Source: Chloroflexota bacterium (GTDB lineage Bacteria; Chloroflexota; Anaerolineae; UBA1429). From it: DNA of 64,000 bases. The DNA lies in the NCBI GenBank assembly GCA_034722245.1, contig JAYENT010000019.1, positions 10,425-74,424 on the forward strand. Direction: 5' to 3'. How positions within the stretch are numbered: the stretch's first letter is position 1; each line of letters starts with the position of its first letter. This document shows, piece by piece, positions 1-64,000 of the stretch. The translations under genes and the position numbers were made by a program. The notes under the pieces are model-generated. The model did no database searches, was not told the origin of the DNA, and worked only from the letters and a program-made list of their open reading frames with translations.

Positions 1-589
1 GTTGTAAGATGGGTGTCTCAACCTCCAGAAAACCTCGTTCATCCAAAAAGCGCCGGAGGGCAGTGATGAGGCGCGTTCGCGTGGCAAATATCTCGCGCAC
101 ATCCTCGTTGGCGATGAGGTCGAGATAGCGCTGACGATAGCGCGTCTCCGTATCTCTCAAACCATGGAACTTCTCCGGCAAGGGACGCAAGGCCTTGGCG
201 AGAAGATTCCAGGCGGCGACGTGTACCGTGATCTCTCCCGTTCGGGTGCGAAAGAGATCGCCCTCCACCTGCACGAAATCCCCGATGTCGATCTCGTCGC
301 AAAAGAGCTCGTAGTTTTCCTCCCCCAACGTGTCATGCCGCAGATAGATCTGAAGGCGTCCAGACCCATCGCGTACATGGGCAAAGGTCGATTTGCCCAT
401 CACTCGTATGGACATTAGGCGGCCGGCTACCGCAACGTGAGGAGCGTCCTGCCCCTCCCGAAAAGCCTCTAAAGCCTCCGCGGTGGTATGCGTGCGCTCC
501 CCTCGCGCGGGATAGGGCTCGATGCCCCTCTCCTGCAGCCGATCTAATTTCTCCATCCTCTGCTGTCGATGAATGCTTGTCGATGACAT
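1..589 (-). CDS. lysS: Lysine--tRNA ligase (class II), N-terminal 196 aa; the gene continues past the window start
   Basis: The reverse-strand translation from ATG 589 reads MSSTSIHRQQRMEKLDRLQERGIEPYPARGERTHTTAEALEAF...GFLEVETPILQ, a typical LysRS N-terminal anticodon-binding region ending at the start of the catalytic core. It is not in the ORF track because it runs off the window edge. greA is adjacent, as in many genomes. Confidence 0.85.
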   Translation of the reverse strand, partial: MSSTSIHRQQRMEKLDRLQERGIEPYPARGERTHTTAEALEAFREGQDAPHVAVAGRLMSIRVMGKSTFAHVRDGSGRLQIYLRHDTLGEENYELFCDEIDIGDFVQVEGDLFRTRTGEITVHVAAWNLLAKALRPLPEKFHGLRDTETRYRQRYLDLIANEDVREIFATRTRLITALRRFLDERGFLEVETPILQ

Positions 590-698
590 CAAAACTCCCT
601 CTACCTTGCCCCCGTTTCACGCCTGCTGCCTAACCTCCGCCGTCCCTGGAACCTTTCTCAGTGCGTCGGCGCACTCTTTCCCCAAGATCCTGCGCGCT

Positions 699-1172
699 CT
701 ATTCCACAACGAGGATTTCAAAAGAAAGGCTACCTGCGGGGGTCTTGACCTCGACCTCGTCCCCAACGCGGTGCCCAATAAGCGCCTTCCCTAAGGGTGA
801 AACGTTGGAAATGCGCCCCTGTGAGGGATCAGACTCTGCCGATCCCACGATCTTGTATGTCTCGGACTCCGAACTCCCTCGCTCTCTTATCGTGACGCTC
901 GACCCGATATCCACCTCCACCCCATGGGAACCCGACTCCTCAACGATTTCTGCGTTGGCGAGAACGGCCTCAATCTCCCTGATCCGTCCCTCGATAAAGG
1001 CCTGTTCGCGCTTTGTCTCCTCGTAGCCGGCATTCTCGGTTATGTCCCCCTCTTGAATGGCCGCTCTCAGGTTAGCAGCTACCTGGGGCCGTTTCTCCTT
1101 CTTGAGCCGGTCGAGTTCCTTCTCCAACATGGCTTTGCCCTCAGATGTGAGGAAATGAACTCTTTCTGGCAT
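699..1172 (-). CDS. greA: Transcription elongation factor GreA
   Basis: Track ORF 699..1235 with the internal start ATG 1172 (MPERVHFLTSEGKAMLEKELDRLK...). It has a coiled-coil N-domain plus an FKBP-like C-domain (GHRVGDEVEVKTPAG). Confidence 0.9.
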   Translation of the reverse strand: MPERVHFLTSEGKAMLEKELDRLKKEKRPQVAANLRAAIQEGDITENAGYEETKREQAFIEGRIREIEAVLANAEIVEESGSHGVEVDIGSSVTIRERGSSESETYKIVGSAESDPSQGRISNVSPLGKALIGHRVGDEVEVKTPAGSLSFEILVVE

Positions 1173-1294
1173 GGTCAAACACCTCTTTTTTATTGACAGG
1201 AACGAAAAAAAGCGCCCAAAGGCGCAAAAGCTCAAGTCTATACCAATATCGAAATCAATTATAGCCTATAGCGACCATCCTGCAAAATCTGAGA

Positions 1295-2098
1295 TTGTTG
1301 GCCTACATGGCGCTTTCTGCTACACTAATAAGTGATCATCACACGTCCTGCGCATCCGAGGGTAGCGGAGAGAGAACCATGGGCTCTGATGGAGATAGAA
1401 CGCGCGCTTCGGCACACGCTTCGTCGGCAGAGTATGCGCGCTCACACGACGCCCCAGCGCACCTCCCATGCGTCGTAGGCTACCTCCTGCTCCTTGCGTC
1501 CCTGGCATGTTTACGTCCCCGCCTCTCTGTTATGGCCGACACGCCCTACGTTCTACCATCCACGGAGACACCCTCCTCTGATGGCTACCCTGTGTCGGGC
1601 CCCACGGCAACCTCCGCCGACGACCGCACAGGAACGCCGACTCGCACAGCCCCTCCCTCCTCCACTGACGACGCCGCACATCCCAGCCCCACGGCCTCCG
1701 GGCCAGCGCCCACCTGGGCGGACGTCGAATCTGTCACGGAACCGCCGTCGACAACACAGGCCGTGGCCCCCACAAATACCGGAAGCACGAGGGAAGCATA
1801 TACGCCAACGGAGGTCACCGCCGAACCAACGCCTCAGGGAGAGCCCGGTTCCCCCACAAGGCACCTGACGCCCGCAGGAAGAGAGCCCTCAAGCGAACCG
1901 GATCTGATGTTGACGCTCCCCCCTAGCAACGACGTCGTGGCGCTTCCCACTATCGTGAAACCAGCGTCAACCGCGTCCCCTGCCCAAGGCCCTCTCATAC
2001 CCCAGGAGCTCTTTACGTGCTCGGTTGTCCTGTTGGTGCTCTTCACAATCGCCCTCGGCTTGTCCCTGACAAGATCAAGGAAAAACGAGTCCCGATAA
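1295..2098 (+). CDS. Hypothetical Pro/Thr/Ser-rich protein with an N-terminal hydrophobic segment and a C-terminal TM helix followed by a basic tail (RSRKNESR)
   Basis: 267-aa ORF with high GC3 consistent with coding. A hydrophobic stretch LPCVVGYLLLLASLACL near the N-terminus is followed by a long low-complexity P/T/S linker and a C-terminal LLVLFTIALGLSL + RSRKN sorting-signal-like end. No recognisable domain. Confidence 0.3.
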   Translation: MLAYMALSATLISDHHTSCASEGSGERTMGSDGDRTRASAHASSAEYARSHDAPAHLPCVVGYLLLLASLACLRPRLSVMADTPYVLPSTETPSSDGYPVSGPTATSADDRTGTPTRTAPPSSTDDAAHPSPTASGPAPTWADVESVTEPPSTTQAVAPTNTGSTREAYTPTEVTAEPTPQGEPGSPTRHLTPAGREPSSEPDLMLTLPPSNDVVALPTIVKPASTASPAQGPLIPQELFTCSVVLLVLFTIALGLSLTRSRKNESR

Positions 2099-2341
2099 TC
2101 AGGCATTGCGCGGAGCGTCATCATGATCCCTCCGTCACGCTCATAATGGTGCAGAGCGTCATCGCCACCGCACAGCCCCTTCTAAGCCTTTCCACCATGG
2201 TGAAAAGCCTGGAGTCGCCTCTTAAAGAGAGGACAAAGGGACGAAGCAAACGGATGCTTGCGATCCCCTGCATTTTTGTACTATACTCCCTCCCAGACTA
2301 CGCACGCGGCACATGGGCTCGCCATCGGGAGGAATAGCGCC

Positions 2342-3541
2342 ATGAGAATCGAAAGCATAGAGACATTCATTCTAAAAGTGCCCCTGGGTGAGAAACGCTT
2401 CTTCTCCTCGCAATGCGCCTTTCCGGCGCGCAACAGCCTACTGGTGCGCATCCGAACGGACGCGGGAATCACCGGCTGGGGAGAGGGTGGGCAGTACGGA
2501 CCACCCGAGCCGGTGGCCACCTGCATCAACGCCGTGCTGGCCCCTCGCATCCTGGGGCGCGATCCCAAGCAGCCACGGCGCATCTGGGAGGAGCTTTATG
2601 CGGCGACGCGCGACTTTGGGCAAAAGGGAACCTACATCGAGGCCATCAGCGCCATCGACATCGCTCTGTGGGACATCCTGGGCCAGGCGGTGGGCGAACC
2701 GGTGCACCTTCTGCTAGGAGGAGCCTTTCGGGATAGCATCCATGCCTACGCTACGGGATGCTACTACCGGGGCGAGGAATATCTGGACCACACCGCATCC
2801 ATTCCACAACTCGTGGAAGAAGCCCGCTCCTACGTCTCTGCAGGCTTTGACATGCTCAAGATCAAGGTGGGGCTCCTCACCGTGGAGGCGGATCTGGAGC
2901 GAGCCGCCGCGATCCGAGAGGCCATTGGCCCCGAAATCAAGCTCATGGTGGACGCCAACCACGCCTACAACGCCTTCACCGCCCTACGTATGGGACGCGG
3001 GCTTGAGGAACTGGATGTCACTTGGTTCGAGGAGCCCGTGCCACCAGAGGATCACGAGGGCTACCGCCGTGTGCGCGAGGGGCTGGAGATCGCCATCGCG
3101 GGGGGCGAGTGCGAGTTCACCCGCTACGGCTTCAAGACCTTTCTCTCCACAGGATGTGTGGATATCGCACAGCCAGACCTCTGCGCGGCGGGCGGCTTCT
3201 CCGAATGGCAGAATATCCAGTCCCTGGCATCCTCCTTTGGCACATGGGTCATCCCCCACGTATGGGGCTCCGGCGTAGCACTGGCAGCCGCACTACACGT
3301 GCTGGCCACCATTCCGCCGTTCCCCCACACTGCCAACGTGATCCCGCTACAGAACGAACCTGTAATAGAGTTTGATCGTAACCCCAATGCCCTGCGAGAT
3401 GACCTCTTGGTGAAGCCCATTGAGCTTGTGGGCCAACAAGTTCCCGTACCACAAGGGGATGGCCTGGGCATCGAGATCGACGAGACGGCACTGATGGCAT
3501 TCTGCCAATCTCGAGAACGCTCAACCGCCGATTCGCTGTGA
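2342..3541 (+). CDS. Enolase-superfamily enzyme (mandelate racemase / muconate lactonizing enzyme family; sugar-acid dehydratase-like)
   Basis: Track ORF 2258..3541 with start at ATG 2342 (MRIESIETFILKVPL). RBS GGGAGG 9 nt upstream; TACTATACT -10-like box at about 2285. It has the MR/MLE N-terminal capping domain and KxK / D-E-D metal-ligand pattern (KIKVG, MVDAN, WFEEP, IAGGE). Confidence 0.85.
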   Translation: MRIESIETFILKVPLGEKRFFSSQCAFPARNSLLVRIRTDAGITGWGEGGQYGPPEPVATCINAVLAPRILGRDPKQPRRIWEELYAATRDFGQKGTYIEAISAIDIALWDILGQAVGEPVHLLLGGAFRDSIHAYATGCYYRGEEYLDHTASIPQLVEEARSYVSAGFDMLKIKVGLLTVEADLERAAAIREAIGPEIKLMVDANHAYNAFTALRMGRGLEELDVTWFEEPVPPEDHEGYRRVREGLEIAIAGGECEFTRYGFKTFLSTGCVDIAQPDLCAAGGFSEWQNIQSLASSFGTWVIPHVWGSGVALAAALHVLATIPPFPHTANVIPLQNEPVIEFDRNPNALRDDLLVKPIELVGQQVPVPQGDGLGIEIDETALMAFCQSRERSTADSL

Positions 3542-3563
3542 ACCGACTGTCATAGGAGGCAAC

Positions 3564-3809
3564 ATGGATTTCTGGGGACGAACCTCAATCATCAGTGCAC
3601 AAGAAAACGTACGCTTCGATCGCGCCCACTTTAGCAGTTACGGCGAGTTTTCGTTCAATTTTGATGTGCTATATCACGTTCTGAACGCGGACTTCTCCAC
3701 GCATATGGAGACGAAACAAAACATCAACCTAGAGATTCTGCGAAGATTTGAAGAGGAAGGCATCGTCATGCCTTACCCAACACAGCATATCTATCTGACG
3801 GAGCAGTAG
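3564..3809 (+). CDS. Stand-alone 81-aa ORF homologous only to the C-terminal cytoplasmic domain of MscS mechanosensitive channels (remnant or mini-protein)
   Basis: MDFWGRTSIIS...NINLEILRRFEEEGIVMPYPTQHIYL matches the MscS C-terminal motif (...i.eaf.e.GIeiPfPqr.v). The ATG is preceded by AGGAGG at 4-5 nt. Local GC is clearly lower than the neighbouring genes. No MscS TM part is present upstream. Confidence 0.5.
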   Translation: MDFWGRTSIISAQENVRFDRAHFSSYGEFSFNFDVLYHVLNADFSTHMETKQNINLEILRRFEEEGIVMPYPTQHIYLTEQ

Positions 3810-3825
3810 AGGAACCAGAAGCAAC

Positions 3826-3854
3826 AAAAAAACGGGCACCTTTGTCGATGCCCG
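3826..3854 (-). terminator. Intrinsic terminator of the cold-shock gene (minus strand): CGGGCA-N10-TGCCCG followed by T7 on the minus strand
   Basis: Forward aaaaaaaCGGGCAcctttgtcgaTGCCCG, immediately 3' of the csp stop (3875). Confidence 0.6.
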
Positions 3855-3874
3855 CTTCGAGTGTTTCAGATCGT

Positions 3875-4213
3875 CTAGTAGCCGTAACTGCTCAACTTGA
3901 CTACGTCGACTGCCTGAGGCCCCTTGGGGTTGGATTCGACACTGAACTCGACCCGATCACCCTCGGTCAAGTTACGGAACCCAGTTCCACGAATAGCAGA
4001 GTAGTGAACGAACACATCACTACCACCTTCTCTGGAAATGAATCCATAGCCCTTTTCTGTATTGAACCATTTTACTGTGCCCGTGATTCGTTCCTCTTCG
4101 GCCATGTCCTCTTCCTCCGGCATCTCAGCCTCGACGGCCTCTTCCGTCTCTTCAAACTCTTCCTCGTCGGCGGTATCCTCAAATCCCGCGCTTCCGTAAA
4201 TATCGTCAGACAT
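3875..4213 (-). CDS. csp: Cold-shock protein (CspA family) with about 48-aa acidic N-terminal extension; alternative start ATG 4105 would give a canonical 76-aa Csp
   Basis: [30 protein letters not shown] (RNP1/RNP2 motifs). ATG 4213 has RBS GGAGGG at 9 nt; internal ATG 4105 (MAEEERITG...) also has GGAGG at 8 nt. Confidence 0.85.
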
Positions 4214-4973
4214 TCGTGTCTGCCCTCCTACAACGTACACAATGAACACTTGCCGCAGAACGAACTAAGCCTGCTCGCGATTTTCACAATTACCGCCACG
4301 GCTCTCTCGATCCGGATGGCAGATCCATGGGAACACCCGAAACAAAACCCGTTACGTTCCATCATCAAACAGTATACACCTCTTTCAGCACTTGTCAAAT
4401 CATGATTTCGAATTGCGGCCAGCCTCCACATAACCATAGTATATGCCTATATCTTCTTCTGACCACTCTTCTTGCAGGGCAGTCGATTTCCCCATAGCAT
4501 GGGTAAGGACAGCTTGCGCTAGCAAAGCTTTGGAAGGCATAATGATATACGATCTGGCAACTTTGGAGTTCGGGCCAACAAGCAACCAAGGTATGCAATC
4601 CACAGGCGAGGATGTCCTGAACTGGCTTCTCTCCCGTCGGAATGGGAACTATGCACAGAGTCAACAAAAAGCTGGCCTGCGAGTTGCCACTGTGCAAAAA
4701 GTTCCGCTACAATATCATCTGCTGCGAGGATAGAGGGGGCTCTTTTCCTTCTAATGCAAAAGCTGCATCATACAGGGTGGGAACCGATTGGTCGCTCCAT
4801 GAACAAGACCTGGGTCATAAAGAACTTCTTTCGCCGGGCCAGGCAGGAAATGATACAACAGGCCAAGGACACAGAAGAGGCGGGTTAGGTATACACTGGC
4901 TTCCCAGAAGCAGCCAAACCGTGGGCTCTATGCTCTTGTTACTTCAGGATATGATGCGAGAAAGGGGGGAACG

Positions 4974-5207
4974 ATGAAAGAAGGCAATGTATGCCCTTGG
5001 TACAATGAGACGTCGGGAATAAAGAGAGCGGTAGACAGAGGCCTGTTGGACAGAAAGTGGGTAGAGGAGTACTGCCTCAAAGGTGGCAAGAACTGTGTGC
5101 GCAAACGTCGCTTTGAAAACGAGGGGTACGTGTCTCCGGACTATGTGCTGCCCGATGGTACCGTGGACGAGGCCCTAAAGAAATGGGTTGAGGAGCGAAG
5201 ACGATAG
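4974..5207 (+). CDS. Hypothetical small Cys-containing protein (77 aa), translationally adjacent to the MBL-fold hydrolase
   Basis: RBS AAGGGGGG 4-5 nt before ATG. MKEGNVCPWYNETSG...C..C. The stop lies 3 nt before the next gene. No family recognised. Confidence 0.45.
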   Translation: MKEGNVCPWYNETSGIKRAVDRGLLDRKWVEEYCLKGGKNCVRKRRFENEGYVSPDYVLPDGTVDEALKKWVEERRR

Positions 5208-5209
5208 CT

Positions 5210-5845
5210 ATGTTATTGGAACGCCTCGTCGTCGGCAAATTACAGACCAACTGTTACATCGTAGGCTGTGAGCGGACCAATGACGCCATGGTCATCGATC
5301 CCGGCGACGAGGCGGAACGCGTGCTGCAATCGGTCCGCTCGGCTGGGCTGGAGGTTACGGATATCTTTCTCACCCACTTCCACTTTGATCACATCCTGGC
5401 TGCGGAAACGTTACACAAGGAAACGAAAGCCACGCTGCACATCCATAAAAGGGAAGCCAATCTCCTGACCCATCCACCGCCGATCTTTCGCACCTTTTCC
5501 CCCGAGGTGCCCCACGGACTGAAGGCGGATAACCTCCTCCATAACGGCGACGCCCTGTCCGTGGGCAAGTTGAGCATCCGCGTGCTTCACACGCCAGGCC
5601 ACTCGCCGGGGGGAATTTCCCTATGGATCCCAGAGGAGAACGCCGTCTTTTGCGGCGACACGCTCTTTCGCGAGGGCCTGGGACGCTCCGACCTGCCCGG
5701 CGGCGATCACCAGACGCTGATAAAGAACATCCGCGATAAGCTCCTCACGCTCCCCGAGGAGACGCAAGTCTATCCTGGCCATGGGGCTCCCACCACCATA
5801 GCCCACGAGATGCGCCACAATCCCTGGATCGCTAGTCAGGAATGA
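5210..5845 (+). CDS. MBL-fold metallo-hydrolase (glyoxalase II / GloB-like)
   Basis: THFHFDH zinc-binding motif, HTPGHSPG, and a C-terminal YPGHG. Confidence 0.85.
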   Translation: MLLERLVVGKLQTNCYIVGCERTNDAMVIDPGDEAERVLQSVRSAGLEVTDIFLTHFHFDHILAAETLHKETKATLHIHKREANLLTHPPPIFRTFSPEVPHGLKADNLLHNGDALSVGKLSIRVLHTPGHSPGGISLWIPEENAVFCGDTLFREGLGRSDLPGGDHQTLIKNIRDKLLTLPEETQVYPGHGAPTTIAHEMRHNPWIASQE

Positions 5846-6677
5846 CGTACCGCTCCGCGACCAAATGCTGCCCCTCGCGCCCGCACATGAAAGACAACAA
5901 ATCCGACGCTTCGCGGGGAGCAGACTCAGAGATTTCGACTCGCAAGCAATGCACGAGCGGATATTCACCCTCCCGAATGGCCTCCTGCGTCGGCAGCACC
6001 CCGTCGATGGCAAGAACCTTTACCCGCTCATCCACATAGGCCCTGGAGATGTACCCAACGGCATTGACATGCTCTGCCACATATTCTAGCACCGCGCGAT
6101 CGTGCGGCATGACCATCGCTGCCGAGGAGACCGTTTGCCCTTCCATGATGACCGCCTGAAAGAGCTCTCTCGCCGTGGCACCACTTTGACAAACGACCAA
6201 CTCTGGCTGACCGCGTCCAGCGGATAGCCTCTGCCAATCCACATAGTATCCCCCAAAGAGGGCCGAAAGTTCCTCGCGTGTGATCTCGTCCAGGGACGAC
6301 TGCCGCGACACCACCACGACCACCGCATCCAGCGCCAAAGCCATAGACGTGGACCTCTTATCCTTGCGACATCCTCCCGCCTCACTTACAACGGCCAGAT
6401 CCACCTGTCCGGCGGAGAGCAGGTCGTGCGCCGCCGACGTGTCACAGGCCACGATGTCCGTTGAAACACGTGGGTTCTCAGCCACATAAGCCGCCACAAG
6501 CTCCTTGGCCAAGGGGACCCCGGGCCAGCACACGCCCATGCGCAAAAGAACGGACTCTGAACCTCCGTCCCCTTGGCCAAGGGACGCCCCCTGTTTGTCC
6601 AGCGGCACCAGCACGCGCTCACAACTCAAAAGTACGAACACGAGTCCGAGCAAGAAAAAGCGCTCTATCGTTCTCAT
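5832..6677 (-). CDS. PstS-like phosphate-binding periplasmic protein (PBP superfamily) lipoprotein; no pstCAB adjacent
   Basis: Signal peptide plus lipobox LLSC. PBP-like_2 fold signature (GSGT/A-like, VGYISRAYV). Confidence 0.7.
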   Translation of the reverse strand: MRTIERFFLLGLVFVLLSCERVLVPLDKQGASLGQGDGGSESVLLRMGVCWPGVPLAKELVAAYVAENPRVSTDIVACDTSAAHDLLSAGQVDLAVVSEAGGCRKDKRSTSMALALDAVVVVVSRQSSLDEITREELSALFGGYYVDWQRLSAGRGQPELVVCQSGATARELFQAVIMEGQTVSSAAMVMPHDRAVLEYVAEHVNAVGYISRAYVDERVKVLAIDGVLPTQEAIREGEYPLVHCLRVEISESAPREASDLLSFMCGREGQHLVAERYVIPD

Positions 6678-6689
6678 CCTCGCCTTGTC

Positions 6690-7499
6690 CTAGCGTACCA
6701 ATCTCAGGAGCACGCCGAGTATCCCCACAGCCCAGCAATAATAAGCAAAAGGACGCAAGCTATGCGTGCGCACGTGACGCAGAAGCGTGCCGATGGCCAC
6801 GTAGCCTCCCAGGAACGCGGCGGACAAGCCGACGCCCAGCGACAAAAGATGGGAGACGTCTACGCCTCCGGTGACCAATGAGAGCATCTTGTACCCCGCC
6901 GCTCCCACGATAACGGGAATGCTCATGAGAAAGGCGAAACGCGTAGCCTCTTCCCGCGCAAGATCGCGCAGCAACCCCACAGAGATGGTAATCCCAGAGC
7001 GAGATATCCCCGGCGCAATTGCACAAGCCTGCGCCAGCCCTATAAGCAGGGCGTCCCCCACGCTCATCTGTTCCTTTGCCTTGGCGCCGTGCCCCCATCT
7101 TTCACTCAATACGATGACAAAACCCGTGATCAGCAAAAAGCCGGCCACCATCAAGACCGACCCAAATAGTCTCTCGAAAAAACCCTCCAGTGTATAGCCC
7201 ACGATGGCCCCGGGGAGCGCGCTGATCAGGATCAGGAGGGCCAAACGAGAGGATGCGTTCTGCAAGGAGAGAAACCGTAGCCCCTTCCAGGCGCCGACAG
7301 CCAACTCGGCAACCTCCACCCGAAAGTAGATAACGACGGCCAAAAGCGTACCCAAATGCACCACGGCATCGTAGGTCAGCCCGGGATCCTGCCACCCCAA
7401 TAACCAGGGCACCAGAACGAGGTGCCCAGAACTGCTCACCGGCAGGAATTCGGTGAAACCTTGTAATAACCCCAGGAAGGCAGCCCGTAGAATGGACAC
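6690..7499 (-). CDS. uppP: Undecaprenyl-diphosphatase
   Basis: GFTEFLPVSSSGHL hallmark; 8 TM segments. Confidence 0.9.
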   Translation of the reverse strand: MSILRAAFLGLLQGFTEFLPVSSSGHLVLVPWLLGWQDPGLTYDAVVHLGTLLAVVIYFRVEVAELAVGAWKGLRFLSLQNASSRLALLILISALPGAIVGYTLEGFFERLFGSVLMVAGFLLITGFVIVLSERWGHGAKAKEQMSVGDALLIGLAQACAIAPGISRSGITISVGLLRDLAREEATRFAFLMSIPVIVGAAGYKMLSLVTGGVDVSHLLSLGVGLSAAFLGGYVAIGTLLRHVRTHSLRPFAYYCWAVGILGVLLRLVR

Positions 7500-7506
7500 G
7501 GATCAG

Positions 7507-8706
7507 CTATCCTTCCGCCGAGGCGGCTCCCTCAGTCACGGCAGCGCTCTGATAACGCCGCAAAAACGCCTCGCCAAAAGCAGAGAACGTGCCCTCCTGC
7601 AGAGCATGGCGAATCTTGCCCATCAGACTGACGAGGAAATGGACGTTGTGCATCGACGTGAGGCATAGCCCTAGGATCTCGTTGCGTGTGATTAGATGTC
7701 GTATATAGGCCCTGGAAAAGTTGCTGCAGGCATAACAGGAGCAATCTTTCTGGATGGGCCGCGGGTCATCTTTGTAGCAGGCGTTGCGCAGATTTAACCG
7801 CCCATAGGGGCTGAAGACGGTCCCGTTGCGGGCCAATCGGGTGGGCAAGACGCAGTCAAAGATGTCGATGCCGCGTGCCACACACTCGATCAGATCCTCG
7901 GGAGAGCCAACGCCCATAAGATAACGAGGCTTCTCCCTGGGCAACCGAGGCGTTACGTGATCGAGGACGCGCAGCATGTCCGCTTTTGATTCGCCGACAC
8001 TGAGCCCGCCGATGGCATAGCCGGGGAAATCCATACTGGTTAGTACGCGCGCACTTTCGGCACGCAGATCCTCGAAAATCCCGCCCTGTACGATGCCGAA
8101 CAGCGCCTGGTCCGAACGGGAGTGGGCCTTGAGGCAGCGCTCGGCCCAAAGGTGCGTGCGCTTCAGCGCCTCCACATTGTAGTCGTAATCATGGGGCTCG
8201 GCACACTCGTCGAGGACCATGGCGATGTCGGAGCCAAGCTGCTCCTGCAACTCCACCACCAGCTCGGGCGTAAAACGGTGCTCGGAGCCATCCAAATGGG
8301 AGCGAAAGGTGACTCCATCATCATCCAGATTGCGCAAATCTTGTAGACTGAAAACCTGAAACCCTCCACTGTCGGTGAGTATCGGCCCGTCCCAGGCCAT
8401 GAACTCGTGCAATCCCCCCAACTCCTCGATCACCTCCGTTCCAGGCCTTAGATAGAGATGATACGTGTTGGCAAGGATCATCTGCGCTCCCAATTCCCGG
8501 AGATTGCGAGGCGAGACGGCCTTCACCGCAGCCTGGGTGCCCACGGGGCAGAAGACGGGGGTGGATACGTCGCCATGTCTCGTATGCAGCGTACCGAGAC
8601 GAGCCTTGGAGCGCTGATCCTCCAGCAAGAGATCATAGCTTACAGCCTCTCGCGATGCGGCCTTTGTCGTCTGAGGCTTTGTCATATTAGCGCTCACCGT
8701 AGCCAT
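7507..8706 (-). CDS. tgt: Queuine tRNA-ribosyltransferase (start ATG 8706 or 8685)
   Basis: ARLGTLHTRHGDVSTPVFCPVGT, DSGGFQV, and the zinc site CxCxxC...H (CSCYACSNFSRAYIRHL). Confidence 0.9.
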   Translation of the reverse strand: MATVSANMTKPQTTKAASREAVSYDLLLEDQRSKARLGTLHTRHGDVSTPVFCPVGTQAAVKAVSPRNLRELGAQMILANTYHLYLRPGTEVIEELGGLHEFMAWDGPILTDSGGFQVFSLQDLRNLDDDGVTFRSHLDGSEHRFTPELVVELQEQLGSDIAMVLDECAEPHDYDYNVEALKRTHLWAERCLKAHSRSDQALFGIVQGGIFEDLRAESARVLTSMDFPGYAIGGLSVGESKADMLRVLDHVTPRLPREKPRYLMGVGSPEDLIECVARGIDIFDCVLPTRLARNGTVFSPYGRLNLRNACYKDDPRPIQKDCSCYACSNFSRAYIRHLITRNEILGLCLTSMHNVHFLVSLMGKIRHALQEGTFSAFGEAFLRRYQSAAVTEGAASAEG

Positions 8707-8895
8707 ACGTGAGAGAACCCCCCAGAAAGGAAATTCTGGGAGGTTTTCCACGCATCAGAAAAAGGTAGCTATCCACCCGCGGCTTCCCTGGAAAACAAAG
8801 CCAAAAGAAACCTCCCTAAATCACTATACAAACTTATTGTAGATCATTCCACACAAGACACCAAAAGCGCAGAGCCCAAGGGCTGACCCCGCCCC

Positions 8896-10131
8896 CTATT
8901 CACCGACCCGCGCCCGCATCACCGCCCCCAGACGCTTGATGCCCTCCCGTATCGTGTCACATGGGACGCTGGCGAAAGAGAGGCGCAGCGTGTTGTCCCC
9001 ACCGCCATTGGCATAGAAGGGGCCTCCGGGGATAAAGGCCACCTTTTTCTCCGCGGCCTCTCGCAGGAGCTCTGCCGCGTCCATGCCCTCGGGCAGGGTC
9101 ACCCAGAGAAAAAGGCCCCCCTCAGGGCGCGTGTAGCGGACACTCTTCGGGAAGTACTCTTCGATGGCCTCGCACATGGTGTTCCGGCGCGCCAGATAGG
9201 TATCGCGAATGCGCTGCTCCTGCGCCGGGAGCCATCCCCGCCGCATAAACTCGTAAGCCATGGTCTGAGCCAGGGCGTTGGTATGCAGGTCGGCTCCCTG
9301 TTTGGCCATCACGAATTGCTCGGCAATCTCTGGCGGACACACGGCCCAGGCCAGCCGTAGGCCCGGCGCTAGGGTCTTGGAAAAAGTCCGCAGATAGATG
9401 ATATCCCCCTTGACGTAGCCCGATTCCTCACCGTTCTCCGGATAGCGCGCCGCATCAATGGCCACAAGTGGAGCCAATGCCTCACCCGCGAAACGTAACT
9501 GACTATAGGGATCATCCTCCACGATGGGCACGCCCATGGAACTGGCGATCTCTACGACCTCTTCACGACGGGCCATGGACATGGTGACTCCCGTGGGATT
9601 ATGAAAGGTGGGCAACAAATACATGAACTTGGGATGCTTCTGCCTGATGATGGCCGGAAGTTGGTCCGCACACGCGCCTTCGCCATCGAGGGGCACAGTG
9701 GCAAATTCGACGCCATAGGCTCTGAAGGACTGCAGAGCACCGAGAAACGTTGGCTCCTCCACGATGATGGTATCCCCTTCGTCCAATAGGATGCGCCCCA
9801 CCAGATCAAGCCCCTGTTGCGCGCCACTGGTGATGACCACGTTCTCCTCCTTGCAGGGGATGCCCTCATCGGTCATGGCTTCCGCAAGGGTCTGGCGCAG
9901 ACGGTTGAACCCATCGGTGACGCCATACTGCAGCGATTCGCGAGGCATCTCCTGCAAAAGATAGTCACAGATCTCTCGGAATTGCTCCACAGGAAAGAGA
10001 TCAGCCTCTGGCCATCCTCCGGCCATGGAGATGAGGTCCGTAGATTGAATATTCTTGAAAATGTCGCGAATGACGGAGGTCGTCATCCACTCCAGACGGC
10101 GAGCATTCAGATTTTGCCAATCGACAGGCAT
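8896..10131 (-). CDS. PLP-dependent aminotransferase, class I/II fold (2-aminoadipate / aromatic aminotransferase-like)
   Basis: SFSKTLAPGLRLAW lysine motif, and NPTG. Confidence 0.85.
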   Translation of the reverse strand: MPVDWQNLNARRLEWMTTSVIRDIFKNIQSTDLISMAGGWPEADLFPVEQFREICDYLLQEMPRESLQYGVTDGFNRLRQTLAEAMTDEGIPCKEENVVITSGAQQGLDLVGRILLDEGDTIIVEEPTFLGALQSFRAYGVEFATVPLDGEGACADQLPAIIRQKHPKFMYLLPTFHNPTGVTMSMARREEVVEIASSMGVPIVEDDPYSQLRFAGEALAPLVAIDAARYPENGEESGYVKGDIIYLRTFSKTLAPGLRLAWAVCPPEIAEQFVMAKQGADLHTNALAQTMAYEFMRRGWLPAQEQRIRDTYLARRNTMCEAIEEYFPKSVRYTRPEGGLFLWVTLPEGMDAAELLREAAEKKVAFIPGGPFYANGGGDNTLRLSFASVPCDTIREGIKRLGAVMRARVGE

Positions 10132-10161
10132 TACACACTCCTTATAAATGCATGAAACTGC

Positions 10162-11091
10162 TCACGGATGCCTCTCCTCCTGAGACGCAAAATAGATCCC
10201 AACAAGAATACACACTCCCCCCGCCAAGGTGCTCAAGGGAGGCACCTCCCCCAAGACAAGAAAGGCCAGGAGCGTAGCGCCTACCGGCTCTCCCAGGAGG
10301 GCCAACGTGATAAACATGGGCGAGAAATGGGCCAGCGCCCAATTGAACGATGAGTGGCCCACTATTTGCGGAACCACTGCCAGCAACAGGAAGCATGAGA
10401 AGGTACGCAGATCATAGCCCAGAAGGGGGTGACTACGGAACACACAAAGGAGCAAAAGAATCGCACCGGCGATCCCGTAACACGGCCAGACATAGGCTAT
10501 GGTTGAGACCTTCCGACGCACAGCGCGCCCCAGCAGCATATAGGCCGATGCTCCCATGGCGCCCATCAAAGCCAAAACATCGCCCCACAACGCCTGGCCT
10601 GTGAACGCCCAGTCTCCATAACTGACGATGATGGTGCCCAGCATAGAGATGGCAACCGCCAGGACGGTGCGACGGCTCAATCGCTCCCCCAGCAGAAAAT
10701 GACCGGCCAAGCCCACAAATATGGGATTCGTGGAAACGAGGACGACTGAGCTGGCAACCGTCGTATAGGAAAGAGAGGAGACCCACGTGGCAAAGTGCGC
10801 GGCCAGGGCTACCCCCACCAGCACCAGCCGGCCCAAATCGTCACGGCCCAACTGGCGCCATTCGCGCCACCCGGAGGGCAAGGCCCAAGGGGTCAAGAGC
10901 AATGCGGCCAGGAGGAGCCGCCATGTGCCCACAACCAGGGGCGGCGCCTGCGTTAGACGGATGAGGATGGAGCCCGTGGAGACGGCCACGACGCCCAACC
11001 CAAGAACTGCCCAGCGATAGGAATGCCCCCGTACCCTCGCCGCCCCACCAGCGGCCCGCTGCGGCCCTGGGGATAGCTCGCGCGATTTCAT
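10162..11091 (-). CDS. EamA/DMT family transporter
   Basis: 10-TM duplication of EamA domains; start at ATG 11091 (MKSRELS). Confidence 0.75.
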   Translation of the reverse strand: MKSRELSPGPQRAAGGAARVRGHSYRWAVLGLGVVAVSTGSILIRLTQAPPLVVGTWRLLLAALLLTPWALPSGWREWRQLGRDDLGRLVLVGVALAAHFATWVSSLSYTTVASSVVLVSTNPIFVGLAGHFLLGERLSRRTVLAVAISMLGTIIVSYGDWAFTGQALWGDVLALMGAMGASAYMLLGRAVRRKVSTIAYVWPCYGIAGAILLLLCVFRSHPLLGYDLRTFSCFLLLAVVPQIVGHSSFNWALAHFSPMFITLALLGEPVGATLLAFLVLGEVPPLSTLAGGVCILVGIYFASQEERHP

Positions 11092-11218
11092 CGCCGGCCA
11101 CGCCCTCCTTGCCATCCACACCCCGGGCTCGCCCCACGCAAGTCTATTTCCGCGCGTCTATGGCGAGGATAGAAGACGAAGCAAAGGGATGTAAGGGCTA
11201 TCATAAGGCCATGAAAGG

Positions 11219-12094
11219 CTAGACTTCTCCCTCCACAATGCGCTCGTAAAGGGCTTGAAGTTCCTCTTCGGAGTAAAAGTGGATCACCAGCCTGCCTCCC
11301 TTGCTGGTCCGATAGAGCCTCACCTTAGTGCCCAGCGCATCGCGGAACTCGCCTTCCAAGGCCACCGTCTCGGGAGACCGCGTCCGCTCCTTCGGCTTGC
11401 TCTCTTTTGGGGAATGCACGCGACGGGCCAATTCTTCCGTCTGCCGCACGGAGAGGTTCCGCTCCAACACCTGCTGGAGCGCTTGAAGGCGGTCTTCTTT
11501 GGAATCCAGCATCAGCAGGGCGCGAGCGTGCCCCTCGGAGAGCCGGTTCGCAAGCAGGGCCTCCTTGACCTCCTCGGGCAATTGCAGAAGCCGCAGCGTG
11601 TTCGTCACACTGGCCCGGCTGCGTCCCACGCGCTCGGCGATGCGCTCATGCGTCAGGTCGAATTCCTCGGCCAACTGGGAATAGGCCTGCGCCTCCTCCA
11701 GAGGGTTCAGATCAGCCCGTTGTATATTCTCCACTAGAGCGAGTTCCAGCATCTCCTGCGGCGTAGCGTCCTTCACCATAACGTCCACGTGTTGTAAACC
11801 AGCCAGACGTGCAGCACGCCACCTTCTCTCGCCTGCGATCAACTGGTAGCGCTTGGGCTCCGAGGCATCCTCCCTTCCCGTCACTTCCTGTACCAGGAGC
11901 GGCTGTATCAACCCCACCTCTTTGATGGAGGCGGCCAACTCCCGGAGCGCTCCCTCGTCAAAGACACTGCGCGCCTGAAAGGGATTGGGCACGATGGCGT
12001 CTATATTCACCTTCTTGAGGCCCGGCACTGAGCCGCCAGAGGGTATGAGGGCCTCCAGCCCCTTGCCAAGCCCTCGCCTTCTCTTAGAAGCCAT
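11219..12094 (-). CDS. parB: Chromosome partitioning protein ParB/Spo0J
   Basis: ParB box GERRWRAA; HTH; C-terminal dimerisation domain. Confidence 0.9.
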   Translation of the reverse strand: MASKRRRGLGKGLEALIPSGGSVPGLKKVNIDAIVPNPFQARSVFDEGALRELAASIKEVGLIQPLLVQEVTGREDASEPKRYQLIAGERRWRAARLAGLQHVDVMVKDATPQEMLELALVENIQRADLNPLEEAQAYSQLAEEFDLTHERIAERVGRSRASVTNTLRLLQLPEEVKEALLANRLSEGHARALLMLDSKEDRLQALQQVLERNLSVRQTEELARRVHSPKESKPKERTRSPETVALEGEFRDALGTKVRLYRTSKGGRLVIHFYSEEELQALYERIVEGEV

Positions 12095-12132
12095 GACGCG
12101 TAGCCCCCACCCCCATAATCATCTCTCTTCCA

Positions 12133-12903
12133 TCAGTAATCATTGCCCAAGGCCATGATCTCCCGACACAGCGCGGCATAGGCCTTCCCCCCACTCGAGC
12201 AAGGTGCATAGCTGGATATCGGCTCTCCATAGCTTGGCGCCTCGCTGAGCCTCACGCTGCGCGGAATAATGGCCTCAAAAACGGCATTAGGAAACTGCTC
12301 CCGAACCTCCTCCACTACCTGACGAGACAGGTTAGTGCGCGCATCATACATAGTGAGGATCAGGCCGCGAACGATCAGATCGGGATTCAAGCTCTCGCGC
12401 ACCCGCTCAATGGTCTCCAGCAGTTGGGCCAGACCTTCTAAAGGGAGATACTCACATTGAACGGGGATCAGCACGCCGTCGGCCGCCACCAGCGCGTTTA
12501 CTGTCAGTATGCCCAGGCTGGGAGGCGTATCGACGAGAATGAAATCATACTGCGGCTCTATCTTCTGCAGCGCATCGCGCAGCCGGAACTCCCGCGCTGG
12601 CATATCGACCAACTCCACCTGGGCCCCCGCCAGGGACGGGGAAGAGGGAACAAGGTCCAGCCCAAAGCAGTTGGTCAGCGTGATGAGGCGCGAGATGGGC
12701 AAAGAATCTACAAAAAGATCATAGGACGAGCGCTCAAGGGAGCGCGTATCGACCCCCATGCTGGTGGTGGCATTGGCCTGGGGATCCACATCCACCAGTA
12801 AGACCCGTTTGCCCGCATTGGCCAGGTAGGCTCCAAGGTTCACGGCCGTGGTCGTTTTCCCGACCCCTCCCTTTTGGTTGGCCAGTGCATATATGCGGCT
12901 CAT
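12133..12903 (-). CDS. parA: Chromosome partitioning ATPase ParA/Soj
   Basis: Deviant Walker A KGGVGKTTT; start at ATG 12903 (MSRIYALANQKGG). Confidence 0.9.
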   Translation of the reverse strand: MSRIYALANQKGGVGKTTTAVNLGAYLANAGKRVLLVDVDPQANATTSMGVDTRSLERSSYDLFVDSLPISRLITLTNCFGLDLVPSSPSLAGAQVELVDMPAREFRLRDALQKIEPQYDFILVDTPPSLGILTVNALVAADGVLIPVQCEYLPLEGLAQLLETIERVRESLNPDLIVRGLILTMYDARTNLSRQVVEEVREQFPNAVFEAIIPRSVRLSEAPSYGEPISSYAPCSSGGKAYAALCREIMALGNDY

Positions 12904-12914
12904 ATCTCGGGATC

Positions 12915-13763
12915 CTATTCTCTCAGCCGGCCATGGCCCAGGCGCCACGCGATTTGTTCCCTTGAGGGCATGCCTCTAGCCCCAACGGTCTCGACGATGA
13001 ATGAAGCCGCAGCGTTGGCAAAACGGAGCGATTCCCGCACGTCCTGCGTCTCAAAGAAACGCACAAAATAGGCGGTCGCGAACACGTCCCCTGCGCCTGT
13101 CGAATCGACCTCCCTCACCTTGTAGGCGGGCATATGCACTACGTGCCCTCTATAGTACACGGTAGCGCCCTCTCGCCCCTGTGTCAAGACGAGATGATCC
13201 GTCTCAGATGCGTAGGGAGCCAGGCGCCGCGCATCGCCCTCCAGGTCCTCCAGGCTGAGCACCACCACATCCGCCACATGCAGGCCGCGCCTCGCCCCAT
13301 CCCACGCCGCATAAGAGACCAAACCATCCCCGTCCCAACGGCGTAGCCACCCCTGAAGCGTCAGGCCCAACAAGGAAGGCGAAAAGGCCTCCACGAGCCG
13401 CACGTCTACCTCTCGGGCTACAGGCCCCAGGTGGACGATAACCGCACGCTCCCAGGCCTCCGGCACATCCTCCCTTGCCAATGGAGTCGCCAGGGCCCGA
13501 ATGTACTGGCGGCGGCCCTGGGCCAAGTAAGTGTTCTCAAACGTCGTCGTCCGCTGTGCGGGCAAACGGTGCAAAGCGATAGAAGGTGCCCGCGCGAACA
13601 GAGGGTACTCTGGATCAGCGCTGGTGAGCACAGCGGTCTTGAGCCCAAGTCTGTGAGCCGTCAAGGCCGAATAGGTCGCTGTACCACCAGGCCGCAACGC
13701 GCCATCAGCCCCCACATCCCACGTGACGTGGCCTACAACCAAATACTCAGGAATCAGCAACAA
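12915..13763 (-). CDS. PfkB-family carbohydrate kinase
   Basis: DSTGAGDVFATAY C-terminal motif; ribokinase-like fold. Confidence 0.8.
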   Translation of the reverse strand: MLLIPEYLVVGHVTWDVGADGALRPGGTATYSALTAHRLGLKTAVLTSADPEYPLFARAPSIALHRLPAQRTTTFENTYLAQGRRQYIRALATPLAREDVPEAWERAVIVHLGPVAREVDVRLVEAFSPSLLGLTLQGWLRRWDGDGLVSYAAWDGARRGLHVADVVVLSLEDLEGDARRLAPYASETDHLVLTQGREGATVYYRGHVVHMPAYKVREVDSTGAGDVFATAYFVRFFETQDVRESLRFANAAASFIVETVGARGMPSREQIAWRLGHGRLRE

Positions 13764-13781
13764 GACAAAATCCCAGGCGCC

Positions 13782-14570
13782 CTACTTGGGGAATATCTGC
13801 ACCTTTCGGTCGTCGCCCTCTCCTGTACTCTCGGTATACACATCAGGGTCATTCCGCAGCGCGATGTGCACGATGCGGCGCTCATACGCAGGCATGGGTT
13901 CCAGCGTCGCGACCCGCCCCGTTTCGCGCACTTGGTCCGCCATGCGCTCGGCCAAAGCCTGCAGGCTTTCCTCGCGCCTGGCCTTGTAGCCATCGACATC
14001 CACAACCAGGTTAGGCCAGGTCTTGATCTCGCGATTGACGATGAGCCGCACCATGAATTGCAGGTCGCGAAGCGTCTCGCCGCGGCGCCCGATAAGGATA
14101 CCAAGCTCGTCGCCTACAACGTTCACGACCAAAGGCGAGACCTCGCCGGTTTCGGGATCAATCTCTCCGCCATGATCCACGACCTCGACCGCGGCCAGCA
14201 GCCCCATCTTGTCTATCAGATTGGTCAACACCTCACACGCGATATCCTCCAACTCTGGCGGATTTCGCTTCAAGGCTGGGGCGTAGGCCTCCTCCGCTTC
14301 TTCCACTCCAGTCTCCGCTTCGGGCTCGGCCTTCTCCTCTACAGCAACAGCCTGGCCTTCCTGCGCCTCTTCCGTAGGCTCCGCCCCGACTTTAACGGGT
14401 GGTGTTGAAACCCGAATGGCCACTTCACCCGTCTGAACTAGACCAAGGATGCTACGCGTGTTGTCCTTGATCACCTCGTAGTCAAGATCCTCGGGAGGCA
14501 CCCCAAGCTCGTAAGAGGCTTTCTTCAACGCCTCCTCAATTGTCTTTCCAGTATAATCGCTTTTCTGCAT
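13782..14570 (-). CDS. khpB: RNA-binding protein Jag/KhpB (Jag_N, KH, R3H)
   Basis: MQKSDYTGKTIEEALKKA... R3H GEGDDRKVQI; conserved position downstream of yidC. Confidence 0.85.
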   Translation of the reverse strand: MQKSDYTGKTIEEALKKASYELGVPPEDLDYEVIKDNTRSILGLVQTGEVAIRVSTPPVKVGAEPTEEAQEGQAVAVEEKAEPEAETGVEEAEEAYAPALKRNPPELEDIACEVLTNLIDKMGLLAAVEVVDHGGEIDPETGEVSPLVVNVVGDELGILIGRRGETLRDLQFMVRLIVNREIKTWPNLVVDVDGYKARREESLQALAERMADQVRETGRVATLEPMPAYERRIVHIALRNDPDVYTESTGEGDDRKVQIFPK

Positions 14571-14589
14571 TTTTCCCTTTTTCGTTCTA

Positions 14590-15441
14590 TCACGCCTCAT
14601 CTTCAGCATCGGGCATAGCCGGCCCTTCGATCTTTTCTATCACCCACTGCATAGCGATACCAACGATATTGGAGATGACGAAATAAATCGCCAATCCCGA
14701 CGCGAACTGCATGGTGAAATAGCCAAACATGAGAGGCATCATGAACTGCATCGTCTGATTCATGGACGCCTGTTGGGGATCCGAGGATGCTGGCGTCATC
14801 ATCTTTTGCTGAAGCCACATGGTCCCTGCAACCAGGACGGGCAACACAAAGGGCGTCGGGTCCGGCTTGGCCAGATCTAGCCACAAAAAGGTACTTTGCA
14901 GAGGCACGATCTTTGCGATAACGTCAAAGCTGGCATAGACGTTCTTGCCCAAATTCATCAGCTCCAAAGGTGTATCGGCCAGTATGCTGTTGATCGATTG
15001 ATACAGCGCAATCCAGATGGGGAACTGGATGAGAGTCGGAAGGCATCCCCCCAGAGGGTTCACCCCCGCCTCTTTGTACAGTTTCTGCTGCTCCTGCAAA
15101 AGCCTTTCCTTATCGCCGCCGTACTTTTCCTGCAGCTTGGACAACTTGGGCTGTAGTGCGGCCGTCTTTTTGCTCGTCCTGATCTGCCTGATCTGTAAGG
15201 GGAACGTGATTAAGCGCAGGCCAACCGTCAGGCCGGCGATGGCAACAACGAAACTCTCCCCCAGGTGAGCATAGAGAAACAATAGGAGGTTTAACATGGG
15301 ACGTATGAGCCCCTCGCGCCAGATAACTCCCCATCCAATCTGGAACCCCCCCAGGATCACCGCCCCAACGATAACCCATGTCAAGATGGATTTACGCAAT
15401 TGCTTGGCATCTATTTGCGGTCTGTTTGCTGCTCGTTGCAC
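14590..15441 (-). CDS. yidC: Membrane protein insertase YidC (short Gram-positive-type form)
   Basis: 60-kDa inner-membrane protein core (LPTLIQFPIWIALY, PLMFGYFT). Confidence 0.9.
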   Translation of the reverse strand: MQRAANRPQIDAKQLRKSILTWVIVGAVILGGFQIGWGVIWREGLIRPMLNLLLFLYAHLGESFVVAIAGLTVGLRLITFPLQIRQIRTSKKTAALQPKLSKLQEKYGGDKERLLQEQQKLYKEAGVNPLGGCLPTLIQFPIWIALYQSINSILADTPLELMNLGKNVYASFDVIAKIVPLQSTFLWLDLAKPDPTPFVLPVLVAGTMWLQQKMMTPASSDPQQASMNQTMQFMMPLMFGYFTMQFASGLAIYFVISNIVGIAMQWVIEKIEGPAMPDAEDEA

Positions 15442-15468
15442 GAAAGAAGAACCTCCTCGTCTTGTCTT

Positions 15469-16620
15469 CTAGTCTTTAGCAGGGGGATAGACCCACACTT
15501 GCGGCGCCCTGCTGCTAGAATCGAGAGCGTATACCTCCCCCTTGGATGTCCCCACATAGACCATCTCCCCTTCAACGGCTGGGGTGGAGAGAACAGAGCC
15601 CGGCAACTTTTCCAGTATCTCCGTCGCTCCCGTTTCCATATTGACGGTATAAACAAAACCCGCGTCGGTGCCGACGACCATACTCTCTCCCAAGAGGGCT
15701 GGGCCCGCCCTCACAGCCCCCTCAACCTTCACGGGGTCCCAGCGTGGGCTGCCATCCTTTACGCTGTGGGCGTGGACGCTGCCATCCAAAGAACAAAAAT
15801 ACACGTAACCATCATGGGCCAGCACCTCGCCCCATACCCAACCGCCAAGTTCCTTGGTCTTCCATACCTCCGAGCCATCCTCAGCACGCAGGACGTGCAG
15901 TCGCTTATCCACACTGCCCACGTACAGCAAGTCATCCTCGCGCACCACCGTTCCGATGACTGACCCTCCCACGTCCGTTTTCCACTGTGCCAGGCCACTC
16001 TCGCGGTCGAGGGCATACAAATAGTGATCCATGCTTCCCACGTACACGCGCTTATCATCGAGTGCGGGCGTACTCCACACCCAATTGTTGGTCTCAAAGG
16101 GCGCATCCCACACCAACTCCTGGCTGTCGACGTCCAGCGCGTACACGTTGTGATCGGAGGAGCCAAAATAGGCCGTGCCCTCATCGACGACCACCCCCCC
16201 AACGATGGCACCATCCACCGCGAAATCCCAAGCTTTCTGACCAGACGCGCGATCAAACGCATACAGGTGATGATCGTAAGAAGCTGCGAGCAGCAGGCTC
16301 TGCGTTATCACAGGAATACCATATACAGCGCCCAGGAGACTCTCCCCATCGTCTTTCTGCGCCTTGGCAAAGGAACAGCCTAGCCCACCCCCTTGGGCTT
16401 CCGAGGGATAGGCCCAGATCTCTGCTCCATCGTTCAAACCGTCGAGAGCCACCACCCTGCCTGTCGGCAAAATCGTGTAAACGGTATCCTCCCGCGCTGC
16501 GACCACCGTCCACCCCGGGGTCCTCACCGCTCCACTGCCGGGCACACATCCCCCCGCCACAAGGCCCACCAAGAGAACAACCAAGAGGGCGCGACTCCTC
16601 GCTTTGTTGACAACTTTCAA
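15469..16620 (-). CDS. PQQ-like beta-propeller repeat lipoprotein (BamB-like fold)
   Basis: Signal peptide + LVAGGC lipobox; repeated YALD/YVGS.DG.LYALD blades. It sits between yidD and yidC. Confidence 0.8.
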   Translation of the reverse strand: MKVVNKARSRALLVVLLVGLVAGGCVPGSGAVRTPGWTVVAAREDTVYTILPTGRVVALDGLNDGAEIWAYPSEAQGGGLGCSFAKAQKDDGESLLGAVYGIPVITQSLLLAASYDHHLYAFDRASGQKAWDFAVDGAIVGGVVVDEGTAYFGSSDHNVYALDVDSQELVWDAPFETNNWVWSTPALDDKRVYVGSMDHYLYALDRESGLAQWKTDVGGSVIGTVVREDDLLYVGSVDKRLHVLRAEDGSEVWKTKELGGWVWGEVLAHDGYVYFCSLDGSVHAHSVKDGSPRWDPVKVEGAVRAGPALLGESMVVGTDAGFVYTVNMETGATEILEKLPGSVLSTPAVEGEMVYVGTSKGEVYALDSSSRAPQVWVYPPAKD

Positions 16621-16668
16621 ACCTAAAACCTCCCTAACTTTGTTCCCAGGGCACCCCCGGCTTCTGGT

Positions 16669-16917
16669 CTAGGGTACCGGATCATATCCCCCCTCATGAA
16701 AGGGATGACAGCGCGAAAGGCGCTTCAACCCCATAAACACACCAGGCAGCCCACCGTACTTTTGCACCGCCTGTATCATATATTCCGAGCACGTCGGCTG
16801 AAAGCGGCAGCTGGGAGGCAGGGTAGGCGAGATGGCACGCTGATAGAAATACAGCATGCCAAGCACGATGCGCTTACTTGTGTCCCTGACAGAGATTCTC
16901 TTCACCTTCCCCCTCAC
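16669..16917 (-). CDS. yidD: Membrane protein insertion efficiency factor YidD (start uncertain; ATG 16857 also possible)
   Basis: YQRAISP...[10 protein letters not shown]...GGYDPVP; overlaps the rnpA 3' end. Confidence 0.8.
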
Positions 16918-17263
16918 TTTCTTCAGACAAAAGCAACCCGGCCGAACGCAGGAGGGGCATAACAGCAGACTCGACGGCCCAATAATCCGCGCCGGTGATA
17001 GAAGGTCTGGCTACAAAAACGATATCCCACCCAGGGGACACGGCATCACAATGCAACCTCACCACCTCGCGAAGGAGCCGCTTTGCCCGGTTACGAACGA
17101 CAGCATTGCCGATCTTCTTGCTTACCGAAAAGCCAAAGCGGCTGTTCTCCAATCCATTCCTGCATTTGCAAAGAACTACCACTCTATTAGAGCAACAGCA
17201 CCCCTCACCATGTACGCGCCCGAAATCGGCAGATTTGGTGAGGCGGTACTGCAAAGGTAACAC
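16874..17263 (-). CDS. rnpA: Ribonuclease P protein component
   Basis: GTG start; [10 protein letters not shown]...[28 protein letters not shown] motif. Confidence 0.85.
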
Positions 17264-17273
17264 GCCGGACGTA

Positions 17274-17441
17274 CTACTTGTGATTTCTTTTCTGATGCTT
17301 TGGATTCACAGCCAGGGACCAACGTCCCTTTGCCCGCCTGGACTTTAGCACATCACGCCCACCCTTGGTGGACATACGCTGACGGAAGCCGTGCACCTTT
17401 TGGCGACGACGTTTTTTTGGTTGCCATGTTCTCTTGGGCAT
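17274..17441 (-). CDS. rpmH: 50S ribosomal protein L34 (55 aa; absent from the ORF track because it is under 60 aa)
   Basis: Manual translation of the minus strand from ATG 17441: [55 protein letters not shown]. Canonical position 10 nt upstream of rnpA. Confidence 0.85.
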
Positions 17442-17592
17442 TTTATCGAAAACCCCTTCAATGTATCAAAGAAACGAAACTAGCCGTAAGGCTCTGCGTA
17501 TTATACTGTGCAGTCCAACGGAGTGTCAAAAGCTACAACGCCTCGACGAAGCTAAAAGTACTGTAAGAGGGACCGCGCGTGCGGCATCCCTT

Positions 17593-18123
17593 CTAGGTCA
17601 AAAAACGCGAGTAGATCAGCCCCACGTCACCATTGCTATAGTACTGATCTATAAAGCCTCTAAAAGCATACCCTTTTTGGGAAAAGAATCGGATCGCGGG
17701 CTCGTTCTTGTTCTGGAGAACGGCAGTCATGGCCCGCAGCTCGCTGCCCCGGGCCCACCTCTGAGCCGTCTCCAAGAGCAGACTCCCTATCCCTCGACGC
17801 CGCGCCGGGGAATCTACCACCAAATGGTTGATCCACCCCTCCCAGTTCCTTCGCCTCACGACCATATCCAGGTAGCCCAACACGACACCCGCCTCCTGGG
17901 CGACAAGAAAACACTCGTTGCGCCGCCAATCCTCTCGGAGATTCTCTGCGTTCTGAGGGTAGGGAACGCGGATCCGCCGAGGAATGCGCTCACGACGGAA
18001 TGCCACCGCGACGCCGTACGGCGTCCTCTCCTCTTCCATTTGCCACACATAGCTCGTGGTGTACGAGCCATCAATGCGCTCGCAGTAGTCAAGATGCCCA
18101 AGTACAGCAGGGCGGATTCTCAT
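17593..18123 (-). CDS. GNAT-family N-acetyltransferase
   Basis: Acetyl-CoA binding motif RRRGIGSLLL. Confidence 0.8.
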   Translation of the reverse strand: MRIRPAVLGHLDYCERIDGSYTTSYVWQMEEERTPYGVAVAFRRERIPRRIRVPYPQNAENLREDWRRNECFLVAQEAGVVLGYLDMVVRRRNWEGWINHLVVDSPARRRGIGSLLLETAQRWARGSELRAMTAVLQNKNEPAIRFFSQKGYAFRGFIDQYYSNGDVGLIYSRFLT

Positions 18124-18220
18124 AGCAGTAGCCGTATTTCACATTTTCCCGCAACAAGGGCCAAACCCTTTGCAGAGGGTTTTGAACCACGAAATACCGA
18201 AAACCGGGAAACAAGCACCA

Positions 18221-19186
18221 TCAAGCCCTTCCGCTCCTCGCACGCTCGCGGGTTCCTGGCACCGGCACAGAATCTATCACATCCTGCACGACGTGGCGTG
18301 TATCCACATTCTTTATCCGCGCCGAGGGGCTCACGATGATCCGATGCGCAAGCGTAAACTCGGCCAGCATCTTGACGTCATCCGGAATGACGTAATCACG
18401 CCCTTGCAGAGCGGCAAACGCCTGGCTCGTCTTATATAGGGCCAATGAACCGCGCGGACTGGCGCCCAGATAGACGTTAGGATACACCCGCGTCTCGTTC
18501 ACCACCGAGACAATATACTCCTTGATGAGGGGATCGGCGTACACCTCCCGTACCTGCTCCTGTGCCCCCATCAGTTCGTCTATGGTCACAGCTTGTTCCA
18601 GATCCTCCAGTGGATGGCGGTACTGCTGCGCCTCTAGAATGCGCACCTCTTCCTCGGGCTGGGGATGCCCCAGGCTGACGCGCATCAGGAAACGATCCAA
18701 CTGGGCTTCAGGAAGAGGAAAAGTGCCCTCGTACTCGATGGGGTTCTGCGTAGCGATGACCATAAAGGGTTTGGGCAGCGGATAAGTCTTTTCGTCCACC
18801 GTCACCTGGCGCTCCTCCATGGCCTCAAGCAGCGCCGACTGGGTCTTGGGGGTTGCCCGGTTGATCTCATCCGTCAGTACGATCTGGGCCATAACGGGCC
18901 CAGGACGGAACTCGAACTCCCGCGTCTTCTGATTGAAAACCGACACGCCCGTAATATCGCTCGGTAGCAGGTCGGGTGTGAACTGAATGCGGCTGAATGT
19001 GCCTCCGATGGTTCTAGCGATGGACTTGGCCAATACGGTCTTGCCCACGCCCGGTACATCCTCTATCAATATATGCCCCTGACAAAGCATGGCCACAAAG
19101 GCCAACTGTACTTCCCTATGCTTGCCGATGATCACCTTTTCTATGTTCGCAACAGCCCTATCACCAAGTTCCTGGACAGAGACCAT
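18221..19186 (-). CDS. MoxR-family AAA+ ATPase
   Basis: Walker A GVPGVGKT; [22 protein letters not shown]; start at ATG 19186. No DUF58/vWA partner is adjacent. Confidence 0.9.
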
Positions 19187-19294
19187 CTCTTTCCTTTCAG
19201 GCAATAAAAACATGTCAACTCAGATCGAGAATACATGATGTCTCCCCGCATGTCAAAACATCACAGCACAAATACTTGGTCTCCCACTACCAAC

Positions 19295-20380
19295 TCAGGA
19301 ATAGCGCCCATATTCATGGGCGGCCCTGACCATGGCCACATAATTCTGGGCCTTGCAGCCCGGGTGAATGGAATTGGACGAGCTGATGATATATCCACCA
19401 CCGGGGGCCGCCTTCTTTATGGTCTCCCGGACGGTGGCCTCCACTTCCTCCTCCGTGCCAAAGGGGAGAAGCTCGCGACAATCGATGTTTCCCAGGATAC
19501 AAGCCCTGCCCGCCACATGTTCCTTGACCTCGGCGACGTCCATACACTGAGGCTGAATGGGATGTATGCCATCAAACCCCACCTCCAGCAGGTCATCCAA
19601 AATGGGCCACACATTGCCGTCGGAGTGTTTCACAATCTTGACGCCGCGACGATGGGCGTGATCCACCATCTCCCTGTGATACGGCTTGATGTACTCGCGA
19701 TAGTGCTGGGGAGACATGATCGTTGTCAATTCGCCCGCCAGATCCCCAGGCACGATAACGACGTCCACCCCAGATTCCACGGCCATATCTATGGCCGCCT
19801 TATCAAAGTCCGTGGATATACGTGCCAGGTCGTGCACGAATTGCGGTCGCAGGACATAGTCCATCAGCAGATGCTGCATGCCCCCGCGCCGGCGCCAACT
19901 CACCTTGAAGGGATCCGTCACGCTGATAAAGTGCGCCTTCTCCGGACCCACCGCATCAATGACATGACGCACCCCAGAAAAGTCCTCATCATGGAGCTTG
20001 GACACCATGTCGAAACCCACAAGATCCTCCGGCCCCTGAATGGGACCTTCAATGGGCATGGGCTCACCGTGTTCGCTGAGCCGATAGATGGTGCCGTACT
20101 TGTCCCTCCCCACGTTCTCCCCGACGATCTCTATGCCTATGGAAAAGTTCGTACAGGTGGCGTCCAAGCCTAGCTCATCCACGAGGAAGCAATAAAGATC
20201 GAGAATCTCGCGCCGTTCCTCCCCAAAGCGATCCTTTTGCGCTTCCACCTCCACCATTCCCGGTGCCAACAGCTGCGCCAGCCTGACGATGCTGGATTCA
20301 TTTATGTAGAGTTCAAAGATGGGCACCCTGTCGGGCTGCTTGGCCTCCAAGGCCACCAAAATTCGCTCTCTGGATTTCAT
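19295..20380 (-). CDS. Uroporphyrinogen decarboxylase (URO-D) family protein (HemE / methylcobamide:CoM methyltransferase-like fold)
   Basis: URO-D TIM-barrel family signature; start ATG 20380 with RBS AAGGGGGGG. Confidence 0.8.
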   Translation of the reverse strand: MKSRERILVALEAKQPDRVPIFELYINESSIVRLAQLLAPGMVEVEAQKDRFGEERREILDLYCFLVDELGLDATCTNFSIGIEIVGENVGRDKYGTIYRLSEHGEPMPIEGPIQGPEDLVGFDMVSKLHDEDFSGVRHVIDAVGPEKAHFISVTDPFKVSWRRRGGMQHLLMDYVLRPQFVHDLARISTDFDKAAIDMAVESGVDVVIVPGDLAGELTTIMSPQHYREYIKPYHREMVDHAHRRGVKIVKHSDGNVWPILDDLLEVGFDGIHPIQPQCMDVAEVKEHVAGRACILGNIDCRELLPFGTEEEVEATVRETIKKAAPGGGYIISSSNSIHPGCKAQNYVAMVRAAHEYGRYS

Positions 20381-21019
20381 AATCGCCCCCCCTTGTCCCG
20401 GCTCCCCCATCTCATTTTAAGCCCCATGTGCCGCCACGTCAATGGCTCCATCGCTGGTGATTACCCATAAGTCAAAGTCTCCTCAGGGAAGGAGTGATGG
20501 CTCGCGAAGGAGAGGGTAGCCGCGACAGCGAAGACACTGCCAATACCGGCCAGGAGGATGTAGGGCCCATCGCTATCCACGGGTAGGTCCAGTTTACCAC
20601 CCCCCAGACGGTGTAGCCATAGTACAGCCTGTGGAGGTCAAGTCTCGTCGGTATAATAGGCGAACAAAGCGGTCCCGAATTTCCTGTAAAAACGGCGACG
20701 TGAATCTAGTTCATTTGACTTGACACGGAGTATACGGACATTACCGTCCAAAAAGCCAGCTCACAATGCAACAGGGGTAACGATGTAGAAAATCGGAGGT
20801 GAAACGCCTCTGATGGGGTACCGGCAAGATCACAAATTCTACCAACACAACATGGAACCGAAACCCAATGGGGTCCCGGTCGCGCCCCTTTCGCTCCTAT
20901 AACGATGCACAAACCTGAGAAAACCTCGATCCTACCAGCAAGAGAATGCGGGTAGGAAAAGGGCTCCTACCCGCAAAACGTTCGATGCAAATATCGGGAT
21001 ATCGTTCTTCGCCAGATTT

Positions 21020-21937
21020 CTATGCGTTTCCCCTCCCACGACGCCGTATCCACCGCACCAAGAGCCAGAGCACCACGACGGGCACCACCACAAACGGAGA
21101 GAAAATCAGGACATAGATTGCGACATCCACAAACACCTGGAAGACGTTCACAAAGGCCCTCAAGGCCCTATTGAGGGTCACCAACGGATTCCATTTGGCC
21201 CTTTCCACCAGAGGCTTGGGAGCTGCCTTGGGGCGGACGGTCACGTTTATGGTCGCCAGAGCACTCATCTGTTCCAGATACTGCTCGCGCCCCTTGAGCG
21301 ACTCGATCTGCCCCCGAATATTGGTCAACTCGCGGTGAATGGCCAGTATATCCTCGGCCTTGCCCCGGTTCTCGCGCACCTCGGTCAGCAGGGCCAAAAG
21401 CTCTTCCTCCGTGGCCTCCAAGTTCCGCAGTCTGGCCTCGAGATCCACGTATTCTTGGGTCACGTCCTCTCCAGAGATATTCTCGTCCTCCACCCTGAGG
21501 GCCATATCGTGCAATCGATCTATCACCTGATCCAGCGATTCGGCGGGCACGCGCACCGTTATCCTGCCATGGGGCTGTTCGTTGGCAAGCCAGCGACGAG
21601 AACTAGCGATGTACCCGTCGTAGCTGTCGGCGAGGCTGCGCAGCGTGCGCAGCACCTCGTCCGTGTCCTCCACGACGATGGTCATCTCCACGGTGCGGAT
21701 GATCATACGCTGCTCCACATCCGCGGCCTCCCAGGACGCTCCCGCCGCGTAGGCCCCCTTGTCGGCCTCTGAAGCCTTCATCACCCTTTCCACTTCTTTC
21801 TCTACAACGACCGTCTCCCTTACGACCTGCGGGACGCCAGTGAGACTCTCCTTGACCCTCCGGGGAGCACATGACGTAACCAACATCGCCACGAGCAACA
21901 GCACAACGCCCAGCGTCCATCTCTTATCCTTCTTCAT
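21020..21937 (-). CDS. DUF4349-domain lipoprotein with a C-terminal TM anchor
   Basis: Signal peptide + lipobox LVTSC; central coiled-coil; C-terminal double TM. RBS GGAGGAGG. A 9-bp stem-loop (20948-20973) lies 3' of the stop. Confidence 0.7.
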   Translation of the reverse strand: MKKDKRWTLGVVLLLVAMLVTSCAPRRVKESLTGVPQVVRETVVVEKEVERVMKASEADKGAYAAGASWEAADVEQRMIIRTVEMTIVVEDTDEVLRTLRSLADSYDGYIASSRRWLANEQPHGRITVRVPAESLDQVIDRLHDMALRVEDENISGEDVTQEYVDLEARLRNLEATEEELLALLTEVRENRGKAEDILAIHRELTNIRGQIESLKGREQYLEQMSALATINVTVRPKAAPKPLVERAKWNPLVTLNRALRAFVNVFQVFVDVAIYVLIFSPFVVVPVVVLWLLVRWIRRRGRGNA

Positions 21938-22015
21938 TCGTAGCCTCCTCCAAAGATTCGTCTTCATATCCTTCTACACATTAAGACGCAAAATGGGTGC
22001 CTTTTGTTCCCTCCA

Positions 22016-22743
22016 TCACCACCCAACGCTCAGGCGCTCGATATTGCGGCGCGGAAGGTTCGCTTCCCGCATCTTTTGCTGCGTCACGGCCACGTCATAG
22101 GTCACGCGCTTCGGCTCACACCGCTTGCTTTCCGTCTCCAACATCATATAGGCTGCTCGCGGATCCCGGTCGCGAGGCTGGCCCACGCTGCCCGGATTCA
22201 CGATATAGCGCCCATCATCGAGAGAAAACGGCTCTTCTGCCCTGACCGGCGACTGCTCACAATGAAAACGGTTGGGTACGTCACGAAACCTGACGGGCAC
22301 GTGTGTATGGCCCACAAAGCAGACGGGGGCGTCGAAATGGGAAAAGTTCACCTTTGCCACCCCATCGTCGAATATGTACTCCCATATAGGACGCCGCGGA
22401 CTACCATGGGCCAAAAAGAAATCTCCGAGGGTAAGTGTCTTGGGCAGCCCCTCCAAATAGGACACGGAATCAGCAGTCAACTGTTCCCGTGTCCAGAGGT
22501 TGGCCCTTCGGGCGTCGGCGTTGAAAGTGGAGAGATCGATCTTGCCCAGGGAGCCCCAATCGTGATTGCCCGCGATGGCCACGTGCTCGAATTCGTTGAG
22601 GCGCGCGACACACTCGTTGGGGTTTGGGCCATAGCCCACCACATCTCCCAGGCACCAAATGACGTCAAAATCGCCGACGGCCTCCAGAACGGCATCCAAG
22701 GCCTCAAGATTGGAATGTATATCAGATATCAGCAAGACACGCA
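22016..22743 (-). CDS. Metallophosphoesterase (YfcE/MJ0936-like phosphodiesterase)
   Basis: GTG start at 22743 with RBS AAGGAGGGGG. Motifs: DIHSN, GDVVGYG, GNHD, GHTH. Confidence 0.8.
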
Positions 22744-22922
22744 CAATCGTCCCCCTCCTTTTATTCTCAGCCTCCCACCTTAGTCTATCACAGTACATCC
22801 AGCGTCAGCATCACGCTGCTCCCTTGACATCCCCGCCCTGGCGGTCTAGAATCCCTTCGCTCCCTATGAAGACTGGAAACGGCTATATCCTTTCTGGGTA
22901 ATCTAGACGATGTGAGGAGTGT

Positions 22923-23897
22923 ATGGCCTCCATTGTAACCGTTGGCGAAGCCCTTGTCGAGATCATGCGCCCGGAGCGGGACGTCCCGCTGAATCGTCCC
23001 GGCCCCTTCTCCGGTCCCTATCCCAGCGGCGCTCCCGCCATCTTTGCCGGCGCCGCAGCACGCCTTGGCGCTTCGGTGGGCTTTGTGGGCACCGTAGGCC
23101 ACGATGCTTTTGGCGACTGCGTACTCGACCGCCTGCGATCCGACGGCGTGGACGTATCCGCCGTGCGCCGCGAGAGCGAACTTCTGACTGGCATCGCCTT
23201 CGTGGCCTATGCCGCCGACGGCACGCGATCCTTCATCTTCCACCTACCGCGATCAGCCGCCGCCCACGTGACCCCGGACCAACTGCCCGCAGGCTATGTG
23301 GACGAGATACGCTATTTGCACGTCATGGGCTCCTCCCTCAGCATCAGCGAGGAACTGCGCAAGACATGCTACGCCCTCGCGCACCAGGTCTATGAAAATG
23401 GGGGCACGGTGAGCCTGGACCCCAATCTGCGTCCAGAGCTGCTGCCAGAGGAGGAGATCCGCGCCGTGTGCGATCCCGTGGTGGAGGTCGCCGAGGTCGT
23501 CCTGCCCAGCGGTGAGGAACTGGCCTCGCTCACGGGCGAAAAGAGTGCTCCCAAAGGCGCCGAGAGGCTGCTGGCAAGGGGGGTGGAGATCGTCGCTCTC
23601 AAACGCGGAGCACGGGGGTCACGAATATACACCAAGGATGAAACGATAGACATCCCGCCCTATCAGGTGAAAGAGGTGGATCCCACTGGCGCTGGCGACT
23701 GCTACGACGCCGCCTTTGTCGTGGGCCTTTCCAGGTATTGGCCCCTGGAGGCGACGGCGCGGTACGCCAACGCCGCGGGCGCCCTGGCCACGACGCGACT
23801 GGGCCCTATGGAGGGCACCTTCGACCATGAATACGTCACTGACTTTATGGCGTCCCAAGGGGCGCCTCTGCCCCCCTCCCTCAGAAGCGCCTCATAG
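22923..23897 (+). CDS. PfkB-family sugar kinase (KdgK / fructokinase-like)
   Basis: DPTGAGDCYDAAFVVG anion-hole motif; ribokinase fold. Confidence 0.85.
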   Translation: MASIVTVGEALVEIMRPERDVPLNRPGPFSGPYPSGAPAIFAGAAARLGASVGFVGTVGHDAFGDCVLDRLRSDGVDVSAVRRESELLTGIAFVAYAADGTRSFIFHLPRSAAAHVTPDQLPAGYVDEIRYLHVMGSSLSISEELRKTCYALAHQVYENGGTVSLDPNLRPELLPEEEIRAVCDPVVEVAEVVLPSGEELASLTGEKSAPKGAERLLARGVEIVALKRGARGSRIYTKDETIDIPPYQVKEVDPTGAGDCYDAAFVVGLSRYWPLEATARYANAAGALATTRLGPMEGTFDHEYVTDFMASQGAPLPPSLRSAS

Positions 23898-24591
23898 TTA
23901 GCTCCGCCCTCGGCACGCCCTCCTCGATCTCTTGCAGGGTCATGGGCACCAACTCCACCCCAAAGCGTTCCGCAAAGGAGACGGCCACACGCTGGCGCAC
24001 CTGCGCCATGGAGGGCACCGCATCCAGTTCCTGGGCCAGACTGGTAACGCCCCCATCGGTGATACCGCAGGGGATGATGAAGGACCAGTGCGCCATGTTG
24101 GGCGCCACGTTCAAGGCGAAACCGTGAAAGGTCACGCCCCGCTTGATGCGCACGCCCAGCGCGGCGATCTTGTTTTCCCCCACCCAGACGCCGATGATCT
24201 TTTCCCGCAGCCTGGTCTCCACGCCGAAAGTGGCCAGGGCGTCTCGGATTACCGCCTCCAGCCGGTGCATGTAATCGCTGGCGCCCAGACCATAACTGTG
24301 CATGTCGACGATGGGATAGCCCACGAGCTGCCCCGGCCCATGGTAGGTCACGTCCCCGCCCCGCTCGATGCGACAGACCTCGATCCCCTCATCCTGCAAC
24401 ACATCTCGGGAAACCAAGATGTTGCTCTCGTCGGCCCGTCGGCCCAGGGTAATCACGGGGGTATGCTCCAGCAGGAGCAGCACGTCACCGATCAACCCCT
24501 GCCGACGCCAGCCCACCAGTTTGCGCTGTAGGTCGTGCACCGGATCAAAGGGGACAACTCCCAATTCCAACAGCCACACCGGACGTCTCAA
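23881..24591 (-). CDS. lipB: Octanoyltransferase (lipoyl(octanoyl) transferase)
   Basis: HTPVITLGRR, GGDVTYHGPGQLVGY, and the PCG catalytic Cys motif. Confidence 0.9.
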   Translation of the reverse strand: MRRPVWLLELGVVPFDPVHDLQRKLVGWRRQGLIGDVLLLLEHTPVITLGRRADESNILVSRDVLQDEGIEVCRIERGGDVTYHGPGQLVGYPIVDMHSYGLGASDYMHRLEAVIRDALATFGVETRLREKIIGVWVGENKIAALGVRIKRGVTFHGFALNVAPNMAHWSFIIPCGITDGGVTSLAQELDAVPSMAQVRQRVAVSFAERFGVELVPMTLQEIEEGVPRAELTMRRF

Positions 24592-24615
24592 ACGATCCTC
24601 CTGTAAAAACGTGCC

Positions 24616-25575
24616 CTATTGACCAGGTGAACCTAACACGCTCTCCACAAAACCGCGCCGTCCCCGACAGAACTGTTCCACCTCCATGGCGCGCCTGCCG
24701 GCCAACTGCACCTCCTCAAGTATAAGCAGTCCCTCACCGGTGACGACGCCTATGCCCTCTTCCACCTCCACGACGGTGCCCGGTTCCCCTTCCCCACACC
24801 AATCGGGCAGGGGATGGGCGCGGAGTATCTTGAAATTTTTGCCGTCGCAGGTGCAAAAGGAGCCAGGCCATGGGGTAAAGGCCCGAATTTGCCGGTCGAT
24901 CTGTACGGCGCTCTCCTCCCAATCGATGGCCCCGTCTGATTTGGAGATGAGAGGTGCCATCGTGGCCTCGTCATCATCCTGTTCGCGGGGCTCGATGTCC
25001 CCAGCCAACCAGGCGGGCAAGGTCTCGATGAGCAGCGCCGCGCCCAGACGAGAGAGCTTCCGGGTGAGCGTTTCCCTGGTATCATCGGGCACGATGGGAA
25101 TGCTTCGCCGGGCGATGATGGGGCCTGTGTCCATACCCTCATCGGTAAGCATGAGCGTCACGCCTGTCTCCTCCTCGCCGTGTAGGATGGCCGCCGCAAC
25201 GGGAGCCGCTCCGCGGTATTTGGGCAATAGCGAGGCATGAACGCCTATGCAGCCATATGGGGGAATTTCCAGCACCTCGGGACGCAACATCTGGCCGTAG
25301 GCGGCGATGACGAACACGTCGGCGCGCATGTCGCGCAGTGCCCGAACCGTCTCCGCATCGCGGCGCAGATCGGCCGGCTGGAGAATCTGCAGATCATACT
25401 CCTGAGCCACGCGCTTGACGGGAGGCGCATGCCGCTGGCGGCCACGCCCGGACACACGATCGGGCTGGGTGACCACCCCCACCACATCATGGTGTTTCAC
25501 GAGAGCCTCCAACACAGGAATGCCAAAATGCGGCGTACCCAAGAACACGACCCTTGCCACTATTGCCCCCCACAT
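24616..25575 (-). CDS. fmt: Methionyl-tRNA formyltransferase (start ATG 25575 or GTG 25560)
   Basis: VVFLGTPHFG, the N-formyltransferase SLLP...HGEEETGVTLM motif, and the C-terminal Fmt domain. Confidence 0.85.
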   Translation of the reverse strand: MWGAIVARVVFLGTPHFGIPVLEALVKHHDVVGVVTQPDRVSGRGRQRHAPPVKRVAQEYDLQILQPADLRRDAETVRALRDMRADVFVIAAYGQMLRPEVLEIPPYGCIGVHASLLPKYRGAAPVAAAILHGEEETGVTLMLTDEGMDTGPIIARRSIPIVPDDTRETLTRKLSRLGAALLIETLPAWLAGDIEPREQDDDEATMAPLISKSDGAIDWEESAVQIDRQIRAFTPWPGSFCTCDGKNFKILRAHPLPDWCGEGEPGTVVEVEEGIGVVTGEGLLILEEVQLAGRRAMEVEQFCRGRRGFVESVLGSPGQ

Positions 25576-25832
25576 ATAAGACAGCACATAAATTCTAGCA
25601 CGGCGAGCCCACACTCGCAAGATACACACCAAAAGCCTCCCAGCGGCCACGTAAGAATGTGCCATGCTGTGGCGATGTCCCTGTCTGACATGCGGTTCCA
25701 GCGAGTGGAACCCAAACGACGGCGGACGACGCGAGGCTTTGACCACCACGCCCCCTGCCGTATAATGGGAGCCGGCGGCAGAAGTGCCTCGTCATCGACA
25801 TGCCCGTAGATAGAGACCGAAAAGGAAGCCAG

Positions 25833-27533
25833 ATGCCAGTTCCCGAACTATGGACGCTCAAACGTAAATGCCCCTCTGAATTCGTCCGCCGCTTTCCCAG
25901 CCTGGATCCCTTGCTCACCCAAGTGCTCTATGCGCGAGGCATAGATACGCCGAGCAAGGTGAACGCATTCCTGAATGTGCCCAAAACGCTTGCCAACCCC
26001 TTTCAGATGACGGGCATGAATGAAGCCGTGGCGCGACTGCAGCAGGCCTTGACCAAAGACGAAAGGATCATCGTGTATGGAGACTATGACGTGGACGGCG
26101 TCAGTGCCACCGCACTTCTGGTCTCTGCCCTGAGAGGTTTGGGAGGGAAGGTCGAAGCGTACATCCCCGACCGCTTCTCGGAGGCCTATGGGTTGAACAA
26201 GGCCGCCCTGGAGAAGCTGCACCAAGAGGGAACGGGCCTCGTGGTCACTGTCGACTGTGGCATCCGTTCGGCGGAGGAGGTGGCCTATGCCGGCAGCTTG
26301 GGACTGGACATGATCGTCACAGACCATCATTCGGTGCCAAAAGAGATCCCTCCAGCCGTCGCCGTCCTGGATCCCAAGCGCCCAGATTGCTACTACGACT
26401 TCAAGGAATTGGCCGGCGTAGGTGTGGCCTATCAGCTGGTACAGGCCCTTACAGAAGCCCAACATGTACGTGGCCTGCGCGGCATCGATCCCGAACAGTT
26501 TCTCGACTTGGTAGCCTTGGGCACGGTGGCCGACATCGTTCCCCTTACAGAGGAGAACCGCTCCCTGGCCCACTGGGGCCTGAGACGCATGCGCGAATCG
26601 CCCCGCATGGGGCTGTTGAAGCTCATGGAAAAAGCGGGCGTGCAGCCCGAGCAGGTGGATGGGGAAGCCATTGGCTTTCGCCTTGGCCCCAGGATCAACG
26701 CCGCTGGACGCCTGGAACACGCTCGACTCGCCTATCGGCTCCTCATGACCAATGTGGAAGAGGAGGCAGAAGAACTGGCCGACCGGCTCCATCGCATCAA
26801 CCTAGAGCGACAGCAGCTTTTGGATCGGCAATGTCGCCATGCGCGCGAGCTGGTGGATAGCCAGGAGACCGGCCCCGTGCTCATTATTGACGATCCAACG
26901 TTCCACGAGGGGATTGTGGGCTTGATCGCCAGCCGTCTCACGGAAACGTTCTACCGGCCAACGTTGGTGATGCGCAGGGGTGAAAGGGACACCAGAGGAT
27001 CGGCACGCAGCATTGAAGGCTTTCACATCACCCACGCCCTGGACCATTGTGCAGATCTCCTATTCCGCTACGGCGGCCACGCCGCAGCAGCGGGGTTTTC
27101 CCTACCCACCGAGAACCTCCCAGCGTTCCGGGAATGCCTTGAGCGCTACTGCGCAGAACGCATAGGCGAGGAGATGCTCCAGCGGCGCATCCGCGTGGAT
27201 GCCATCGTACCCCTCAAAGCGCTTGACGAGAATACGCCCCAACTCTTGCGTAGGATAGCCCCCTTTGGAGAGGGCAATCCCGCGCCGTCACTGGCATCGG
27301 TCGACCTGGACCTGCTTTCTTTACGGCCAGTGGGTAGCGGGGACAGACACCTGCGCCTAAGCGTCGGCGACGGAATCCGTTCGCTGTCCGCCATCGCCTT
27401 TCGGCAAGGACATCTGGCCAAGAGGCTGAGCCTGGGCGACAAGGTAGACATGGTCTACACTCCCTCGCTGAACACCTATCGAGGAAAAACGTCCCTACAA
27501 CTGGTCGTACAGGCCATACGCAAGAGTGAGTGA
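25833..27533 (+). CDS. recJ: Single-stranded-DNA-specific exonuclease RecJ
   Basis: DHH motifs (GDYDVDGVSA, DHH) plus the DHHA1 domain (GGHAAAAG). Confidence 0.9.
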   Translation: MPVPELWTLKRKCPSEFVRRFPSLDPLLTQVLYARGIDTPSKVNAFLNVPKTLANPFQMTGMNEAVARLQQALTKDERIIVYGDYDVDGVSATALLVSALRGLGGKVEAYIPDRFSEAYGLNKAALEKLHQEGTGLVVTVDCGIRSAEEVAYAGSLGLDMIVTDHHSVPKEIPPAVAVLDPKRPDCYYDFKELAGVGVAYQLVQALTEAQHVRGLRGIDPEQFLDLVALGTVADIVPLTEENRSLAHWGLRRMRESPRMGLLKLMEKAGVQPEQVDGEAIGFRLGPRINAAGRLEHARLAYRLLMTNVEEEAEELADRLHRINLERQQLLDRQCRHARELVDSQETGPVLIIDDPTFHEGIVGLIASRLTETFYRPTLVMRRGERDTRGSARSIEGFHITHALDHCADLLFRYGGHAAAAGFSLPTENLPAFRECLERYCAERIGEEMLQRRIRVDAIVPLKALDENTPQLLRRIAPFGEGNPAPSLASVDLDLLSLRPVGSGDRHLRLSVGDGIRSLSAIAFRQGHLAKRLSLGDKVDMVYTPSLNTYRGKTSLQLVVQAIRKSE

Positions 27534-27628
27534 GCAGCTCTCGCCTCTGCAAACTCAATCTGCCACCCATATATAGGATGAGGGAGATGAGGACGGCGGA
27601 CGAAGCCGAGTTCCAGACCGCCGACGAG

Positions 27629-28288
27629 CTAAGAACAGGGAAAAGGCGACGCACACCCCTTGATCTCGGCGCGCAAAAGGGTCTCCAGTTCGCTGAGCAT
27701 CATGGCCGTAGCCCCCCAGATGACGTGATCGTCCCAGAGATACATGGGCACCCACCTCTCAATCCCATTCCGAACCCAGACTTCCTTGCGCCTGGCTTCG
27801 CTCCCTAATATCTCACAGAGGGGCATCTCGATTAAGGCGGATACCTCATAATTACTAGGAGAAAAAACAGGTCGCACGGGGGCATACCCGATAAAGGGGT
27901 GCACCTCGAAATGGCTTGCTGCTACATAGAGGGGGCTTAGCATGCCCACATAGTAGACCTCACCTGGAGCGATAGCCACCTCCTCGGCGGCCTCTCGCAG
28001 GGCCGTCTGCCAGAGCGAGGCATCCCCAGCCTCCCTGGCCCCACCGGGGAGAGCTATCTGTCCCTTGTGATGGAGGACGTGTTCGCTGCGGCGCGTCAAA
28101 AGGAGGAAAAGGCGCCCCTCTTGCGGGTAGAGGAGAAGGAGCACCGCTCCCTGCCGGGGTTCTCCATCCTGCCCATTATCTCCCGGCAACACCCGAGGTT
28201 GGGGCGCCATGGGCAACTGCGCCTCCAGCCCGGGCAAAGGAAATCGCAGAGCACGCATCACGCTGTGTATGGTCAGTTTCTCGCACAT
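27629..28288 (-). CDS. NUDIX hydrolase (CoA pyrophosphatase NudL-like)
   Basis: Nudix box GGAREAGDASLWQTALREAAEEVAI. Confidence 0.8.
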   Translation of the reverse strand: MCEKLTIHSVMRALRFPLPGLEAQLPMAPQPRVLPGDNGQDGEPRQGAVLLLLYPQEGRLFLLLTRRSEHVLHHKGQIALPGGAREAGDASLWQTALREAAEEVAIAPGEVYYVGMLSPLYVAASHFEVHPFIGYAPVRPVFSPSNYEVSALIEMPLCEILGSEARRKEVWVRNGIERWVPMYLWDDHVIWGATAMMLSELETLLRAEIKGCASPFPCS

Positions 28289-28475
28289 GATTCCGAGGAA
28301 TGATAACGTCGGGTCAGAACATGTATTTTAGTGCCGCACCACGCCCCGTCAAATCACACGCACGACTACTTTTTCAACACCCTCACGCACGAAAACGAAA
28401 ACCGTTTGACAGCCCCGCTGCCTTGATCTACCCTTGCCCAGACTCGTTAGGACAACTCGACCCAGGAGCAAAGAA

Positions 28476-29438
28476 ATGCCACTCTACGACAAGCCACTTG
28501 AGGAACTTATCGTTTACAGACCGCCTCTGACCAAAGAGGCCGATTTTGACGCCTTTTGGTCGGAGACGCTGAATGAGAATGGAAGTACGCCACTCAATGC
28601 CGACCTTCAGGAGGTCGACTATCCCGTCATTGGCGCCCAGGTCTATGAGGCGCAGTATGACGGATGGGGCGGCGCTCGCATATCCGCCTGGTATCTGACG
28701 CCGGAGAAAGAAGGTCCCTTCCCCACATTGGTGCAGTACCATGGCTACAGTGGCTCCAAAATGGACCTTTATCGCTATCTGATGTGGGTCCTTCAGGACT
28801 ATGCCGTGCTGGCCGTGGACGTGCGCGGACAGTCGGGGAATTCCAGCGATCCGACACCCTATACCGGAGGTCACGTGCGCGGCTGGATGACCCTGGGCAT
28901 CATGGATCCCCACGAATACTATTACCGCGGCGTCTACATGGACTGCGTGCGCGCCCTCGACTTTGTCTGTGATCGTCCCGAGGTAGACGCAGGCAGGATC
29001 GGCATCATGGGTATGAGCCAAGGTGGAGGCCTTACACTGGCCGTTGCCGCGCTCGATGATCGCCCCGCGCTGGCTATGCCCGAGATGCCCTATCTGTGCC
29101 ATTTCAAGCGTGGTGTCGATGTGGCCATGCGCATGCCCTACCTGGAGATAGCGGAATACATCAAGCGCTGGCCCGAACGTGAGGAACAGGTGTGGCGCAC
29201 CTTGAGCTACTTTGACAACATGAACCTGGCTTCCCGCATCGCGTGTCCCGTACTCATGACCGTGGGGCTTCAGGATGACATCTGTCCTCCGTCAACCGTC
29301 TTTGCCGCCTACAACAACATCACGGCGGAAAAGGATATCAAAGTCTATCCTTATCACAATCACGAGGTCGTCGAGGCACATTGGGAGAATAAGGTGCGCT
29401 ACGCCCACCATTATCTGAAGGGGCTGGATACCTTGTAG
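28476..29438 (+). CDS. Acetylxylan esterase / cephalosporin-C deacetylase (AXE1, CE7)
   Basis: GMSQGGG nucleophile elbow; RGQ oxyanion motif; a conserved His near the C-terminus. Confidence 0.85.
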   Translation: MPLYDKPLEELIVYRPPLTKEADFDAFWSETLNENGSTPLNADLQEVDYPVIGAQVYEAQYDGWGGARISAWYLTPEKEGPFPTLVQYHGYSGSKMDLYRYLMWVLQDYAVLAVDVRGQSGNSSDPTPYTGGHVRGWMTLGIMDPHEYYYRGVYMDCVRALDFVCDRPEVDAGRIGIMGMSQGGGLTLAVAALDDRPALAMPEMPYLCHFKRGVDVAMRMPYLEIAEYIKRWPEREEQVWRTLSYFDNMNLASRIACPVLMTVGLQDDICPPSTVFAAYNNITAEKDIKVYPYHNHEVVEAHWENKVRYAHHYLKGLDTL

Positions 29439-29643
29439 ATAACTAGGGCACCGCCGTGAACAGGTGGTGTTAGCTGGTTCCTTCCTCTAACATAGGTCCG
29501 AAGGCTGCTCCAACCGGCGGCAGAGCGCTGCCCTGCGGAAGCGAGTGAGGGGGCCAGCGAGCGAGTGAAGCAACCGCCGCCACTCCCAGGGTGTGCTTGC
29601 CCTTTGTGCTGCACTGGGGTAGAATCACTCCATTGAAGTAGGC

Positions 29644-29958
29644 ATGCAGACCAAGAGCGACATCGAACGAGGGAACGGTCAAGGCCAGTACAAGCAGCGC
29701 TACCCCTTCGGAAGTAGAACATATATTATGTCTTCTACAGCTATTGCTACGATGATAAAGATCATGGAGTCTTTGCCCGAAAGCGCACAAGAGCGAGTCG
29801 TCGACCATCTGCGGGAGTACATTGAGGAACTGCGAGACGAGATAAAATGGGATATCCATTTCGAGGAAACACGGGAGCAACTTGAGGACGCTGCAAGATG
29901 CGCCAAGCGAAAAATCGCTGAGGGACAGGCGAAACCGCTGGATTACGAGCAACTGTGA
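29644..29958 (+). CDS. Small hypothetical protein, antitoxin-like (possible shorter start at an internal Met); its stop overlaps the start of the next ORF as GTGA
   Basis: A TTGCCC-17-TAGAAT promoter-like pair at about 29593-29621. Charged helical sequence ESLPESAQERVVDHLREYIEELRDE. 4-nt GTGA coupling to ORF 29955. Confidence 0.35.
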   Translation: MQTKSDIERGNGQGQYKQRYPFGSRTYIMSSTAIATMIKIMESLPESAQERVVDHLREYIEELRDEIKWDIHFEETREQLEDAARCAKRKIAEGQAKPLDYEQL

Positions 29959-30359
29959 AGTCTGCAGTACTCCCTTCTTTTTGGGCTGCGTACAGGTCTC
30001 TTGACGAGGATATCAAGTGCAGAGCCAGGGAAGCCTACCGCTTGTGGGCGAGAGAGCTTGAGAAAACCGCTCTCAATGGTTCATGCCTTTCCCCAGTTCC
30101 ACGACGCGCCCCGTGTATTCGTGCCCAGGCACAACGGGTGGATTGGCGGCGAACTGCCTGTGATAGGCGTGACGGTACATACCACAGATGCCGCAAGCCA
30201 GCACCTCCCAGAATACCTTCTCTTCCCAAACCTGGGAGATTGCCCGTTTCTCGATACGCAGATTCCCCGGCCCATAGAAGGCACCGCTTTCCTCTCATCC
30301 TCCCCTATACCACCGACATGATGCTTGAAAGCTACCTGTCCACACCTTGCCTACCATAG
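29955..30359 (+). CDS. GTGA-coupled downstream ORF: the first ~40 aa look protein-like, the rest is Arg/Pro-rich low-complexity; probably a truncated or degraded toxin partner
   Basis: GTG start. VKSAVLPSFWAAYRSLDEDIKCRAREAYRLWARELEKTAL, then garbage-like sequence. Confidence 0.15.
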   Translation: MKSAVLPSFWAAYRSLDEDIKCRAREAYRLWARELEKTALNGSCLSPVPRRAPCIRAQAQRVDWRRTACDRRDGTYHRCRKPAPPRIPSLPKPGRLPVSRYADSPAHRRHRFPLILPYTTDMMLESYLSTPCLP

Positions 30360-30415
30360 CAGGTGCGGCGGCCATGCCGAACTGCGCGCGCCCTCAAATT
30401 CCCGCCATCTGCATT

Positions 30416-30443
30416 TTGACGCACATCAAGGCGGTGGTATAAT
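30416..30443 (+). promoter_or_regulatory. Sigma-70-like promoter TTGACG-16-TATAAT in front of the ECF/CoA operon leader
   Basis: TTGACG 30416-30421 and TATAAT 30438-30443. Confidence 0.45.
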
Positions 30444-30560
30444 GCAGTATGCAGGTGACCCACCGTGGGCACCGAGCGATTCTTCTTTGACAAATCGTCG
30501 CTTGGATCAGCGTCTGACCGAGACGACGGAAGAGCACGTCACTATTCATCTTCCGTATGG

Positions 30561-30592
30561 CCTTGCGTCCCGAAGACGCAAGGTCTTTTTTT
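30561..30592 (+). terminator. Perfect intrinsic terminator inside the leader, 11 nt upstream of the ecfA1 start codon (attenuator or sRNA terminator)
   Basis: CCTTGCGTC-ccgaa-GACGCAAGG followed by TCTTTTTTT. Confidence 0.55.
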
Positions 30593-30603
30593 GTGGAGTC
30601 CAC

Positions 30604-31464
30604 ATGACATCGGATCCGCTTATACGCGCTGTCGATGTACATTATACATATGACGAAGGTTCTCATACCGTGGAGGCTTTGCGCGGGGTCGATCTCTGCA
30701 TCGACGAGGGCGACTTTGTGGCCCTCGTGGGGCACAATGGCTCCGGCAAGTCCACCCTTGCCAAGTGCCTCAACGCCCTACTGCTCCCCACCCAAGGGGA
30801 CGTGTGGGTCAAGGGCCAAAATACGCGCCATTGCTCGGAGAGCGCCCTGCTGGAGATTCGCGCCACCGTGGGTATGGTCTTTCAGCATCCCGAGAACCAG
30901 TTCGTGGCCACCACCGTGCGGGAGGAGGTGGCCTTTGGGCCCGAGAATCTGGGCGTCCCCGAACCAGAACTGCATCGGCGGGTTGAATGCGCTTTGCAGG
31001 ACGTGGGGCTGGAGAGCGTCAAGGGCCGGAATCCGCACGACCTATCGACCGGCCAAAAGTCTCGTCTGGCCATAGCAGGCATACTGGCCATGGAACCGGA
31101 ATGCCTGATACTGGATGAGTCTACGGCCATGCTGGACCCCATCGCACGGCGCAACGTGCTGGCCCTGTTGGACGATCTACATCGTCGGGGGCTGACCCTC
31201 ATCCTCATCACCCACTCCATGGAGGAAGCCGTCCTGGCGGACCGTATCGTCGTTCTGGACGAGGGACGCGTGGCCCTGGAAGGCAGCCCATCAAGGGTTT
31301 TCGCAGATCACGCGGTCTTTGATGACTTGGGACTAGATTTGACCGTCAGCGCCGCCATAGCGCGGGGATTGCAGCATCGCGGCCTGGACCTTTCAGGAGA
31401 GACCATCCTGACACAGGACGACCTCGTAAATGCATTGGCCAAATTCGCGAGGGTCAGAACATGA
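30604..31464 (+). CDS. ecfA1: ECF transporter ATPase component A1
   Basis: Start at ATG 30604 (MTSDPLIRAV); the upstream part of track ORF 30325 is non-coding leader. Walker A GHNGSGKST, LSTGQ signature, and the EcfA C-terminal helix. Confidence 0.9.
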   Translation: MTSDPLIRAVDVHYTYDEGSHTVEALRGVDLCIDEGDFVALVGHNGSGKSTLAKCLNALLLPTQGDVWVKGQNTRHCSESALLEIRATVGMVFQHPENQFVATTVREEVAFGPENLGVPEPELHRRVECALQDVGLESVKGRNPHDLSTGQKSRLAIAGILAMEPECLILDESTAMLDPIARRNVLALLDDLHRRGLTLILITHSMEEAVLADRIVVLDEGRVALEGSPSRVFADHAVFDDLGLDLTVSAAIARGLQHRGLDLSGETILTQDDLVNALAKFARVRT

Positions 31465-32324
31465 GCGACATCATCGTCCGCGTTCAAGGCCTCTCATACA
31501 CCTACATGGCCGGCACGCCACTGGCCGCTATGGGCCTCCAGGATGCGACCCTCACCTTGCGACAAGGGGAATTCGCCGCCCTGATCGGAGCGGGTGGCTC
31601 TGGCAAGTCCACATTGGTCAGCTTCCTCAACGGCCTTTTGCGGCCCCGACAGGAGGGACAGGTGGTAGTCTTTGGACAGGACACGGCAAGCCCGACCTGT
31701 GACATCATCTCCTTGCGTCGCTACGTGGGGCTTGTCTTCCAGTATCCCCATCACCAATTCTTGGAGCAGCACGTGGGCGATGACATCGCCCATGGCCCAC
31801 GGCAGCTGGGCCTCTCAAGAGAGGAAATCCGTGAGCGCGTGCGCTGGGCCATGGAAGCCGTAGGGCTCGATTTTCAGGACTTTGTGGATCGGCGCACCTT
31901 TTCCCTCAGCGGCGGCGAGATGCGCCGCGTGGCGCTGGCGGGCGTTCTGGCTATGAAACCCGACTTGCTGGTGCTGGACGAGGCGACCACGGGACTTGAC
32001 CCGCGAGGCCGGGCCCAGATTCACGAGGTGCTGCACCGCCTTCGGGCCGACAGGGGAATGACCATCCTTCTTGTTTCCAATGACATGGACGAGGTAGCCG
32101 AGCTAGCGGACCGGGTCACCGTGCTCCACGAGGGCAAAACCGTCCTTGCAGGTCCCACACGCGAGATTCTTGGGAAAGAAACCGGCCTGGAAGGCTATGG
32201 GCTGGCACCTCCCATCACGACACGCGTGCTGCACGCCCTGCGCCAGGCCGATGTGCCGATAGCGGGCACACCATTAACGAGAGCGGAGGTGGAGGAGGCC
32301 ATATGGCAAGCTATGAGGCCCTGA
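31461..32324 (+). CDS. ecfA2: ECF transporter ATPase component A2
   Basis: ATGA overlap with ecfA1; GAGGSGKST; LSGGE. Confidence 0.9.
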   Translation: MSDIIVRVQGLSYTYMAGTPLAAMGLQDATLTLRQGEFAALIGAGGSGKSTLVSFLNGLLRPRQEGQVVVFGQDTASPTCDIISLRRYVGLVFQYPHHQFLEQHVGDDIAHGPRQLGLSREEIRERVRWAMEAVGLDFQDFVDRRTFSLSGGEMRRVALAGVLAMKPDLLVLDEATTGLDPRGRAQIHEVLHRLRADRGMTILLVSNDMDEVAELADRVTVLHEGKTVLAGPTREILGKETGLEGYGLAPPITTRVLHALRQADVPIAGTPLTRAEVEEAIWQAMRP

Positions 32325-33145
32325 GACACGTCACCATCGGTCGCTACATCCCGGGTGACACCCCGATACATCGGCTGGATCCCAGAGCTAAACTCTTCGC
32401 CTTCGCCACGCTGATCGGTCTGGTGCTGGTGGCAACGTCCTATGCCAGCAGCGTCCTTCTCCTGGGCCTTGTGTTGTCCTGCGTGTTGATGGCTCAACTT
32501 CCCATTGGCTACCTCCTCTCCAACATCAGACCGGCCCTTCCCGCCATCGCCATACTCAGTCTTTTGCAACTTCTCTTCTATCGTGCGGAGCCCGGAGCCC
32601 CTCTCCTCCTCGCCTGGGGCAAACTGCATATCTCATTCGTCGCCGTGCGTGTGGTCATCGTCTCCCTGATACGCTTCCTCGTTCTGACGTTCCTCATCAG
32701 CCTGCTGACGAATACCACGACCACAAGTTCCTTGACCAACGGCCTCGAGAGCCTACTACGCCCCCTGAGCCGGTTGGGTCTGCCCGGACACGAGATCGCC
32801 CTCGTGGGAGCGGTGGCCTTGCGTTTCGTTCCCATCCTGGGAGAGGAACTGGAATCGATTGCCAAAGCACAGGATGCACGCAGCGTCGACGACAGAATCG
32901 GCGGCAGGTGGCAATTCGTTCACAATGCGAGGCGTGTGGCGGCCCTCATCGTACCCCTCTTTGTCGACGCTTATCGGCGGGCCGAGGAGATGATCCTGGC
33001 CATGCGCGCGCGCTGCTATCACGGCGGCGAGGGGCGTACCCACCTCGTCACCCTTACCTTCTCATCGCGAGATTATGTTGCACTCGGGCTGATGGGCCTT
33101 TCCATTATTCTTGTTTTGACCGTTCAACAACTATCCCTACCCTAG
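32303..33145 (+). CDS. ecfT: ECF transporter transmembrane (T) component
   Basis: The coupling-helix Ala-Arg-Gly-like motifs of the CbiQ/EcfT family (ARSVDDR, ARCYHG). Confidence 0.9.
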   Translation: MASYEALRHVTIGRYIPGDTPIHRLDPRAKLFAFATLIGLVLVATSYASSVLLLGLVLSCVLMAQLPIGYLLSNIRPALPAIAILSLLQLLFYRAEPGAPLLLAWGKLHISFVAVRVVIVSLIRFLVLTFLISLLTNTTTTSSLTNGLESLLRPLSRLGLPGHEIALVGAVALRFVPILGEELESIAKAQDARSVDDRIGGRWQFVHNARRVAALIVPLFVDAYRRAEEMILAMRARCYHGGEGRTHLVTLTFSSRDYVALGLMGLSIILVLTVQQLSLP

Positions 33146-33155
33146 AAGGAGAGCT

Positions 33156-33860
33156 ATGATATCCAACGAACGCGGTATTCGACGTATTGTCATCGCTGGC
33201 CTGCTGCTGGCCATCACCCTACTTCTCGTATTCACCCGCATCGGCATGATTCCCATGCCAACGCCCGCGGCCAATGCGACTATAGCCCATATTCCGGCCA
33301 TCATTGGCGGTATCCTGGAAGGGCCCATCGTCGGGCTGCTCATTGGTATGGGCTTTGGGTTCGCAAGCTTTATGAGCGCCACGATTCCTATGTTCAAGGA
33401 CCCCATAGTGGCCATATTGCCTCGTCTCATGATAGGCGTTACAGCCAGTTGGGTCTTTATCCTTCTTCGAGCGGCCACAAGACGAACCTTGTCCATCATG
33501 ATAGGCATCTTATGCGTGTTGATGCTGACCTTTAGCTATCAAACGTATCAGACCATCGCCTGGTTGGGCATCGTGGTGGCCATCGTCGCGGTGGGCGCCA
33601 CCGCATGGCTCTATTGGTGGATGCGCCGCACCGACGTACAAATCGTGGGTCTCAGCATGGCCGCGGCCGTGGGCTCCCTGACAAACACCGTGCTCGTCCT
33701 TTCCGCCGCCGTCTGGCGCGATTATATCCCCTTCGAAGCCGCCTGGGGCATCGGCTTGACCCACGGCATTCCAGAGGCCGTCGTCTCAGCCATCGTTACC
33801 GTAGCCATCGTCTCCGCTCTACGCCACATCGGCGAAGGATGGAGCGATTCGCAGCTGTAG
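33156..33860 (+). CDS. ECF transporter S component, probably pantothenate-specific (PanT-like) given coaX/coaBC immediately downstream
   Basis: 6-TM small integral protein of the ECF S-component type. RBS GAAGGAG. Genomic context. Confidence 0.75.
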   Translation: MISNERGIRRIVIAGLLLAITLLLVFTRIGMIPMPTPAANATIAHIPAIIGGILEGPIVGLLIGMGFGFASFMSATIPMFKDPIVAILPRLMIGVTASWVFILLRAATRRTLSIMIGILCVLMLTFSYQTYQTIAWLGIVVAIVAVGATAWLYWWMRRTDVQIVGLSMAAAVGSLTNTVLVLSAAVWRDYIPFEAAWGIGLTHGIPEAVVSAIVTVAIVSALRHIGEGWSDSQL

Positions 33861-33882
33861 AAAGTGGAAGGAGAAGGCTCAC

Positions 33883-34662
33883 ATGCTGCTCTGCGTCGAT
33901 ATCGGTAATACGAACATCGTTATGGGCCTCTATGAGGGGAACAACCTCCTGAACCACTGGCGCGTAAGCACCGATCACAACAAAATGCCGGACGAATACG
34001 GTATGCTTTTTATCGACCTTTTGCGTCATGACGCCCTGGTCACCGAGGATATCGACGGCATCGTCCTGGCAAGCGTCGTTCCCCCTGTCACCGAGATATT
34101 TACAGAGATGTTGGAAAACTATGTGGGGGGGGAAATCCTCATCGTGGGCAGCGGCATCAGAACGGGCGTTGCCATACGCTATGACAACCCCCAGGAGGTG
34201 GGCGCCGATCGCGTCGTCAACGCCATAGCCACGTATCGCCACTACGGAGGGCCTGCATGTGTAATCGACTTTGGCACCGGTACCACCTTTGATGCCATCT
34301 CCACAAAGGGCGAATACCTGGGGGGTGCCATCGCCCCCGGTATTCGCATTGCCGCCGAGGCCCTTTTTCAGCGGACGGCCAAGCTGCCGCGCATTGATCT
34401 CATCCCTCCTGCAAAAACCATAGGCACCAATACAGCGGACTCGATGCGCTCCGGCATCCTCTACGGATATGTGGGGTTAGTGGAGGGCATGGTGGCACGG
34501 TTTCGACAGACGTTGGGGCCCGACATGCGCGTCATCGCCACGGGGGGATTTGCATCCATCATCGGCAGTGAGACGAAGGTGATCGAGCACGTCGATCCGT
34601 GGCTCACGCTCAAGGGCCTGCGCATCATCTACGACCTGAACAGGGAAAGAAAAAGAATATGA
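33883..34662 (+). CDS. coaX: Type III pantothenate kinase
   Basis: MLLCVDIGNTNIVMGL, DRVVNA, GTGTTFD. Confidence 0.9.
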   Translation: MLLCVDIGNTNIVMGLYEGNNLLNHWRVSTDHNKMPDEYGMLFIDLLRHDALVTEDIDGIVLASVVPPVTEIFTEMLENYVGGEILIVGSGIRTGVAIRYDNPQEVGADRVVNAIATYRHYGGPACVIDFGTGTTFDAISTKGEYLGGAIAPGIRIAAEALFQRTAKLPRIDLIPPAKTIGTNTADSMRSGILYGYVGLVEGMVARFRQTLGPDMRVIATGGFASIIGSETKVIEHVDPWLTLKGLRIIYDLNRERKRI

Positions 34663-35876
34663 TACTAGAGAACAAGAATGTGGTGTTGGGCGTTACAGGG
34701 GGCATCGCCGCCTACAAGGCCGTGGACGTGTGCAGCAAGCTGGTCCAAGCAGAAGCCGTTGTGGACGTCATCATGACCCAGGCGGCCACGCACTTTATCA
34801 CCCCTCTATCCTTTCAGACCATCAGTAAGCGTCCCGTGGCAGTGGATATGTTCAAGCTGCTTCAAGAGGCGGATATGGCTCACATCTCGTTGGCGAAGAA
34901 GGCCGACGTTCTGCTCATCGCGCCCGCGACGGCTAACACCATCGCCAAGCTTGCTCATGGGCTGGCGGATAATCTGCTCACGAGCACAGCCTTGGCCACC
35001 ACAGCGCCACTAGTGATCGCGCCTGCCATGGACGCCGACATGTGGCAGAACGAGGCAACGCAACGGAACGTGCATCTATTGCGCGAGAGGGGCGCCACCT
35101 TTGTCGGGCCAGGCCATGGGCGACTGGCCTCCGGGCGCATGGGCACAGGGCGTCTCATGGGGACTCAGGACATCGTCGCTGCCCTGCGCAAGACGCTGGG
35201 ACGCCACGGTCCGCTGGCGGGCGCGCACGTGACGGTGACCGCAGGGGGCACGCAGGAGCCCTTGGATCCGGTACGCCATCTTGGGAACCGCTCCTCTGGA
35301 CGTATGGGGTATGCTTTGGCGGAGGCTGCGCGCGACTATGGTGCCTCAGTCAAACTGATCAGTGCTCCCACCTGCCTCGGAGATCCCTACGGCGTCGAGA
35401 GTTTGCATGTAAGAACAGCAGCCGAGATGCGCGATAGCGTCCTGGAGGCCTTTGAAGAAACCGACATCCTGATCATGGCCGCTGCCGTTGCTGACTATCG
35501 CCCCAAGTCGGCAGCCGAGAAAAAGATAAAGAAAGAGGGCGGCGACCTACTCCTTCCACTGGAGCGCACCGAGGACATCCTGGCCGCCGTGGGTGAGAGA
35601 CGAAGCGAGAGCGATGGGAAAACGGTCGTGGGTTTCGCCGCCGAGACGGAGGATTTGCTGGAGAACGCCCGCGCTAAGCTGCGACATAAGAACCTCGACC
35701 TCATCGCAGCCAACGACGTCTCCGCCTCGGACAGCGGTTTTGCTACAGAGACCAACCGCGTCACCCTGCTCACCTCGGACGGACGGACCAAAGCCCTTCC
35801 CCTCATGAATAAGTTTCAAGTAGCGGAGCATATCCTCGATTTCGTCGTCGAGATGAGGAGGCAGCATGACGAGTGA
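34659..35876 (+). CDS. coaBC: Bifunctional phosphopantothenoylcysteine decarboxylase / phosphopantothenate--cysteine ligase
   Basis: ATGA overlap with coaX. Flavoprotein domain (GVTGGIAAYK, PAMDADMW) plus the DFP/CoaB domain (SSGRMG). Confidence 0.9.
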   Translation: MILENKNVVLGVTGGIAAYKAVDVCSKLVQAEAVVDVIMTQAATHFITPLSFQTISKRPVAVDMFKLLQEADMAHISLAKKADVLLIAPATANTIAKLAHGLADNLLTSTALATTAPLVIAPAMDADMWQNEATQRNVHLLRERGATFVGPGHGRLASGRMGTGRLMGTQDIVAALRKTLGRHGPLAGAHVTVTAGGTQEPLDPVRHLGNRSSGRMGYALAEAARDYGASVKLISAPTCLGDPYGVESLHVRTAAEMRDSVLEAFEETDILIMAAAVADYRPKSAAEKKIKKEGGDLLLPLERTEDILAAVGERRSESDGKTVVGFAAETEDLLENARAKLRHKNLDLIAANDVSASDSGFATETNRVTLLTSDGRTKALPLMNKFQVAEHILDFVVEMRRQHDE

Positions 35877-36852
35877 ACTGTTCGAGGGATCCCTCACCGA
35901 CGTGCGCGGGTTGAAGGTAGGACACGCCACGGATAGCGAGGCGCTGACGGGCTGTACCGTCGTGCTATGCGGCAGGGGCGTCGCTGCCGGCGGTGTCGTG
36001 CGCGGGTTGGCACCTGGCACGCGGGAGACGGCCCTCCTGCGCCCAGGAACTCTCGTACAAGAGGCCCACGGCATACTGCTTACCGGAGGAAGCGCCTTTG
36101 GCCTGGCCGCCGCAGACGGTGTGATGCGCTACCTGGAAGAACAAGGCGTGGGGTACGACGCTGGCGTAAAGGTGCCCATCGTGCCGGGCGCCGTGCTGTT
36201 CGATCTGGACTTGGGCGAGGCTTCCGCGCGTCCCGACGCGCATATGGGATATGAAGCGTGCCAAAGCGCGTCCAGCAAAGCAACGGCTCAGGGCAACGTG
36301 GGGGCCGGCACCGGCGCCACCGTCGGAAAACTGATGGGCATCGAGAGGGCCACGAAGAGTGGCCTAGGCATGGCCAGCCTCAAGGCCGGGCGCCTCGTGG
36401 TGGCAAGCCTTGCCGTGGTGAACGCCTTTGGCGACGTAATAGATCCCGCAAGCGGAGAGATCATCGCCGGTGCCCGCAGCACCAGGGGCGACACGTTTAT
36501 CGACACTTCGCGCGCGCTGCAGGATCGCGCCACACGTACCGTCATGGCTTTCAAGAATACCGTCATCGGTGTGGTGGCCACCAACGCGCGGCTGGACGAT
36601 GCCCATATCAACCACCTGGCCGCGGCGGCCCACGATGGTCTGGCGCGCACCATCCGTCCCGTGCACACTCTGTACGACGGGGATACCTTTTTCTCCTTGG
36701 CGACGGGCCATATACGAGCACACCATACCTTGGTTACCGATATGGCCGCCACGGCCACCGCGCGTGCCATCCTCAACGCCGTATGGTCGGCGGAGGAAGC
36801 GGCCGGCTTGCCCTCTGCGGCGCTCGGGAATCACATACCGTATGAGGCTTGA
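35866..36852 (+). CDS. Peptidase family S58 / DmpA (L-aminopeptidase / beta-aminopeptidase-like, Ntn hydrolase)
   Basis: DmpA/ArgJ-like fold with a GAGTGAT self-cleavage-type motif; overlaps the coaBC 3' end by 11 nt. Confidence 0.8.
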   Translation: MTSELFEGSLTDVRGLKVGHATDSEALTGCTVVLCGRGVAAGGVVRGLAPGTRETALLRPGTLVQEAHGILLTGGSAFGLAAADGVMRYLEEQGVGYDAGVKVPIVPGAVLFDLDLGEASARPDAHMGYEACQSASSKATAQGNVGAGTGATVGKLMGIERATKSGLGMASLKAGRLVVASLAVVNAFGDVIDPASGEIIAGARSTRGDTFIDTSRALQDRATRTVMAFKNTVIGVVATNARLDDAHINHLAAAAHDGLARTIRPVHTLYDGDTFFSLATGHIRAHHTLVTDMAATATARAILNAVWSAEEAAGLPSAALGNHIPYEA

Positions 36853-36978
36853 GCACGGCATGTAGCTCTCAGTCCCACTTTGACCCCAGTCTTCTGTCTT
36901 TTCGCCAGCAGAAAAATGAGATCGGCGCCAAACTGCACGCTTTTTACGGCAGCAAAGCGACGCCGATCTGGTGTTTCT

Positions 36979-37173
36979 TCAATCTTCAATTGATGGATAA
37001 GGTTGCGCCAGTTTGGTATGTGCATCATCCGTCGTGAACTGCCATTTGGTAGAAGCGGCACAGGCGTTGCGGGCTCGTTCCCGTGCGGCGACCTCTTGGT
37101 GGGGCGTCTCCGCGCCGAGAATGCGCCAGTCGAGACACCGCCGGTCAAGCACGCTGAATTTGATCTCTGCCAT
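36979..37173 (-). CDS. Possible small divergent ORF (64 aa) upstream of rpoD; no recognisable family
   Basis: MAEIKFSVLDRRCLDWRILGAETPHQEVAARERARNACAASTKWQFTTDDAHTKLAQPYPSIED; weak RBS GGGAG. Confidence 0.2.
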   Translation of the reverse strand: MAEIKFSVLDRRCLDWRILGAETPHQEVAARERARNACAASTKWQFTTDDAHTKLAQPYPSIED

Positions 37174-37382
37174 GTCAAGCCAACTCCCGTGTCTGAGGTA
37201 TAGTGAAATCCGAGTTCCTCTACCAGACACTGTGCTTCCACCGCTTAAGGTTTCATACAGGCGATGGGGGTATGGATATTCAGATTATCCAAGAGAAGCT
37301 CAATCTCGACCTGGGGCCTCTGGGACGCCTGCTCTAGCATGGAACCGCGGGCTCGCCACATGACAGGAACACATGGCAGAAA

Positions 37383-37436
37383 AGTTACGAAAAAGTTGCG
37401 AAAACTATTGACGCGGGACGATATTAGGAGTATAAT
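37383..37436 (+). promoter_or_regulatory. rpoD promoter: tandem 11-bp repeats AGTTACGAAAA / AGTTGCGAAAA immediately upstream of TTGACG-17-TATAAT
   Basis: Repeats 37383-37404; TTGACG 37408-37413; TATAAT 37431-37436. About 250-nt leader to the rpoD ATG. Confidence 0.45.
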
Positions 37437-37691
37437 AAGAGTATAGATCACAGAGGCTAACGTGAGGTTATAGATGCGAGATCCCTCGACTGCCGAGCTC
37501 GGTAGCGGTCCTCCTTGAAGCATGAGGACAGGCGACCGAGCGTTTTTGCTTTTGGGCAAACTCGACGGTCGAAGGGGTTCCTTTTTGTCAGACAAGAGAA
37601 AGGAGGGATGTCCGAAAGGTTGCTTAGCGCTTCTGGCCAACAGAACCGTTTTCAGTCTACAAGCCTATGTAAAATGGGGAGACCAACGAAT

Positions 37692-38891
37692 ATGTTGGAA
37701 AATCTACTAGAGAATGCAAAGGCGCAGGGCTATGTTACCGGTGACAAATTGTTGGAACTCTACCCCGAAGTAGAAACATGTATCCCGCAGATCGATGCGC
37801 TGTTCGCAAAGCTCATCGACGAGGGCATTGAGATTATGTTAGACACTTCCGAACCCTCCTACGATTTACCCGGCTTCTCTCTTCTTGAGGAAGAGGAAGA
37901 TCAAGAGGATATCGAGGATGATGAAGACGTAGATGGCAAAGACATTCTTGACGACACGGAAGAATACGTGGACGTGGATGGTATAGCGGTGGATGATGCC
38001 GTCAGTCTGTACTTTAGACAAATGGGATCCGTACCCTTACTCGAAAAGTCGGAAGAGGTGACGTTGGCGCGCCAGATCGAGGAGGGACAACAAGCCATCG
38101 CAAAGCTGGCCGAAGAGGACACTTCCCCTGAGGAAGAGAAGGAGCTACGCAGGATTGTCGATAGGGGAAACAAAGCCCGTAAGAAGCTCACCGAGGCGAA
38201 CACGCGCTTGGTGGTCAGCATAGCAAAAAAGTATACGGGAAACGGCGTCCCCCTCCTCGACCTGATACAGGAGGGAAACATCGGCCTCATGAAAGCGGTG
38301 GAAAAGTTCGACTACCACCGGGGCTACAAATTCAGCACCTATGCTACATGGTGGATCCGTCAGGGAATAACCAGGGCCCTCGCACAGCAGAGCAGACTCA
38401 TTCGTATCCCCGTGCACGCTGGGGACCAGATCCGCCGCATTTATCGTACCATCGAGAACTGTGAAAAGGAAACGGGAGAGCGCCCGACAAAAGAGGAAAT
38501 CTCTGAAAGAACGGGAATAAGTGTGAGCAAGATCGAACTGCTCATGAGGAGTTCTCGCTATCCCATCTCCTTGGAGATGCCCGTGGGAGAGGATGACGAT
38601 TCCGAATTCGGCGATTTTATCGAGGATGATGACTCCCTCACCCCCACCGAGATTGCGTATCAGCATCTCTTGCGCGAGGCGCTGCAGAACATCATGACTT
38701 CGCTCAGTCCTCGAGAAGCACGCGTTCTTCGCCTCCGTTTCGGACTTCGGGACGGGCACGCACACACGCTGGAGGAAGTAGGACAGAAGTTCGGCCTCAC
38801 GAGGGAACGCATTCGCCAGATCGAGCACGAGGCCCTGGATAGACTGCGGCGCCCATACCGCCGCAGACAACTGACAGACTATCTCAGGTAG
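37692..38891 (+). CDS. rpoD: Primary RNA polymerase sigma factor (sigma-70 / SigA)
   Basis: Start at ATG 37692 with RBS GGGGAG. Acidic region 1.1; region 2 ([31 protein letters not shown]); region 4 ([19 protein letters not shown]). Confidence 0.9.
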
Positions 38892-39059
38892 CACAACTCC
38901 CAAGGAGAGACAGCGGGATACGTTTCTCCTTTTGGGGGAACAGCAGAATAACAGACTCATAACCCCACTGACCAGTGTTCAAAGCCTGGCCAGTGGGGTT
39001 ATGTCAACAATTTATTGGATACGATTAGCCCTCAACAAATCTGAGAAATGTGGGAACGG

Positions 39060-39575
39060 CTAACCTTTCTCCCCCTGAGGAACCATCTCCAACGCTTTCT
39101 TCTCGATCTCTTCCATGGCTTCCTCTCTATCGATGTTGGCCGCCAGAGCGAGTTCGCCCGCAAGCATCTCCTTGCCCTGTTCCAGAAATCTACGATCCGT
39201 GGTACCCAGCGAACGGTGCATGCTCATAGCAAACAATTCGCGCACAACCTTTACTACCTCCGCAAACTGTCCCGACCTGAGTCGCTCGGTCATAGTAGCC
39301 TTGCGGGCGCGAAAGTCGGTCTCTACCTCGTCCTCAGAGGGATGCTTGGTGAGAACGGAAAGCATCTCGCGTAACCTGGAAGCCTCTCCCACCCGTCGCA
39401 GGCCGACACGCTCCGCGTCATCCACGGGCACCATCAGACGCATCTCCCTGGGGCTTGGGACGGTGTCTATCACGTAATAAAAGTTGGTTGAATCACCAAT
39501 GCTCTTCTCTTGGATACGCACTATGGTGCCCGCCCCGTGGTAAGGATGAACCACTTTACTTCCAACGGCATACAT
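39060..39575 (-). CDS. carD: CarD-family RNA polymerase-binding transcription regulator (CdnL)
   Basis: N-terminal RNAP-interacting (TRCF-like) domain VGSKVVHPYHGAGTIVRI. Confidence 0.85.
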   Translation of the reverse strand: MYAVGSKVVHPYHGAGTIVRIQEKSIGDSTNFYYVIDTVPSPREMRLMVPVDDAERVGLRRVGEASRLREMLSVLTKHPSEDEVETDFRARKATMTERLRSGQFAEVVKVVRELFAMSMHRSLGTTDRRFLEQGKEMLAGELALAANIDREEAMEEIEKKALEMVPQGEKG

Positions 39576-39745
39576 AGAGCCCCTCCTTCAAAAACGCCGA
39601 CTCGACGGGAATGTCAGCCATGCCTCACAAGCCGGAATCTCCGCCAACGCCCGAAACGCCGTGCAGACGCCGCCCAGCCCTCGCTCATAACCCCCACTGC
39701 CTTTTGGAGCAGAGATGCTGGCCACGGTGCAGCATCAAGCCCTCC

Positions 39746-40177
39746 CTATGACGCCTCTTCAGCAGAAGCCACGTCGCGGTACACAAGGCGGGTTTTGATG
39801 GGGAGTTTTTGACTTGCCAGCCACAGAGCTCTCTCGGCGACCCCCTTCTCAACACCACCGACTTCGAAGATGATGCGGCCCGGCTTAACCACGGCCACAT
39901 AGTGATCCACATCGCCCTTGCCACTTCCCTGACGGGTCTCTGCTGGCTTTTGGGTCACCGGCTTGTCAGGGAAAATGCGAACCCAAAGCTGACCTCTGCG
40001 CCTCATATGGCGAACGATAGCACGCCGCGCGGCCTCGATCTGCCGGCTGGTTATCCAAGCGGGCTCCAGCGCCTTCAGGCCATAATCGCCAAAGGTGACC
40101 TCGTATCCTCGAGAGGCCTTGCCCTTCATACGCCCACGGTGATGTTTCGGATATTTTAACCTTGTTGGCATTAACAT
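39746..40177 (-). CDS. rplP: 50S ribosomal protein L16
   Basis: [24 protein letters not shown]...[13 protein letters not shown]...[22 protein letters not shown]. Confidence 0.9.
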
Positions 40178-40193
40178 TTACAGAGAACTCCCC

Positions 40194-40856
40194 TTACATA
40201 GCTGCCGACTCTTCCATTGTCGGCAGAATATCCCCGTGATAGATCCAAACTTTGATGCCTATGTGCCCAAACGCGGTCACAGCCTCCTCCCGAGCAAAGT
40301 CGATCTCGGCCCTCAAAGTGTGCAAGGGCACACGCCCCTCATGTGTCCATTCCCGACGGGACATCTCAGTGCCCCCCAGGCGGCCTTTGCAGGCCACCTT
40401 AGCACCCTCCGCGCCCGCCCGCATGGCTGTTGACACGGCGCGGCGCATCGCGCGCCTATAAGAGACCCGCCGCTCTATCTGATCGGCAATGTTCTCTGCC
40501 ACAACGTGGGCATCCGTTTCGGGATTTTCTATCTCTTGCACATCAAGCCTCAGATTGCTGCCCGTTACCCCCGTCAAGTCCTCAAGCTTTGCCTTAAGAG
40601 CTTTTACCGTAGATCCTTGACGCCCAATGACCACACCCGGCTTGGCGGTCTGTATCTGTATCACGATACGCTTTGGGAACCGCTCAATCTGTATGCGGGA
40701 AATGCCCGCGCGCCCCACTTCATTATGAATAAGGTCGCGGATATCCTTATCCTCTTTGATCCATCGGGCGTACTCTTCACCTTCCGCATACCAGTTCGAC
40801 CGCCATTCCTCATTAATGCCAAGCCTGAATCCAATGGGATGAACTTTACGTCCCAA
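40194..40856 (-). CDS. rpsC: 30S ribosomal protein S3
   Basis: MGRKVHPIGFRLGI...; KH domain; C-terminal GRLGGTEMSRREWTHEGRVPLHTLRAEIDF. Confidence 0.9.
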   Translation of the reverse strand: MGRKVHPIGFRLGINEEWRSNWYAEGEEYARWIKEDKDIRDLIHNEVGRAGISRIQIERFPKRIVIQIQTAKPGVVIGRQGSTVKALKAKLEDLTGVTGSNLRLDVQEIENPETDAHVVAENIADQIERRVSYRRAMRRAVSTAMRAGAEGAKVACKGRLGGTEMSRREWTHEGRVPLHTLRAEIDFAREEAVTAFGHIGIKVWIYHGDILPTMEESAAM

Positions 40857-40959
40857 AATGCCCTCCTGCCAGAACTCTTGTAAAAGATAGCACCCTCACT
40901 CGCTCTCCCTCATTGACACGCGAATCAAAACACTGTCCGATCAAATTGTCTAATAGCAT

Positions 40960-41166
40960 CTACCAACGACGATTCTCCATCTTGCGCGTCGTCTTGCGGC
41001 TCTTTCTCAGCTTCCTCGCCGCTCTCCGCTTACGCTCCTGCGAAGGCTTCTCATAGAAGCGACGACGCCGAACGGTGGAGAGTATTCTCTCGCGTTGAAC
41101 AGACTTGCGAAACCGCTTCAATAATCCTTCGATCGACTCACCATCTCGTCGAACAACACTTGCCAT
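40960..41166 (-). CDS. rpsU: 30S ribosomal protein S21
   Basis: Start ATG 41166 (RBS AAAGGAGGG). GLLKRFRK...RRRRFYEKPSQERKRRAARKLRKSRK. Confidence 0.85.
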   Translation of the reverse strand: MASVVRRDGESIEGLLKRFRKSVQRERILSTVRRRRFYEKPSQERKRRAARKLRKSRKTTRKMENRRW

Positions 41167-41504
41167 ACTAGCGGATCTTCCCTCCTTTCCAATGCCTCCA
41201 CTCTGTGCACTGACCAATACCACCTACACATAACCAATCCAGCCAGCTCTCAGAGTGCAATCACCCATCATCGCAGAAAAAGAGATAGCGATTGAGAGCT
41301 GACATCCTCTCTAAAATCGCCATCAGAAGCAAGAACCCACCACAGGTTCTACTATCAGATTCTTCTGCTCTCGCTCCTGATCTTACCCTACACTAAGGAG
41401 AGCACAAGACCGACTACGCCCTGCGCAAAACACGCACAAGAACGTGAAAAATAGTATAACAGTACGTGCCATATCATGCAAATCGAGAAACAGAGGGGGT
41501 GTCA

Positions 41505-41771
41505 AAAGAACACAGCCATTACTTTAGTGATCTCCGCATCGGTAATGGTGGTAAAGTCAGTGCCTTTGGGGAAGTATTGGCGAATCAGCTCGCTCATATT
41601 TTCGTTCGCCCGCCCCTCCCGGGAGGCGGGCTAAATGCGCCGTTTGACTTTACGGCGACGACGGGCCAACGCTTTACGATGGGCTTGCACGGGACGATAG
41701 CCGCGCTGGCCGCGATTACGACGCAATTCCCGGCCGATCATCGATTTGGTGTCCCCCGATAAGATCAGCCA
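41505..41771 (-). mobile_element. Remnant of an IS30-family transposase with the catalytic core deleted (N-terminal HTH fragment fused near a C-terminal fragment)
   Basis: Minus-strand translations: ...IIGRELRRNRGQRGYRPVQAHRKALARRRR (the IS30 N-terminal signature) and MSELIRQYFPKGTDFTTITDAEI (the IS30 C-terminal signature). They are separated by the GC-rich palindrome GCCCGCCCCTCCCGGGAGGCGGGC (41607-41630). No DDE core. Confidence 0.55.
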
Positions 41772-42092
41772 TCTCCCATTGAGAGCGTCCATCTCCCTTG
41801 AGAGCATAACCCTGGTATCTTAGCCTGGGGAATCTGTTTGTAGGTTCTCATAGATGCTCCTTTTGATACTTTTGTATGACCGTATCGTTATTGACATATA
41901 AAAGTATCAAATGACTGGGTGGTCTGAAAGGTAACCCCTATCCTACCACAGCTTACCTTTCTCTCCACCTTTCATCGTTGCACTTATGAGTTGAATCTGG
42001 CTCCATGAAACACTACGGACGCTGGTCAAACGTGCCGAATTGTGGTATGCTGAAAGCAACACTCGATTGAATACGAGCAAAGGAGTATGCTC

Positions 42093-43418
42093 ATGGCAAA
42101 GATCGCCTTTATCGGAGCGGGCAGCTTTGGTTTCACACGCAAACTGGTGAAGGATATCCTCACCTTTCCCCTGCTTGAGGACGCCACCCTGGCCCTCATG
42201 GATATCGATGCGGAGCGGCTGGACTATATCCACCAGGCCGTGGAACGCATCATCGACGAGGGGGACTATGCTGCCCAGGTGGAGACCACCATGGATCGCA
42301 CAGAGGCCCTGGAGGACGCCGACGCCGTGATCTGCACCATCCTGGCCGGTGGCGTACCCGTCTGGCGCTATGACATCGAGATCCCCAAGAAATACGGCGT
42401 GGACATCAACGTGGGAGACACACGAGGGCCGGCGGGCATCTTTCGCGCCCTCCGCACCATCCCCGTGATGCTGGACATCTGCCACGACATGGAGCAATAC
42501 TGCCCCGATGCCATCCTCCTCAACTATTCGAATCCCATGGCCATGCTCTGCCGCGCCATGCAAAAGGAGACGGATATCAAGGTCAGCGGCCTCTGCCACA
42601 GTGTGCAGGGCACGGCGGCCATGCTCGCCCGCTGGATCGGGGCGCCCATTGAGGAGATCGATTACCTCAGCGCGGGCATCAACCACCAATCGTTCTACCT
42701 CAAATACGAATGGAACGGCGAGGACGCCTATCCTCTGATCCGCGAGGCAGTTGAGAAACCCGAGATCTATCAGGAAGAGATCGTGCGCAACGAGATGTTC
42801 AAACATTTGGGCTATTACAGCACAGAGTCCAGCGGGCACAATTCGGAGTATAACTGGTGGTTCCGCAAACGGCCCGATCTGATCGAAAAGTACTGCACCC
42901 ACGGCACCGGGTGGAACCCGGGCAAGTACGCCTACATCCTGGACAGCTATCTGGAGCGCGAGGACACCTGGCGGGATTCGATCAAGGAATGGCTCGAGGA
43001 CGAGGAGCCGCTCAACTTGGAGCGTGGCCACGAGTACGCCGCTTACATCATTAACGCCTATATGGGTGGGGAACCCTACAAGTTCAACGGAAACGTGGCC
43101 AACAAGGGCCTGATCGACAATGTGCCAGAGGATGCCTGCGTGGAGGTGCCCGTCTATGCCGACAGGAGCGGCTTCAATCCCATTCATGTTGGCTCGCTGC
43201 CACCGCAATGCGCAGCCCTGGTCAATGCCAACGTGGCCTCGGAGGAGATGGCTGTGGAGGGCTGTCTGAACGGCGATCCCACCCGCGTTTTCCATGCCAT
43301 CGCCTACGATCCCTTGACCGCCTCGGTGCTCTCCCTGGCCGAGATCAAGCGCATGGTCAACGAGATGTTCGCGCAGAACAAGGACTACTTGCCCACCTTT
43401 GAGCATTACGAGGCCTAA
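42093..43418 (+). CDS. Glycoside hydrolase family 4 (NAD+/Mn2+-dependent alpha-glucosidase / alpha-galactosidase)
   Basis: KIAFIGAGS Rossmann N-terminus; the GH4 signature around CHSVQGTA; RBS AAAGGAG. Confidence 0.85.
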
Positions 43419-43619
43419 TCCTGTGCTGTGATTTCGAGGAAAACAAGACTTCCGGAGTCTTGAATCTACCTTAAAGAGCTCCTCGGTCTGAGAAGCATCT
43501 TCCACACAACACCACTGGAGGAGACTTCGGAAGTCTTCTCCAGTTGCTTTCCGAGCACGATTGATGCGGGCCTTTCTTAATGCCATAATACCCCCACATG
43601 GGACAAAAGGAGGACGGAC

Positions 43620-44267
43620 TTGCTACTAGAAACGCTTCGCCAAGAGGTTTGCCGGGGCAATCGCATGTTGCCCGATACAGGATTGGTCACCTGGACCAGT
43701 GGAAATGTGAGCGGGCGCGATCCCGAGACGGGCTATGTGGTGATAAAACCCAGCGGGGTGGCCTACAATGAGATGGAACCCTCGGATATGGTGATCGTCG
43801 ATTTGGAAGGGAACGTCATAGAGGGAGGACTCAAGCCTTCCGTGGATACAGCCACGCACCTCGTCATCTACCGCCACCGCTCCGACGTGCAGGGCATGGT
43901 GCATACCCACTCGCCTTTCGCTACGGCCTTTGCCGCCGTGGGCAAGCCCATACCCGTCTACCTGACGGCCATCGCCGACGAGTTCGGTGGGCCAATCCCA
44001 GTGGGCGCCTATGCCAAGATTGGCGGAGAGGAGATCGGACGGGAGATCCTCCGCTCTATTGGCGACAGCAGGGCCATTCTCCTCAAGAACCACGGCGTCT
44101 TCGCCATCGGCCCCTCGGTGATGGATGCAGTAAAGGCCGCCGTCATGACTGAGGATGTCGCACGTACGGTGTATTACGCGCTACAACTGGGCCAACCGCA
44201 AGAGATCCCCCCAGAAGAAGTGGAACGCGCCCACAGGCAGTACATGGAAAAGTACGGACAGCAGTAA
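43620..44267 (+). CDS. Class II aldolase/adducin-family protein (L-fuculose-1-phosphate aldolase / L-ribulose-5-phosphate 4-epimerase-like)
   Basis: TTG start with RBS AAAGGAGG; zinc-ligand His motif (HTHSPFATAF). Confidence 0.8.
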   Translation: MLLETLRQEVCRGNRMLPDTGLVTWTSGNVSGRDPETGYVVIKPSGVAYNEMEPSDMVIVDLEGNVIEGGLKPSVDTATHLVIYRHRSDVQGMVHTHSPFATAFAAVGKPIPVYLTAIADEFGGPIPVGAYAKIGGEEIGREILRSIGDSRAILLKNHGVFAIGPSVMDAVKAAVMTEDVARTVYYALQLGQPQEIPPEEVERAHRQYMEKYGQQ

Positions 44268-44287
44268 CCCTCGGGAAAGGAACTCTC

Positions 44288-45985
44288 ATGGATCAGGGAC
44301 CCGTAAGGCGCACCGCGCCACGCCAAACGGTACAGGCCAAGTGGCCTGATGGGCGAACGTACGAGGCGCCCGTGGGCACCTCGCTGGCGGCCTTTGTCGA
44401 GGCCGCCCATCCCGAGCCCAAGGCTCCCATTGTCGCCGCCTTTGTCGACGGAAAAGTGAGAGAACTCGACTACAAGATGGAGCGGGACGTATGCGTCACC
44501 CCCATCGACACTTCCACAAATGTGGGGATGAGGATCTATCAGCGTTCTGTCTCCTTCGTGCTCGTGGTGGCCATGCGGGAACTGTTCCCCGAGGCTCACG
44601 TCATCATAGACCACTCGGTGACGTTGGGCGGCTTTTTCTGCCAGGTGGAAGGACGAGGCCCGCTCGACGAGAATGAACTGCAAACGCTTGAGAAAAAGAT
44701 GCGCGAGATCGTAGAGGCCGACGAGCCCATTGGCCAAGAAAGTGTCTCCACGCAAGACGCCATAAAGCTATTCGCGTCCCAGGGATACGACGACAAGGTA
44801 CACCTGCTCACATCCTTGGACAGGGAAAACATCCCCGTCTATACGCTGCGCGGCGTTCGAGACTACTTCTATGGGCGTATGGCCCATAACACAGGTAGTC
44901 TTGCATATTTCAGCCTGGAGCATCATCCGCCAGGATTTATCCTTCGCCTCCCAAACAGACGGAATCCCACCGTTCTGCCCCCATCCCGAGATTATCCCAA
45001 GCTGATGGCTGTCTTTAGAGAATATGGCCATTGGATCAACATCCTGGGCGTTCAGGATATCGGCCTGCTGAACCGGGCGCTGGACGAGCGCATGTTAGAA
45101 CTCATGTTGGTGGCAGAGGCGCTGCACGAAAAGAATATCTCTGACATTGCGGACGCCATCGTGGAAAGGCGCGACACTGTGCGCTTGGTGCTCATCGCCG
45201 GCCCCTCTTCCTCGGGCAAAACCACGTTCGCCCGGCGGCTGGCTGTTCAGCTCATGGTCGGCGAATTGCATCCCTTTGCCCTAGCCCTGGACGACTACTT
45301 TGTGGATCGTGAGGATACCCCCCGCGACGAGAACGGCGAGTACGATTACGAGGCCCTGGAGGCCATCAATCTGGAGCTTTTCAATGCCCAACTCCAGGAT
45401 CTGATGGCGGGGAAGTCGGTGCGCCTGCCTCACTACAACTTTGCGCAGGGCAAGAGCGAATGGGGAGAGGAGATACATCTCCCCGAGGGCAGCATCATCA
45501 TCGTCGAGGGCATTCACGGGCTCAACCCCAGGCTGGTGACGCGCGTGGCACCTGAGGCTGTCTACCGCATCTATGTCTCTGCATTGACACAGTTGAACAT
45601 CGACCACCACAACCGCGTGCCCACCACGGATACTCGTCTCCTCCGGCGTATAGTGCGCGATGCGCGCTACCGGGGGTATTCGGCACAGGGGACCATCGAA
45701 CGCTGGGAGAGCGTCAGACGCGGTGAGGAGCGCAATATCTTTCCCTACCAGGAAAACGCCGACGTCATGTTCAACTCGGCCCTGGTGTACGAGCTCTCCG
45801 TACTGAAGCCCTTTGCTGAGCCCCTCCTGCTGCGCGTACCCGAGGACTCTTTGGAGGGTCTGGAGGCTGCCAGGCTTCTGTCTTTTCTGCAGTGGGTCAA
45901 GCCATCCGATCCGCAACTCGTGCCTGATAACTCGCTGCTTCGCGAGTTCATCGGGGATTCGATATTCCGGGATTTCAGGATATAG
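44288..45985 (+). CDS. Fusion protein: ThrRS-N-terminal-like (TGS + second additional domain-like) region joined to a uridine kinase/phosphoribulokinase-family P-loop kinase
   Basis: An N-terminal ~250 aa TGS/tRNA_SAD-like region, then GPSSSGKTTFARRL Walker A and Udk-like motifs (DDYF, EGIH). Confidence 0.75.
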   Translation: MDQGPVRRTAPRQTVQAKWPDGRTYEAPVGTSLAAFVEAAHPEPKAPIVAAFVDGKVRELDYKMERDVCVTPIDTSTNVGMRIYQRSVSFVLVVAMRELFPEAHVIIDHSVTLGGFFCQVEGRGPLDENELQTLEKKMREIVEADEPIGQESVSTQDAIKLFASQGYDDKVHLLTSLDRENIPVYTLRGVRDYFYGRMAHNTGSLAYFSLEHHPPGFILRLPNRRNPTVLPPSRDYPKLMAVFREYGHWINILGVQDIGLLNRALDERMLELMLVAEALHEKNISDIADAIVERRDTVRLVLIAGPSSSGKTTFARRLAVQLMVGELHPFALALDDYFVDREDTPRDENGEYDYEALEAINLELFNAQLQDLMAGKSVRLPHYNFAQGKSEWGEEIHLPEGSIIIVEGIHGLNPRLVTRVAPEAVYRIYVSALTQLNIDHHNRVPTTDTRLLRRIVRDARYRGYSAQGTIERWESVRRGEERNIFPYQENADVMFNSALVYELSVLKPFAEPLLLRVPEDSLEGLEAARLLSFLQWVKPSDPQLVPDNSLLREFIGDSIFRDFRI

Positions 45986-46006
45986 CAGAAGGCTCAAAAC
46001 CTTTTT

Positions 46007-47209
46007 CTAAAAGAAGATAGCCGGCAAGAACACGTACTCCTTCTCCTGATTCGCTTCCGCTCCCGTGCTGACCGAAAGGTCAAGAGGGATGGTCCTCCCT
46101 CCCTGCCAGACGCCCGTCTCCTCGGCGAATGTGGCTCCGACCTTGAAAGATACCACGTCGCCATCTGACCCGCCCTCTTTTTCGCAGGTGTTGGGATCAT
46201 CCATACCAATGCGCACGCTGTAGCGAGCCGCGCCATCGCGGAACTCTGTGGCAGTCGTGGCATAGGGTGTATCATCTATTAGCGCTGTGACCTCCACCCC
46301 CTGTGCCGCCTTCCCGTCGACGGTCACCGCGCCAAGAAACGAGGCGACAGGGGCCACGTGGTCGTGCATCACCCATCCCTCCCAGGCATCATGTTTCACA
46401 AAATCGTAAGAGAGATAGCAGTAGCCGTCTCGTCCCCAATCGGCTCCCCAAGAGTTGATCGTCTTGAACCCTCCGATGGCATCATCATATCCCACGACGA
46501 GCATGGCATGACCACCGCAAAGCCTTTCACCTGGCTGATGGCGGGGCACCAGGGGATCGCTGTGCGTGACGTCGTAGAAACTGGTGTACACGGGGACACC
46601 GATGGCAAAGGGCTGCCCATCAGCAAGCAAGGATTTGAGCAAGTTTATGTTAACAATTTCCGACCCAGCAAACACATTTTGAAAATCGTCTATACGATAG
46701 ATCTGCGCCTCGCGCTGCAAGGCCGAAGATGGCCGGGTGCAGGTGTCCCTGGGATCATAGGGGAAAGAGGCCAGTGTACCGGCCCCCTTCTGTAGAATTT
46801 GCAGGCCATCGTAGTAGGACATCCCCGCGTCTTGTTCACACTGGCTCGTGTTGCGCTGGTTGTATACCCACGCCGGGCTGAACTGATGCTCCGGGGACGA
46901 GATGTCCCAGCCTCGCTCCTCGTGCTCCTGAAACGTTTTATAGTAATAGCCCAGGGCCCAGCCGACACAGCTCGCCTGGCCCCCCTGACTGCCAGCGGGG
47001 GGCAATCCAGCACTGAGGTCCACCTTGGGAGGCAAGTCCTCCCCGGCCACCGCTAGACGGCTCGCGTCCATGCGAGGGAAATCGCCCTTGGAGCGAACGA
47101 GCCCCAGGCCACCCTCTACCGGAGGATCCCCCGCAACGACGCCGGGGCTGACCAACGCCGAAACGGTTGCCAGGAAAACTATCAATAACAGCCTTTTCAC
47201 GTTTCCCAT
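46007..47209 (-). CDS. Secreted papain-like cysteine peptidase (C1 family) with a C-terminal beta-rich extension
   Basis: Signal peptide. Catalytic triad context QGGQASCVGWA (Cys), GGHAMLVVGYDD (His), NSWGADWGRDGY (Asn). Confidence 0.8.
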   Translation of the reverse strand: MGNVKRLLLIVFLATVSALVSPGVVAGDPPVEGGLGLVRSKGDFPRMDASRLAVAGEDLPPKVDLSAGLPPAGSQGGQASCVGWALGYYYKTFQEHEERGWDISSPEHQFSPAWVYNQRNTSQCEQDAGMSYYDGLQILQKGAGTLASFPYDPRDTCTRPSSALQREAQIYRIDDFQNVFAGSEIVNINLLKSLLADGQPFAIGVPVYTSFYDVTHSDPLVPRHQPGERLCGGHAMLVVGYDDAIGGFKTINSWGADWGRDGYCYLSYDFVKHDAWEGWVMHDHVAPVASFLGAVTVDGKAAQGVEVTALIDDTPYATTATEFRDGAARYSVRIGMDDPNTCEKEGGSDGDVVSFKVGATFAEETGVWQGGRTIPLDLSVSTGAEANQEKEYVFLPAIFF

Positions 47210-47349
47210 CGCTACTCCTGCAGATGTCTTGCTTCCATCTGTCCACAGGGTAGCATGACAAATAGACTTTGAGAGTAAAGGCCCCCTTAAAGTAAAATTA
47301 AGGATAACACAAGCTAACCTAAAGACTGTGTAAAAAAGGCAATCCTTTT

Positions 47350-47385
47350 TACAGAAAAAGCCCCGGAGCTCTTTAGCTCCGGGGC
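47350..47385 (-). terminator. Intrinsic terminator of the DUF4139 gene (minus strand)
   Basis: GCCCCGGAGCT-cttt-AGCTCCGGGGC (perfect 11-bp stem); on the minus strand it is followed by TTTTTCTGTAAAAAGG. Confidence 0.6.
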
Positions 47386-47411
47386 TGCGCTGGCTAGCCG
47401 CTACGTGCGGG

Positions 47412-49043
47412 CTACCATTCGTAACGCACCGTATAGGTGATAGACTTTTCGGCCTCCTCCGCTACGTCAAGCGTGTACTGCATCGTGTTGGCGTCGAGCA
47501 TCTCGTATCCCTCACTGCTCGACAAGACCTCTGCGTCCTGTGCACGGAACAGGTGCTCGATGACGCGTACCGTAACGACCTCCTCCCTTTGGTTGCGCAG
47601 CGTGATGCGATAGCTCTCCTCTATAGTACGCTCTCCCAGCTGTTCAAAGGCGATCTGCGTACGCTCTCCCACCACGTCAAAGGCATTTCCGAGGAAAAGT
47701 GAAAGATCCTCCCCCTCAGGTGTATGGTCGATGGTGTCTTCGCCCACAAACTCAACGCCCCCATCCGCATCCTCTTTATAGACGCGAACCACACCGCCGG
47801 GCAGAGGGATACCCAAGCCGTCTTCCTCCTTGTTAGCGAATTCCAGCAAGACCCGAACCTTCTTATCCGATTCCAACCCGTACGTGGGATCGGTGATGGC
47901 CCTATCGGCAGAGGACAATCGCACCGTCGGGGAGGGTTCGTACACATGGACCTTGTCCACCGCCACGTCCGGCGCGCCCACCAGTTCGATCTGCTTGGTC
48001 TGCCGATCGCGGACCGTGACAGGCCTTTCGATCTGGTACAGATGGTAAGCGAAAAGTCCCCTTTCTTCAACCGTTGGCGCTGACACTGCCTCCGCCATCT
48101 CCTTTTCCACCGCCAAGCTGGGCAATCGGGGCTCCGCGGTGCGATGAACGTCACCCGCCAAGAGTTTCAGTTTCGCATCCTCATAGGTCGCCCCGCTTTG
48201 ATTAGTCAGGGTTGCCCATCCGATTATGGAAAGCGCCTCATCATCTGCCACCAGCGTGGCGATATAATCGGCCTGCCAGCTGATACCGTTGGTCAAGTAG
48301 GTTATGAGGACATCCTGCTCGCCTGCCGCCGAAGCCCTGACGAGCCACATAAGGGTGGGTTTCGTGATCAACCCCTCTGACAGCGCGGGGAAGGTAAATT
48401 CTTGTACCTGGGACATCCTTACCACCTTGATAGCTTCCTCTGAGGCAAGCATGATATCGTCCACTCCCGAAAGCAAGGTGCCGGTATAGACGCTCCCCTC
48501 TGCGGTGCGCACGCTGATCTCCTGCTCGACGTACTTGAGCAAAAGGTCGCGGGTGCTACCCAGATCGTACATATAATTCTGCTCCAGCACCGTGGTGCCC
48601 TCGGGGTCGGTGAGGGAAACAAAATGCACGCTCGTAGGCTGGATCTGGGAGGCAACCCCGGTGTAGCGCACCACATTCTCCCCCTCCTCCAGGCCAAACG
48701 TGCGCACCTCTTTGACCAGCCCCAGGTTCTGATTGTAGACCGTCAACTCCACGCCATGCTCCTGATCCGCCTCCGTGGCCGCAACCGCACCCTGCGCTCC
48801 CTCATCGCCCTCCGTTTCCGTCGTAACCGCTGTCGGGGAGAGGGGCACGGTAGGCGACACGAGCACCCCCTCTGTAACCGTGGATGAAGGAGAGAGCGTG
48901 GCCGTGATAGCCGCCGTCGCCACCTCTATCTCCTCCTCCGCCGTGGGCGTCTGCTCCTGCGCCAGACCAGCTATGGTCACTGCCAACATCAAACTCAATA
49001 CCAGGACGAGCAAACCGGCGTATCGCCATCTAATCTTTCCCAT
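47412..49043 (-). CDS. DUF4139-domain secreted protein (TIGR02231-like)
   Basis: Signal peptide and an N-terminal T/A/E-rich linker, then the conserved DUF4139/DUF4140 architecture. Confidence 0.7.
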   Translation of the reverse strand: MGKIRWRYAGLLVLVLSLMLAVTIAGLAQEQTPTAEEEIEVATAAITATLSPSSTVTEGVLVSPTVPLSPTAVTTETEGDEGAQGAVAATEADQEHGVELTVYNQNLGLVKEVRTFGLEEGENVVRYTGVASQIQPTSVHFVSLTDPEGTTVLEQNYMYDLGSTRDLLLKYVEQEISVRTAEGSVYTGTLLSGVDDIMLASEEAIKVVRMSQVQEFTFPALSEGLITKPTLMWLVRASAAGEQDVLITYLTNGISWQADYIATLVADDEALSIIGWATLTNQSGATYEDAKLKLLAGDVHRTAEPRLPSLAVEKEMAEAVSAPTVEERGLFAYHLYQIERPVTVRDRQTKQIELVGAPDVAVDKVHVYEPSPTVRLSSADRAITDPTYGLESDKKVRVLLEFANKEEDGLGIPLPGGVVRVYKEDADGGVEFVGEDTIDHTPEGEDLSLFLGNAFDVVGERTQIAFEQLGERTIEESYRITLRNQREEVVTVRVIEHLFRAQDAEVLSSSEGYEMLDANTMQYTLDVAEEAEKSITYTVRYEW

Positions 49044-49223
49044 CGCCTGCCTCCTTGACTACTATGCCACCATCTACATGCCACAACAGTTTCCGCTGTG
49101 AAATGGGGATGTTGTCCATGAAAACGCCAAGCCCTCGCTCTCACTTCATGATCCACAACCGCATTATATGCCCTAGCGCGCCATCTCGCAACATGGCTTA
49201 CGTTCAAAAAACTATGCGGCTTC

Positions 49224-50666
49224 TCAAAGGATGCTATATAGGTGCAGCGAAAGAAGGGATGCAGCAACCCCAGCCAGCCCACCGATCAGGGTCTGCATAA
49301 CCGTATGGGCGCCAACTTTGACTCGCGCCCACGCCACCAAGGGGATGAGTAATAACAGAGGGGAAGCCCACGCGCCCAAAAAGGCCGTAGCTATCGTTGC
49401 CTCTAGGGCCACCGTGGAGACATGCCCGCTGATCTTCCACCACACAGTAACCAGCATCTCCACCAGGGTGAGGGCGAGCGCGGAAGAGAATAGAACGAGA
49501 AAAGGTCTCGGCCCATCAAAGAGGAGGAGCAAGAACAGGGGAATCCCTATAGCGAGGATGAGCGCGAAAGCGGGCATGAACTGCAGCCGCTCGCGACGAT
49601 CGGAGATATGCCAATCGCTGATGGCTCCTCTGCGCAGTTCCCGCTTGAAAACAACAAGTGGCCCCACGACAGTCAACAGGTTCAGAGCCCCGGCCCAAAG
49701 CAGGCCGCGCCCCAAAGAGAGAGGATCGGCGAGTGCTATCATCACCAGGAGCAATGCGGTCACATAGTGGGGCGCCAGAAATCGGGACACCCATCGGGCC
49801 ACCGCGTCAGACCAGCGAATCTCGCTGACCATCGTCCCCAAGACGATCAGGATGCCTCCGGCAACATCCTGCCCCTTCATGACGTCCTCTGTCAGGAGCA
49901 CGCTGAGCAGGGCGGCAAAGACCGGTTCCGCGGAAAAGATGAGAGCCGTGTGGGTGGGCGTCGTAAAGCGCTGCATGGTCGTCTGAATGGCAAAGGCGGC
50001 GGCTGTAGCCAGGATGCCCGTAAAGGACGCCGCAAACCACGGTGCGCGAAGGCGCCAGAATGAAGGATGGCGCACAAAAGCGACCGCAGCGCTGATCGCC
50101 GTCACCGTCACCATCTGCACGATGGTCAGGGTCAAGGGATCCATGTGGGGCGCAAAAGCGCTTACGGTGATGATGTGGAGGGCAAAGGATAGAGCACAAA
50201 GTAGCACGAGAAAATCGCCCCTAAACGCCCGGCGGAAATGCGAAAGGGTTAGGAGTCCCAGACCCACCAAGGCAAAGGACACGCCTAACAGCGATTTGAG
50301 AGCGGGCGGGCGATGAAGCAAAACGGCGGAAAACAGGGGCACGAGGACCACCGAGAAGCCCGTGATAAAACCGGCGTTAGAAGCGCTCGTATAACGCAAC
50401 CCCACAGTCTGAAAGACATAACCGGCAAAGAGGAAAAGCCCGAGCAGGACGCCAGCGCCAACCTGCCTCCAGTCCAGTTCCGCCAAGCGCCGCCAGCCGA
50501 CCAGGACAAGGGCACATGTGGCCAGGCCAAAGCGAAGCGTCAGGAAGGGAAAGACGGGATAGGAGGCCACGGCATCCTTGACCATAACGAACGTGCCACC
50601 CCAGATCAAGGTGACTAGAAGGAGCAGGGAATCCGCCCAGAGTTGTCTCCGTCTCAACCCTTTCAT
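49224..50666 (-). CDS. Fusion of an EamA/DMT 10-TM transporter with a C-terminal PAP2-like (acid phosphatase motif) membrane domain
   Basis: The N-terminal 300 aa is a typical EamA duplication. The C-terminal ~170 aa carries ISGH (PSGH-like) and ARVKVGAHTVMQTLIGG (SRxxxxxHxxxD/Q-like) motifs. Confidence 0.65.
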   Translation of the reverse strand: MKGLRRRQLWADSLLLLVTLIWGGTFVMVKDAVASYPVFPFLTLRFGLATCALVLVGWRRLAELDWRQVGAGVLLGLFLFAGYVFQTVGLRYTSASNAGFITGFSVVLVPLFSAVLLHRPPALKSLLGVSFALVGLGLLTLSHFRRAFRGDFLVLLCALSFALHIITVSAFAPHMDPLTLTIVQMVTVTAISAAVAFVRHPSFWRLRAPWFAASFTGILATAAAFAIQTTMQRFTTPTHTALIFSAEPVFAALLSVLLTEDVMKGQDVAGGILIVLGTMVSEIRWSDAVARWVSRFLAPHYVTALLLVMIALADPLSLGRGLLWAGALNLLTVVGPLVVFKRELRRGAISDWHISDRRERLQFMPAFALILAIGIPLFLLLLFDGPRPFLVLFSSALALTLVEMLVTVWWKISGHVSTVALEATIATAFLGAWASPLLLLIPLVAWARVKVGAHTVMQTLIGGLAGVAASLLSLHLYSIL

Positions 50667-50677
50667 CGTTCGCTCGC

Positions 50678-51571
50678 TTACTTTTTCAACGCGCGCCGCA
50701 CCGTCCGATACAGACTCTCAGCCCTGATATTGGTCAGGCTCTCACAGGGCGCCTCCAGCGTGTCGGCCAACTCCTGTGCCAGCCCCCGGTCTAATGACTG
50801 GTGTTCCGTGTTGATCACTACAGAGTGCACGTGCTGTTGGGCAAAGAGGTCCGCTACCAAGAGCGCCTCCTCGCGCGGAGGCATGCCCATCATCGACACG
50901 TTGCCCGCTCCATCCGTGAGCAGAAACATCAGGGCTCGCAGATCGTCGTGCCGGTTCCTCTCCCTCTCGATCACCTGGTAGGCCATGGAAAGGCCCGCTG
51001 AGAGGGGAGTCTTCCCTCCCACCGGTATATCACGCAGTGCCCTTTTGGCCATCTCGACGCTAGACGTGGGGGGCAAAACGAGCGTCGCACAATCTTTTTG
51101 AAAGGAGATCATACATACGCGATCGCGCTTCTGATAGGCGTCGACCAGGAGCGACATGATGGCACCCTTGGTGGCTTTCATACGCTCGGCGGCGGCCATG
51201 GACCAACTGGCATCCACCACAAAGACGATCAAGTTGGCCGCCTTGCGCACACGAACCTTGCGCTGCAGATCCTCCCCACGGATGGTGACGGCTGTATTCG
51301 CGTGCTCGCGCTCGTTTTGATGAATCGCCGCCTGCCTCACCGTGGCATCCAAGGCGATGTCGTCATACCGCTCTCGCGCCGGGCGCGCATAGATATAGCG
51401 TCCCCGCTTGCGGGTGGTGATCGTGTAGCTGCGCTTGCCTCCCAGGCGTCGGGACGATTTGTCAATAGGGGTCTTGAATCCACGAGGCTTGAAAATATCA
51501 CCGACGCCGACCAATTGTCCCCCTCTGCGGAGATGATCCAGCGGTTTTGTATCCGCATGGTGGCCCCGCAT
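50678..51571 (-). CDS. Stand-alone von Willebrand factor A domain protein (ChlD/BchD C-terminal-like)
   Basis: MIDAS motif DASWSM...T...DG; immediately downstream of the ChlI-like ATPase. Confidence 0.75.
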   Translation of the reverse strand: MRGHHADTKPLDHLRRGGQLVGVGDIFKPRGFKTPIDKSSRRLGGKRSYTITTRKRGRYIYARPARERYDDIALDATVRQAAIHQNEREHANTAVTIRGEDLQRKVRVRKAANLIVFVVDASWSMAAAERMKATKGAIMSLLVDAYQKRDRVCMISFQKDCATLVLPPTSSVEMAKRALRDIPVGGKTPLSAGLSMAYQVIERERNRHDDLRALMFLLTDGAGNVSMMGMPPREEALLVADLFAQQHVHSVVINTEHQSLDRGLAQELADTLEAPCESLTNIRAESLYRTVRRALKK

Positions 51572-51618
51572 GGGGACGTTCTGCGCGGGCCCCTGCGATT
51601 CAGCCTGCGCGTCCGCGC

Positions 51619-52716
51619 TTAGGGACTCGGTTTTTTTTTACCCTGCAGCACGCTCCTGTCCAGGCGCCGCCGCTCCGAGGGCTCCTCCCCGTTGTCGCGT
51701 GCTTCCTCTAACCGCTGTTCCAACACGGCCATTTTGCTCTCCGTGTCCTCAAAGGGTTGTCGCCGCAAACGATGGGGCAGGGCGAGTTCTGCTGCCAGAA
51801 GGATATCCGTGTCATCGATGGCTTTACGGGCCCCAAACGCCGCGTGGGCTAGAGCCGCCTTCAGAATAACGATGTCGGCTCGATGCCCGTCCACCTCCAT
51901 CTCGCTGGTGAGCTCGGCGATAAAGTACAAATCCTCTGTCTCATACGTCACATCGGGCAGTATCTTACGCGCCTGGGCGATGCGCTTGGAGAGCAGGGCC
52001 TCCATCGCGGACCATTCCTGGTAAAAGGCCTCAGAATCCTGCTCGTATCGCAGGCGCCGATTGACTATTTCCACGCGCGCGTCAGGATTTAGAATGCCCT
52101 GGATGTCCACACAGAGGGCGAAGCGATCCAGCAGTTGGGGACGAAGCTCCCCCTCCTCCGGATTCATGGTGCCCACAAGGATGAACCGCGCAGGGTGGGA
52201 AAAAGAGATCCCTTCTCGTTCCACCACGTTGACGCCCATAGCTGCCGAGTCCAACAACAAATCTACTACATGGTCGTCCAAGAGATTGACCTCATCCACA
52301 TACAGGAGGCCGCGGTTCGCCGTGGCTAGGACGCCCGGCTCGAAACGACGCTCCCCATGCTTGATGGCTCGCTCCATGTCCAGGGTTCCCACCACCCTGT
52401 CCTCCGTGGCGCTGACGGGCAGATCCACAAAGCGTGTCCTCTTCTGCTCTACAGGCAAAGGCTCTTGGGCTTCAAAGCGCTCGCGGCAGCTGTCGCACAT
52501 CTGCTCGGGGTCATGGGGATCACAGTTAAAGGGGCAATCGGCAACGACGTCTATCTCGGGTAACAGGGCCGCCAAGGCTCGCGCCGCCGTGGACTTGGCC
52601 GTGCCGCGCTCTCCACGAATGAGGACGCCCCCAATCTGCGGACTGATGGCATTCAGGATCAAGGCGCGCTTCATGCGCTCCTGACCTACAATGGCTGTGA
52701 AGGGAAAAACTCGCAT
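51619..52716 (-). CDS. Mg-chelatase subunit I (ChlI/BchI)-like AAA+ ATPase with a Cys4 cluster in the H2 insert
   Basis: [13 protein letters not shown], Walker [10 protein letters not shown], Walker [29 protein letters not shown] replaces the DPFNS(D/S)P..DPE(M/S)M..E(V/E) segment of canonical ChlI. Confidence 0.85.
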
Positions 52717-52886
52717 AAAGAGCATCACCTATTTATCAACGAAAGAATAACAAATCAAGTATAGACGGCTTGGCTTCATGTGTCAATTCGAAAACCACCT
52801 ACGCCTACTTTTCTACTTTGACGAAGCCCAGCAATGCAAGTAGAATCGCCACGCATAGTAGCCAGCGAGGGGGGGCAGACAAGATC

Positions 52887-53810
52887 ATGAGCGAGATCGC
52901 CGTGGTGGGAAGCCTGAACATGGACCTTGTCGTGCGTGTCGAGCGCATGCCCCGCCCCGGCGAGACGGTGCACGGGCGAGAATTCACGACCATCCCAGGC
53001 GGCAAGGGCGCCAACCAGGCCGCAGCAGCGGCCAGGTTGGGGGCAAACGTGGAGATGATCGGCCGTGTTGGGGAGGACGCCTTCGGCGCCAGCATCCTGG
53101 AGAATATGCGCGCCCAAGGCGTGGGCACCTCACACGTCACCCGTGACGCCGAGGCCGCCAGTGGCATCGCCATGATCGTTGTGGACCGTGCAGGAGAAAA
53201 CGCCATCGTCGTCGCACCGGGGGCCAACGGGCGGGTGACCATGCAGGACGTGCGCGCCGCGCAGGAGGTGCTGGCACAGACGCCCTACGTCATCATGCAA
53301 TTCGAGGTCCCCCTCCACACAGTGCGAGAAACCATCGCCCTAGCCAGCGAACTTGGATCTCGCGTCATCCTGAATCCCGCCCCGGCCCATGCCGTTTCCT
53401 CCGACTTTTTCGAGGGTCTCTATTGTCTAGTGGTCAACGAGACCGAAGCGGAGACCTTCACGGGGCTCACGGTGAAAGACGTGACAAGTGCTGAGAAAGC
53501 CGGCCATGCGCTGCAAGAGAAGGGCGTGCCCGTCGTGGTCATCACCCTGGGAGCAGACGGCGCCCTCTTGCTGACGGATGCGCACACGGTACACGTGCCA
53601 GCCCACAAGGTCGACGTGGTCGACACGACGGCGGCCGGCGACGCCTTTGTCGGCGGGCTGGCCGTAGGCCTGCTTCGCGGCCTCGACGTGGTGGAAGCGG
53701 TGCGCTACGCCACCTGCGCCGGGACGCTGGCCACCACCGTCCTCGGCGCGCAGACCTCGCTGCCCTCGGCAGACCAGGTCGACGCGCTTTATGAGGAGGG
53801 AGCCCCCTGA
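52887..53810 (+). CDS. rbsK: Ribokinase
   Basis: Start ATG 52887 (RBS GGGGGG). GGKGANQA and DTTAAGDAF motifs. Confidence 0.85.
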   Translation: MSEIAVVGSLNMDLVVRVERMPRPGETVHGREFTTIPGGKGANQAAAAARLGANVEMIGRVGEDAFGASILENMRAQGVGTSHVTRDAEAASGIAMIVVDRAGENAIVVAPGANGRVTMQDVRAAQEVLAQTPYVIMQFEVPLHTVRETIALASELGSRVILNPAPAHAVSSDFFEGLYCLVVNETEAETFTGLTVKDVTSAEKAGHALQEKGVPVVVITLGADGALLLTDAHTVHVPAHKVDVVDTTAAGDAFVGGLAVGLLRGLDVVEAVRYATCAGTLATTVLGAQTSLPSADQVDALYEEGAP

Positions 53811-53827
53811 GCGCCACAAACCCCCTG

Positions 53828-54820
53828 GTGGGCATCATCGCCAATCCGGAAGCAGGCAAAGATATACGACGCTTGGTCGCCCACGCGACCACGGTGGGCG
53901 AGCAGAGTAAGGCGAGGAGCATACGCCGCGCCCTCGTGGGTCTTGGCACCATGGGCGTGAAGCAGGTGCTGGTTATGCCCGAGCGACTCCACCTGGGACA
54001 GCGGGCCATCGAGGGACTCGACGTTCAGGAAGCCATCCCCGCCGTAGAGATGCTGGAGATGCCCGTCACCAATGAGGGCAGGGACTCGCAATGGGCAGCC
54101 TCCCTTTTGCACCAAGCGGGCGCTGGCTGCATCCTCGTACTTGGTGGCGATGGTACGATGCGTGCCGTCGCCAAAGGCGCCGGGGACACGCCGCTCCTCC
54201 CCCTGTCCACGGGCACAAATAATGTGCTACCCAGCGGTGTGGAGGAGACCGTGGCCGGACTGGCGGCGGGGGCCGTGGCTCAGGAAGTGTTCCCTCTTCA
54301 GGAGGTGGCCTTTCGCCACAAGTGGCTGGAGGTCTCCATCAACGGGGATTCGCGTGATAGGGCTCTGGTGGACGTGGCCGCCTTGCGAGGTCACTTTGTC
54401 GGCTCGGGGGCTGTATGGAAGGTGGAGAACGTGCAGCAGATCGTGGTCACCCGGGGCGATGCGAATAACACGGGGCTCTCGGCCATCGCCGGCGTGGTGC
54501 GCCCCGTCGCGCCCAAGCAACCGAAGGGGGTGGCGCTTTCCCTATCCCCCGAGGCCCATCGTCACGTGCTGGCGCCCATAGGGCCGGGATTGATTCTCCC
54601 CGTAGGCATCAAGTCGGCGCGCGTCCTGGCGGCGGGGGACACGGTTACCATCATCGCGGAGGAATCCCTGGTCCTCGCCCTGGATGGCGAACGTGAGCTT
54701 GTGGTCCAGAAGACTGACCGCGTCGCTGTCACGTTGCACTTGGACGGCCCCTGGATCGTGGAGCCACATCGCGTCATAGAACGGATGACCGCTCAGCGGC
54801 TGTTCGATATATCCGCTTGA
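53828..54820 (+). CDS. ATP-NAD kinase-family protein (NAD kinase / DAG kinase catalytic-domain-like)
   Basis: GTG start; LVLGGDGTMRAV motif. Confidence 0.75.
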   Translation: MGIIANPEAGKDIRRLVAHATTVGEQSKARSIRRALVGLGTMGVKQVLVMPERLHLGQRAIEGLDVQEAIPAVEMLEMPVTNEGRDSQWAASLLHQAGAGCILVLGGDGTMRAVAKGAGDTPLLPLSTGTNNVLPSGVEETVAGLAAGAVAQEVFPLQEVAFRHKWLEVSINGDSRDRALVDVAALRGHFVGSGAVWKVENVQQIVVTRGDANNTGLSAIAGVVRPVAPKQPKGVALSLSPEAHRHVLAPIGPGLILPVGIKSARVLAAGDTVTIIAEESLVLALDGERELVVQKTDRVAVTLHLDGPWIVEPHRVIERMTAQRLFDISA

Positions 54821-54916
54821 CACAAAGGTTAGACGTTCGGATGCCAGGCACTTCTAAGTGCCTGGCATCGCTAGAACCCTTTCAGTAGATCCTGCATTAG
54901 TTTTTAGGAGGAATTC

Positions 54917-56311
54917 ATGATACGTACTGACATTGCCATCATCGGCGCCGGACCCGGCGGTTACGTCGCGGCCCTGCGGGCCGCCCAACTCGACGCAGAC
55001 GTCGTCTGCATTGAGAGAGATCGGGTGGGAGGAGTATGTCTGAACTGGGGCTGCATTCCCACCAAGAGCCTGCTGCGCAGCGCGGAGATCTATGCGCTGG
55101 CCAAAGAGGCGGAGACATACGGTGTCGTCGTGGGGGAACCAAAGGTCGATTGGCAAAAGATGCAGGAGCGCAAAGCGCGAAACGTGGATCAGCTCGTGAA
55201 CGGCACCAAGATGCTGCTGGATCGCGCGGGGGTGAACGTCGTCAAGGGCAAGGCCTCCTTTGCCAGAGCCCACGTGCTGCGGGTGCAGTCGGACGAGGGT
55301 GATGAGACTGTGGAAGCGGATAACATCATCATTGCCACGGGCTCGCGCCCCCTGCGCATACCGATCCCCGGGCTGGACGATCCGCGCGTGGTCGATTCCA
55401 AGGGGGCACTATCCCTGGATCCCCTGCCGGAGAGTATCTGCATCATCGGCGGTGGGGCCATCGGCATCGAGTTCGCAAGCCTCTTTAATACCCTGGAGGT
55501 GGAGGTGACCCTGGTGGAGATGCTGCCCCACCTGGCGCCCCTTATGGACACCTCCATCGGCGAGGGACTGGCCTGGACCTTTGGGCAAAAGGGCATCCAG
55601 GTGCTGACCGACACGCGGGTGACCAGCCTGGAGAACACTGACGGGGGGCTGGTGGTGCATATGGAAGGCCCCGACGGCGAGGAGCGTGTGGAGGTTGAGC
55701 GTGTGCTGTCCGCTGTGGGGCGCGCGCCCAACGCGGAGGGCTTGGGCCTGGAAGTGCTGGGGATCAATCCCACACGCCAGGGAATCGAGGTGGATGATCG
55801 CATGCGCACAGCAGTCCCCGGCGTCTATGCCATCGGCGATGTGGCGGCAGAAGGCCCCATGCTGGCCCATGTGGCCTCCCACCAGGGCATCGTGGCGGTG
55901 GAGGATGCCATGGGACGGCCCGCGGCCATGGACTATACCGCCGTGCCAAGCTGCATCTTTTCCATGCCCGAGGCGGCCAGCGTAGGGCTCTCAGAGGAGG
56001 AGGCCCGAGAGCAGGGATACGAGGTGAAAGTGGGCACCTTTGCGTTGGCGAACAATGGCAAGGCTGTCACCATGGGCGAGACCGACGGCTTTGTCAAGTT
56101 TGTCGCTGAGGCGCAATACGGCGCCGTTCTAGGGGTACACATTGTAGGCCCCCACGCGAGCGACCTTATCCTGGAGAATGCCCTGGGCATCAACCTAGAG
56201 ACCACCCTAGACGAGATAGAGGACACCATCCATCCCCATCCTACCCTGGGCGAGGCTATCGCTGAGGCGGCCCTGGCCGTCCGCGACCGCGCCCTGCACG
56301 TGCCGGGCTAG
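54917..56311 (+). CDS. lpdA: Dihydrolipoyl dehydrogenase (E3)
   Basis: FAD site GAGPGGY; redox disulfide GGVCLNWGCIPTK; C-terminal His-Pro-x-x-x-Glu dimerisation motif (HPHPTLGEA). Confidence 0.9.
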   Translation: MIRTDIAIIGAGPGGYVAALRAAQLDADVVCIERDRVGGVCLNWGCIPTKSLLRSAEIYALAKEAETYGVVVGEPKVDWQKMQERKARNVDQLVNGTKMLLDRAGVNVVKGKASFARAHVLRVQSDEGDETVEADNIIIATGSRPLRIPIPGLDDPRVVDSKGALSLDPLPESICIIGGGAIGIEFASLFNTLEVEVTLVEMLPHLAPLMDTSIGEGLAWTFGQKGIQVLTDTRVTSLENTDGGLVVHMEGPDGEERVEVERVLSAVGRAPNAEGLGLEVLGINPTRQGIEVDDRMRTAVPGVYAIGDVAAEGPMLAHVASHQGIVAVEDAMGRPAAMDYTAVPSCIFSMPEAASVGLSEEEAREQGYEVKVGTFALANNGKAVTMGETDGFVKFVAEAQYGAVLGVHIVGPHASDLILENALGINLETTLDEIEDTIHPHPTLGEAIAEAALAVRDRALHVPG

Positions 56312-56349
56312 ATGCACCCTTTTTGAGGGCGAGCGGTATTCCTCAGTCC

Positions 56350-56655
56350 CATATAAAGCGGAATACACTTTGTGTATTCCCCATCCGTCCAACTCGGAAT
56401 AGTGCTCCAACCTACGATTGCCATGCCGTTCCCCGTGTCAAAGGTGTGGAGAATTGCGCGGCAATTCTCCGAGGGAATAGGCTACGCCTTTAGGGACTTT
56501 CACATATAAAGCGGAATACACTTTGTGTATTCCCCATCCGCCCAACTCGGAATAGTGCTCCAACCTACGATTGCCATGCCGTTCCCCGTGTCAAAGGTGT
56601 GGAGAATTGCGCAGCAATTCTCCGAGGGAATAGGCGTAGCCTATTCCCCCTTCGC
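56350..56655. repeat. Two head-to-tail copies of a 153-bp palindrome-dense unit (copy 1 56350-56502, copy 2 56503-56655)
   Basis: About 134 bp are shared with 2 mismatches. Each unit contains GGAATACAC-ttt-GTGTATTCC and GGAGAATTGC-gcN-GCAATTCTCC perfect hairpins. Copy 2 adds GGAATAGGC-gta-GCCTATTCC. Confidence 0.8.
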
Positions 56656-56719
56656 CTTCCACGCCCACTTGTGCTATCATGATTATGTAGCACCACGCCG
56701 AGAAGGGGGAATGTTCCTG

Positions 56720-58069
56720 ATGAACAGCAAACTAGGCTTCCACATCCAACGACGCCGACAAGGCTGGCCCAACGCCGTGGCCGACGCTCTGCCGGCCATG
56801 GTCAAGAGCCTGGAATGGCGCATCATCGACGATTGGGTGGCGGAGGAACAGACGGATGTGCAAAAGAAGGCGCGGGCCGGCAAATGGCAGGCGTATCACG
56901 TCTTTTTAGTGGGCCGCCATGTGACGCCCATCCAGCCCCTTGACCACCCACAAGCGTGCGCTCGCGCTTTTTGGAAAGGGATGCTGGAGGAGATGACGGC
57001 AGGAGACCACAGCAAGGAGGCCGAAACCCTGGAACGCCTGCGCCTTTTTGATGCCTGGGAGGGCTATAACGAGATCGGGACGGGCCCCGACATCGCCAAG
57101 TTGGGCCGCTTTGACGCCGCCCTGGCCCACTGCTTCCACGACAACGGCCTCAAGTATGCCTGTGGTGGCTTCAGCGTCACCAACCCCACCTTGGAGGAGT
57201 GGCCCCGATACTATGATGCCCTGCTGGAGGCAGCGGCGACCCAGGACGGCGAGATGCCCGACTTTTTGCACCTGCACGAATACTGGTACCCAGACCGCGA
57301 CTGGGATTCCCTGCTGAACGCGGAGGGCAAGATCGATCGTCGGCGGATGCGCAAGGCCACGCGGGGCTACATGTTGCATTGGCGCGAACTGTACCAGGAA
57401 CCGAACACGCCGGAGGAGATCAAGCTGCCCGTCATCATCTCTGAATGCGGTTGGGATCGAGGGGCGCCTCAGCAGGTAGGCTTTCGCGCTTCCCGTCGCT
57501 CCGATTTGGATTACCTTAGATGGTTGTTCTGGTACGATCAGGAACTCCAGACACCCCTGGATGGCAAGGACTATGTAGTGGGCGCGGCCATCTTTACCTA
57601 CGGCCATGCAAACCGCTGGGCCTCCTTCGAAATCGACCGCATGGAGGGGCATGACATCTTGGGCCCCCTGCGCGCCTACATGCGCGAAAGCAACCTCTTG
57701 CCGCACCCCCGGGACTGGGAGGAATTGCAGGAACCCGAGCCGGAGGTGCAAGAGACCCACTATCTGCTTCTGCCCCAGAAGAGCAGCCTCGCCTGGCGCC
57801 ACGCCCTGGATCGCTATCTTGACACCTTCAAAGTGACCAACGGACAATCGCTGGACGACGCCGTCCGCCTGGCGGCCCCAGAGCATCACATCACCCTGGT
57901 CGGAAGCGCCGACAGCGAACGGGGCGTGCCCCAGAACTGGGAAAAGGAGATCCATCGCCGCAACCCCGACGCCCTCGTGGATCGTATGGAAGCCCACAAC
58001 GTCAGAGAACTGCGCCGCATCGCCACGACCCGCGCCAAAAGGGGCGATCGCTATGGGGAACGAGAATAG
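56720..58069 (+). CDS. Cytoplasmic clan GH-A-like (beta/alpha)8 glycoside hydrolase with an unknown ~120-aa C-terminal domain
   Basis: Start at ATG 56720 (RBS GAAGGGGG; extended -10 TGCTATCAT at about 56671). The portion of track ORF 56525 upstream of this translates the repeat and is an artefact. Acid/base-like WEGYNEIG and nucleophile-like VIISECGWD motifs sit about 140 aa apart. Confidence 0.45.
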   Translation: MNSKLGFHIQRRRQGWPNAVADALPAMVKSLEWRIIDDWVAEEQTDVQKKARAGKWQAYHVFLVGRHVTPIQPLDHPQACARAFWKGMLEEMTAGDHSKEAETLERLRLFDAWEGYNEIGTGPDIAKLGRFDAALAHCFHDNGLKYACGGFSVTNPTLEEWPRYYDALLEAAATQDGEMPDFLHLHEYWYPDRDWDSLLNAEGKIDRRRMRKATRGYMLHWRELYQEPNTPEEIKLPVIISECGWDRGAPQQVGFRASRRSDLDYLRWLFWYDQELQTPLDGKDYVVGAAIFTYGHANRWASFEIDRMEGHDILGPLRAYMRESNLLPHPRDWEELQEPEPEVQETHYLLLPQKSSLAWRHALDRYLDTFKVTNGQSLDDAVRLAAPEHHITLVGSADSERGVPQNWEKEIHRRNPDALVDRMEAHNVRELRRIATTRAKRGDRYGERE

Positions 58070-58097
58070 GTTATCATTACACACGAGGGGTGGACCG

Positions 58098-58823
58098 ATG
58101 AGCAACGCGCCCAACACCTGGTGGCGATGGTGGCCCCTAGGATTGATAATCGTGGTGGTAGTAGCCATAGTCGTGGCCTTACTATCAAAAAGCCCAAAGG
58201 GCCACCCTCCGGAATCCAGGGGCGATAGGGAGATCGTTCTTCCCATGCCCCGGCGTGAAAGCGATGTCTCGGTGGAGGAGGCCCTGCAACAGCGGCGTTC
58301 CATCCGCGACTATGCCGAGGCTCCCCTCACTATTGTGGAGGTGGGGCAGCTTCTGTGGGCCGCGCAGGGCATCACCGACGAACGAGGCTACCACACGGCG
58401 CCCTCAGCGGGGGCCCTCTATCCCTTGGAACTCTATGTCGTGGTGGGCAAGGTGGAGACGTTGGCCCCAGGCGTCTATCACTACGACTCCCACAACCACG
58501 CGTTGGAGCGCGTGGCCGACGGCGATCGGCGTCAAGCGCTGGCGAGAGAGGCCCTGGAGCAAGATTGTGTACGCCAAGGCGCCATCGACATCGTCTTCAC
58601 CGCCGTCTATGAACGCACCACGGCCAAGTACGGCCAGCGAGGAAGGCAGTACGTGCACATGGAGGCCGGTCATGCTGCCCAGAACGTCTATCTACAATGT
58701 GTGCCGTTGAAGTTGGGGGCCGTCGTTGTGGGGGCATTTCAGGACAAGGGCGTGCAAGACGTCTTAGAGTTGCCAGAGGAGCGCATTCCGCTCTATATTA
58801 TGCCCGTGGGCAAGCTGCCCTGA
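58098..58823 (+). CDS. Membrane-anchored nitroreductase-family protein (SagB-type dehydrogenase domain)
   Basis: N-terminal TM (WWRWWPLGLIIVVVVAIVVALL), then the nitroreductase fold (RRSIRDY ... GHAAQNVYL). Confidence 0.7.
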   Translation: MSNAPNTWWRWWPLGLIIVVVVAIVVALLSKSPKGHPPESRGDREIVLPMPRRESDVSVEEALQQRRSIRDYAEAPLTIVEVGQLLWAAQGITDERGYHTAPSAGALYPLELYVVVGKVETLAPGVYHYDSHNHALERVADGDRRQALAREALEQDCVRQGAIDIVFTAVYERTTAKYGQRGRQYVHMEAGHAAQNVYLQCVPLKLGAVVVGAFQDKGVQDVLELPEERIPLYIMPVGKLP

Positions 58824-58879
58824 ACGGAATACTTCTCCAGCCGCACACACGGGCGTCAACGCCCGTGCTACATAGTCAC

Positions 58880-58900
58880 GTCCCATGAATGGGACTTTTT
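58880..58900 (+). terminator. Intrinsic terminator after the nitroreductase gene
   Basis: GTCCCA-tgaa-TGGGAC followed by TTTTT; preceded by a second GC hairpin CACGGGCG-tcaa-CGCCCGTG (58848-58867). Confidence 0.5.
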
Positions 58901-59082
58901 CGCACACGTATACGGTCGGGTGATACGATAATACCCCAAGACCTCAAAAGCCCGCTTGAGCGGGCGCAACTATGTAGCGCTGTGGCTTTAGCCCGGCGCG
59001 GCCGGACGGCCAAGTTAACGCATATGCGTTACGAAGGATACATCATACATTTGTATGTCAACACTGTAAGGAGCCTTTGCAG

Positions 59083-61401
59083 ATGTCCGGAAATCTCGTC
59101 ATCGTAGAATCGCCAGCGAAGGCCAAGACCATATCCAAATACCTGGGCAGAGGATACCGCGTGCTGGCCTCGGTGGGACACGTGCGCGATCTGCCACCCA
59201 AGGAACTGGGCGTGGACATTGCGAACGGCTTTGCCCCCACATACCAAGTATCCAAGGGCAAAGGGGAGGTGATTCGTAAGCTAAAGGAGGCCGTCGGGGA
59301 GAGCGATCTGGTCTATCTGGCCATGGACCCCGACCGAGAGGGCGAGGCCATCGCCTGGCACGTGGGCGAGGTTACGGGCCTGACAGAGGGCAAGACGCGG
59401 CGCATCGCCTTCTACCAGGTGACCAAGAGGGCCGTCCAAGAGGCCCTGAAAAATCCCCGAGGCTTGGACCGCGACCTGATCGACGCCCAGCAGAGCCGCC
59501 GCGTGCTGGACCGCCTGGTAGGCTACAAGATCAGCCCCATCCTGAGCAGAACCATGCGCAAGCCGTTGTCCGCCGGCCGCGTGCAGTCCGTGGCTTTGCG
59601 CCTGGTGGTGGAGCGGGAGCGCGAGATCGAGGCCTTTGTACCCGAGGAATATTGGACGCTGGAGGCAGAGTTGCAGCGCCGCACCCAGAAGAAGGAGCGC
59701 TTCAAAGCCCATCTGCTCCGCATAAAGGGCGAGAAGCCACACCTGGGCAGCAAGGAGGAGATGGACGAGATACTGCCGGTCCTGTCCAAGGCCACCTATA
59801 CAGTAACCAAGGTGAAAAAGGGACAGCGCAGGCGAAATCCCTATGCCCCGTTCATCACCAGCACCCTGCAGACCGAGGCCTCGCACAGGCTGCACTTCTC
59901 CCCACAGCGGACCATGCGCCTGGCCCAGCAGTTGTACGAGGGCATCGAACTGGGCGAAGGGGCTGATGCTGAAACGGTTGGGCTCATCACCTATATGCGC
60001 ACCGACTCGCCCCACGTGGCCCCCGAGGCCCAGGAGGAGGCCCGGCGCTACATCTCCAAGCGGTGGGGAGAGGAATATCTGCCCAGCAGCCCGCCAGCCT
60101 ATCGCTCCACGTCCTCCTCCGCCCAGGAGGCCCACGAGGCCATTCGCCCTACCTCGGTATTCCGGACACCGAAAACTGTGCGCAAGCACCTGAACCGCAG
60201 CCAGGCGCGGCTCTACGAGCTCATCTGGAGGCGTTTCCTGGCCAGCCAGATGCAGCCCGCCCTCTATGCCACCATGAGCGTGGACATCGTGGCCGCCAAG
60301 GATTACCTATTCCGGGCCACGGGACGCCGCCTCATCTTCCCCGGCTTCCTCGCCGTTTATAAGGAGGGAAAAAGCGAGAAGGACAGCCAGTTCCTGCCTC
60401 CCCTCGAAAAAGGCGAGGTGGTAGACCTGCACAAACTCCTCCCAGAGCAGCACTTTACCCAGCCGCCCCCTCGCTACAGCGAGTCCACGCTCATCAAAGC
60501 CCTCAAGGGCAAAGGCGTGGGGCGCCCCTCCACCTATGCCAGCATCATCAGCGTGATCCAGCGTCGGCGCTACGTGACCAAGGAGGACGGCAGGCTCAAG
60601 CCCACCGACCTGGGCATAACGGTGTGCGACGCCTTGGTGGCAGCCTTTTCCAACATCATGGAGGTGGAGTACACGGCCAGGATGGAGGAGCAGTTGGACC
60701 ACGTGGCCGAGGGCAAGGTGGGCTATGAGGCGATGCTCAGCGCCTTTTACGGCGATTTGGAGCCCAAACTTGGCGCGGCTCCAGACATCATGGACGAGGC
60801 CATACAGCGATCCCTCAAGGCCAACCTCCCCGAATCGCTGCGCAACCGCAACTGTCCCCTATGCGGAAAGCCCCTCGTCGTGCGTGTCAGCAAGATGGGG
60901 CGCTTTTTGGGCTGCACGGGCTACCCCGAATGCCGCTACACCCTGGATATCAGCGATCCCGAGAATCCCCAAGAGACCGAGGACGAATTCGTCGAGGGGG
61001 AGAGATGTCCAAAATGCGGCGGGCGCATGAAAATCGTGCACTATGGTAACCGAACCTTTTTGGGATGCGAGAACTACCCAAAGTGCAAATACACGCGCCC
61101 CATCCTTAGCGAGCGCATCAAAAATCTGGCCGCCGAGACCGCCTGTCCCAAGTGTGGCCGCAAGCCCATGGAGCCCCGCAAGGGACGCTATGGCGAGTAC
61201 CTCTACTGCCCCGACTGCGAGGAGAACTTTTCTCTGCGCAAGCTGGGCCTAGACAAGGTAGAAAAGGTGGACATCCCCTGCCCGAAATGCGGCCACAGTC
61301 CCCTGGAAAAGCGCACCGGGCGCTACGGGCCCTACTACCACTGCCCGGCCTGCAAGGCCAACACCTCGGAGAAAGAGATGGCCCGTATTCGTGGGGAATA
61401 A
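59083..61401 (+). CDS. topA: DNA topoisomerase I with C-terminal C4 zinc-ribbon repeats
   Basis: ATG 59083 with RBS AAGGAG at 9 nt. Toprim (LVIVESPAKAKTI, DPDREGE); active-site region; three or four CxxC...CxxC zinc ribbons at the C-terminus. Confidence 0.9.
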   Translation: MSGNLVIVESPAKAKTISKYLGRGYRVLASVGHVRDLPPKELGVDIANGFAPTYQVSKGKGEVIRKLKEAVGESDLVYLAMDPDREGEAIAWHVGEVTGLTEGKTRRIAFYQVTKRAVQEALKNPRGLDRDLIDAQQSRRVLDRLVGYKISPILSRTMRKPLSAGRVQSVALRLVVEREREIEAFVPEEYWTLEAELQRRTQKKERFKAHLLRIKGEKPHLGSKEEMDEILPVLSKATYTVTKVKKGQRRRNPYAPFITSTLQTEASHRLHFSPQRTMRLAQQLYEGIELGEGADAETVGLITYMRTDSPHVAPEAQEEARRYISKRWGEEYLPSSPPAYRSTSSSAQEAHEAIRPTSVFRTPKTVRKHLNRSQARLYELIWRRFLASQMQPALYATMSVDIVAAKDYLFRATGRRLIFPGFLAVYKEGKSEKDSQFLPPLEKGEVVDLHKLLPEQHFTQPPPRYSESTLIKALKGKGVGRPSTYASIISVIQRRRYVTKEDGRLKPTDLGITVCDALVAAFSNIMEVEYTARMEEQLDHVAEGKVGYEAMLSAFYGDLEPKLGAAPDIMDEAIQRSLKANLPESLRNRNCPLCGKPLVVRVSKMGRFLGCTGYPECRYTLDISDPENPQETEDEFVEGERCPKCGGRMKIVHYGNRTFLGCENYPKCKYTRPILSERIKNLAAETACPKCGRKPMEPRKGRYGEYLYCPDCEENFSLRKLGLDKVEKVDIPCPKCGHSPLEKRTGRYGPYYHCPACKANTSEKEMARIRGE

Positions 61402-61403
61402 GC

Positions 61404-61852
61404 CGTCGCACCGCCCTAAAGAGGCGGTGCTGGGGGGATCCACTAGAGAAACCGCGAAGCAGTTCTCGGATCCCCTCGGAGAATTGCACAGCGATTCTGC
61501 CAAGGGATATGCATCGCATATCGCTCAACCAGCCCCACCTGTTCACGGTGGGGCAAAGGCCCAGCCTCCAACACCTGCGAATCGAATTCGCAGGCTGTTA
61601 CTGTTGGAAACTTGCTAAAGACAGGTGGGGAAAATGCTACGAATTTTCCCTGGCAGAATTGTGAGCGATTCTGCATCCTATCCAAAAGTTGCGACTACTC
61701 ACGTCGCAATTCTGATACGCGCTAGCCTGTTTCCAACAGGCTTGTTGTGATGGACGTGGATTTCAATCCTCGGCGCAGGGCGAGGGTCAACGTCTACATC
61801 TGGAATCTGGAAGATCGCGGCGTCGCATCGCCCTAAAGAGGCGGTGCTGGGG
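61404..61852. repeat. 32-bp direct repeats (61404-61435 and 61821-61852, 31/32 identical, each with a CACCGCC/GGCGGTG hairpin) flanking a 384-bp hairpin-dense non-coding segment
   Basis: CGTCGCA(C/T)CGCCCTAAAGAGGCGGTGCTGGGG appears twice, 417 bp apart. The interior carries at least 6 perfect 7-9-bp stem-loops and degenerate copies of the GAGAATTGC...GCAATTCTC motif. Confidence 0.6.
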
Positions 61853-61941
61853 AGTTGCTCTGCAATTCTTCACCCTCCTTGCCCGACGAGAACGCCTCTC
61901 TCCTACATGTGGGAGAGGGATTGGGGAGAGGGCAAACGAGT

Positions 61942-63543
61942 TCAACTCCTAAGCAGATGCCGTCCCGGGCGGGCGCCCGTGTGCTCGCTATCCTCCACCA
62001 CGGGCACGCCGTTCACCAGCACGTGTTCCACGCCTCGCACGTAGGCCTCGGGTTCTTCCACCGTAGAGACCTCTTCTAGGTTCTCATAGTCAAAGACTAC
62101 CACGTCGGCGAACTGGCCCCGGCGCAGCAGACCGCGATCACGCAGGCCAAAGTGAGTGGCGGGCATGCTCGTCATCTTGCGAATGGTCTCCTCCAGTCGC
62201 AAGATGCCCTTCTCGCGGACATAGTGGGTCAAATAGTGGGTCATTCCCGCAAAGTGTATGGGATGGGCACAGGGGATGGAGAAGAACGGGTCGGTGGTGC
62301 TGGTAAAGCCATCCACCCCCAGGTTAAAGAGGGGATGGGAGGCCATGGAAGCCAACAACTCTTCCGATTTGAGGTCGCCGATGACAAAGAGGGCGTCCAT
62401 GGCCTCGCCGTGGGCGGCCAGGATGTCGAAGCAGCATTCCCACTCGTCCTGGCCCCATTTCTCCGCGATCTCGGGGAAGCTCATGCCCACCAGTTCGGGG
62501 AAGAGGGAACTCTTACCCATGCGTACTCGGTGCCACTCGCCGCGATGAATGAAACGCCAGTAGCGGTCGCAGTCGGTGCGCAGCCGCTCCCGCACCTCGG
62601 GATCTTTGAGCATTTCTGCTGCCCGGGCCGGTCCCTCGGATTTGACCCAGGGAGGCAGGATGCCCGCTAGCTGACCGATGCCATCGGGAAAGGGGGTGGT
62701 GTCGGCCATGACGTCCAACCCCTCTTCCTCGCGGCTCCGCACCACCGTCTCCACGGCCCGCTCCCAGGCTCCCTCGGGCGCGCCCGAATTGTAGCGCACG
62801 TTCAAGTGCGATACCTCTCCCACTGTGCCACTTTGGCGCACGATGTGCAGGAACTCCTCGATGGCCTCTTGTAGATGGGCGTCCCGGTTGCGGATGTGGC
62901 TGGCATAAAGTCCGTCGTATTCTCCTACCACCTTGGCCAATGTCACCACCTCCTCGGTGGGCGCCGTGCGCCCCGGCTCGAATTCGAGCCCCGTGGATAT
63001 GCCCAGGGCGCCAGCGTCCATGGCCTCACGAAGGGAGCGCTTCATGGCCTCCATCTGCTCCTCCGTGGCCGAGGGGCCGATGATCCCCGCGCTCTCGCGC
63101 AGCGTGTTATGGCCCACCAGCCAGGCCAGGTTGCAGGAGGTGCCCATCTCCTCCACCACGTCCAGGTACTCCCCAAAGGAGGACCAGTCCACGGGACCAT
63201 CGTAGGAATAGTCGCGCAGCTTGCTCGCGATGGTGGACCGGGACGATTCCGTGAGGGGGGCGTTGCTGTAGCCGCAGTTGCCCACCACCTCGCTGGTCAC
63301 GCCCTGACGGATGGTGCTCTGGGCCAGGGGGTTGGCGTGGATGGACCAGTCGCTGTGGCTGTGGGCGTCGATAAAGCCTGGGGAGACGATCTTGCCTTGG
63401 GCGTCGATGACACGCGCCGCCTCGGCCCCCTCCAACCGTCCCACCTCGGCGATGCGCTCGCCCTCGATGGCCACGTCCGCCGGATAGGCCGGATTCCCCG
63501 TGCCATCGATCACCCAACCGTCGCGAATCAATACGTCCAACAT
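61942..63543 (-). CDS. N-acyl-D-amino-acid deacylase (D-aminoacylase) family amidohydrolase
   Basis: MLDVLIRDGWVIDGTG...; metal-binding HSH (GFIDAHSHSD). Confidence 0.85.
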   Translation of the reverse strand: MLDVLIRDGWVIDGTGNPAYPADVAIEGERIAEVGRLEGAEAARVIDAQGKIVSPGFIDAHSHSDWSIHANPLAQSTIRQGVTSEVVGNCGYSNAPLTESSRSTIASKLRDYSYDGPVDWSSFGEYLDVVEEMGTSCNLAWLVGHNTLRESAGIIGPSATEEQMEAMKRSLREAMDAGALGISTGLEFEPGRTAPTEEVVTLAKVVGEYDGLYASHIRNRDAHLQEAIEEFLHIVRQSGTVGEVSHLNVRYNSGAPEGAWERAVETVVRSREEEGLDVMADTTPFPDGIGQLAGILPPWVKSEGPARAAEMLKDPEVRERLRTDCDRYWRFIHRGEWHRVRMGKSSLFPELVGMSFPEIAEKWGQDEWECCFDILAAHGEAMDALFVIGDLKSEELLASMASHPLFNLGVDGFTSTTDPFFSIPCAHPIHFAGMTHYLTHYVREKGILRLEETIRKMTSMPATHFGLRDRGLLRRGQFADVVVFDYENLEEVSTVEEPEAYVRGVEHVLVNGVPVVEDSEHTGARPGRHLLRS

Positions 63544-63567
63544 ACCTCTCTCCTCCTTCGCTTTCGT

Positions 63568-64000
63568 CTATTCCGCCAGCGCCAAAGCCTTCTCGATCAA
63601 TTCCGCCAATATTACCTCGTGCTCCCGCGAGGGATCCACCAGCGGGGGCCGCACCCCGCCCGAGGGCCTGCCACGCAGCCTGAGGCCGGCCTTGACCAGG
63701 GCCACCCCATAACCTGGCACCCGCGCCCGTAGCTGCGTATAGGGACGGTAGAAACCGTCGATGAGGCGGTCGGTCTCGCGCTCGTCGCCGCGGGCCAGGG
63801 CGCGGTCAAAGCGCCAGGCCAGCTCGGGCACGAACTCGATGCCGCCGGGCGAATAGGGGCGAATCCCCGCCGCGGTGTATTCCCTGGCATACATCTCGGC
63901 CGAGGGCATGCCGTTCATCAGCAGAAAATCGCCCCCCAACAGGTTGCGCACCTGATGCAGGCGCTCCAGATCCCCGTAACCATCCTTGAGTCCCACCACG
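63568..64000 (-). CDS. Dihydrodipicolinate synthase (DapA/NAL) family protein, C-terminal part; the gene continues past the window end
   Basis: The C-terminal helical region of the DHDPS-like TIM barrel; the ORF is open to the window edge. Confidence 0.65.
   Translation of the reverse strand, partial: VVGLKDGYGDLERLHQVRNLLGGDFLLMNGMPSAEMYAREYTAAGIRPYSPGGIEFVPELAWRFDRALARGDERETDRLIDGFYRPYTQLRARVPGYGVALVKAGLRLRGRPSGGVRPPLVDPSREHEVILAELIEKALALAE

What the first reader, a model, noticed from the sequence alone, without database searches (positions are those of the whole stretch)
30416..30603. Promoter plus structured leader ending in a perfect intrinsic terminator right before the ECF-pantothenate/CoA operon
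TTGACG-16-TATAAT (30416-30443) is followed by a ~150-nt untranslated segment. It contains an imperfect hairpin at 30454-30473, a 7-bp helix CGGAAGA...TCTTCCG, and then the terminator CCTTGCGTC-ccgaa-GACGCAAGG-TCTTTTTTT (30561-30592). The terminator lies only 11 nt before the ecfA1 ATG and overlaps its GGAG RBS region. This architecture fits a transcription-attenuation element (riboswitch, T-box-like or protein-mediated) or an independent ~140-nt sRNA. No riboswitch class for pantothenate or CoA is known, so a metabolite-sensing leader on an ECF-PanT-coaX-coaBC operon would be new. The putative antiterminator could use TCTTCCGTATGGCCTTGCG to pair with the terminator 5' arm.
Basis: partly seen in the sequence, partly recalled or inferred. 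Interest (0 to 1): 0.55.

Follow-up and report, generated by a model that had tools for sequence, protein, structure and literature searches.

The report
Pan-motif attenuator before a pantothenate/CoA operon
The structured leader is a copy of the already described but still unexplained "pan" RNA motif, followed by a transcription terminator; here it controls a vitamin B5 uptake and early coenzyme A synthesis operon rather than the B5 synthesis genes it was known from.

Summary
A near-consensus promoter (30416-30443) sits 6 nt before a 143-nt structured RNA that ends in a strong intrinsic terminator (30559-30592), 11 nt before ecfA1.

The RNA is not a new class. Positions 30450-30530 match Rfam RF01749, the "pan motif" of Weinberg et al. 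2010: two tandem hairpins, each with two bulged A residues. The match scores 33.6 bits (E 3.6e-4), just under the family cut-off of 36.2.

The same layout (promoter, hairpin 1, hairpin 2, terminator, ecfA1) occurs in all 31 Chloroflexota relatives that have upstream DNA. Hairpin 1 covaries; hairpin 2 is almost invariant.

In metagenomes the same hairpin 2 precedes panB/panC/panD operons, S58 peptidase genes and ECF-coaX-coaBC operons.

In 90 pan leaders the 3' strand of hairpin 2 plus its tail is complementary to the terminator's 5' arm. This is a candidate antiterminator, so a closed hairpin 2 would mean termination. In this window that pairing is weak.

The effector (protein or metabolite) is unknown. 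Putting coaX and coaBC in the regulon argues that the signal arises after CoaBC.

Verdict: a new member of a known orphan motif, in a gene context I did not find described.

The parts
30416..30443 (+). Sigma-70-type promoter: -35 TTGACG (30416-30421), 16-nt spacer with extended -10 TG (30435-30436), -10 TATAAT (30438-30443). The predicted transcription start is about 30449-30451.
   Evidence: 11/12 matches, TG present; 30 of 32 homologous leaders have at least 8/12 matches, with the -10 hexamer ending 5-7 nt before hairpin 1.
30450..30478 (+). Pan motif hairpin 1 (H1): UGC-AGGUG-A-CCCA-CCG-UGGG-CACCG-A-GCG. The bulged A residues are A30458 and A30475. There is one A-G mismatch (A30453/G30474).
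   Evidence: Rfam RF01749 alignment. Compensatory changes occur at 7 of 10 pairs in 25 relatives and at 9 of 10 pairs in 62 distinct sequences.
30479..30497 (+). Linker between the two hairpins (AUUCUUCUUUGACAAAUCG). It contains the ACAA element that most relatives share just 5' of H2.
   Evidence: Alignment A3.
30498..30526 (+). Pan motif hairpin 2 (H2): UCG-CUUGG-A-UCA-GCGUC-UGA-CCGAG-A-CGA. The bulged A residues are A30506 and A30523. There are no mismatches.
   Evidence: 9 of 11 pairs are invariant in 25 relatives that were chosen through the S-component protein, not through the RNA. The few divergent relatives show compensatory changes.
30527..30556 (+). Hairpin P3: 7-bp helix CGGAAGA/UCUUCCG with a 15-nt loop. 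It abuts H2, and its 5' strand is shared with the candidate antiterminator.
   Evidence: -8.4 kcal/mol. It is kept in the closest relatives L001-L003. More distant relatives have other hairpins or none at this place.
30525..30569 (+). Candidate antiterminator: G30525-C30535 (GACGGAAGAGC) pairs with G30560-C30569 (GCCUUGCGUC). This gives 9 bp with two interruptions. It is mutually exclusive with the outer pairs of H2, with P3, and with the terminator.
   Evidence: -12.7 kcal/mol; z = -0.9 and -1.8 against shuffles of slightly different terminator stretches. It is weak in this window. At family level it is supported: 90 leaders, mean z = -1.9 against +0.2 for a control segment, Wilcoxon p = 4e-14.
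30559..30592 (+). Intrinsic terminator: 11-bp stem (5' arm 30559-30569, loop 30570-30574, 3' arm 30575-30585) followed by T7 (30586-30592).
   Evidence: -18.1 kcal/mol. A hairpin plus T-run is present at the same place in all 27 relatives examined, with differing stem sequences.
30595..30606 (+). Ribosome binding site GGAG (30595-30598) and the ecfA1 start codon ATG (30604-30606).
   Evidence: The start is conserved in L001-L003.
30604..33145 (+). Energy-coupling module of an ECF transporter: ecfA1 (30604-31464), ecfA2 (31461-32324) and ecfT (32303-33145).
   Evidence: Pfam ABC_tran and CbiQ. NCBIfam ECF_ATPase_1 and ECF_ATPase_2.
33156..33860 (+). ECF substrate-specific (S) component, probably for pantothenate or a related precursor.
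   Evidence: Pfam ECF_trnsprt. No NCBIfam match. The best solved-structure match is the S chain of 4RFS, E = 1e-4; that 4RFS is the Lactobacillus brevis pantothenate transporter is from my own knowledge.
33883..35876 (+). coaX (type III pantothenate kinase, 33883-34662) and coaBC (34599-35876).
35866..36852 (+). Last gene of the operon: an S58 (DmpA/ThnT-like) self-processing hydrolase.
   Evidence: Pfam Peptidase_S58. Solved-structure matches include ThnT at E about 1e-45. Gene order is conserved.

Best explanation
The leader is a pan-motif RNA (Rfam RF01749 type) joined to an intrinsic terminator. Together they form a transcription attenuator for the operon ecfA1-ecfA2-ecfT-S-coaX-coaBC-S58.

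Transcription starts about 6 nt after the -10 box, so hairpin H1 is the 5' end of the mRNA. H1 and H2 are the sensor. The 3' strand of H2 and the purine-rich tail after it can instead pair with the 5' arm of the terminator, forming an antiterminator.

When an effector that reports sufficiency of the pantothenate/CoA pathway holds H2 closed (with P3 stacked on it in this window), the antiterminator cannot form. The terminator then folds and a transcript of about 143 nt is released, so the operon is OFF. Without the effector, the base of H2 opens, the antiterminator forms and the operon is read through.

Shown here: identity with the pan motif; conservation and covariation of the hairpins; conservation of the promoter and terminator; the regulon; and complementarity between the H2 3' strand plus tail and the terminator at family level.

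Inferred: the direction of regulation and the nature of the effector. My lean is a trans-acting, probably dimeric, RNA-binding protein rather than a directly bound metabolite. Because coaX and coaBC are in the regulon, I infer that the signal is a product at or after 4'-phosphopantetheine (for example CoA) and not pantothenate itself.
For: - Rfam pan match at 30450-30530 covers the whole model: 33.6 bits, E = 3.6e-4.
- The sequence is nearly the same as the Dehalococcoides rows of the published seed alignment.
- A clade-specific covariance model scores the window at 76.8 bits. It finds one element at the same place in all 31 Chloroflexota relatives that have upstream DNA.
- 96% of cells are paired, against at most 46% when partners are slid. 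H1 has 7 of 10 and 9 of 10 pairs with compensatory changes.
- The terminator is present in 27 of 27 leaders examined.
- The promoter is conserved in position in 30 of 32 leaders.
- The operon order is conserved, while the upstream genes are not.
- The same H2 sequence precedes panB-panC(-panD), DUF2520-panD-panB-panC, S58-led operons and ECF-S-coaX-coaBC operons in metagenomes.
- Antiterminator complementarity in 90 leaders: mean -14 kcal/mol and mean z = -1.9, against +0.2 for a control segment, p = 4e-14.
- Pan leaders without a terminator have the start codon 5-6 nt after H2, so the ribosome binding site lies in the same H2 3' strand. This gives the same direction: H2 closed means OFF.
- The motif's authors judged the tandem simple hairpins suggestive of a dimeric protein site.
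Against: - The Rfam score is below the family's gathering cut-off (33.6 against 36.2). Only 1 of 9 relatives scanned passes it.
- In this window the antiterminator is weak: 9 interrupted bp, -12.7 kcal/mol, z about -1 to -2.
- The minimum-energy fold keeps H1, H2, P3 and the terminator together at every transcript length that includes the terminator's 3' arm. Thermodynamically the default state is OFF, and an ON-type effector is not excluded.
- The leaders are phylogenetically related, so the p-value overstates independence.
- No effector is known, and no candidate regulator gene is conserved in the regulated operons.
- There are no experimental data for any Chloroflexota pan RNA.
Confidence: 0.7

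Rival explanations
1. Direct riboswitch. The tandem pan hairpins themselves bind a small molecule of the CoA pathway (4'-phosphopantetheine, dephospho-CoA, CoA or an acyl-CoA). Binding closes H2 and causes termination, with no protein needed.
For: - The core of H2 is nearly invariant even at paired positions, and it includes a conserved U-G wobble and bulged A residues.
- The motif occurs in several phyla with interchangeable expression platforms, either a terminator or ribosome-binding-site occlusion.
- No regulator gene is conserved in about 140 regulated operons.
- From my own knowledge: other tandem simple hairpins, such as the NAD+-I (nadA) and guanidine-II motifs, proved to be riboswitches.
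- A CoA riboswitch is described as expected but missing.
Against: [quoted passage not shown] I found no ligand report in the main text or in the supplement passages returned by my searches.
- They favoured a protein-binding motif.
- No later paper in the searchable library assigns a ligand.
- The hairpins offer little obvious pocket-forming complexity.
Confidence: 0.3
2. ON-type control. The terminator is the default state, and an effector present when CoA or pantothenate is scarce binds the pan hairpins and promotes antitermination.
For: The minimum-energy structures of the window leader keep H1, H2, P3 and the terminator together. No strong competing fold appears. H2 forms before the terminator is transcribed.
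Against: - The element complementary to the terminator's 5' arm is the H2 3' strand itself. Stabilising H2 should therefore favour termination, not prevent it.
- In leaders without a terminator, the ribosome binding site lies inside H2, which points the same way.
Confidence: 0.15
3. An independent small RNA of about 140 nt, made from its own promoter and ended by the terminator, that acts in trans. Its position before ecfA1 would be incidental.
For: A strong promoter and a strong terminator bracket 143 nt. The terminated species must exist whenever attenuation occurs.
Against: - In every one of 31 relatives the element lies directly upstream of ecfA1 on the same strand. The ribosome binding site follows within about 10-30 nt, and no second promoter is evident.
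- The same motif always precedes pantothenate-related genes, as expected of a cis-regulator.
Confidence: 0.05
4. The hairpin plus T-run is simply the terminator of the upstream transcript (29644-30359), and the TTGACG/TATAAT pair is a chance match.
For: Consensus promoter and terminator matches are no more frequent than in shuffled sequence in this 10-kb region.
Against: - The upstream ORFs have no Pfam or NCBIfam family and are shared with only one relative.
- The promoter, pan motif and terminator are nevertheless conserved as one block with ecfA1 in 31 relatives with different upstream genes.
- The terminator lies 200 nt past the upstream stop codon, beyond the promoter.
Confidence: 0.03

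Closest known systems
pan motif (Rfam RF01749; Weinberg et al. 2010, Genome Biol 11:R31, PMC2864571)
   Same: - Two tandem hairpins, each a stem interrupted by two conserved bulged A residues.
- The same conserved nucleotides around the bulges: GAYC on the 5' side and GA on the 3' side.
- A purine-rich tail after hairpin 2.
- Occurrence in Chloroflexi.
- Position in the 5' UTR of pantothenate-pathway genes.
- The window sequence is almost superimposable on the Dehalococcoides seed rows.
   Different: - The score is just under Rfam's cut-off (33.6 against 36.2 bits).
- The regulated operon is an ECF transporter with coaX, coaBC and an S58 hydrolase, not the panB, panC or aspartate decarboxylase operons named in the paper.
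- An explicit terminator/antiterminator platform is documented here.
Terminator-type OFF riboswitches and attenuators in general (from my own knowledge)
   Same: A sensor helix whose 3' strand can alternatively pair with the terminator's 5' arm. A promoter-proximal position. A terminated short transcript in the OFF state.
   Different: No ligand or binding factor is known. The sensor is two simple bulged hairpins rather than a multi-helix junction. In this window the antiterminator is weak.
PyrR-dependent pyr attenuators of Bacillus (from my own knowledge)
   Same: A protein-bound hairpin (the anti-antiterminator) that prevents an antiterminator, so that a downstream terminator forms. This gives end-product feedback on a biosynthetic operon.
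   Different: There is no sequence or structural similarity to the PyrR binding loop. No protein has been identified for pan RNAs.
NAD+-I (nadA motif) and guanidine-II (mini-ykkC) riboswitches (from my own knowledge)
   Same: Tandem, similar, simple stem-loops that looked protein-like but bind small molecules.
   Different: They have different conserved nucleotides, and their ligands are validated. For pan, none of the tested compounds has been reported to bind.

Membership tests
pan motif (RF01749) | [quoted passage not shown] | tested here: met
   H2 (30498-30526) is perfect, with A30506 and A30523 bulged. H1 (30450-30478) has A30458 and A30475 bulged and one A-G mismatch.
pan motif (RF01749) | Two such hairpins in tandem, separated by a linker (most members). 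| tested here: met
   H1, a 19-nt linker and H2. The match covers the full model, positions 1-92.
pan motif (RF01749) | Covariance-model score at or above Rfam's gathering score of 36.2 bits. | tested here: not met
   The window scores 33.6 bits, E = 3.6e-4, in a 401-nt search and gives no hit at the gathering threshold. Of 9 relatives scanned, only L009 passes, at 36.9 bits. This cut-off is operational rather than a biological feature. A model built from this clade scores the window at 76.8 bits.
pan motif (RF01749) | Helices supported by compensatory base changes. | tested here: met
   96% of cells paired against at most 46% when slid; H1 has 7 of 10 pairs with changes on both sides; 9 of 10. 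H2 varies little, but it changes compensatorily in L012, L015, L016 and L030.
pan motif (RF01749) | Located in the 5' UTR of pantothenate-related operons. | tested here: met
   It lies between the promoter and ecfA1 of an ECF-S-coaX-coaBC operon. The identical H2 sequence precedes panB, panC and panD operons in metagenomes. The ECF/coaX/coaBC context itself is not among those named in the paper.
Intrinsic-terminator attenuator | A G+C-rich hairpin followed directly by a U-run, lying between the promoter and the start codon on the coding strand. | tested here: met
   Conserved in 27 of 27 relatives examined.
Intrinsic-terminator attenuator | An alternative antiterminator pairing that excludes the terminator and is coupled to the sensor. 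| tested here: inconclusive
   Window: 30525-30535 with 30560-30569, -12.7 kcal/mol, z = -1.8. This is not the minimum-energy state. Family level: significant in 90 leaders.
Intrinsic-terminator attenuator | Condition-dependent ratio of terminated to read-through transcripts. | not testable with these tools
   Needs term-seq, Northern blots or in vitro transcription.
Metabolite-binding riboswitch | Direct, selective binding of a small molecule by the RNA. | not testable with these tools
   The only information is published: pantothenate, CoA and beta-alanine at 1 mM are listed as tested on a Geobacter pan RNA, and the passages I read report no ligand.
T-box leader | A match to the T-box model. 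| tested here: not met
   No T-box match at E up to 10 in 30300-30700.
ECF pantothenate S component (PanT) | Sequence membership in a characterised pantothenate S-component family. | tested here: inconclusive
   Only the generic Pfam ECF_trnsprt family matches, and there is no NCBIfam model. The best solved structure is the S chain of 4RFS, E = 1e-4 over residues 10-102. The assignment rests mainly on context (coaX, coaBC, pan motif).

The most novel reading that the evidence does not exclude
The pan motif is the long-sought riboswitch of the coenzyme A pathway. Because this clade places coaX and coaBC (which consume pantothenate) under the same OFF-type element as the pantothenate synthesis genes, the ligand would be a metabolite at or after 4'-phosphopantetheine. 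CoA has already been tried on a Geobacter pan RNA, so the untried intermediates (4'-phosphopantetheine, dephospho-CoA, acyl-CoAs) are the first to test. The tandem Chloroflexota RNA with its terminator would be a better test construct than the Geobacter RNA probed in 2010.
Probability: 0.25. Interest if true: 0.85.

Novelty: new member of a known kind. Interest (0 to 1): 0.42.

Why it matters
The pan motif has been an orphan since 2010, and a 2022 review calls the absence of any CoA-sensing RNA puzzling.

This locus and its 31 relatives add three usable facts:
- The regulon includes uptake (ECF-S), an S58 hydrolase, and the first CoA-specific enzymes (CoaX, CoaBC), not only panBCD. That narrows the likely signal to a late pathway product.
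- The expression platforms, whether a terminator or an occluded ribosome binding site, all use the 3' strand of hairpin 2. This gives a testable direction: hairpin 2 closed means OFF.
- Rfam's threshold misses nearly the whole Anaerolineae clade, so annotation pipelines under-report the motif.

None of this makes the element a new class. It makes an old open question easier to test.

Tried and rejected
- Whole-window Rfam scan at gathering thresholds found nothing. The pan hit appeared only in the E-value scan of 30300-30700.
- The two other weak Rfam hits in that scan (SBWMV2 pseudoknot, SpF59) are chance matches to the T-run and the terminator.
- A MAFFT alignment of 16 published seed sequences with the window (A2) misaligned hairpin 1. 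I did not use it. I built the model from the Chloroflexota leaders instead (A3, R1).
- My first antiterminator test used only the H2 3' strand plus 3 nt. It gave weak results for the panB, panC and ECF classes. Including the purine-rich tail gave the consistent signal.
- I looked for pan motifs in Bacillota homologues of the transporter operon and found none, either with R1 or at the Rfam gathering threshold.
- I looked in the 2010 supplements for gene contexts with coaX or coaBC and found none in the files held.
- Literature searches found no functional or ligand assignment for pan RNAs, and no description of pan control of ECF or CoA genes.
- I saw no leader peptide. The only ORF overlapping the leader (30465-30653) runs out of frame into ecfA1.

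Full report
**What is in the sequence**

- The promoter is TTGACG, a 16-nt spacer and TATAAT, 11 of 12 matches, with an extended -10 TG.
- It is followed by a hairpin, H1, at 30450-30478.
- A second, perfect hairpin, H2, lies at 30498-30526.
- The 7-bp helix CGGAAGA/UCUUCCG (P3) is at 30527-30556.
- The terminator has an 11-bp stem with seven G-C pairs (30559-30585) and a run of seven T (30586-30592).
- GGAG is at 30595-30598 and the ecfA1 ATG at 30604. The ribosome binding site is next to the terminator but not inside it.
- As RNA, 30448-30595 folds at -58.4 kcal/mol. That is 4.5 SD better than dinucleotide shuffles, and none of 200 shuffles folds as well.

**What it is**

A scan of the whole window against Rfam at curated thresholds found nothing. 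A permissive scan of 30300-30700 matched RF01749, the pan motif, over the full model at 30450-30530. The score was 33.6 bits, E = 3.6e-4, against a family cut-off of 36.2.

The pan motif was described by Weinberg et al. 2010 (PMC2864571). [quoted passage not shown] The authors thought the simple dimeric arrangement suggested a dimeric protein-binding site. [quoted passage not shown]

The window's two hairpins have exactly this architecture. They are almost superimposable on the Dehalococcoides rows of the published seed alignment: UGCCACCGACC...GGCGGUGAGC ... CCGCUUGGAUCG...CGGCCGAGACGG.

**Gene context**

Downstream lie:
- ecfA1, ecfA2 and ecfT;
- an ECF S component;
- coaX, a type III pantothenate kinase;
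- coaBC;
- an S58 peptidase-family protein.

The S component has only the generic Pfam family and no NCBIfam model. Its best solved-structure match is the S chain of 4RFS at E = 1e-4; that 4RFS is the Lactobacillus brevis pantothenate ECF transporter is from my own knowledge. Calling it "PanT" is therefore a reasonable inference from context, not a demonstrated membership.

**Relatives**

The window's S component is identical to a protein of a Chloroflexota metagenome-assembled genome. A scan of one genome per species with an alignment of S-component homologues returned 80 loci: 32 Chloroflexota/Anaerolineae and 48 Bacillota.

In the Chloroflexota the order ecfA1-ecfA2-ecfT-S-coaX-coaBC-S58 is conserved. 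The two ORFs upstream of the window's leader recur in only one locus.

A simple pattern for H2 found it at the same distance upstream of the S gene in 26 of these loci. Each copy is preceded by an H1-like hairpin and a promoter-like site, and followed by a G+C-rich hairpin with a T-run and then the ecfA1 start.

A covariance model built from 25 of these leaders (A3, R1) found one element in every Chloroflexota locus that has upstream DNA. That is 31 relatives, four of them weak (20-37 bits). The model found one element in the window (76.8 bits) and none in the Bacillota loci.

Only one of nine relatives scanned reaches Rfam's cut-off (L009, 36.9 bits). This clade therefore sits at the edge of what Rfam annotates.

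**Structure support**

On the 25-sequence alignment, 96% of cells form standard pairs, against at most 46% when the partners are slid by 1-3 columns. Seven of ten H1 pairs show changes on both sides. With 62 distinct sequences, including metagenomic ones, nine of ten do.

H2 behaves differently. Nine of its eleven pairs never vary in the protein-selected set. Where H2 does vary (L012, L015, L016, L030), the changes are compensatory. The near-invariance of H2, including a U-G wobble, points to sequence-specific recognition or a second pairing role.

**Promoter and terminator**

In 30 of 32 leaders a sigma-70-type promoter with at least 8 of 12 matches ends its -10 hexamer 5-7 nt before H1. The motif is therefore the 5' end of the transcript.

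All 27 pattern-found leaders have a terminator hairpin with differing stem sequences.

The terminator does not belong to the upstream transcript, the promoter is conserved, and homologous operons do share the leader.

**Regulon**

A metagenome scan for the exact H2 sequence returned 120 contigs. The first downstream ORFs cluster as follows:

| First ORF after the motif | Contigs |
|---|---|
| Rossmann/DUF2520 protein | 35 |
| PanB | 26 |
| S58 | 11 |
| PanC | 8 |
| PanD | 5 |
| EcfA | 5 |

The operon architectures are panB-panC(-panD), DUF2520-panD-panB-panC, S58-DUF2520-panD-panB-panC and ecfA1-ecfA2-ecfT-S-coaX-coaBC-S58, plus one contig with coaX directly after the motif.

The motif thus controls de novo synthesis, uptake, an S58 hydrolase and the first CoA-specific steps. 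The main text of the 2010 paper names only panB, panC and aspartate decarboxylase. I found no paper describing the ECF/coaX/coaBC context or any effector. A 2022 review states that no CoA riboswitch is known.

**Mechanism**

In many leaders the top of the terminator's 5' arm is complementary to the 3' strand of H2. Examples are CGUCUCG with CGAGACG, and UCUCGGUC with GACCGAGA. The CCUUC at the base of that arm is complementary to the purine-rich tail (GRAGG) after H2.

I tested this in 90 leaders that have terminators. The duplex between the H2 3' strand plus tail and the terminator 5' arm plus loop averages -14 kcal/mol, with mean z = -1.9 against shuffles. An equally long control segment upstream of H2 averages z = +0.2. 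The paired Wilcoxon p is 4e-14, but the sequences are related, so this overstates independence.

Pan leaders without a terminator place the start codon 5-6 nt after H2, so the ribosome binding site lies in the same strand. Both platform types therefore give the same logic: H2 closed means OFF.

In this window the pairing is G30525-C30535 with G30560-C30569. It has nine interrupted base pairs at -12.7 kcal/mol, z about -1 to -2. It competes with the outer pairs of H2, with P3 and with the terminator.

The minimum-energy folds of the window keep H1, H2, P3 and the terminator together. The window alone would not establish an antiterminator, and an ON-type effector is not excluded.

**Effector**

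Nothing here identifies the effector. No regulator gene is conserved in the regulated operons. The simple tandem hairpins, and the fact that the passages I read name no ligand for the compounds tried in 2010, favour a protein.

On the other side, the invariant H2 core, the interchangeable platforms and (from my own knowledge) the precedent of other tandem-hairpin riboswitches keep a direct metabolite sensor alive. I put that at about 0.25-0.3.

Repressing coaX and coaBC when pantothenate is plentiful would make little sense. The regulon therefore argues for a signal at or after 4'-phosphopantetheine. This is inference.

**Verdict**

The interpretation as an attenuator is supported. The claim of a new class is not: this is a sub-threshold member of the known orphan pan motif, in a gene context I did not find described, with a documented terminator platform. 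Interest is moderate.

Noticed in passing
window 35866-36852; L001-L080 downstream of the S gene; L084, L097, L101, L107, L114, L128, L138, L154, L180, L190: The S58 (DmpA/ThnT-like) hydrolase is part of the pan regulon in two contexts. It is the last gene of the ECF operons in Chloroflexota, and it sits directly after the S gene in Bacillota operons that lack coaX and coaBC. It is also the first gene of S58-DUF2520-panD-panB-panC operons in metagenomes. It matches ThnT at E about 1e-45; ThnT cleaves the pantetheinyl amide in thienamycin synthesis (PMC6097109). It may be a bacterial pantetheine or beta-alanyl amide hydrolase that feeds pantothenate salvage.
   Followed up: partly
L088-L196 (for example L104:1642-2505): A Rossmann-like/DUF2520 protein is the most frequent first gene after pan motifs (35 contigs), usually in DUF2520-panD-panB-panC operons. 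It is a candidate ketopantoate reductase substitute. I did not test this.
   Followed up: partly
L005, L010, L013, L018, L021, L028, L031, L038 and the window: Rfam's gathering score for the pan family misses almost the whole Anaerolineae clade. Only 1 of 10 leaders tested reaches 36.2 bits, although a clade model scores them at 50-82 bits.
   Followed up: yes
window 37408-37436 and 37437-37607: A second near-consensus promoter (TTGACG-17-TATAAT, 11/12) lies about 170 nt upstream of an RpoD-like sigma-70 gene at 37608-38891, which has regions 1.1 to 4. The long leader has no Rfam match at E up to 1.
   Followed up: partly
window 29644-30359 (+) and 30035-30298 (-): The two overlapping ORFs upstream of the leader have no Pfam or NCBIfam family and recur in only one relative, L003. 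An 87-aa ORF lies antisense within the second one. Whether these are real genes is unclear.
   Followed up: no
L033-L080 (Bacillota): Neobacillus, Brevibacillus and related genomes carry ecfA1-ecfA2-ecfT-S-S58 operons whose S component is 40-46% identical to the window's. They have no coaX or coaBC. No pan motif was found with R1 in any of these loci, nor at the Rfam gathering threshold in the nine scanned. Their regulation is unknown.
   Followed up: partly
L018 16477-16595; L066 14081-14267; L041 5076-5121 (-): Unrelated riboswitches turned up in the fetched flanks: Moco, cobalamin and PreQ1, all above the Rfam gathering scores.
   Followed up: no

What the first reader, a model, noticed from the sequence alone, without database searches (positions are those of the whole stretch)
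56350..56655. Tandem 153-bp palindrome-dense repeat between lpdA and a GH-like gene
Two head-to-tail copies (56350-56502 and 56503-56655) share about 134 bp with only 2 substitutions, so this is a recent duplication or a conserved element. Every unit packs three different perfect inverted repeats: GGAATACAC-ttt-GTGTATTCC at 56360-56380, GGAGAATTGC-gcg-GCAATTCTCC at 56445-56467 (copy 2: 56598-56620), and in copy 2 GGAATAGGC-gta-GCCTATTCC. Each unit also carries three GGAATA(G) direct motifs. The array sits just upstream of an extended -10 promoter (TGCTATCAT, about 56671) and the true start (56720) of the downstream hydrolase. The ORF-track protein 56525.. translates the repeat and is an artefact. 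Candidate explanations: a tandem pair of small structured RNA genes; a tandem cis-regulatory RNA or riboswitch-like leader; or a duplicated operator array for one or more palindrome-binding regulators. None is an annotated element type I can name.
Basis: seen in the sequence. Interest (0 to 1): 0.7.

Follow-up and report, generated by a model that had tools for sequence, protein, structure and literature searches.

The report
Duplicated cluster of short DNA palindromes
The 306-bp feature is a real, fairly recent tandem duplication of a spacer built from short perfect palindromes that recur in neighbouring gene spacers of a few related uncultured Anaerolineae bacteria, most like the "REP" extragenic palindromes of other bacteria rather than a new RNA gene or switch.

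Summary
There are 1.9 head-to-tail copies of a 153-bp unit at 56350-56655. The copies share 133 bp with 2 substitutions. Five perfect 9-10-bp hairpins with 3-nt loops lie inside.

The 153-bp unit occurs nowhere else that I could search. Its hairpins, however, belong to a small family (GGGGRATAKGC-N3-GCMTATYCCCC and GGAGAATTGC-N3-GCAATTCTCC). The family recurs in another spacer of the window (61478-61525, 61626-61674). It also recurs downstream of lpdA in two relatives and over the topA stop codon in a third.

- Arms change in a compensatory way and loops flip (GTA/TAC).
- Spacer lengths differ greatly between close relatives (408 vs 648 vs 246 nt). More distant relatives lack the hairpins.
- No Rfam family matches, no strand-specific G.U signal appears, no U-tails follow the stems on the + strand, and the window holds no transposase.

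Best reading (about 0.55): a lineage-specific REP/BIME-like palindrome cluster that was locally duplicated with one breakpoint inside a hairpin. It is probably transcribed as the lpdA 3' region.

It lacks the GTAG/CGTC tag of classical REPs. Genome-wide copy number could not be tested, and every member seen lies within about 5 kb of topA. The sRNA, riboswitch and operator readings are not favoured. Interest is modest.

The parts
56350..56502 (.). Copy 1 of the 153-bp unit: H1, a 67-nt linker, H2, a truncated H3 and the junction
   Evidence: TRF; the repeat finder D1; blastn 133 nt at 98.5%
56503..56655 (.). Copy 2 of the 153-bp unit: H1, linker, H2 and a complete H3. It is contiguous with the conserved promoter block.
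56360..56380 (.). H1 palindrome GGAATACAC-ttt-GTGTATTCC (copy 1). The second copy is at 56513-56533.
   Evidence: RNA hairpin -11.2 kcal/mol; scores as a family member with model R1 (31.4 bits)
56448..56470 (.). H2 palindrome GGAGAATTGC-gcg-GCAATTCTCC (copy 1). The second copy, at 56601-56623, has loop gca.
   Evidence: -14.9 kcal/mol
56473..56489 (.). Truncated H3 of copy 1: GGGAATAGGC-TAC-GCCT. The loop is inverted relative to copy 2 and the right arm is cut off.
   Evidence: 17-nt perfect complement to 56632-56648 (I5)
56490..56499 (.). Junction filler TTAGGGACTT between the copies, with no counterpart in either flank
   Evidence: read directly; outside the register of D1
56626..56648 (.). 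H3 palindrome GGGAATAGGC-gta-GCCTATTCCC. It abuts the conserved promoter block and is positionally orthologous to hairpins in L006 (813-835) and L016 (8277-8303).
   Evidence: -16.7 kcal/mol
56334..56342 (.). Solo right-arm-like half element CGGTATTCC upstream of copy 1. It can pair with the left arm of H1.
56647..56688 (+). Conserved block CCCCTTCGCCTTCCA...TGCTATCAT (extended -10-like box at 56672-56680), the likely promoter of the downstream genes
   Evidence: 86% over 42 nt to L006; three-genome alignment; TATCAT/TATTAT box also present in 65%-identity orthologues; not called by the consensus scan because the -35 is poor
56702..56722 (+). RBS GAAGGGGG and the ATG (56720) of the GH-like gene. 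56702-56712 is an 11-nt perfect complement of 56643-56653.
   Evidence: (I7)
54917..56311 (+). Upstream gene: dihydrolipoyl dehydrogenase-like (lpdA). No canonical terminator follows it.
   Evidence: Pfam; terminator scan
56720..58069 (+). Downstream gene: 449-aa orphan protein with a clan GH-A-like TIM-barrel fold
61478..61525 (.). Second H2-H3 module in the window: GGAGAATTGC-aca-GCGATTCTGC caa GGGATATGC-atc-GCATATCGC. It lies in the spacer between convergent topA and a D-aminoacylase gene.
   Evidence: confirmed in an independent Logan assembly L019
61626..61674 (.). Further family members: GGGGAAAAT-gctacga-ATTTTCCC (61626-61652) and the H2-like GCAGAATTG-tgag-CGATTCTGC (61653-61674)
   Evidence: model R1 hit, E=1.7e-4, not in the training set

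Best explanation
The array is a local tandem duplication inside a fast-evolving intergenic spacer. The spacer is built from a lineage-specific family of short (21-27 bp) extragenic palindromes, functionally analogous to REP/BIME elements.

Shown:
- The family has two stem types: GGGGRATAKGC-N3-GCMTATYCCCC (H1/H3 type) and GGAGAATTGC-N3-GCAATTCTCC (H2 type).
- An H2-H3 pair recurs as a module.
- Members sit at non-homologous spacers in four related Anaerolineae genomes.
- Arms co-vary and loops occur in both orientations.
- Spacers gain and lose modules between close relatives.

Inferred:
- The ancestral state downstream of lpdA was a single H3 hairpin directly in front of the promoter of the next operon, as in L016.
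- H2, and then H1 plus the linker, were added in the window/L006 lineage.
- A 153-bp segment was then duplicated, with one breakpoint inside H3. This was probably a replication template switch at the hairpin, which would explain the inverted loop, the truncated arm and the 10-nt filler.

Likely mode of action (inferred): lpdA has no U-tailed terminator, so its transcript runs into the array. The stable hairpins (-11 to -17 kcal/mol each) would then act as 3'-end barriers or stabilisers and insulate the downstream promoter, as proposed for REPs. The duplication itself probably adds little function.
For: - Family recurrence. The pattern GGAGAATN9ATTCTSCN5RATAKGC hits 56448, 56601 and 61478 in the window (0.00 expected) and L006 788. 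The identical H3 sequence GGGGGAATAGGC-tac-GCCTATTCCCCC sits over the topA stop codon in L018.
- L016 has GGGGGATATGC-gta-GCATATCCCCC 38 nt after lpdA, followed by the same promoter block, although the downstream gene differs.
- Covariance model R1 finds members outside its training set at window 61626 and L006 614.
- Across 7 hairpins, 86.9% of cells are paired and 8 of 12 pairs change on both sides. 0/500 shuffles reach this, and slid controls give 35-54% paired.
- Spacer turnover. lpdA-downstream spacer: 408 nt (window), 648 nt (L006), 246 nt (L016). Nitroreductase-topA spacer: 253 nt vs 48 nt. topA-downstream spacer: 540 nt vs 51 nt.
- Only about 90-115 promoter-proximal nt align between the window and L006.
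- Another module moved between spacers: L006 509-554 matches window 58948-58993 (85%, E=5e-4).
- The family is absent from 43 kb of relatives at 65-77% protein identity, and their orthologous spacers are short.
- Location fits REPs, which lie downstream of ORFs, between unidirectional and convergent genes, in clusters, and sometimes overlapping gene ends (PMC3733652).
- Template switching at quasipalindromes is an established mutational route (PMC7202029).
Against: - Genome-wide abundance is not shown. Every member seen lies within about 5 kb of topA, and there are none in window 1-56000.
- No GTAG or CGTC end tag.
- No Y1/RAYT or any other transposase in the window.
- H1 plus the linker have no second locus.
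- Collection scans found only chance hits: genome contigs with H1, metagenome contigs with the H2-H3 pattern, viral contigs.
- H3 keeps its exact position against the promoter in three genomes, which would also fit a promoter-linked role.
- No expression data. The RNA-level function is inferred by analogy only, and stems are almost purely Watson-Crick with no strand-biased G.U.
Confidence: 0.55

Rival explanations
1. DNA-level promoter element. The palindromes, above all H3 abutting the -35 region, are binding sites for a dimeric regulator or supercoiling-responsive cruciforms. They would tune the conserved promoter, which in L016-L018 heads an operon ending in topA. On this reading the duplication doubles the upstream sites.
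For: - H3 keeps the same position directly upstream of CTTCGCCT..TGCTATYAT in the window, L006 and L016.
- All arms are near-perfect Watson-Crick with no G.U bias.
- All family members lie near topA.
- Methyltransferase, nitroreductase and topA are tightly packed behind this promoter in L016.
Against: - Arm sequence is not conserved at the orthologous site (GGAATAGGC vs CGATATGC vs GGGGGATATGC). It changes on both arms, which is unusual for an operator.
- The same palindromes occur where there is no promoter: between convergent genes (61478-61674) and across the topA stop next to a convergent Fic gene in L018.
- No regulator gene is adjacent.
- Arms of 9-10 bp are short for cruciform extrusion (general knowledge).
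- In the window a U-tailed terminator-like hairpin (58880-58895) separates the nitroreductase gene from topA.
Confidence: 0.12
2. Tandem small-RNA genes or a structured cis-acting RNA. Each 153-nt unit would encode an RNA with a 5' hairpin (H1), a single-stranded linker and a 3' double hairpin (H2-H3), like tandem sRNA paralogues.
For: - A TATAAA -10-like box lies 3 nt upstream of H1 in both copies.
- The region folds much better than shuffles, z=-6.1.
- Both substitutions between the copies fall in unpaired positions.
Against: - No Rfam match even at E<=10.
- The minus strand folds equally well, z=-6.5.
- No -35, no promoter call, and no U-tail after H3 on the + strand.
- H1 and the linker are absent from the closest relatives L006 and L016; the best local alignment is no better than shuffles.
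- No strand bias in G.U.
- With 48 of 133 nt in stems, two substitutions avoiding stems is expected 41% of the time.
Confidence: 0.1
3. The whole 153-bp unit is a miniature mobile element, PATE- or MITE-like with subterminal hairpins, that inserted twice side by side.
For: - Hairpins lie near both ends of the unit (H1 at the left, H2/H3 at the right).
- The junction is not a clean duplication: there is a 10-nt filler and an inverted loop.
- Hairpin-ended, TIR-less elements of IS200/IS605 type exist (PMC6006769).
Against: - No third copy in the window, in 24 kb of close relatives, or in plasmid, phage and viral collections.
- H2-H3 of copy 2 is orthologous to L006's H2-H3 and is therefore ancestral at this site, not newly inserted.
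- No terminal inverted repeats and no target duplication.
- No transposase in the window.
Confidence: 0.08
4. Assembly artefact. The two copies would be strain variants or a mis-joined repeat in a short-read MAG.
For: - The source is a metagenome-assembled genome.
- The copies differ by only 2 SNPs.
- The repeat (133 bp) is longer than typical k-mers.
Against: - The junction sequence (truncated H3, TTAGGGACTT, then the unit start) is unique and must be present in reads.
- An independent Logan assembly breaks exactly about 30 nt into the unit, as expected for a sequence with two upstream contexts.
- Other hairpin modules are reproduced with 3 mismatches in 2696 nt in a second run.
Confidence: 0.05

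Closest known systems
REP elements and their clusters (BIMEs), as catalogued by Di Nocera et al. 2013 (PMC3733652)
   Same: - Palindromic units of 20-40 bp, with 9-12-bp stems and 3-nt loops.
- Extragenic position downstream of ORFs, between unidirectional and convergent genes, and sometimes overlapping the gene end.
- Clustered and mosaic with other motifs.
- Sub-families that differ by complementary stem changes.
- Presence and number vary sharply between close relatives.
   Different: - No GTAG or CGTC tag outside the stem.
- No head-to-head or tail-to-tail dimers of one unit.
- No RAYT found.
- High genome-wide copy number not demonstrated: about 10 members, all near topA.
- Stems almost free of G.T pairs.
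REPINs (Bertels & Rainey 2011, PMC3116915)
   Same: Two hairpin-forming units occur together as a recurring doublet (the H2-H3 module) at several loci.
   Different: H2 and H3 are two different palindromes lying side by side. They are not two inverted copies of one REP that form a larger hairpin, and no RAYT partner is known.
Tandem sRNA paralogues (e.g. PrrF1/PrrF2, OmrA/OmrB; from general knowledge)
   Same: Two nearly identical units of about 150 nt lie head to tail in a spacer, each with terminal hairpins.
   Different: No recognisable promoter or terminator, no conservation of the unit in close relatives, and no Rfam family.
Quasipalindrome template-switch products (PMC7202029)
   Same: Perfect palindromes with inverted loops and a duplication breakpoint inside a hairpin are the expected footprints of intramolecular template switching.
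   Different: That literature describes point-scale mutations in E. coli reporters. Here the mechanism is only inferred from the junction anatomy.

Membership tests
REP (GTAG / CGTC super-families) | Short (20-40 bp) palindromic stem-loop unit; stem 5-13 bp, loop 2-20 nt | tested here: met
   H1, H2 and H3 are 21-23 bp with 9-10 (up to 12) bp stems and 3-nt loops
REP (GTAG / CGTC super-families) | Conserved GTAG or CGTC tetranucleotide at one end, outside the stem | tested here: not met
   Flanks are aagc/ccat (H1), gtgt/gagg (H2) and gag/ccc (H3). GTAG occurs only across the H3 loop. A GTAGG follows the L018 copy but is shared with L017, which lacks the hairpin.
REP (GTAG / CGTC super-families) | Extragenic, mostly downstream of ORFs, between unidirectional or convergent genes, often clustered | tested here: met
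REP (GTAG / CGTC super-families) | Many copies dispersed around the genome | tested here: inconclusive
   About 10 members in 88 kb of four genomes, but all within about 5 kb of topA and none in window 1-56000. Collection scans gave only chance hits.
REP (GTAG / CGTC super-families) | Associated RAYT (Y1 HUH transposase) flanked by the repeats | tested here: inconclusive
   No Y1_Tnp or other transposase among about 58 window ORFs. The rest of the genome was not available.
REPIN | Two copies of one REP in inverted orientation forming a long hairpin | tested here: not met
   H2 and H3 are different palindromes, each self-complementary
MITE | Terminal inverted repeats and a target-site duplication; multiple full-length copies | tested here: not met
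   No TIR or TSD at the unit ends. No further full-length copy.
Known structured RNA (Rfam 15) | Covariance-model match at or near the gathering score | tested here: not met
   0 matches at gathering for the window and relatives. Only miRNA noise at E 0.13-0.84. Nothing in 58800-62000.
Intrinsic (Rho-independent) terminator | G+C-rich stem followed by a U-tract on the transcribed strand | tested here: not met
   No + strand call in the array. Only H1 on the minus strand has a weak T-rich tail. Canonical U-tailed terminators do exist in this genome (47386-47359, 58880-58895).
Transcription-factor operator array | Half-site sequence conserved at orthologous promoters; sites confined to promoter regions | tested here: not met
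   The arms differ between the window, L006 and L016 with changes on both arms. Copies occur between convergent genes and over a stop codon.

The most novel reading that the evidence does not exclude
The palindromes are not selfish or passive. On this reading they form a local, self-propagating set of hairpins tied to the topA neighbourhood. The conserved H3 hairpin abutting the promoter of the operon that ends in topA, together with the hairpin clusters flanking topA, would act as supercoiling-sensitive cruciform or hairpin elements for homeostatic control of topoisomerase I. New palindromes would be born in situ by fold-back copying of adjacent sequence, as at the topA stop codon in L018. 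There the left arm is the conserved coding end GGG-GAA-TAG and only the right arm is new.
Probability: 0.07. Interest if true: 0.6.

Novelty: new variant of a known kind. Interest (0 to 1): 0.3.

Why it matters
If the reading is right, it adds an untagged REP-like palindrome family in uncultured Anaerolineae (Chloroflexota), a group in which such repeats are barely described. It also gives a clean example of how hairpin clusters grow: modules are gained between close relatives, loops invert, and a tandem duplication has a breakpoint inside a hairpin.

Practical consequences:
- The array explains the spurious N-terminal extension of the downstream ORF.
- It explains why short-read assemblies break here.

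It does not open a new mechanism unless the clustering around topA turns out to be functional.

Tried and rejected
- Rfam at gathering score and at E<=10 on the array, on the other hairpin spacers and on relatives: nothing.
- Genome-contig scan with the H1 pattern: 4 chance palindromes in unrelated taxa. The source genome is evidently not in that collection.
- Metagenome-contig scan with a family-level H2-H3 pattern that matches all four known modules: 4 hits, all in coding sequence and not hairpin pairs.
- Viral-contig scans with H3 and H2: 0 hits.
- blastn of the whole spacer against plasmids and phages: no match.
- Window self-blastn: no further copy of the unit.
- Looking up the downstream protein by exact sequence, for either start: not on record.
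- Local alignment of H1 plus linker against the L006 and L016 spacers: no better than shuffles.
- Strand test by G.U vs A.C mismatches in 22 hairpins: 5 vs 3, uninformative.
- Pfam on about 58 window ORFs looking for a RAYT, another transposase or an adjacent regulator: none.
- Small ORFs inside the array (56323-56493 and 56207-56410 on the minus strand): no family.
- Simple-duplication model of the junction: rejected, because the loop is inverted and 10 nt have no source.

Full report
OBSERVATION

The tandem repeat is real.
- Tandem Repeats Finder reports 56350-56635, period 153, 1.9 copies, 98% matches.
- The repeat finder puts the copies at 56347-56489 and 56500-56642.
- blastn gives 133 nt with 2 substitutions, E=7e-66.

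Each unit carries two perfect palindromes with 3-nt loops:
- H1: GGAATACAC-ttt-GTGTATTCC at 56360-80 and 56513-33.
- H2: GGAGAATTGC-gcg/gca-GCAATTCTCC at 56448-70 and 56601-23.

Copy 2 ends in a third palindrome, H3: GGGAATAGGC-gta-GCCTATTCCC at 56626-48. Copy 1 has only GGGAATAGGC-TAC-GCCT. Its loop is the reverse complement of copy 2's, the right arm is truncated, and 10 nt (TTAGGGACTT) with no source in either flank follow it. The junction is therefore not a clean unequal-crossover product.

Two enrichments support the observation.
- Perfect hairpins of at least 8 bp are three times more frequent in the window than in shuffles (26 vs 8 +/- 3). Five of the 26 lie in this 306-bp stretch.
- GGAATA is locally enriched: 10 of the window's 35 sites fall here.

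An independent Logan assembly of another run is identical through lpdA and stops about 30 nt into the unit. That is what a k=31 graph does when a sequence has two upstream contexts.

CONTEXT

The source is an uncultured Chloroflexota (Anaerolineae-like) MAG. Gene order on the + strand is:
- pfkB kinase, NAD-kinase-like and lpdA-like (54917-56311);
- the 408-nt spacer holding the array;
- a 449-aa gene (56720-58069), nitroreductase and topA (59077-61401).

A convergent D-aminoacylase gene follows.

The 449-aa protein has no Pfam, NCBIfam or PDB sequence match. Its AlphaFold model (pLDDT 90) matches clan GH-A TIM barrels (GH39, GH164, GH128, PslG, GH5). N117-E118 and E242 are invariant in 29 homologues. 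"GH-like" is therefore right.

Homologues start at M-x-SKLGFH. The 56720 start is correct and ORF 56525.. is an artefact.

The box TGCTATCAT (56672-80) lies in a block, CCCCTTCGCCTTCCA...TGCTATYAT, that is conserved in relatives.

COMPARATIVE EVIDENCE

L006 (closest relative; 82% identity for the GH-like protein).
- Its lpdA-to-GH spacer is 648 nt, with no tandem repeat but many hairpins.
- Only the promoter-proximal 90-115 nt align with the window.
- Within that stretch H2 and H3 are present at the same positions but with different arms. H2 is GGAGAATGG-ctacc-CCATTCTCC. H3 is CGATATGC-tac-GCATATCG.
- H1 and the linker have no detectable counterpart.

L016, L017 and L018 (three relatives with 87-88% topA identity).
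- A methyltransferase gene replaces the GH-like gene.
- The L016 spacer is 246 nt. It holds a single hairpin, GGGGGATATGC-gta-GCATATCCCCC, 38 nt after lpdA, directly followed by the same promoter block.
- In L018 the exact H3 sequence of the window (GGGGGAATAGGC-tac-GCCTATTCCCCC) lies over the topA stop codon, next to a convergent Fic gene.
- L017 and the window keep only the left arm there, since it is coding (Gly-Glu-stop).

Within the window.
- A third H2-H3 module sits at 61478-61525, inside a 540-nt hairpin-dense spacer between convergent genes. Further H2-like (61653-74) and H3-like (61626-52) members lie nearby.
- A second Logan assembly reproduces this region.
- The orthologous spacers are 48-51 nt in relatives, against 253 and 540 nt here.
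- L017 already has the two copies of the GCACCGCC...GGCGGTGC hairpin about 70 nt apart. In the window these copies are 417 nt apart and bracket the inserted modules.
- One further module moved between spacers: L006 509-554 matches window 58948-58993.

More distant relatives (65-77% protein identity) have short spacers and no family member in 43 kb.

FAMILY STATISTICS

Seven H1/H3-type hairpins were aligned on their loops (A1).
- 86.9% of cells are paired.
- 8 of 12 pairs change on both sides.
- 0/500 shuffles reach this, and slid controls give 35-54% paired.

A covariance model built from them found two members outside the training set (window 61626, L006 614). It found nothing in the first 56 kb of the window. 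Stems are almost purely Watson-Crick (211 of 228 pairs). G.U pairs number 5 on the + strand and 3 on the minus strand, so nothing points to RNA-level selection on one strand.

WHAT IT IS

The 153-bp unit as a whole is locus-specific, but it is assembled from members of a small repeated palindrome family. This family:
- behaves like REP/BIME elements in size, position, clustering, complementary sub-families and rapid turnover between relatives (PMC3733652);
- lacks their GTAG/CGTC tag;
- has no transposase in reach.

The duplication is younger than the split from L006, which has no repeat. It is not brand new either: copy divergence is 1.5%, against about 0.1% between the two sequencing runs.

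The inverted loop, the truncated arm and the filler fit a replication template switch at the H3 hairpin. That is an established route for palindrome-associated mutation (PMC7202029). Here it is an inference.

HOW IT PROBABLY WORKS

lpdA has no U-tailed terminator, although such terminators exist in this genome. lpdA transcripts should therefore enter the array.

Five or six hairpins of -11 to -17 kcal/mol would act as 3'-end barriers or stabilisers. They would also separate lpdA transcription from the conserved promoter. These are the roles proposed for REPs (PMC3733652). This step is inferred; no expression data were available.

An 11-nt perfect complement links the H3 right flank (56643-53) to the RBS of the GH-like gene (56702-12). 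It could silence translation on read-through transcripts, but it is not clearly conserved in L006.

RIVALS

- A promoter-linked DNA element (operator or supercoiling-sensitive cruciform). For: H3 holds a fixed position against the promoter in three genomes, and all members lie near topA. Against: the arm sequences are not conserved, and copies occur where there is no promoter.
- Tandem sRNA genes or a leader RNA. Against: no promoter or terminator, no Rfam family, no conservation of H1 and the linker, and equally good folding of both strands.
- A twice-inserted miniature mobile element. Against: copy 2's H2-H3 is orthologous to L006's, and no third copy exists.
- Assembly artefact. Unlikely, given the unique junction and the Logan break point.

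LIMITS

Genome-wide copy number and the presence of a RAYT therefore remain untested. The evidence for dispersal rests on about 10 members in four genomes, all in the lpdA-topA neighbourhood.

VERDICT

- Observation: confirmed.
- Classification: a new variant of a known kind, namely REP-like extragenic palindromes locally duplicated.
- Interest: modest (0.3).

Noticed in passing
window 56720-58069: The 449-aa protein belongs to an orphan family of about 36 homologues, all from Chloroflexota-type metagenomes. It has no Pfam, NCBIfam or PDB sequence hit. A confident model (pLDDT 90) matches clan GH-A TIM barrels (GH39, GH164, GH128, PslG, GH5) at 9-15% identity. N117-E118 and E242 are invariant. 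An extra C-terminal alpha/beta domain of about 100 aa follows. It is possibly an undescribed glycoside hydrolase family.
   Followed up: partly
window 61402-61941: A 540-nt spacer between convergent topA and D-aminoacylase genes is packed with at least 8 hairpins. It is bracketed by a 32-nt direct repeat (61404-61435 and 61821-61852, 97% identical) of a terminator-like hairpin. In L017 the same two hairpin copies are only about 70 nt apart, and in L018 the spacer is 51 nt.
   Followed up: partly
window 58948-58993; L006 509-554: A 46-nt module (GCCCG-loop-CGGGCGCAACT..TGTAGCG.TGTGGCTTTAGCC) is 85% identical between the nitroreductase-topA spacer of the window and the lpdA-GH spacer of L006. 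The same module thus sits in different spacers in two relatives. It has no Rfam match.
   Followed up: partly
L018 3873-3899; L017 3931-3943; window 61393-61403: The topA stop codon lies inside the left arm of the H3-type palindrome (GGG-GAA-TAG-GC). Only L018 has the complementary right arm. More distant TopA proteins continue past the ...GE motif (e.g. GETS, GEGGGD). The palindrome may therefore have truncated the C-terminus, or it may have been created from it.
   Followed up: partly
window 56643-56653 and 56702-56712: An 11-nt perfect complement links the right flank of H3 (ATTCCCCCTTC) to the ribosome-binding region of the GH-like gene (GAAGGGGGAAT). It could mask the RBS on read-through transcripts. 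It is only weakly mirrored in L006.
   Followed up: no
L016 8239-9204 vs window 56312-58069: The same conserved promoter block downstream of lpdA heads different first genes. In the window and L006 it is the GH-like gene. In L016, L017 and L018 it is a 239-aa methyltransferase. In both cases nitroreductase and topA follow.
   Followed up: partly
window 54840-54869: A 14-bp perfect palindrome (GATGCCAGGCACTT-ct-AAGTGCCTGGCATC) lies between the NAD-kinase-like gene and lpdA. It has no U-tail and is unrelated in sequence to the H family.
   Followed up: no
window 11219-15441 and 12949-13430: parB, parA and yidC lie together, with a 482-nt ORF-free gap next to parA. This is possibly the chromosomal origin region. 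Other large ORF-free gaps (20411-21019, 33861-34598, 40857-41465) have no Rfam hit and no hairpin enrichment.
   Followed up: no

Follow-up and report, generated by a model that had tools for sequence, protein, structure and literature searches.

The window analysed here is a stretch of 64,000 nt from an uncultured Chloroflexota bacterium (Anaerolineae; UBA1429), taken from contig JAYENT010000019.1 of assembly GCA_034722245.1. Within it, topA, which encodes topoisomerase I (59083-61401, + strand; stop codon TAA at 61399-61401) and lies downstream of a nitroreductase gene, is separated by a 540-nt gap (61402-61941) from a D-aminoacylase gene (61942-63543, - strand) that converges on it, as does the DHDPS gene. 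The whole feature under study lies in this gap. The topA of the nearest species-representative genome is only 63-66% identical. Three contigs of relatives (L083, L084 and L085) carry a topA that is 87-88% identical. A Pfam scan of the 59 ORFs of the window detected no RAYT, Y1_Tnp or other transposase and no integrase. The gap holds no tRNA or tmRNA gene and no sigma-70-like promoter that we could find, and the view taken in the sequence-only reading that it contains no credible ORF is upheld, since the ORFs of 75 and 80 aa that exist there are without any support; none of its small ORFs has a credible product or resembles a hydrophobic toxin-like peptide. There is no GC-skew switch near the gap either, and we therefore dropped the idea of a replication origin or terminus.

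The gap opens with a 32-mer, CGTCGCA(C/T)CGCCCTAAAGAGGCGGTGCTGGGG (hereafter R), which is found twice on the + strand, at 61404-61435 (R1) and 61821-61852 (R2), with a single C/T difference between the copies. That these direct repeats bracket a segment had been noticed from the bare sequence and is borne out, exactly two matches to R being present in the 64-kb window with up to three mismatches allowed, against none in 100 shuffles. The enclosed segment is, however, 385 bp long rather than 384, and R1 starts 2 nt past the TAA of topA, not 4 nt, with its stem starting 6 nt past the stop. R1 consists of a CGTC head, an 8-bp stem (GCACCGCC/GGCGGTGC) with a 7-nt loop (CTAAAGA), and a TGG(GG) tail, while R2, which is arranged head-to-tail with R1, differs by a C-to-T change that leaves a G.T pair. 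Each copy thus does contain a hairpin, as had been proposed, but with a stem of 8 bp instead of 7. With its 32 nt and a folding energy of -16.6 kcal/mol, R is a short stem-loop of the kind expected for a REP. A covariance model, which scores R1 at 53.8 bits and R2 at 49.9 bits, finds no further copy in the window, where R is limited to the topA gap. R2 is confirmed in an independent Logan contig (L002).

Searches for R further afield returned little. There is no R in ~12 kb of relative L085, no covariance-model match in ~1 Mb covering 80 other topA loci, no match to an exact 24-mer of R when one genome per species was searched, and no match to the R pattern in viral contigs; a literature search with sequence words gave only a chance human match. 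We do not count the metagenome matches to the R pattern as evidence of homology, since three are coding (peptide RPEEAVLG), one is probably inside an ORF, and in those remaining the likeness is largely forced by the search pattern. A 25-nt core of R, CACCGCYCTRAAGAGRCGGTGCTGG, also lies in the middle of a family of palindromic repeats that is abundant in freshwater Candidatus Poribacteria. If real, this link would suggest a hairpin that is common to both phyla and bound by a conserved protein.

Several familiar identities for R can be set aside. It is not an intrinsic terminator, because no U-run follows the hairpin, the next bases being GGGG (R1 and R2) or CATCAC (relatives), and canonical hairpin-plus-T-run terminators are used elsewhere in the same genome (30561 and 47359). 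With only two repeats and a 385-nt spacer it is no CRISPR array, and with a length of 32 nt, no GTTRRRY boxes and no integrase in the window it is no integron attC site. Likenesses of the loop (CUGAAGA/CUAAAGA) to the hammerhead core, lambda boxB and the tRNA-Phe anticodon arm were dropped because the strands flanking the loop pair together, the window has an A in place of the G, and none of these likenesses gained support from any test. Nor is R2 preceded by a duplicated topA 3' end, as the similarity stops at 32-41 nt.

The gap as a whole is exceptionally structured, in agreement with the earlier description of its enclosed DNA as hairpin-rich; the enclosed DNA itself folds with a z of about -9. 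When the 540 nt are compared with shuffles, z lies between -9.1 and -9.6 for the + strand and between -7.1 and -8.4 for the - strand, the fold energies being -249.6 and -232.7 kcal/mol, respectively. Six other intergenic regions of the window gave z values of +0.8 to -3, one more, with a plain terminator, gave -6.7, and coding controls ranged from +1.4 to -3.4. The sole gap in the window with comparable structure is 56312-56700, home of a 153-bp tandem repeat. This extreme and nearly strand-symmetric folding excess is as expected for DNA palindromes. Counted by eye, the internal mismatches of the main stems on the + strand comprise ~8 G.T and 0 A.C, of which a strict stem finder recovers only 2, and the counts of G.T and A.C types over the whole region are 18-21 and 13-14, respectively. 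We regard this G.U strand asymmetry as suggestive only, and not as proof of RNA function, because the 56312-56700 gap is biased the opposite way.

Between and beyond the two copies of R, the structure resolves into a series of local hairpins, which lie on the + strand unless stated otherwise. The first is a nested hairpin, H2 (61432-61476), in which GGGGGGATCC...GGATCCCCT enclose a smaller stem (-21.2 kcal/mol), and of which no copy was found elsewhere. It is followed by a two-hairpin module (61477-61542) composed of E1 (61478-61500; GGAGAATTGC-ACA-GCGATTCTGC), a P-like hairpin (61503-61525; AGGGATATGC-ATC-GCATATCGCT) and the tail CCAGCCCCACCTGT. This module is a diverged copy of one located downstream of lpdA (56600-56672, + strand), which is better preserved, with perfect E and P hairpins and the tail CCACGCCCACTTGT. 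The two can be aligned over 66-72 nt, encompassing both hairpins and the tail, with a local score of 51 against a shuffled mean of 18.4 (z = 11; equally good shuffles, 0/500). The motif link to the repeat at 56350 that had been pointed out is therefore real, and larger than noted. Both E- and P-type hairpins have a 10-bp stem and a 3-nt loop. When compared with the E core, GGAGAATTGC-N3-GCAATTCTCC, E1 shows two substitutions, E3 (61849-61871; GGGGAGTTGC-TCT-GCAATTCTTC), which overlaps the tail of R2, shows three, and the fit is looser in E2 (61652-61674). The latter is a degenerate E hairpin, GCAGAATTG-TGAG-CGATTCTGC, with G.U pairs, and has direct repeats D2 and D5 in common with 61473-61500.

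The other units are of different types. H5 (61532-61554; GCCCCACC-TGTTCAC-GGTGGGGC) and H7 (61628-61650; GGGAAAAT-GCTACGA-ATTTTCCC) both have a perfect 8-bp stem and a 7-nt loop, and between them lies the H6 module (61563-61600), with H6 itself at 61574-61594 (CCTGCGAAT-CGA-ATTCGCAGG). H9 (61688-61710; GTTGCGAC-TACTCAC-GTCGCAAT) is on the - strand, where it is followed by CTTTTGG, which makes it the sole terminator-like site in the gap (- strand, 61709-61689) and a candidate terminator of the aminoacylase operon. The H10-H11 module (61724-61782) is 59 nt long and comprises H10 (AGCCTGTT-TCC-AACAGGCT), then TGTTGTG, and the start of H11. Beside the aminoacylase stop, the last stretch of the gap (61886-61941; no strand assigned) contains an imperfect CCTCTCTCC/GGGAGAGG hairpin and is weakly like the post-aminoacylase DNA of relatives, having in common with it only a GGAGAGGGAT-type motif and the first ~6 nt past the stop. 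The perfect stem-loops listed in the sequence-only reading are present, except that the arm given as AATTGCGAC is really AGTTGCGAC, which forms seven Watson-Crick pairs and one G.T. No 31-mer of the gap recurs in the window, and the ends at 61404 and 61852 carry no terminal inverted repeats.

What lies downstream of topA differs between close relatives. Since the L085 contig ends inside topA, the comparison of the 3' side rests on L083 and L084. In L083, whose topA is 88% identical, R follows the topA stop in the same register and a second R is found 84 nt on, its 5' flank AAGATCGYGG being common to the window R2. The filling between the copies amounts to 54 nt, made up of CATCAC, a fragment of a GTAG-headed palindrome and a half R. 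In L084 there is no R, and a P hairpin, GGGAATAGGC-N3-GCCTATTCCC, overlaps the topA stop, followed by a GTAG unit and then by a Fic-type gene. This hairpin is identical in 26 of 26 positions to the P hairpin of the window (56626), the stem of which shows compensatory changes when compared with L085 (GGGAATAGGC vs GGGGATATGC). The orthologous site thus holds R, 385 nt and R in the window, R, 54 nt and R in L083, and P followed by the GTAG unit in L084, the 385-bp core being absent from both of these relatives. In more distant Chloroflexota, topA is followed by ordinary terminators of the hairpin-plus-T-run type. This, together with the lack of covariance matches in the 80 topA loci, led us to reject R as a conserved topA 3'-end element. 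A stable hairpin no more than 6 nt past the topA stop is kept in three relatives, in the form of two different unit types. That it is kept despite the change of unit suggests selection on the 3' end of the topA mRNA, and is the best hint of it that we have.

R is also found next to other genes. Approximately 650 nt past the window end, in DNA read in L002, which is from a near-identical strain, a half R is followed by CATCAC and a complete GTAG palindrome, GTAGGTCGGAAC-GCT-GTTCCGACC, upstream of the DHDPS gene. A 35-mer at this junction, CTGAAGAGRCGGTGCTGGCATCACGTAGGTCGGAA, matches the post-topA junction of L083 with 97% identity (E = 1.4e-11). In L112, a relative whose aminoacylase DNA is 88.5% identical, an R that is 97% identical begins 2 nt downstream of the stop of a gene encoding a TypeISP_C domain, reading TAG-GC-TGTC-stem, and here too it continues into CATCAC and a GTAG unit. 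In total, we count five full and two half copies of R at three distinct sites (topA 3' end, DHDPS upstream region and TypeISP_C 3' end) in three related genomes. All copies are extragenic, and three of them are 2 nt past the stop codons of two unrelated genes, with a common register of TAR-GC-YGTC-stem. As for the head, R1 and R2 have CGTC, the L112 copy has TGTC, and the two L083 copies have TATC and CGTG. Within each genome, both copies carry common variants (CTAAAGAGG in the window, CTGAAGAGA in L083), which implies that they were homogenised or copied anew, and not that an old duplication has been drifting. R belongs to a dispersed family of palindromes.

The unit to which R is fused in relatives, G, has the form GTAGGTCGGAAC-N3-GTTCCGACC and a head that is GTAG in most copies and GTGG in one. 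It is located outside 61404-61852, its sites being just past the window end and in relatives, and L112 has at least four G units within 1.5 kb, with compensatory stem variants. The pieces that fill the window gap are dispersed as well. The H10-H11 module is 90-91% identical (E = 1e-16) to intergenic DNA at 10032-10090 of L112, which keeps the sequence of H10-H11 but not the pairing of H11, and the H6 module (61563-61600) is 87% identical to 7522-7552 of L112 and 7330-7366 of L113, in an isochorismatase-oxidoreductase intergenic region. Two gaps of L112 have, in addition, a multi-hairpin repeat of ~150 nt in common. No second copy of the 385-bp core was found in the window, relatives, plasmids or phages, and the gap as a whole has no match in plasmids and phages. 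The 385-bp filling thus reads as a patchwork of E/P-type hairpins, the H6 module and the H10-H11 module, and not as one element.

The gap also coincides with a change of gene order. In five contigs of close relatives, a convergent isochorismatase gene is found 8 nt after the aminoacylase gene, the genes are arranged rplL-DHDPS-aminoacylase, and topA is found in another place; in more distant relatives, whose protein is 77% identical, topA is likewise missing beside the aminoacylase gene. Since the gene that follows the aminoacylase gene in close relatives is a different one, the gap sits on a synteny breakpoint. On the other side, the window and L085 have the same gene order upstream up to lpdA; beyond it, the window has an unknown gene and the relatives a methyltransferase. 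The gap between the nitroreductase gene and topA measures 259 nt in the window vs 48 nt in three relatives, from which a block of hairpin modules of ~211 nt (58843-59053, + strand), as defined by alignment of the filled with the empty site, is absent. One piece of this block (58846-58897) is homologous to part of the ~150-nt dispersed repeat of L112 (85% over 52 nt). With the tandem duplication of 153 bp that follows lpdA (56350) and hairpin modules in the lpdA-downstream, pre-topA and post-topA gaps, all three gaps around topA have been expanded by modules.

Taken together, these findings lead us to conclude, with a probability of roughly 60%, that the gap is a BIME-like mosaic of REP-like palindromic units in which R1 would form a stop-codon-proximal mRNA hairpin. 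REPs, as described, have GTAG or CGTC/TGTC heads, occur in Chloroflexi, cluster after genes and between convergent genes, contain G.T pairs and vary between relatives (PMC3733652). As in the REPs and BIMEs of E. coli and other Proteobacteria, we see intergenic, imperfect palindromes of 20-40 nt in variable mosaics of unit types, located after genes or between convergent genes, with units a few nucleotides from the stop, G.T pairs and a site content that varies among relatives. There are also clear differences. BIME units are inverted and 20-100 nt apart, whereas the R units are direct and separated by 385 nt, the gap has no recognisable IHF- or gyrase-type spacer motifs, copy number within the window is low, and the host is an uncultured member of the Chloroflexota. 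The inverted pairs of BIMEs and REPINs are thus not seen, R1 and R2 being direct repeats 417 nt apart and those of L083 direct repeats 84 nt apart; a mosaic of several unit types is present, but alternating orientation is absent. Within the 64-kb window R is seen at one locus only, an observation that counts against a REP reading.

With the CGTC REPs (Di Nocera et al. 2013, PMC3733652), R has in common its CGTC head (in L112 TGTC, one of the variants listed there), a stem of 8 bp and an unpaired tail of 3 nt, but its loop is of 7 nt instead of 4-5, its stem starts with GC instead of AT, its tail is TGG instead of CCA, and its head is not conserved in L083. Moreover, the described families form head-to-head dimers, head-to-tail dimers being rare among them, and no dedicated transposase is known for CGTC REPs (PMC3733652). 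We consider it unlikely that R is a self-contained 3'-end module of a CGTC-type REP system, inserted, or retained by selection, in a fixed register after the stops of unrelated genes. G, for its part, is similar to the GTAG REPs and REPINs mobilised by RAYTs, which have been reported in Chloroflexi (Thermomicrobium roseum), in that it has a GTAG head, a 9-bp stem, a 3-nt loop, several nearby copies and compensatory variants. It differs in that all the copies seen are in one orientation, with no inverted pairs, and in that there is no RAYT among the 59 ORFs of the window.

If the gap is such a mosaic, its units would be transcribed as the 3' untranslated region of topA, where R1 and the hairpins that follow would shield the end of the mRNA from 3'-to-5' exonucleases and attenuate read-through into the convergent operon. 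By analogy with the REPs of E. coli, which are reported to stall ribosomes when they are no more than 15 nt from a stop codon (PMC12306157), R1 may also slow terminating ribosomes, as its stem, 6 nt past the stop, is well inside that distance. New copies would most likely arise when units are copied, be it through single-strand transposition of the REP type, gene conversion or template switching, and also through local duplication, of which the 153-bp tandem duplication at 56350 would be an example. The patchwork fills a junction at which the gene order differs from that of the closest relatives.

One alternative, which we consider unlikely, is that a single non-autonomous mobile element of ~417 bp, MITE- or cassette-like, inserted at the terminator hairpin of topA, either with duplication of the hairpin or because the element carries R at one end and enters beside an R that is already there. 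A direct repeat does bracket non-coding DNA, the filling is variable (385 nt in the window vs 54 nt in L083, and absent in L084), a clear filled-vs-empty site exists 2.5 kb upstream in the same genome, and Logan contigs break inside the would-be element. As with the Correia elements of Neisseria and the RPEs of Rickettsia, the DNA is non-coding, structured, dispersed and located at gene ends, where it expands gaps, and the 211-nt insertion at 58843-59053 behaves in just this way. For 61404-61852, however, there are no terminal inverted repeats, no short target duplications and no second full-length copy, while its modules occur separately elsewhere. A target duplication of 32 nt would far exceed those made by transposons and, because L083 also carries two copies of R and the 5' flank of the second, the 32-mer is not the target duplication of a single recent insertion. 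The direct-repeat cassette proposed in the sequence-only reading thus finds partial support.

It is likewise improbable that the gap is a graveyard of intergenic pieces, left over from an ancestral segment similar to that of L112 (isochorismatase, two oxidoreductases, a toxin-antitoxin pair and TypeISP_C) when its genes were deleted as topA joined the aminoacylase gene. Downstream of the L112 aminoacylase gene, one gap after another holds a counterpart of R, H6 or H10-H11, in the same orientation relative to that gene and with identities of 87-97%, near the 88.5% of coding DNA. This would be accounted for in this way, and so would the weak remnant of the relatives' flank beside the aminoacylase stop. 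The order is not collinear, however, since toward the aminoacylase gene the window reads R1, H6, H10-11 and R2, whereas L112 reads R, H10-11 and H6. In addition, the R after topA in L083 cannot derive from an L112-like segment, and the E-P module has its kin in the lpdA gap rather than in L112.

An assembly artefact, in which the metagenome contig joins two loci in a repeat-rich stretch and R1 and R2 bracket nothing real, has in our opinion a low probability. Logan contig L001, from a near-identical strain, ends at 61543, one base after the 61477-61542 module, and a second Logan assembly starts at 61661, so that the 117 nt between them (61544-61660) are covered by the MAG assembly alone; a contig spanning them, sought via a 77-aa ORF, was not found. 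The gene order on both sides is also unlike that of all relatives. Logan contigs, however, are built on 31-mers and will end wherever a repeat or a strain variant is met. Every 31-mer of the gap is unique in the window, R itself is not the point of joining, and rearrangement junctions rich in repeats are to be expected on biological grounds.

A structured non-coding RNA gene of ~420-470 nt on the + strand, bounded by both R hairpins and along the lines of the large structured RNA suggested by the sequence-only reading, is in our view very unlikely. In its favour are the extreme excess of folding, which is greater for the + strand, and main-stem mismatches that are mostly G.T there. Against it, Rfam 15 gave 0 matches in the window and 18 related loci (at E <=10, two at chance level only), there is no promoter-like site in the gap, the core is not conserved in relatives with an 87-88% identical topA, L112 keeps the H10-H11 sequence without the H11 pairing, and the structure consists of local palindromes, one after the other, each folding independently and on either strand, while those pieces of the core that recur do so as separate modules in unrelated intergenic places.

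Hence, the feature looks like a REP/BIME-like mosaic of a known kind and not like a novel RNA gene or one mobile cassette, and the REP element that the earlier reading had named as the outcome that would make the finding ordinary is essentially what the evidence shows. To our knowledge, REP-like repeats are well studied in Proteobacteria and hardly in Chloroflexota. The related genomes of this lineage offer the same site with different combinations of units, as well as a filled and an empty site for direct comparison, and so provide the material from which the spread of such units can be worked out. Because these repeats lie at rearrangement junctions and interrupt assemblies of short reads, they matter for judging the contiguity of MAGs.

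The Logan contigs L001 and L002 are independent 31-mer assemblies from a strain that is nearly identical, with 3 SNPs over 2.7 kb, and each has one of its ends within the topA-aminoacylase gap. The break at window position 61543, where L001 ends, coincides exactly with the end of the E-P hairpin module, and that at 61661, where L002 begins, falls inside the degenerate hairpin E2. These breaks suggest either that extra copies exist elsewhere in the genome or that the segment 61544-61660 varies at the strain level.

In the gap after lpdA, a 153-bp unit is tandemly duplicated (56350-56635; 1.9 copies, 98% identical), and its distal junction lies within the P hairpin. This hairpin reads GGGAATAGGC-GTA-GCCTATTCCC in the second copy and GGGAATAGGC-TAC-GCCTTTAGGGA in the first, in which the right arm is replaced and the loop inverted. 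The junction looks like the product of hairpin-mediated template switching. Hairpins with the centre GC-GTA-GC are found at 56626-56648 in the window, at 95-117 in L002 and at 8278-8300 in the relative L085. The 10-bp stems of these three types differ, their common centre being GCGTAGC, with GTAG within it, and they may all belong to a single family whose stems covary.

Between the nitroreductase gene and topA, a hairpin block of ~211 nt (approximately 58843-59053) is missing in three relatives, which show empty sites where the window has a filled one. The block holds, in two orientations, modules of a dispersed ~150-nt repeat of L112, a relative whose aminoacylase gene is 88.5% identical. In L112, two copies of this multi-hairpin repeat (9823-10343 and 10996-11399), each with a GTAG palindrome at its end, flank a PIN/DUF2281 toxin-antitoxin pair.

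A palindromic repeat family of low GC (41-51%) occurs in JGI metagenome contigs (L086-L089, L092, L096, L098, L100-L103, L106 and L107). Its centre, CACCGCTCTAAAGAGRCGGTGCTGG, is identical to the 32-nt hairpin unit R at 25 of 26 nt, a similarity selected by the search pattern, and homology with R is therefore unproven. Next to the centre, on its flanks, lie CACCGNTCTAAAGAN and CCARCACC units, and in two contigs the repeat unit is nested between the arms GTAGCCCAA...TTGGGCTAC. Taxonomic placement covered one of these contigs, which falls in Candidatus Poribacteria, with ComEC at 76% identity.

Elsewhere in the window, parB, parA and yidC are clustered (11219-15441), a grouping usual near a chromosomal replication origin, and no clear GC-skew switch is seen within the window. 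Two long gaps, at 20411-21019 (609 nt) and 33861-34598 (738 nt), contain no ORF of at least 70 aa in the greedy ORF set, have no Rfam match and show no folding excess (z ~ -1). Next to the repeat-rich gap lies an ORF of ~450 aa (56719-58069) without a match in Pfam, whereas the relatives L083-L085 encode a 239-aa SAM-dependent methyltransferase at this position, which is a gene replacement beside a repeat-rich gap.
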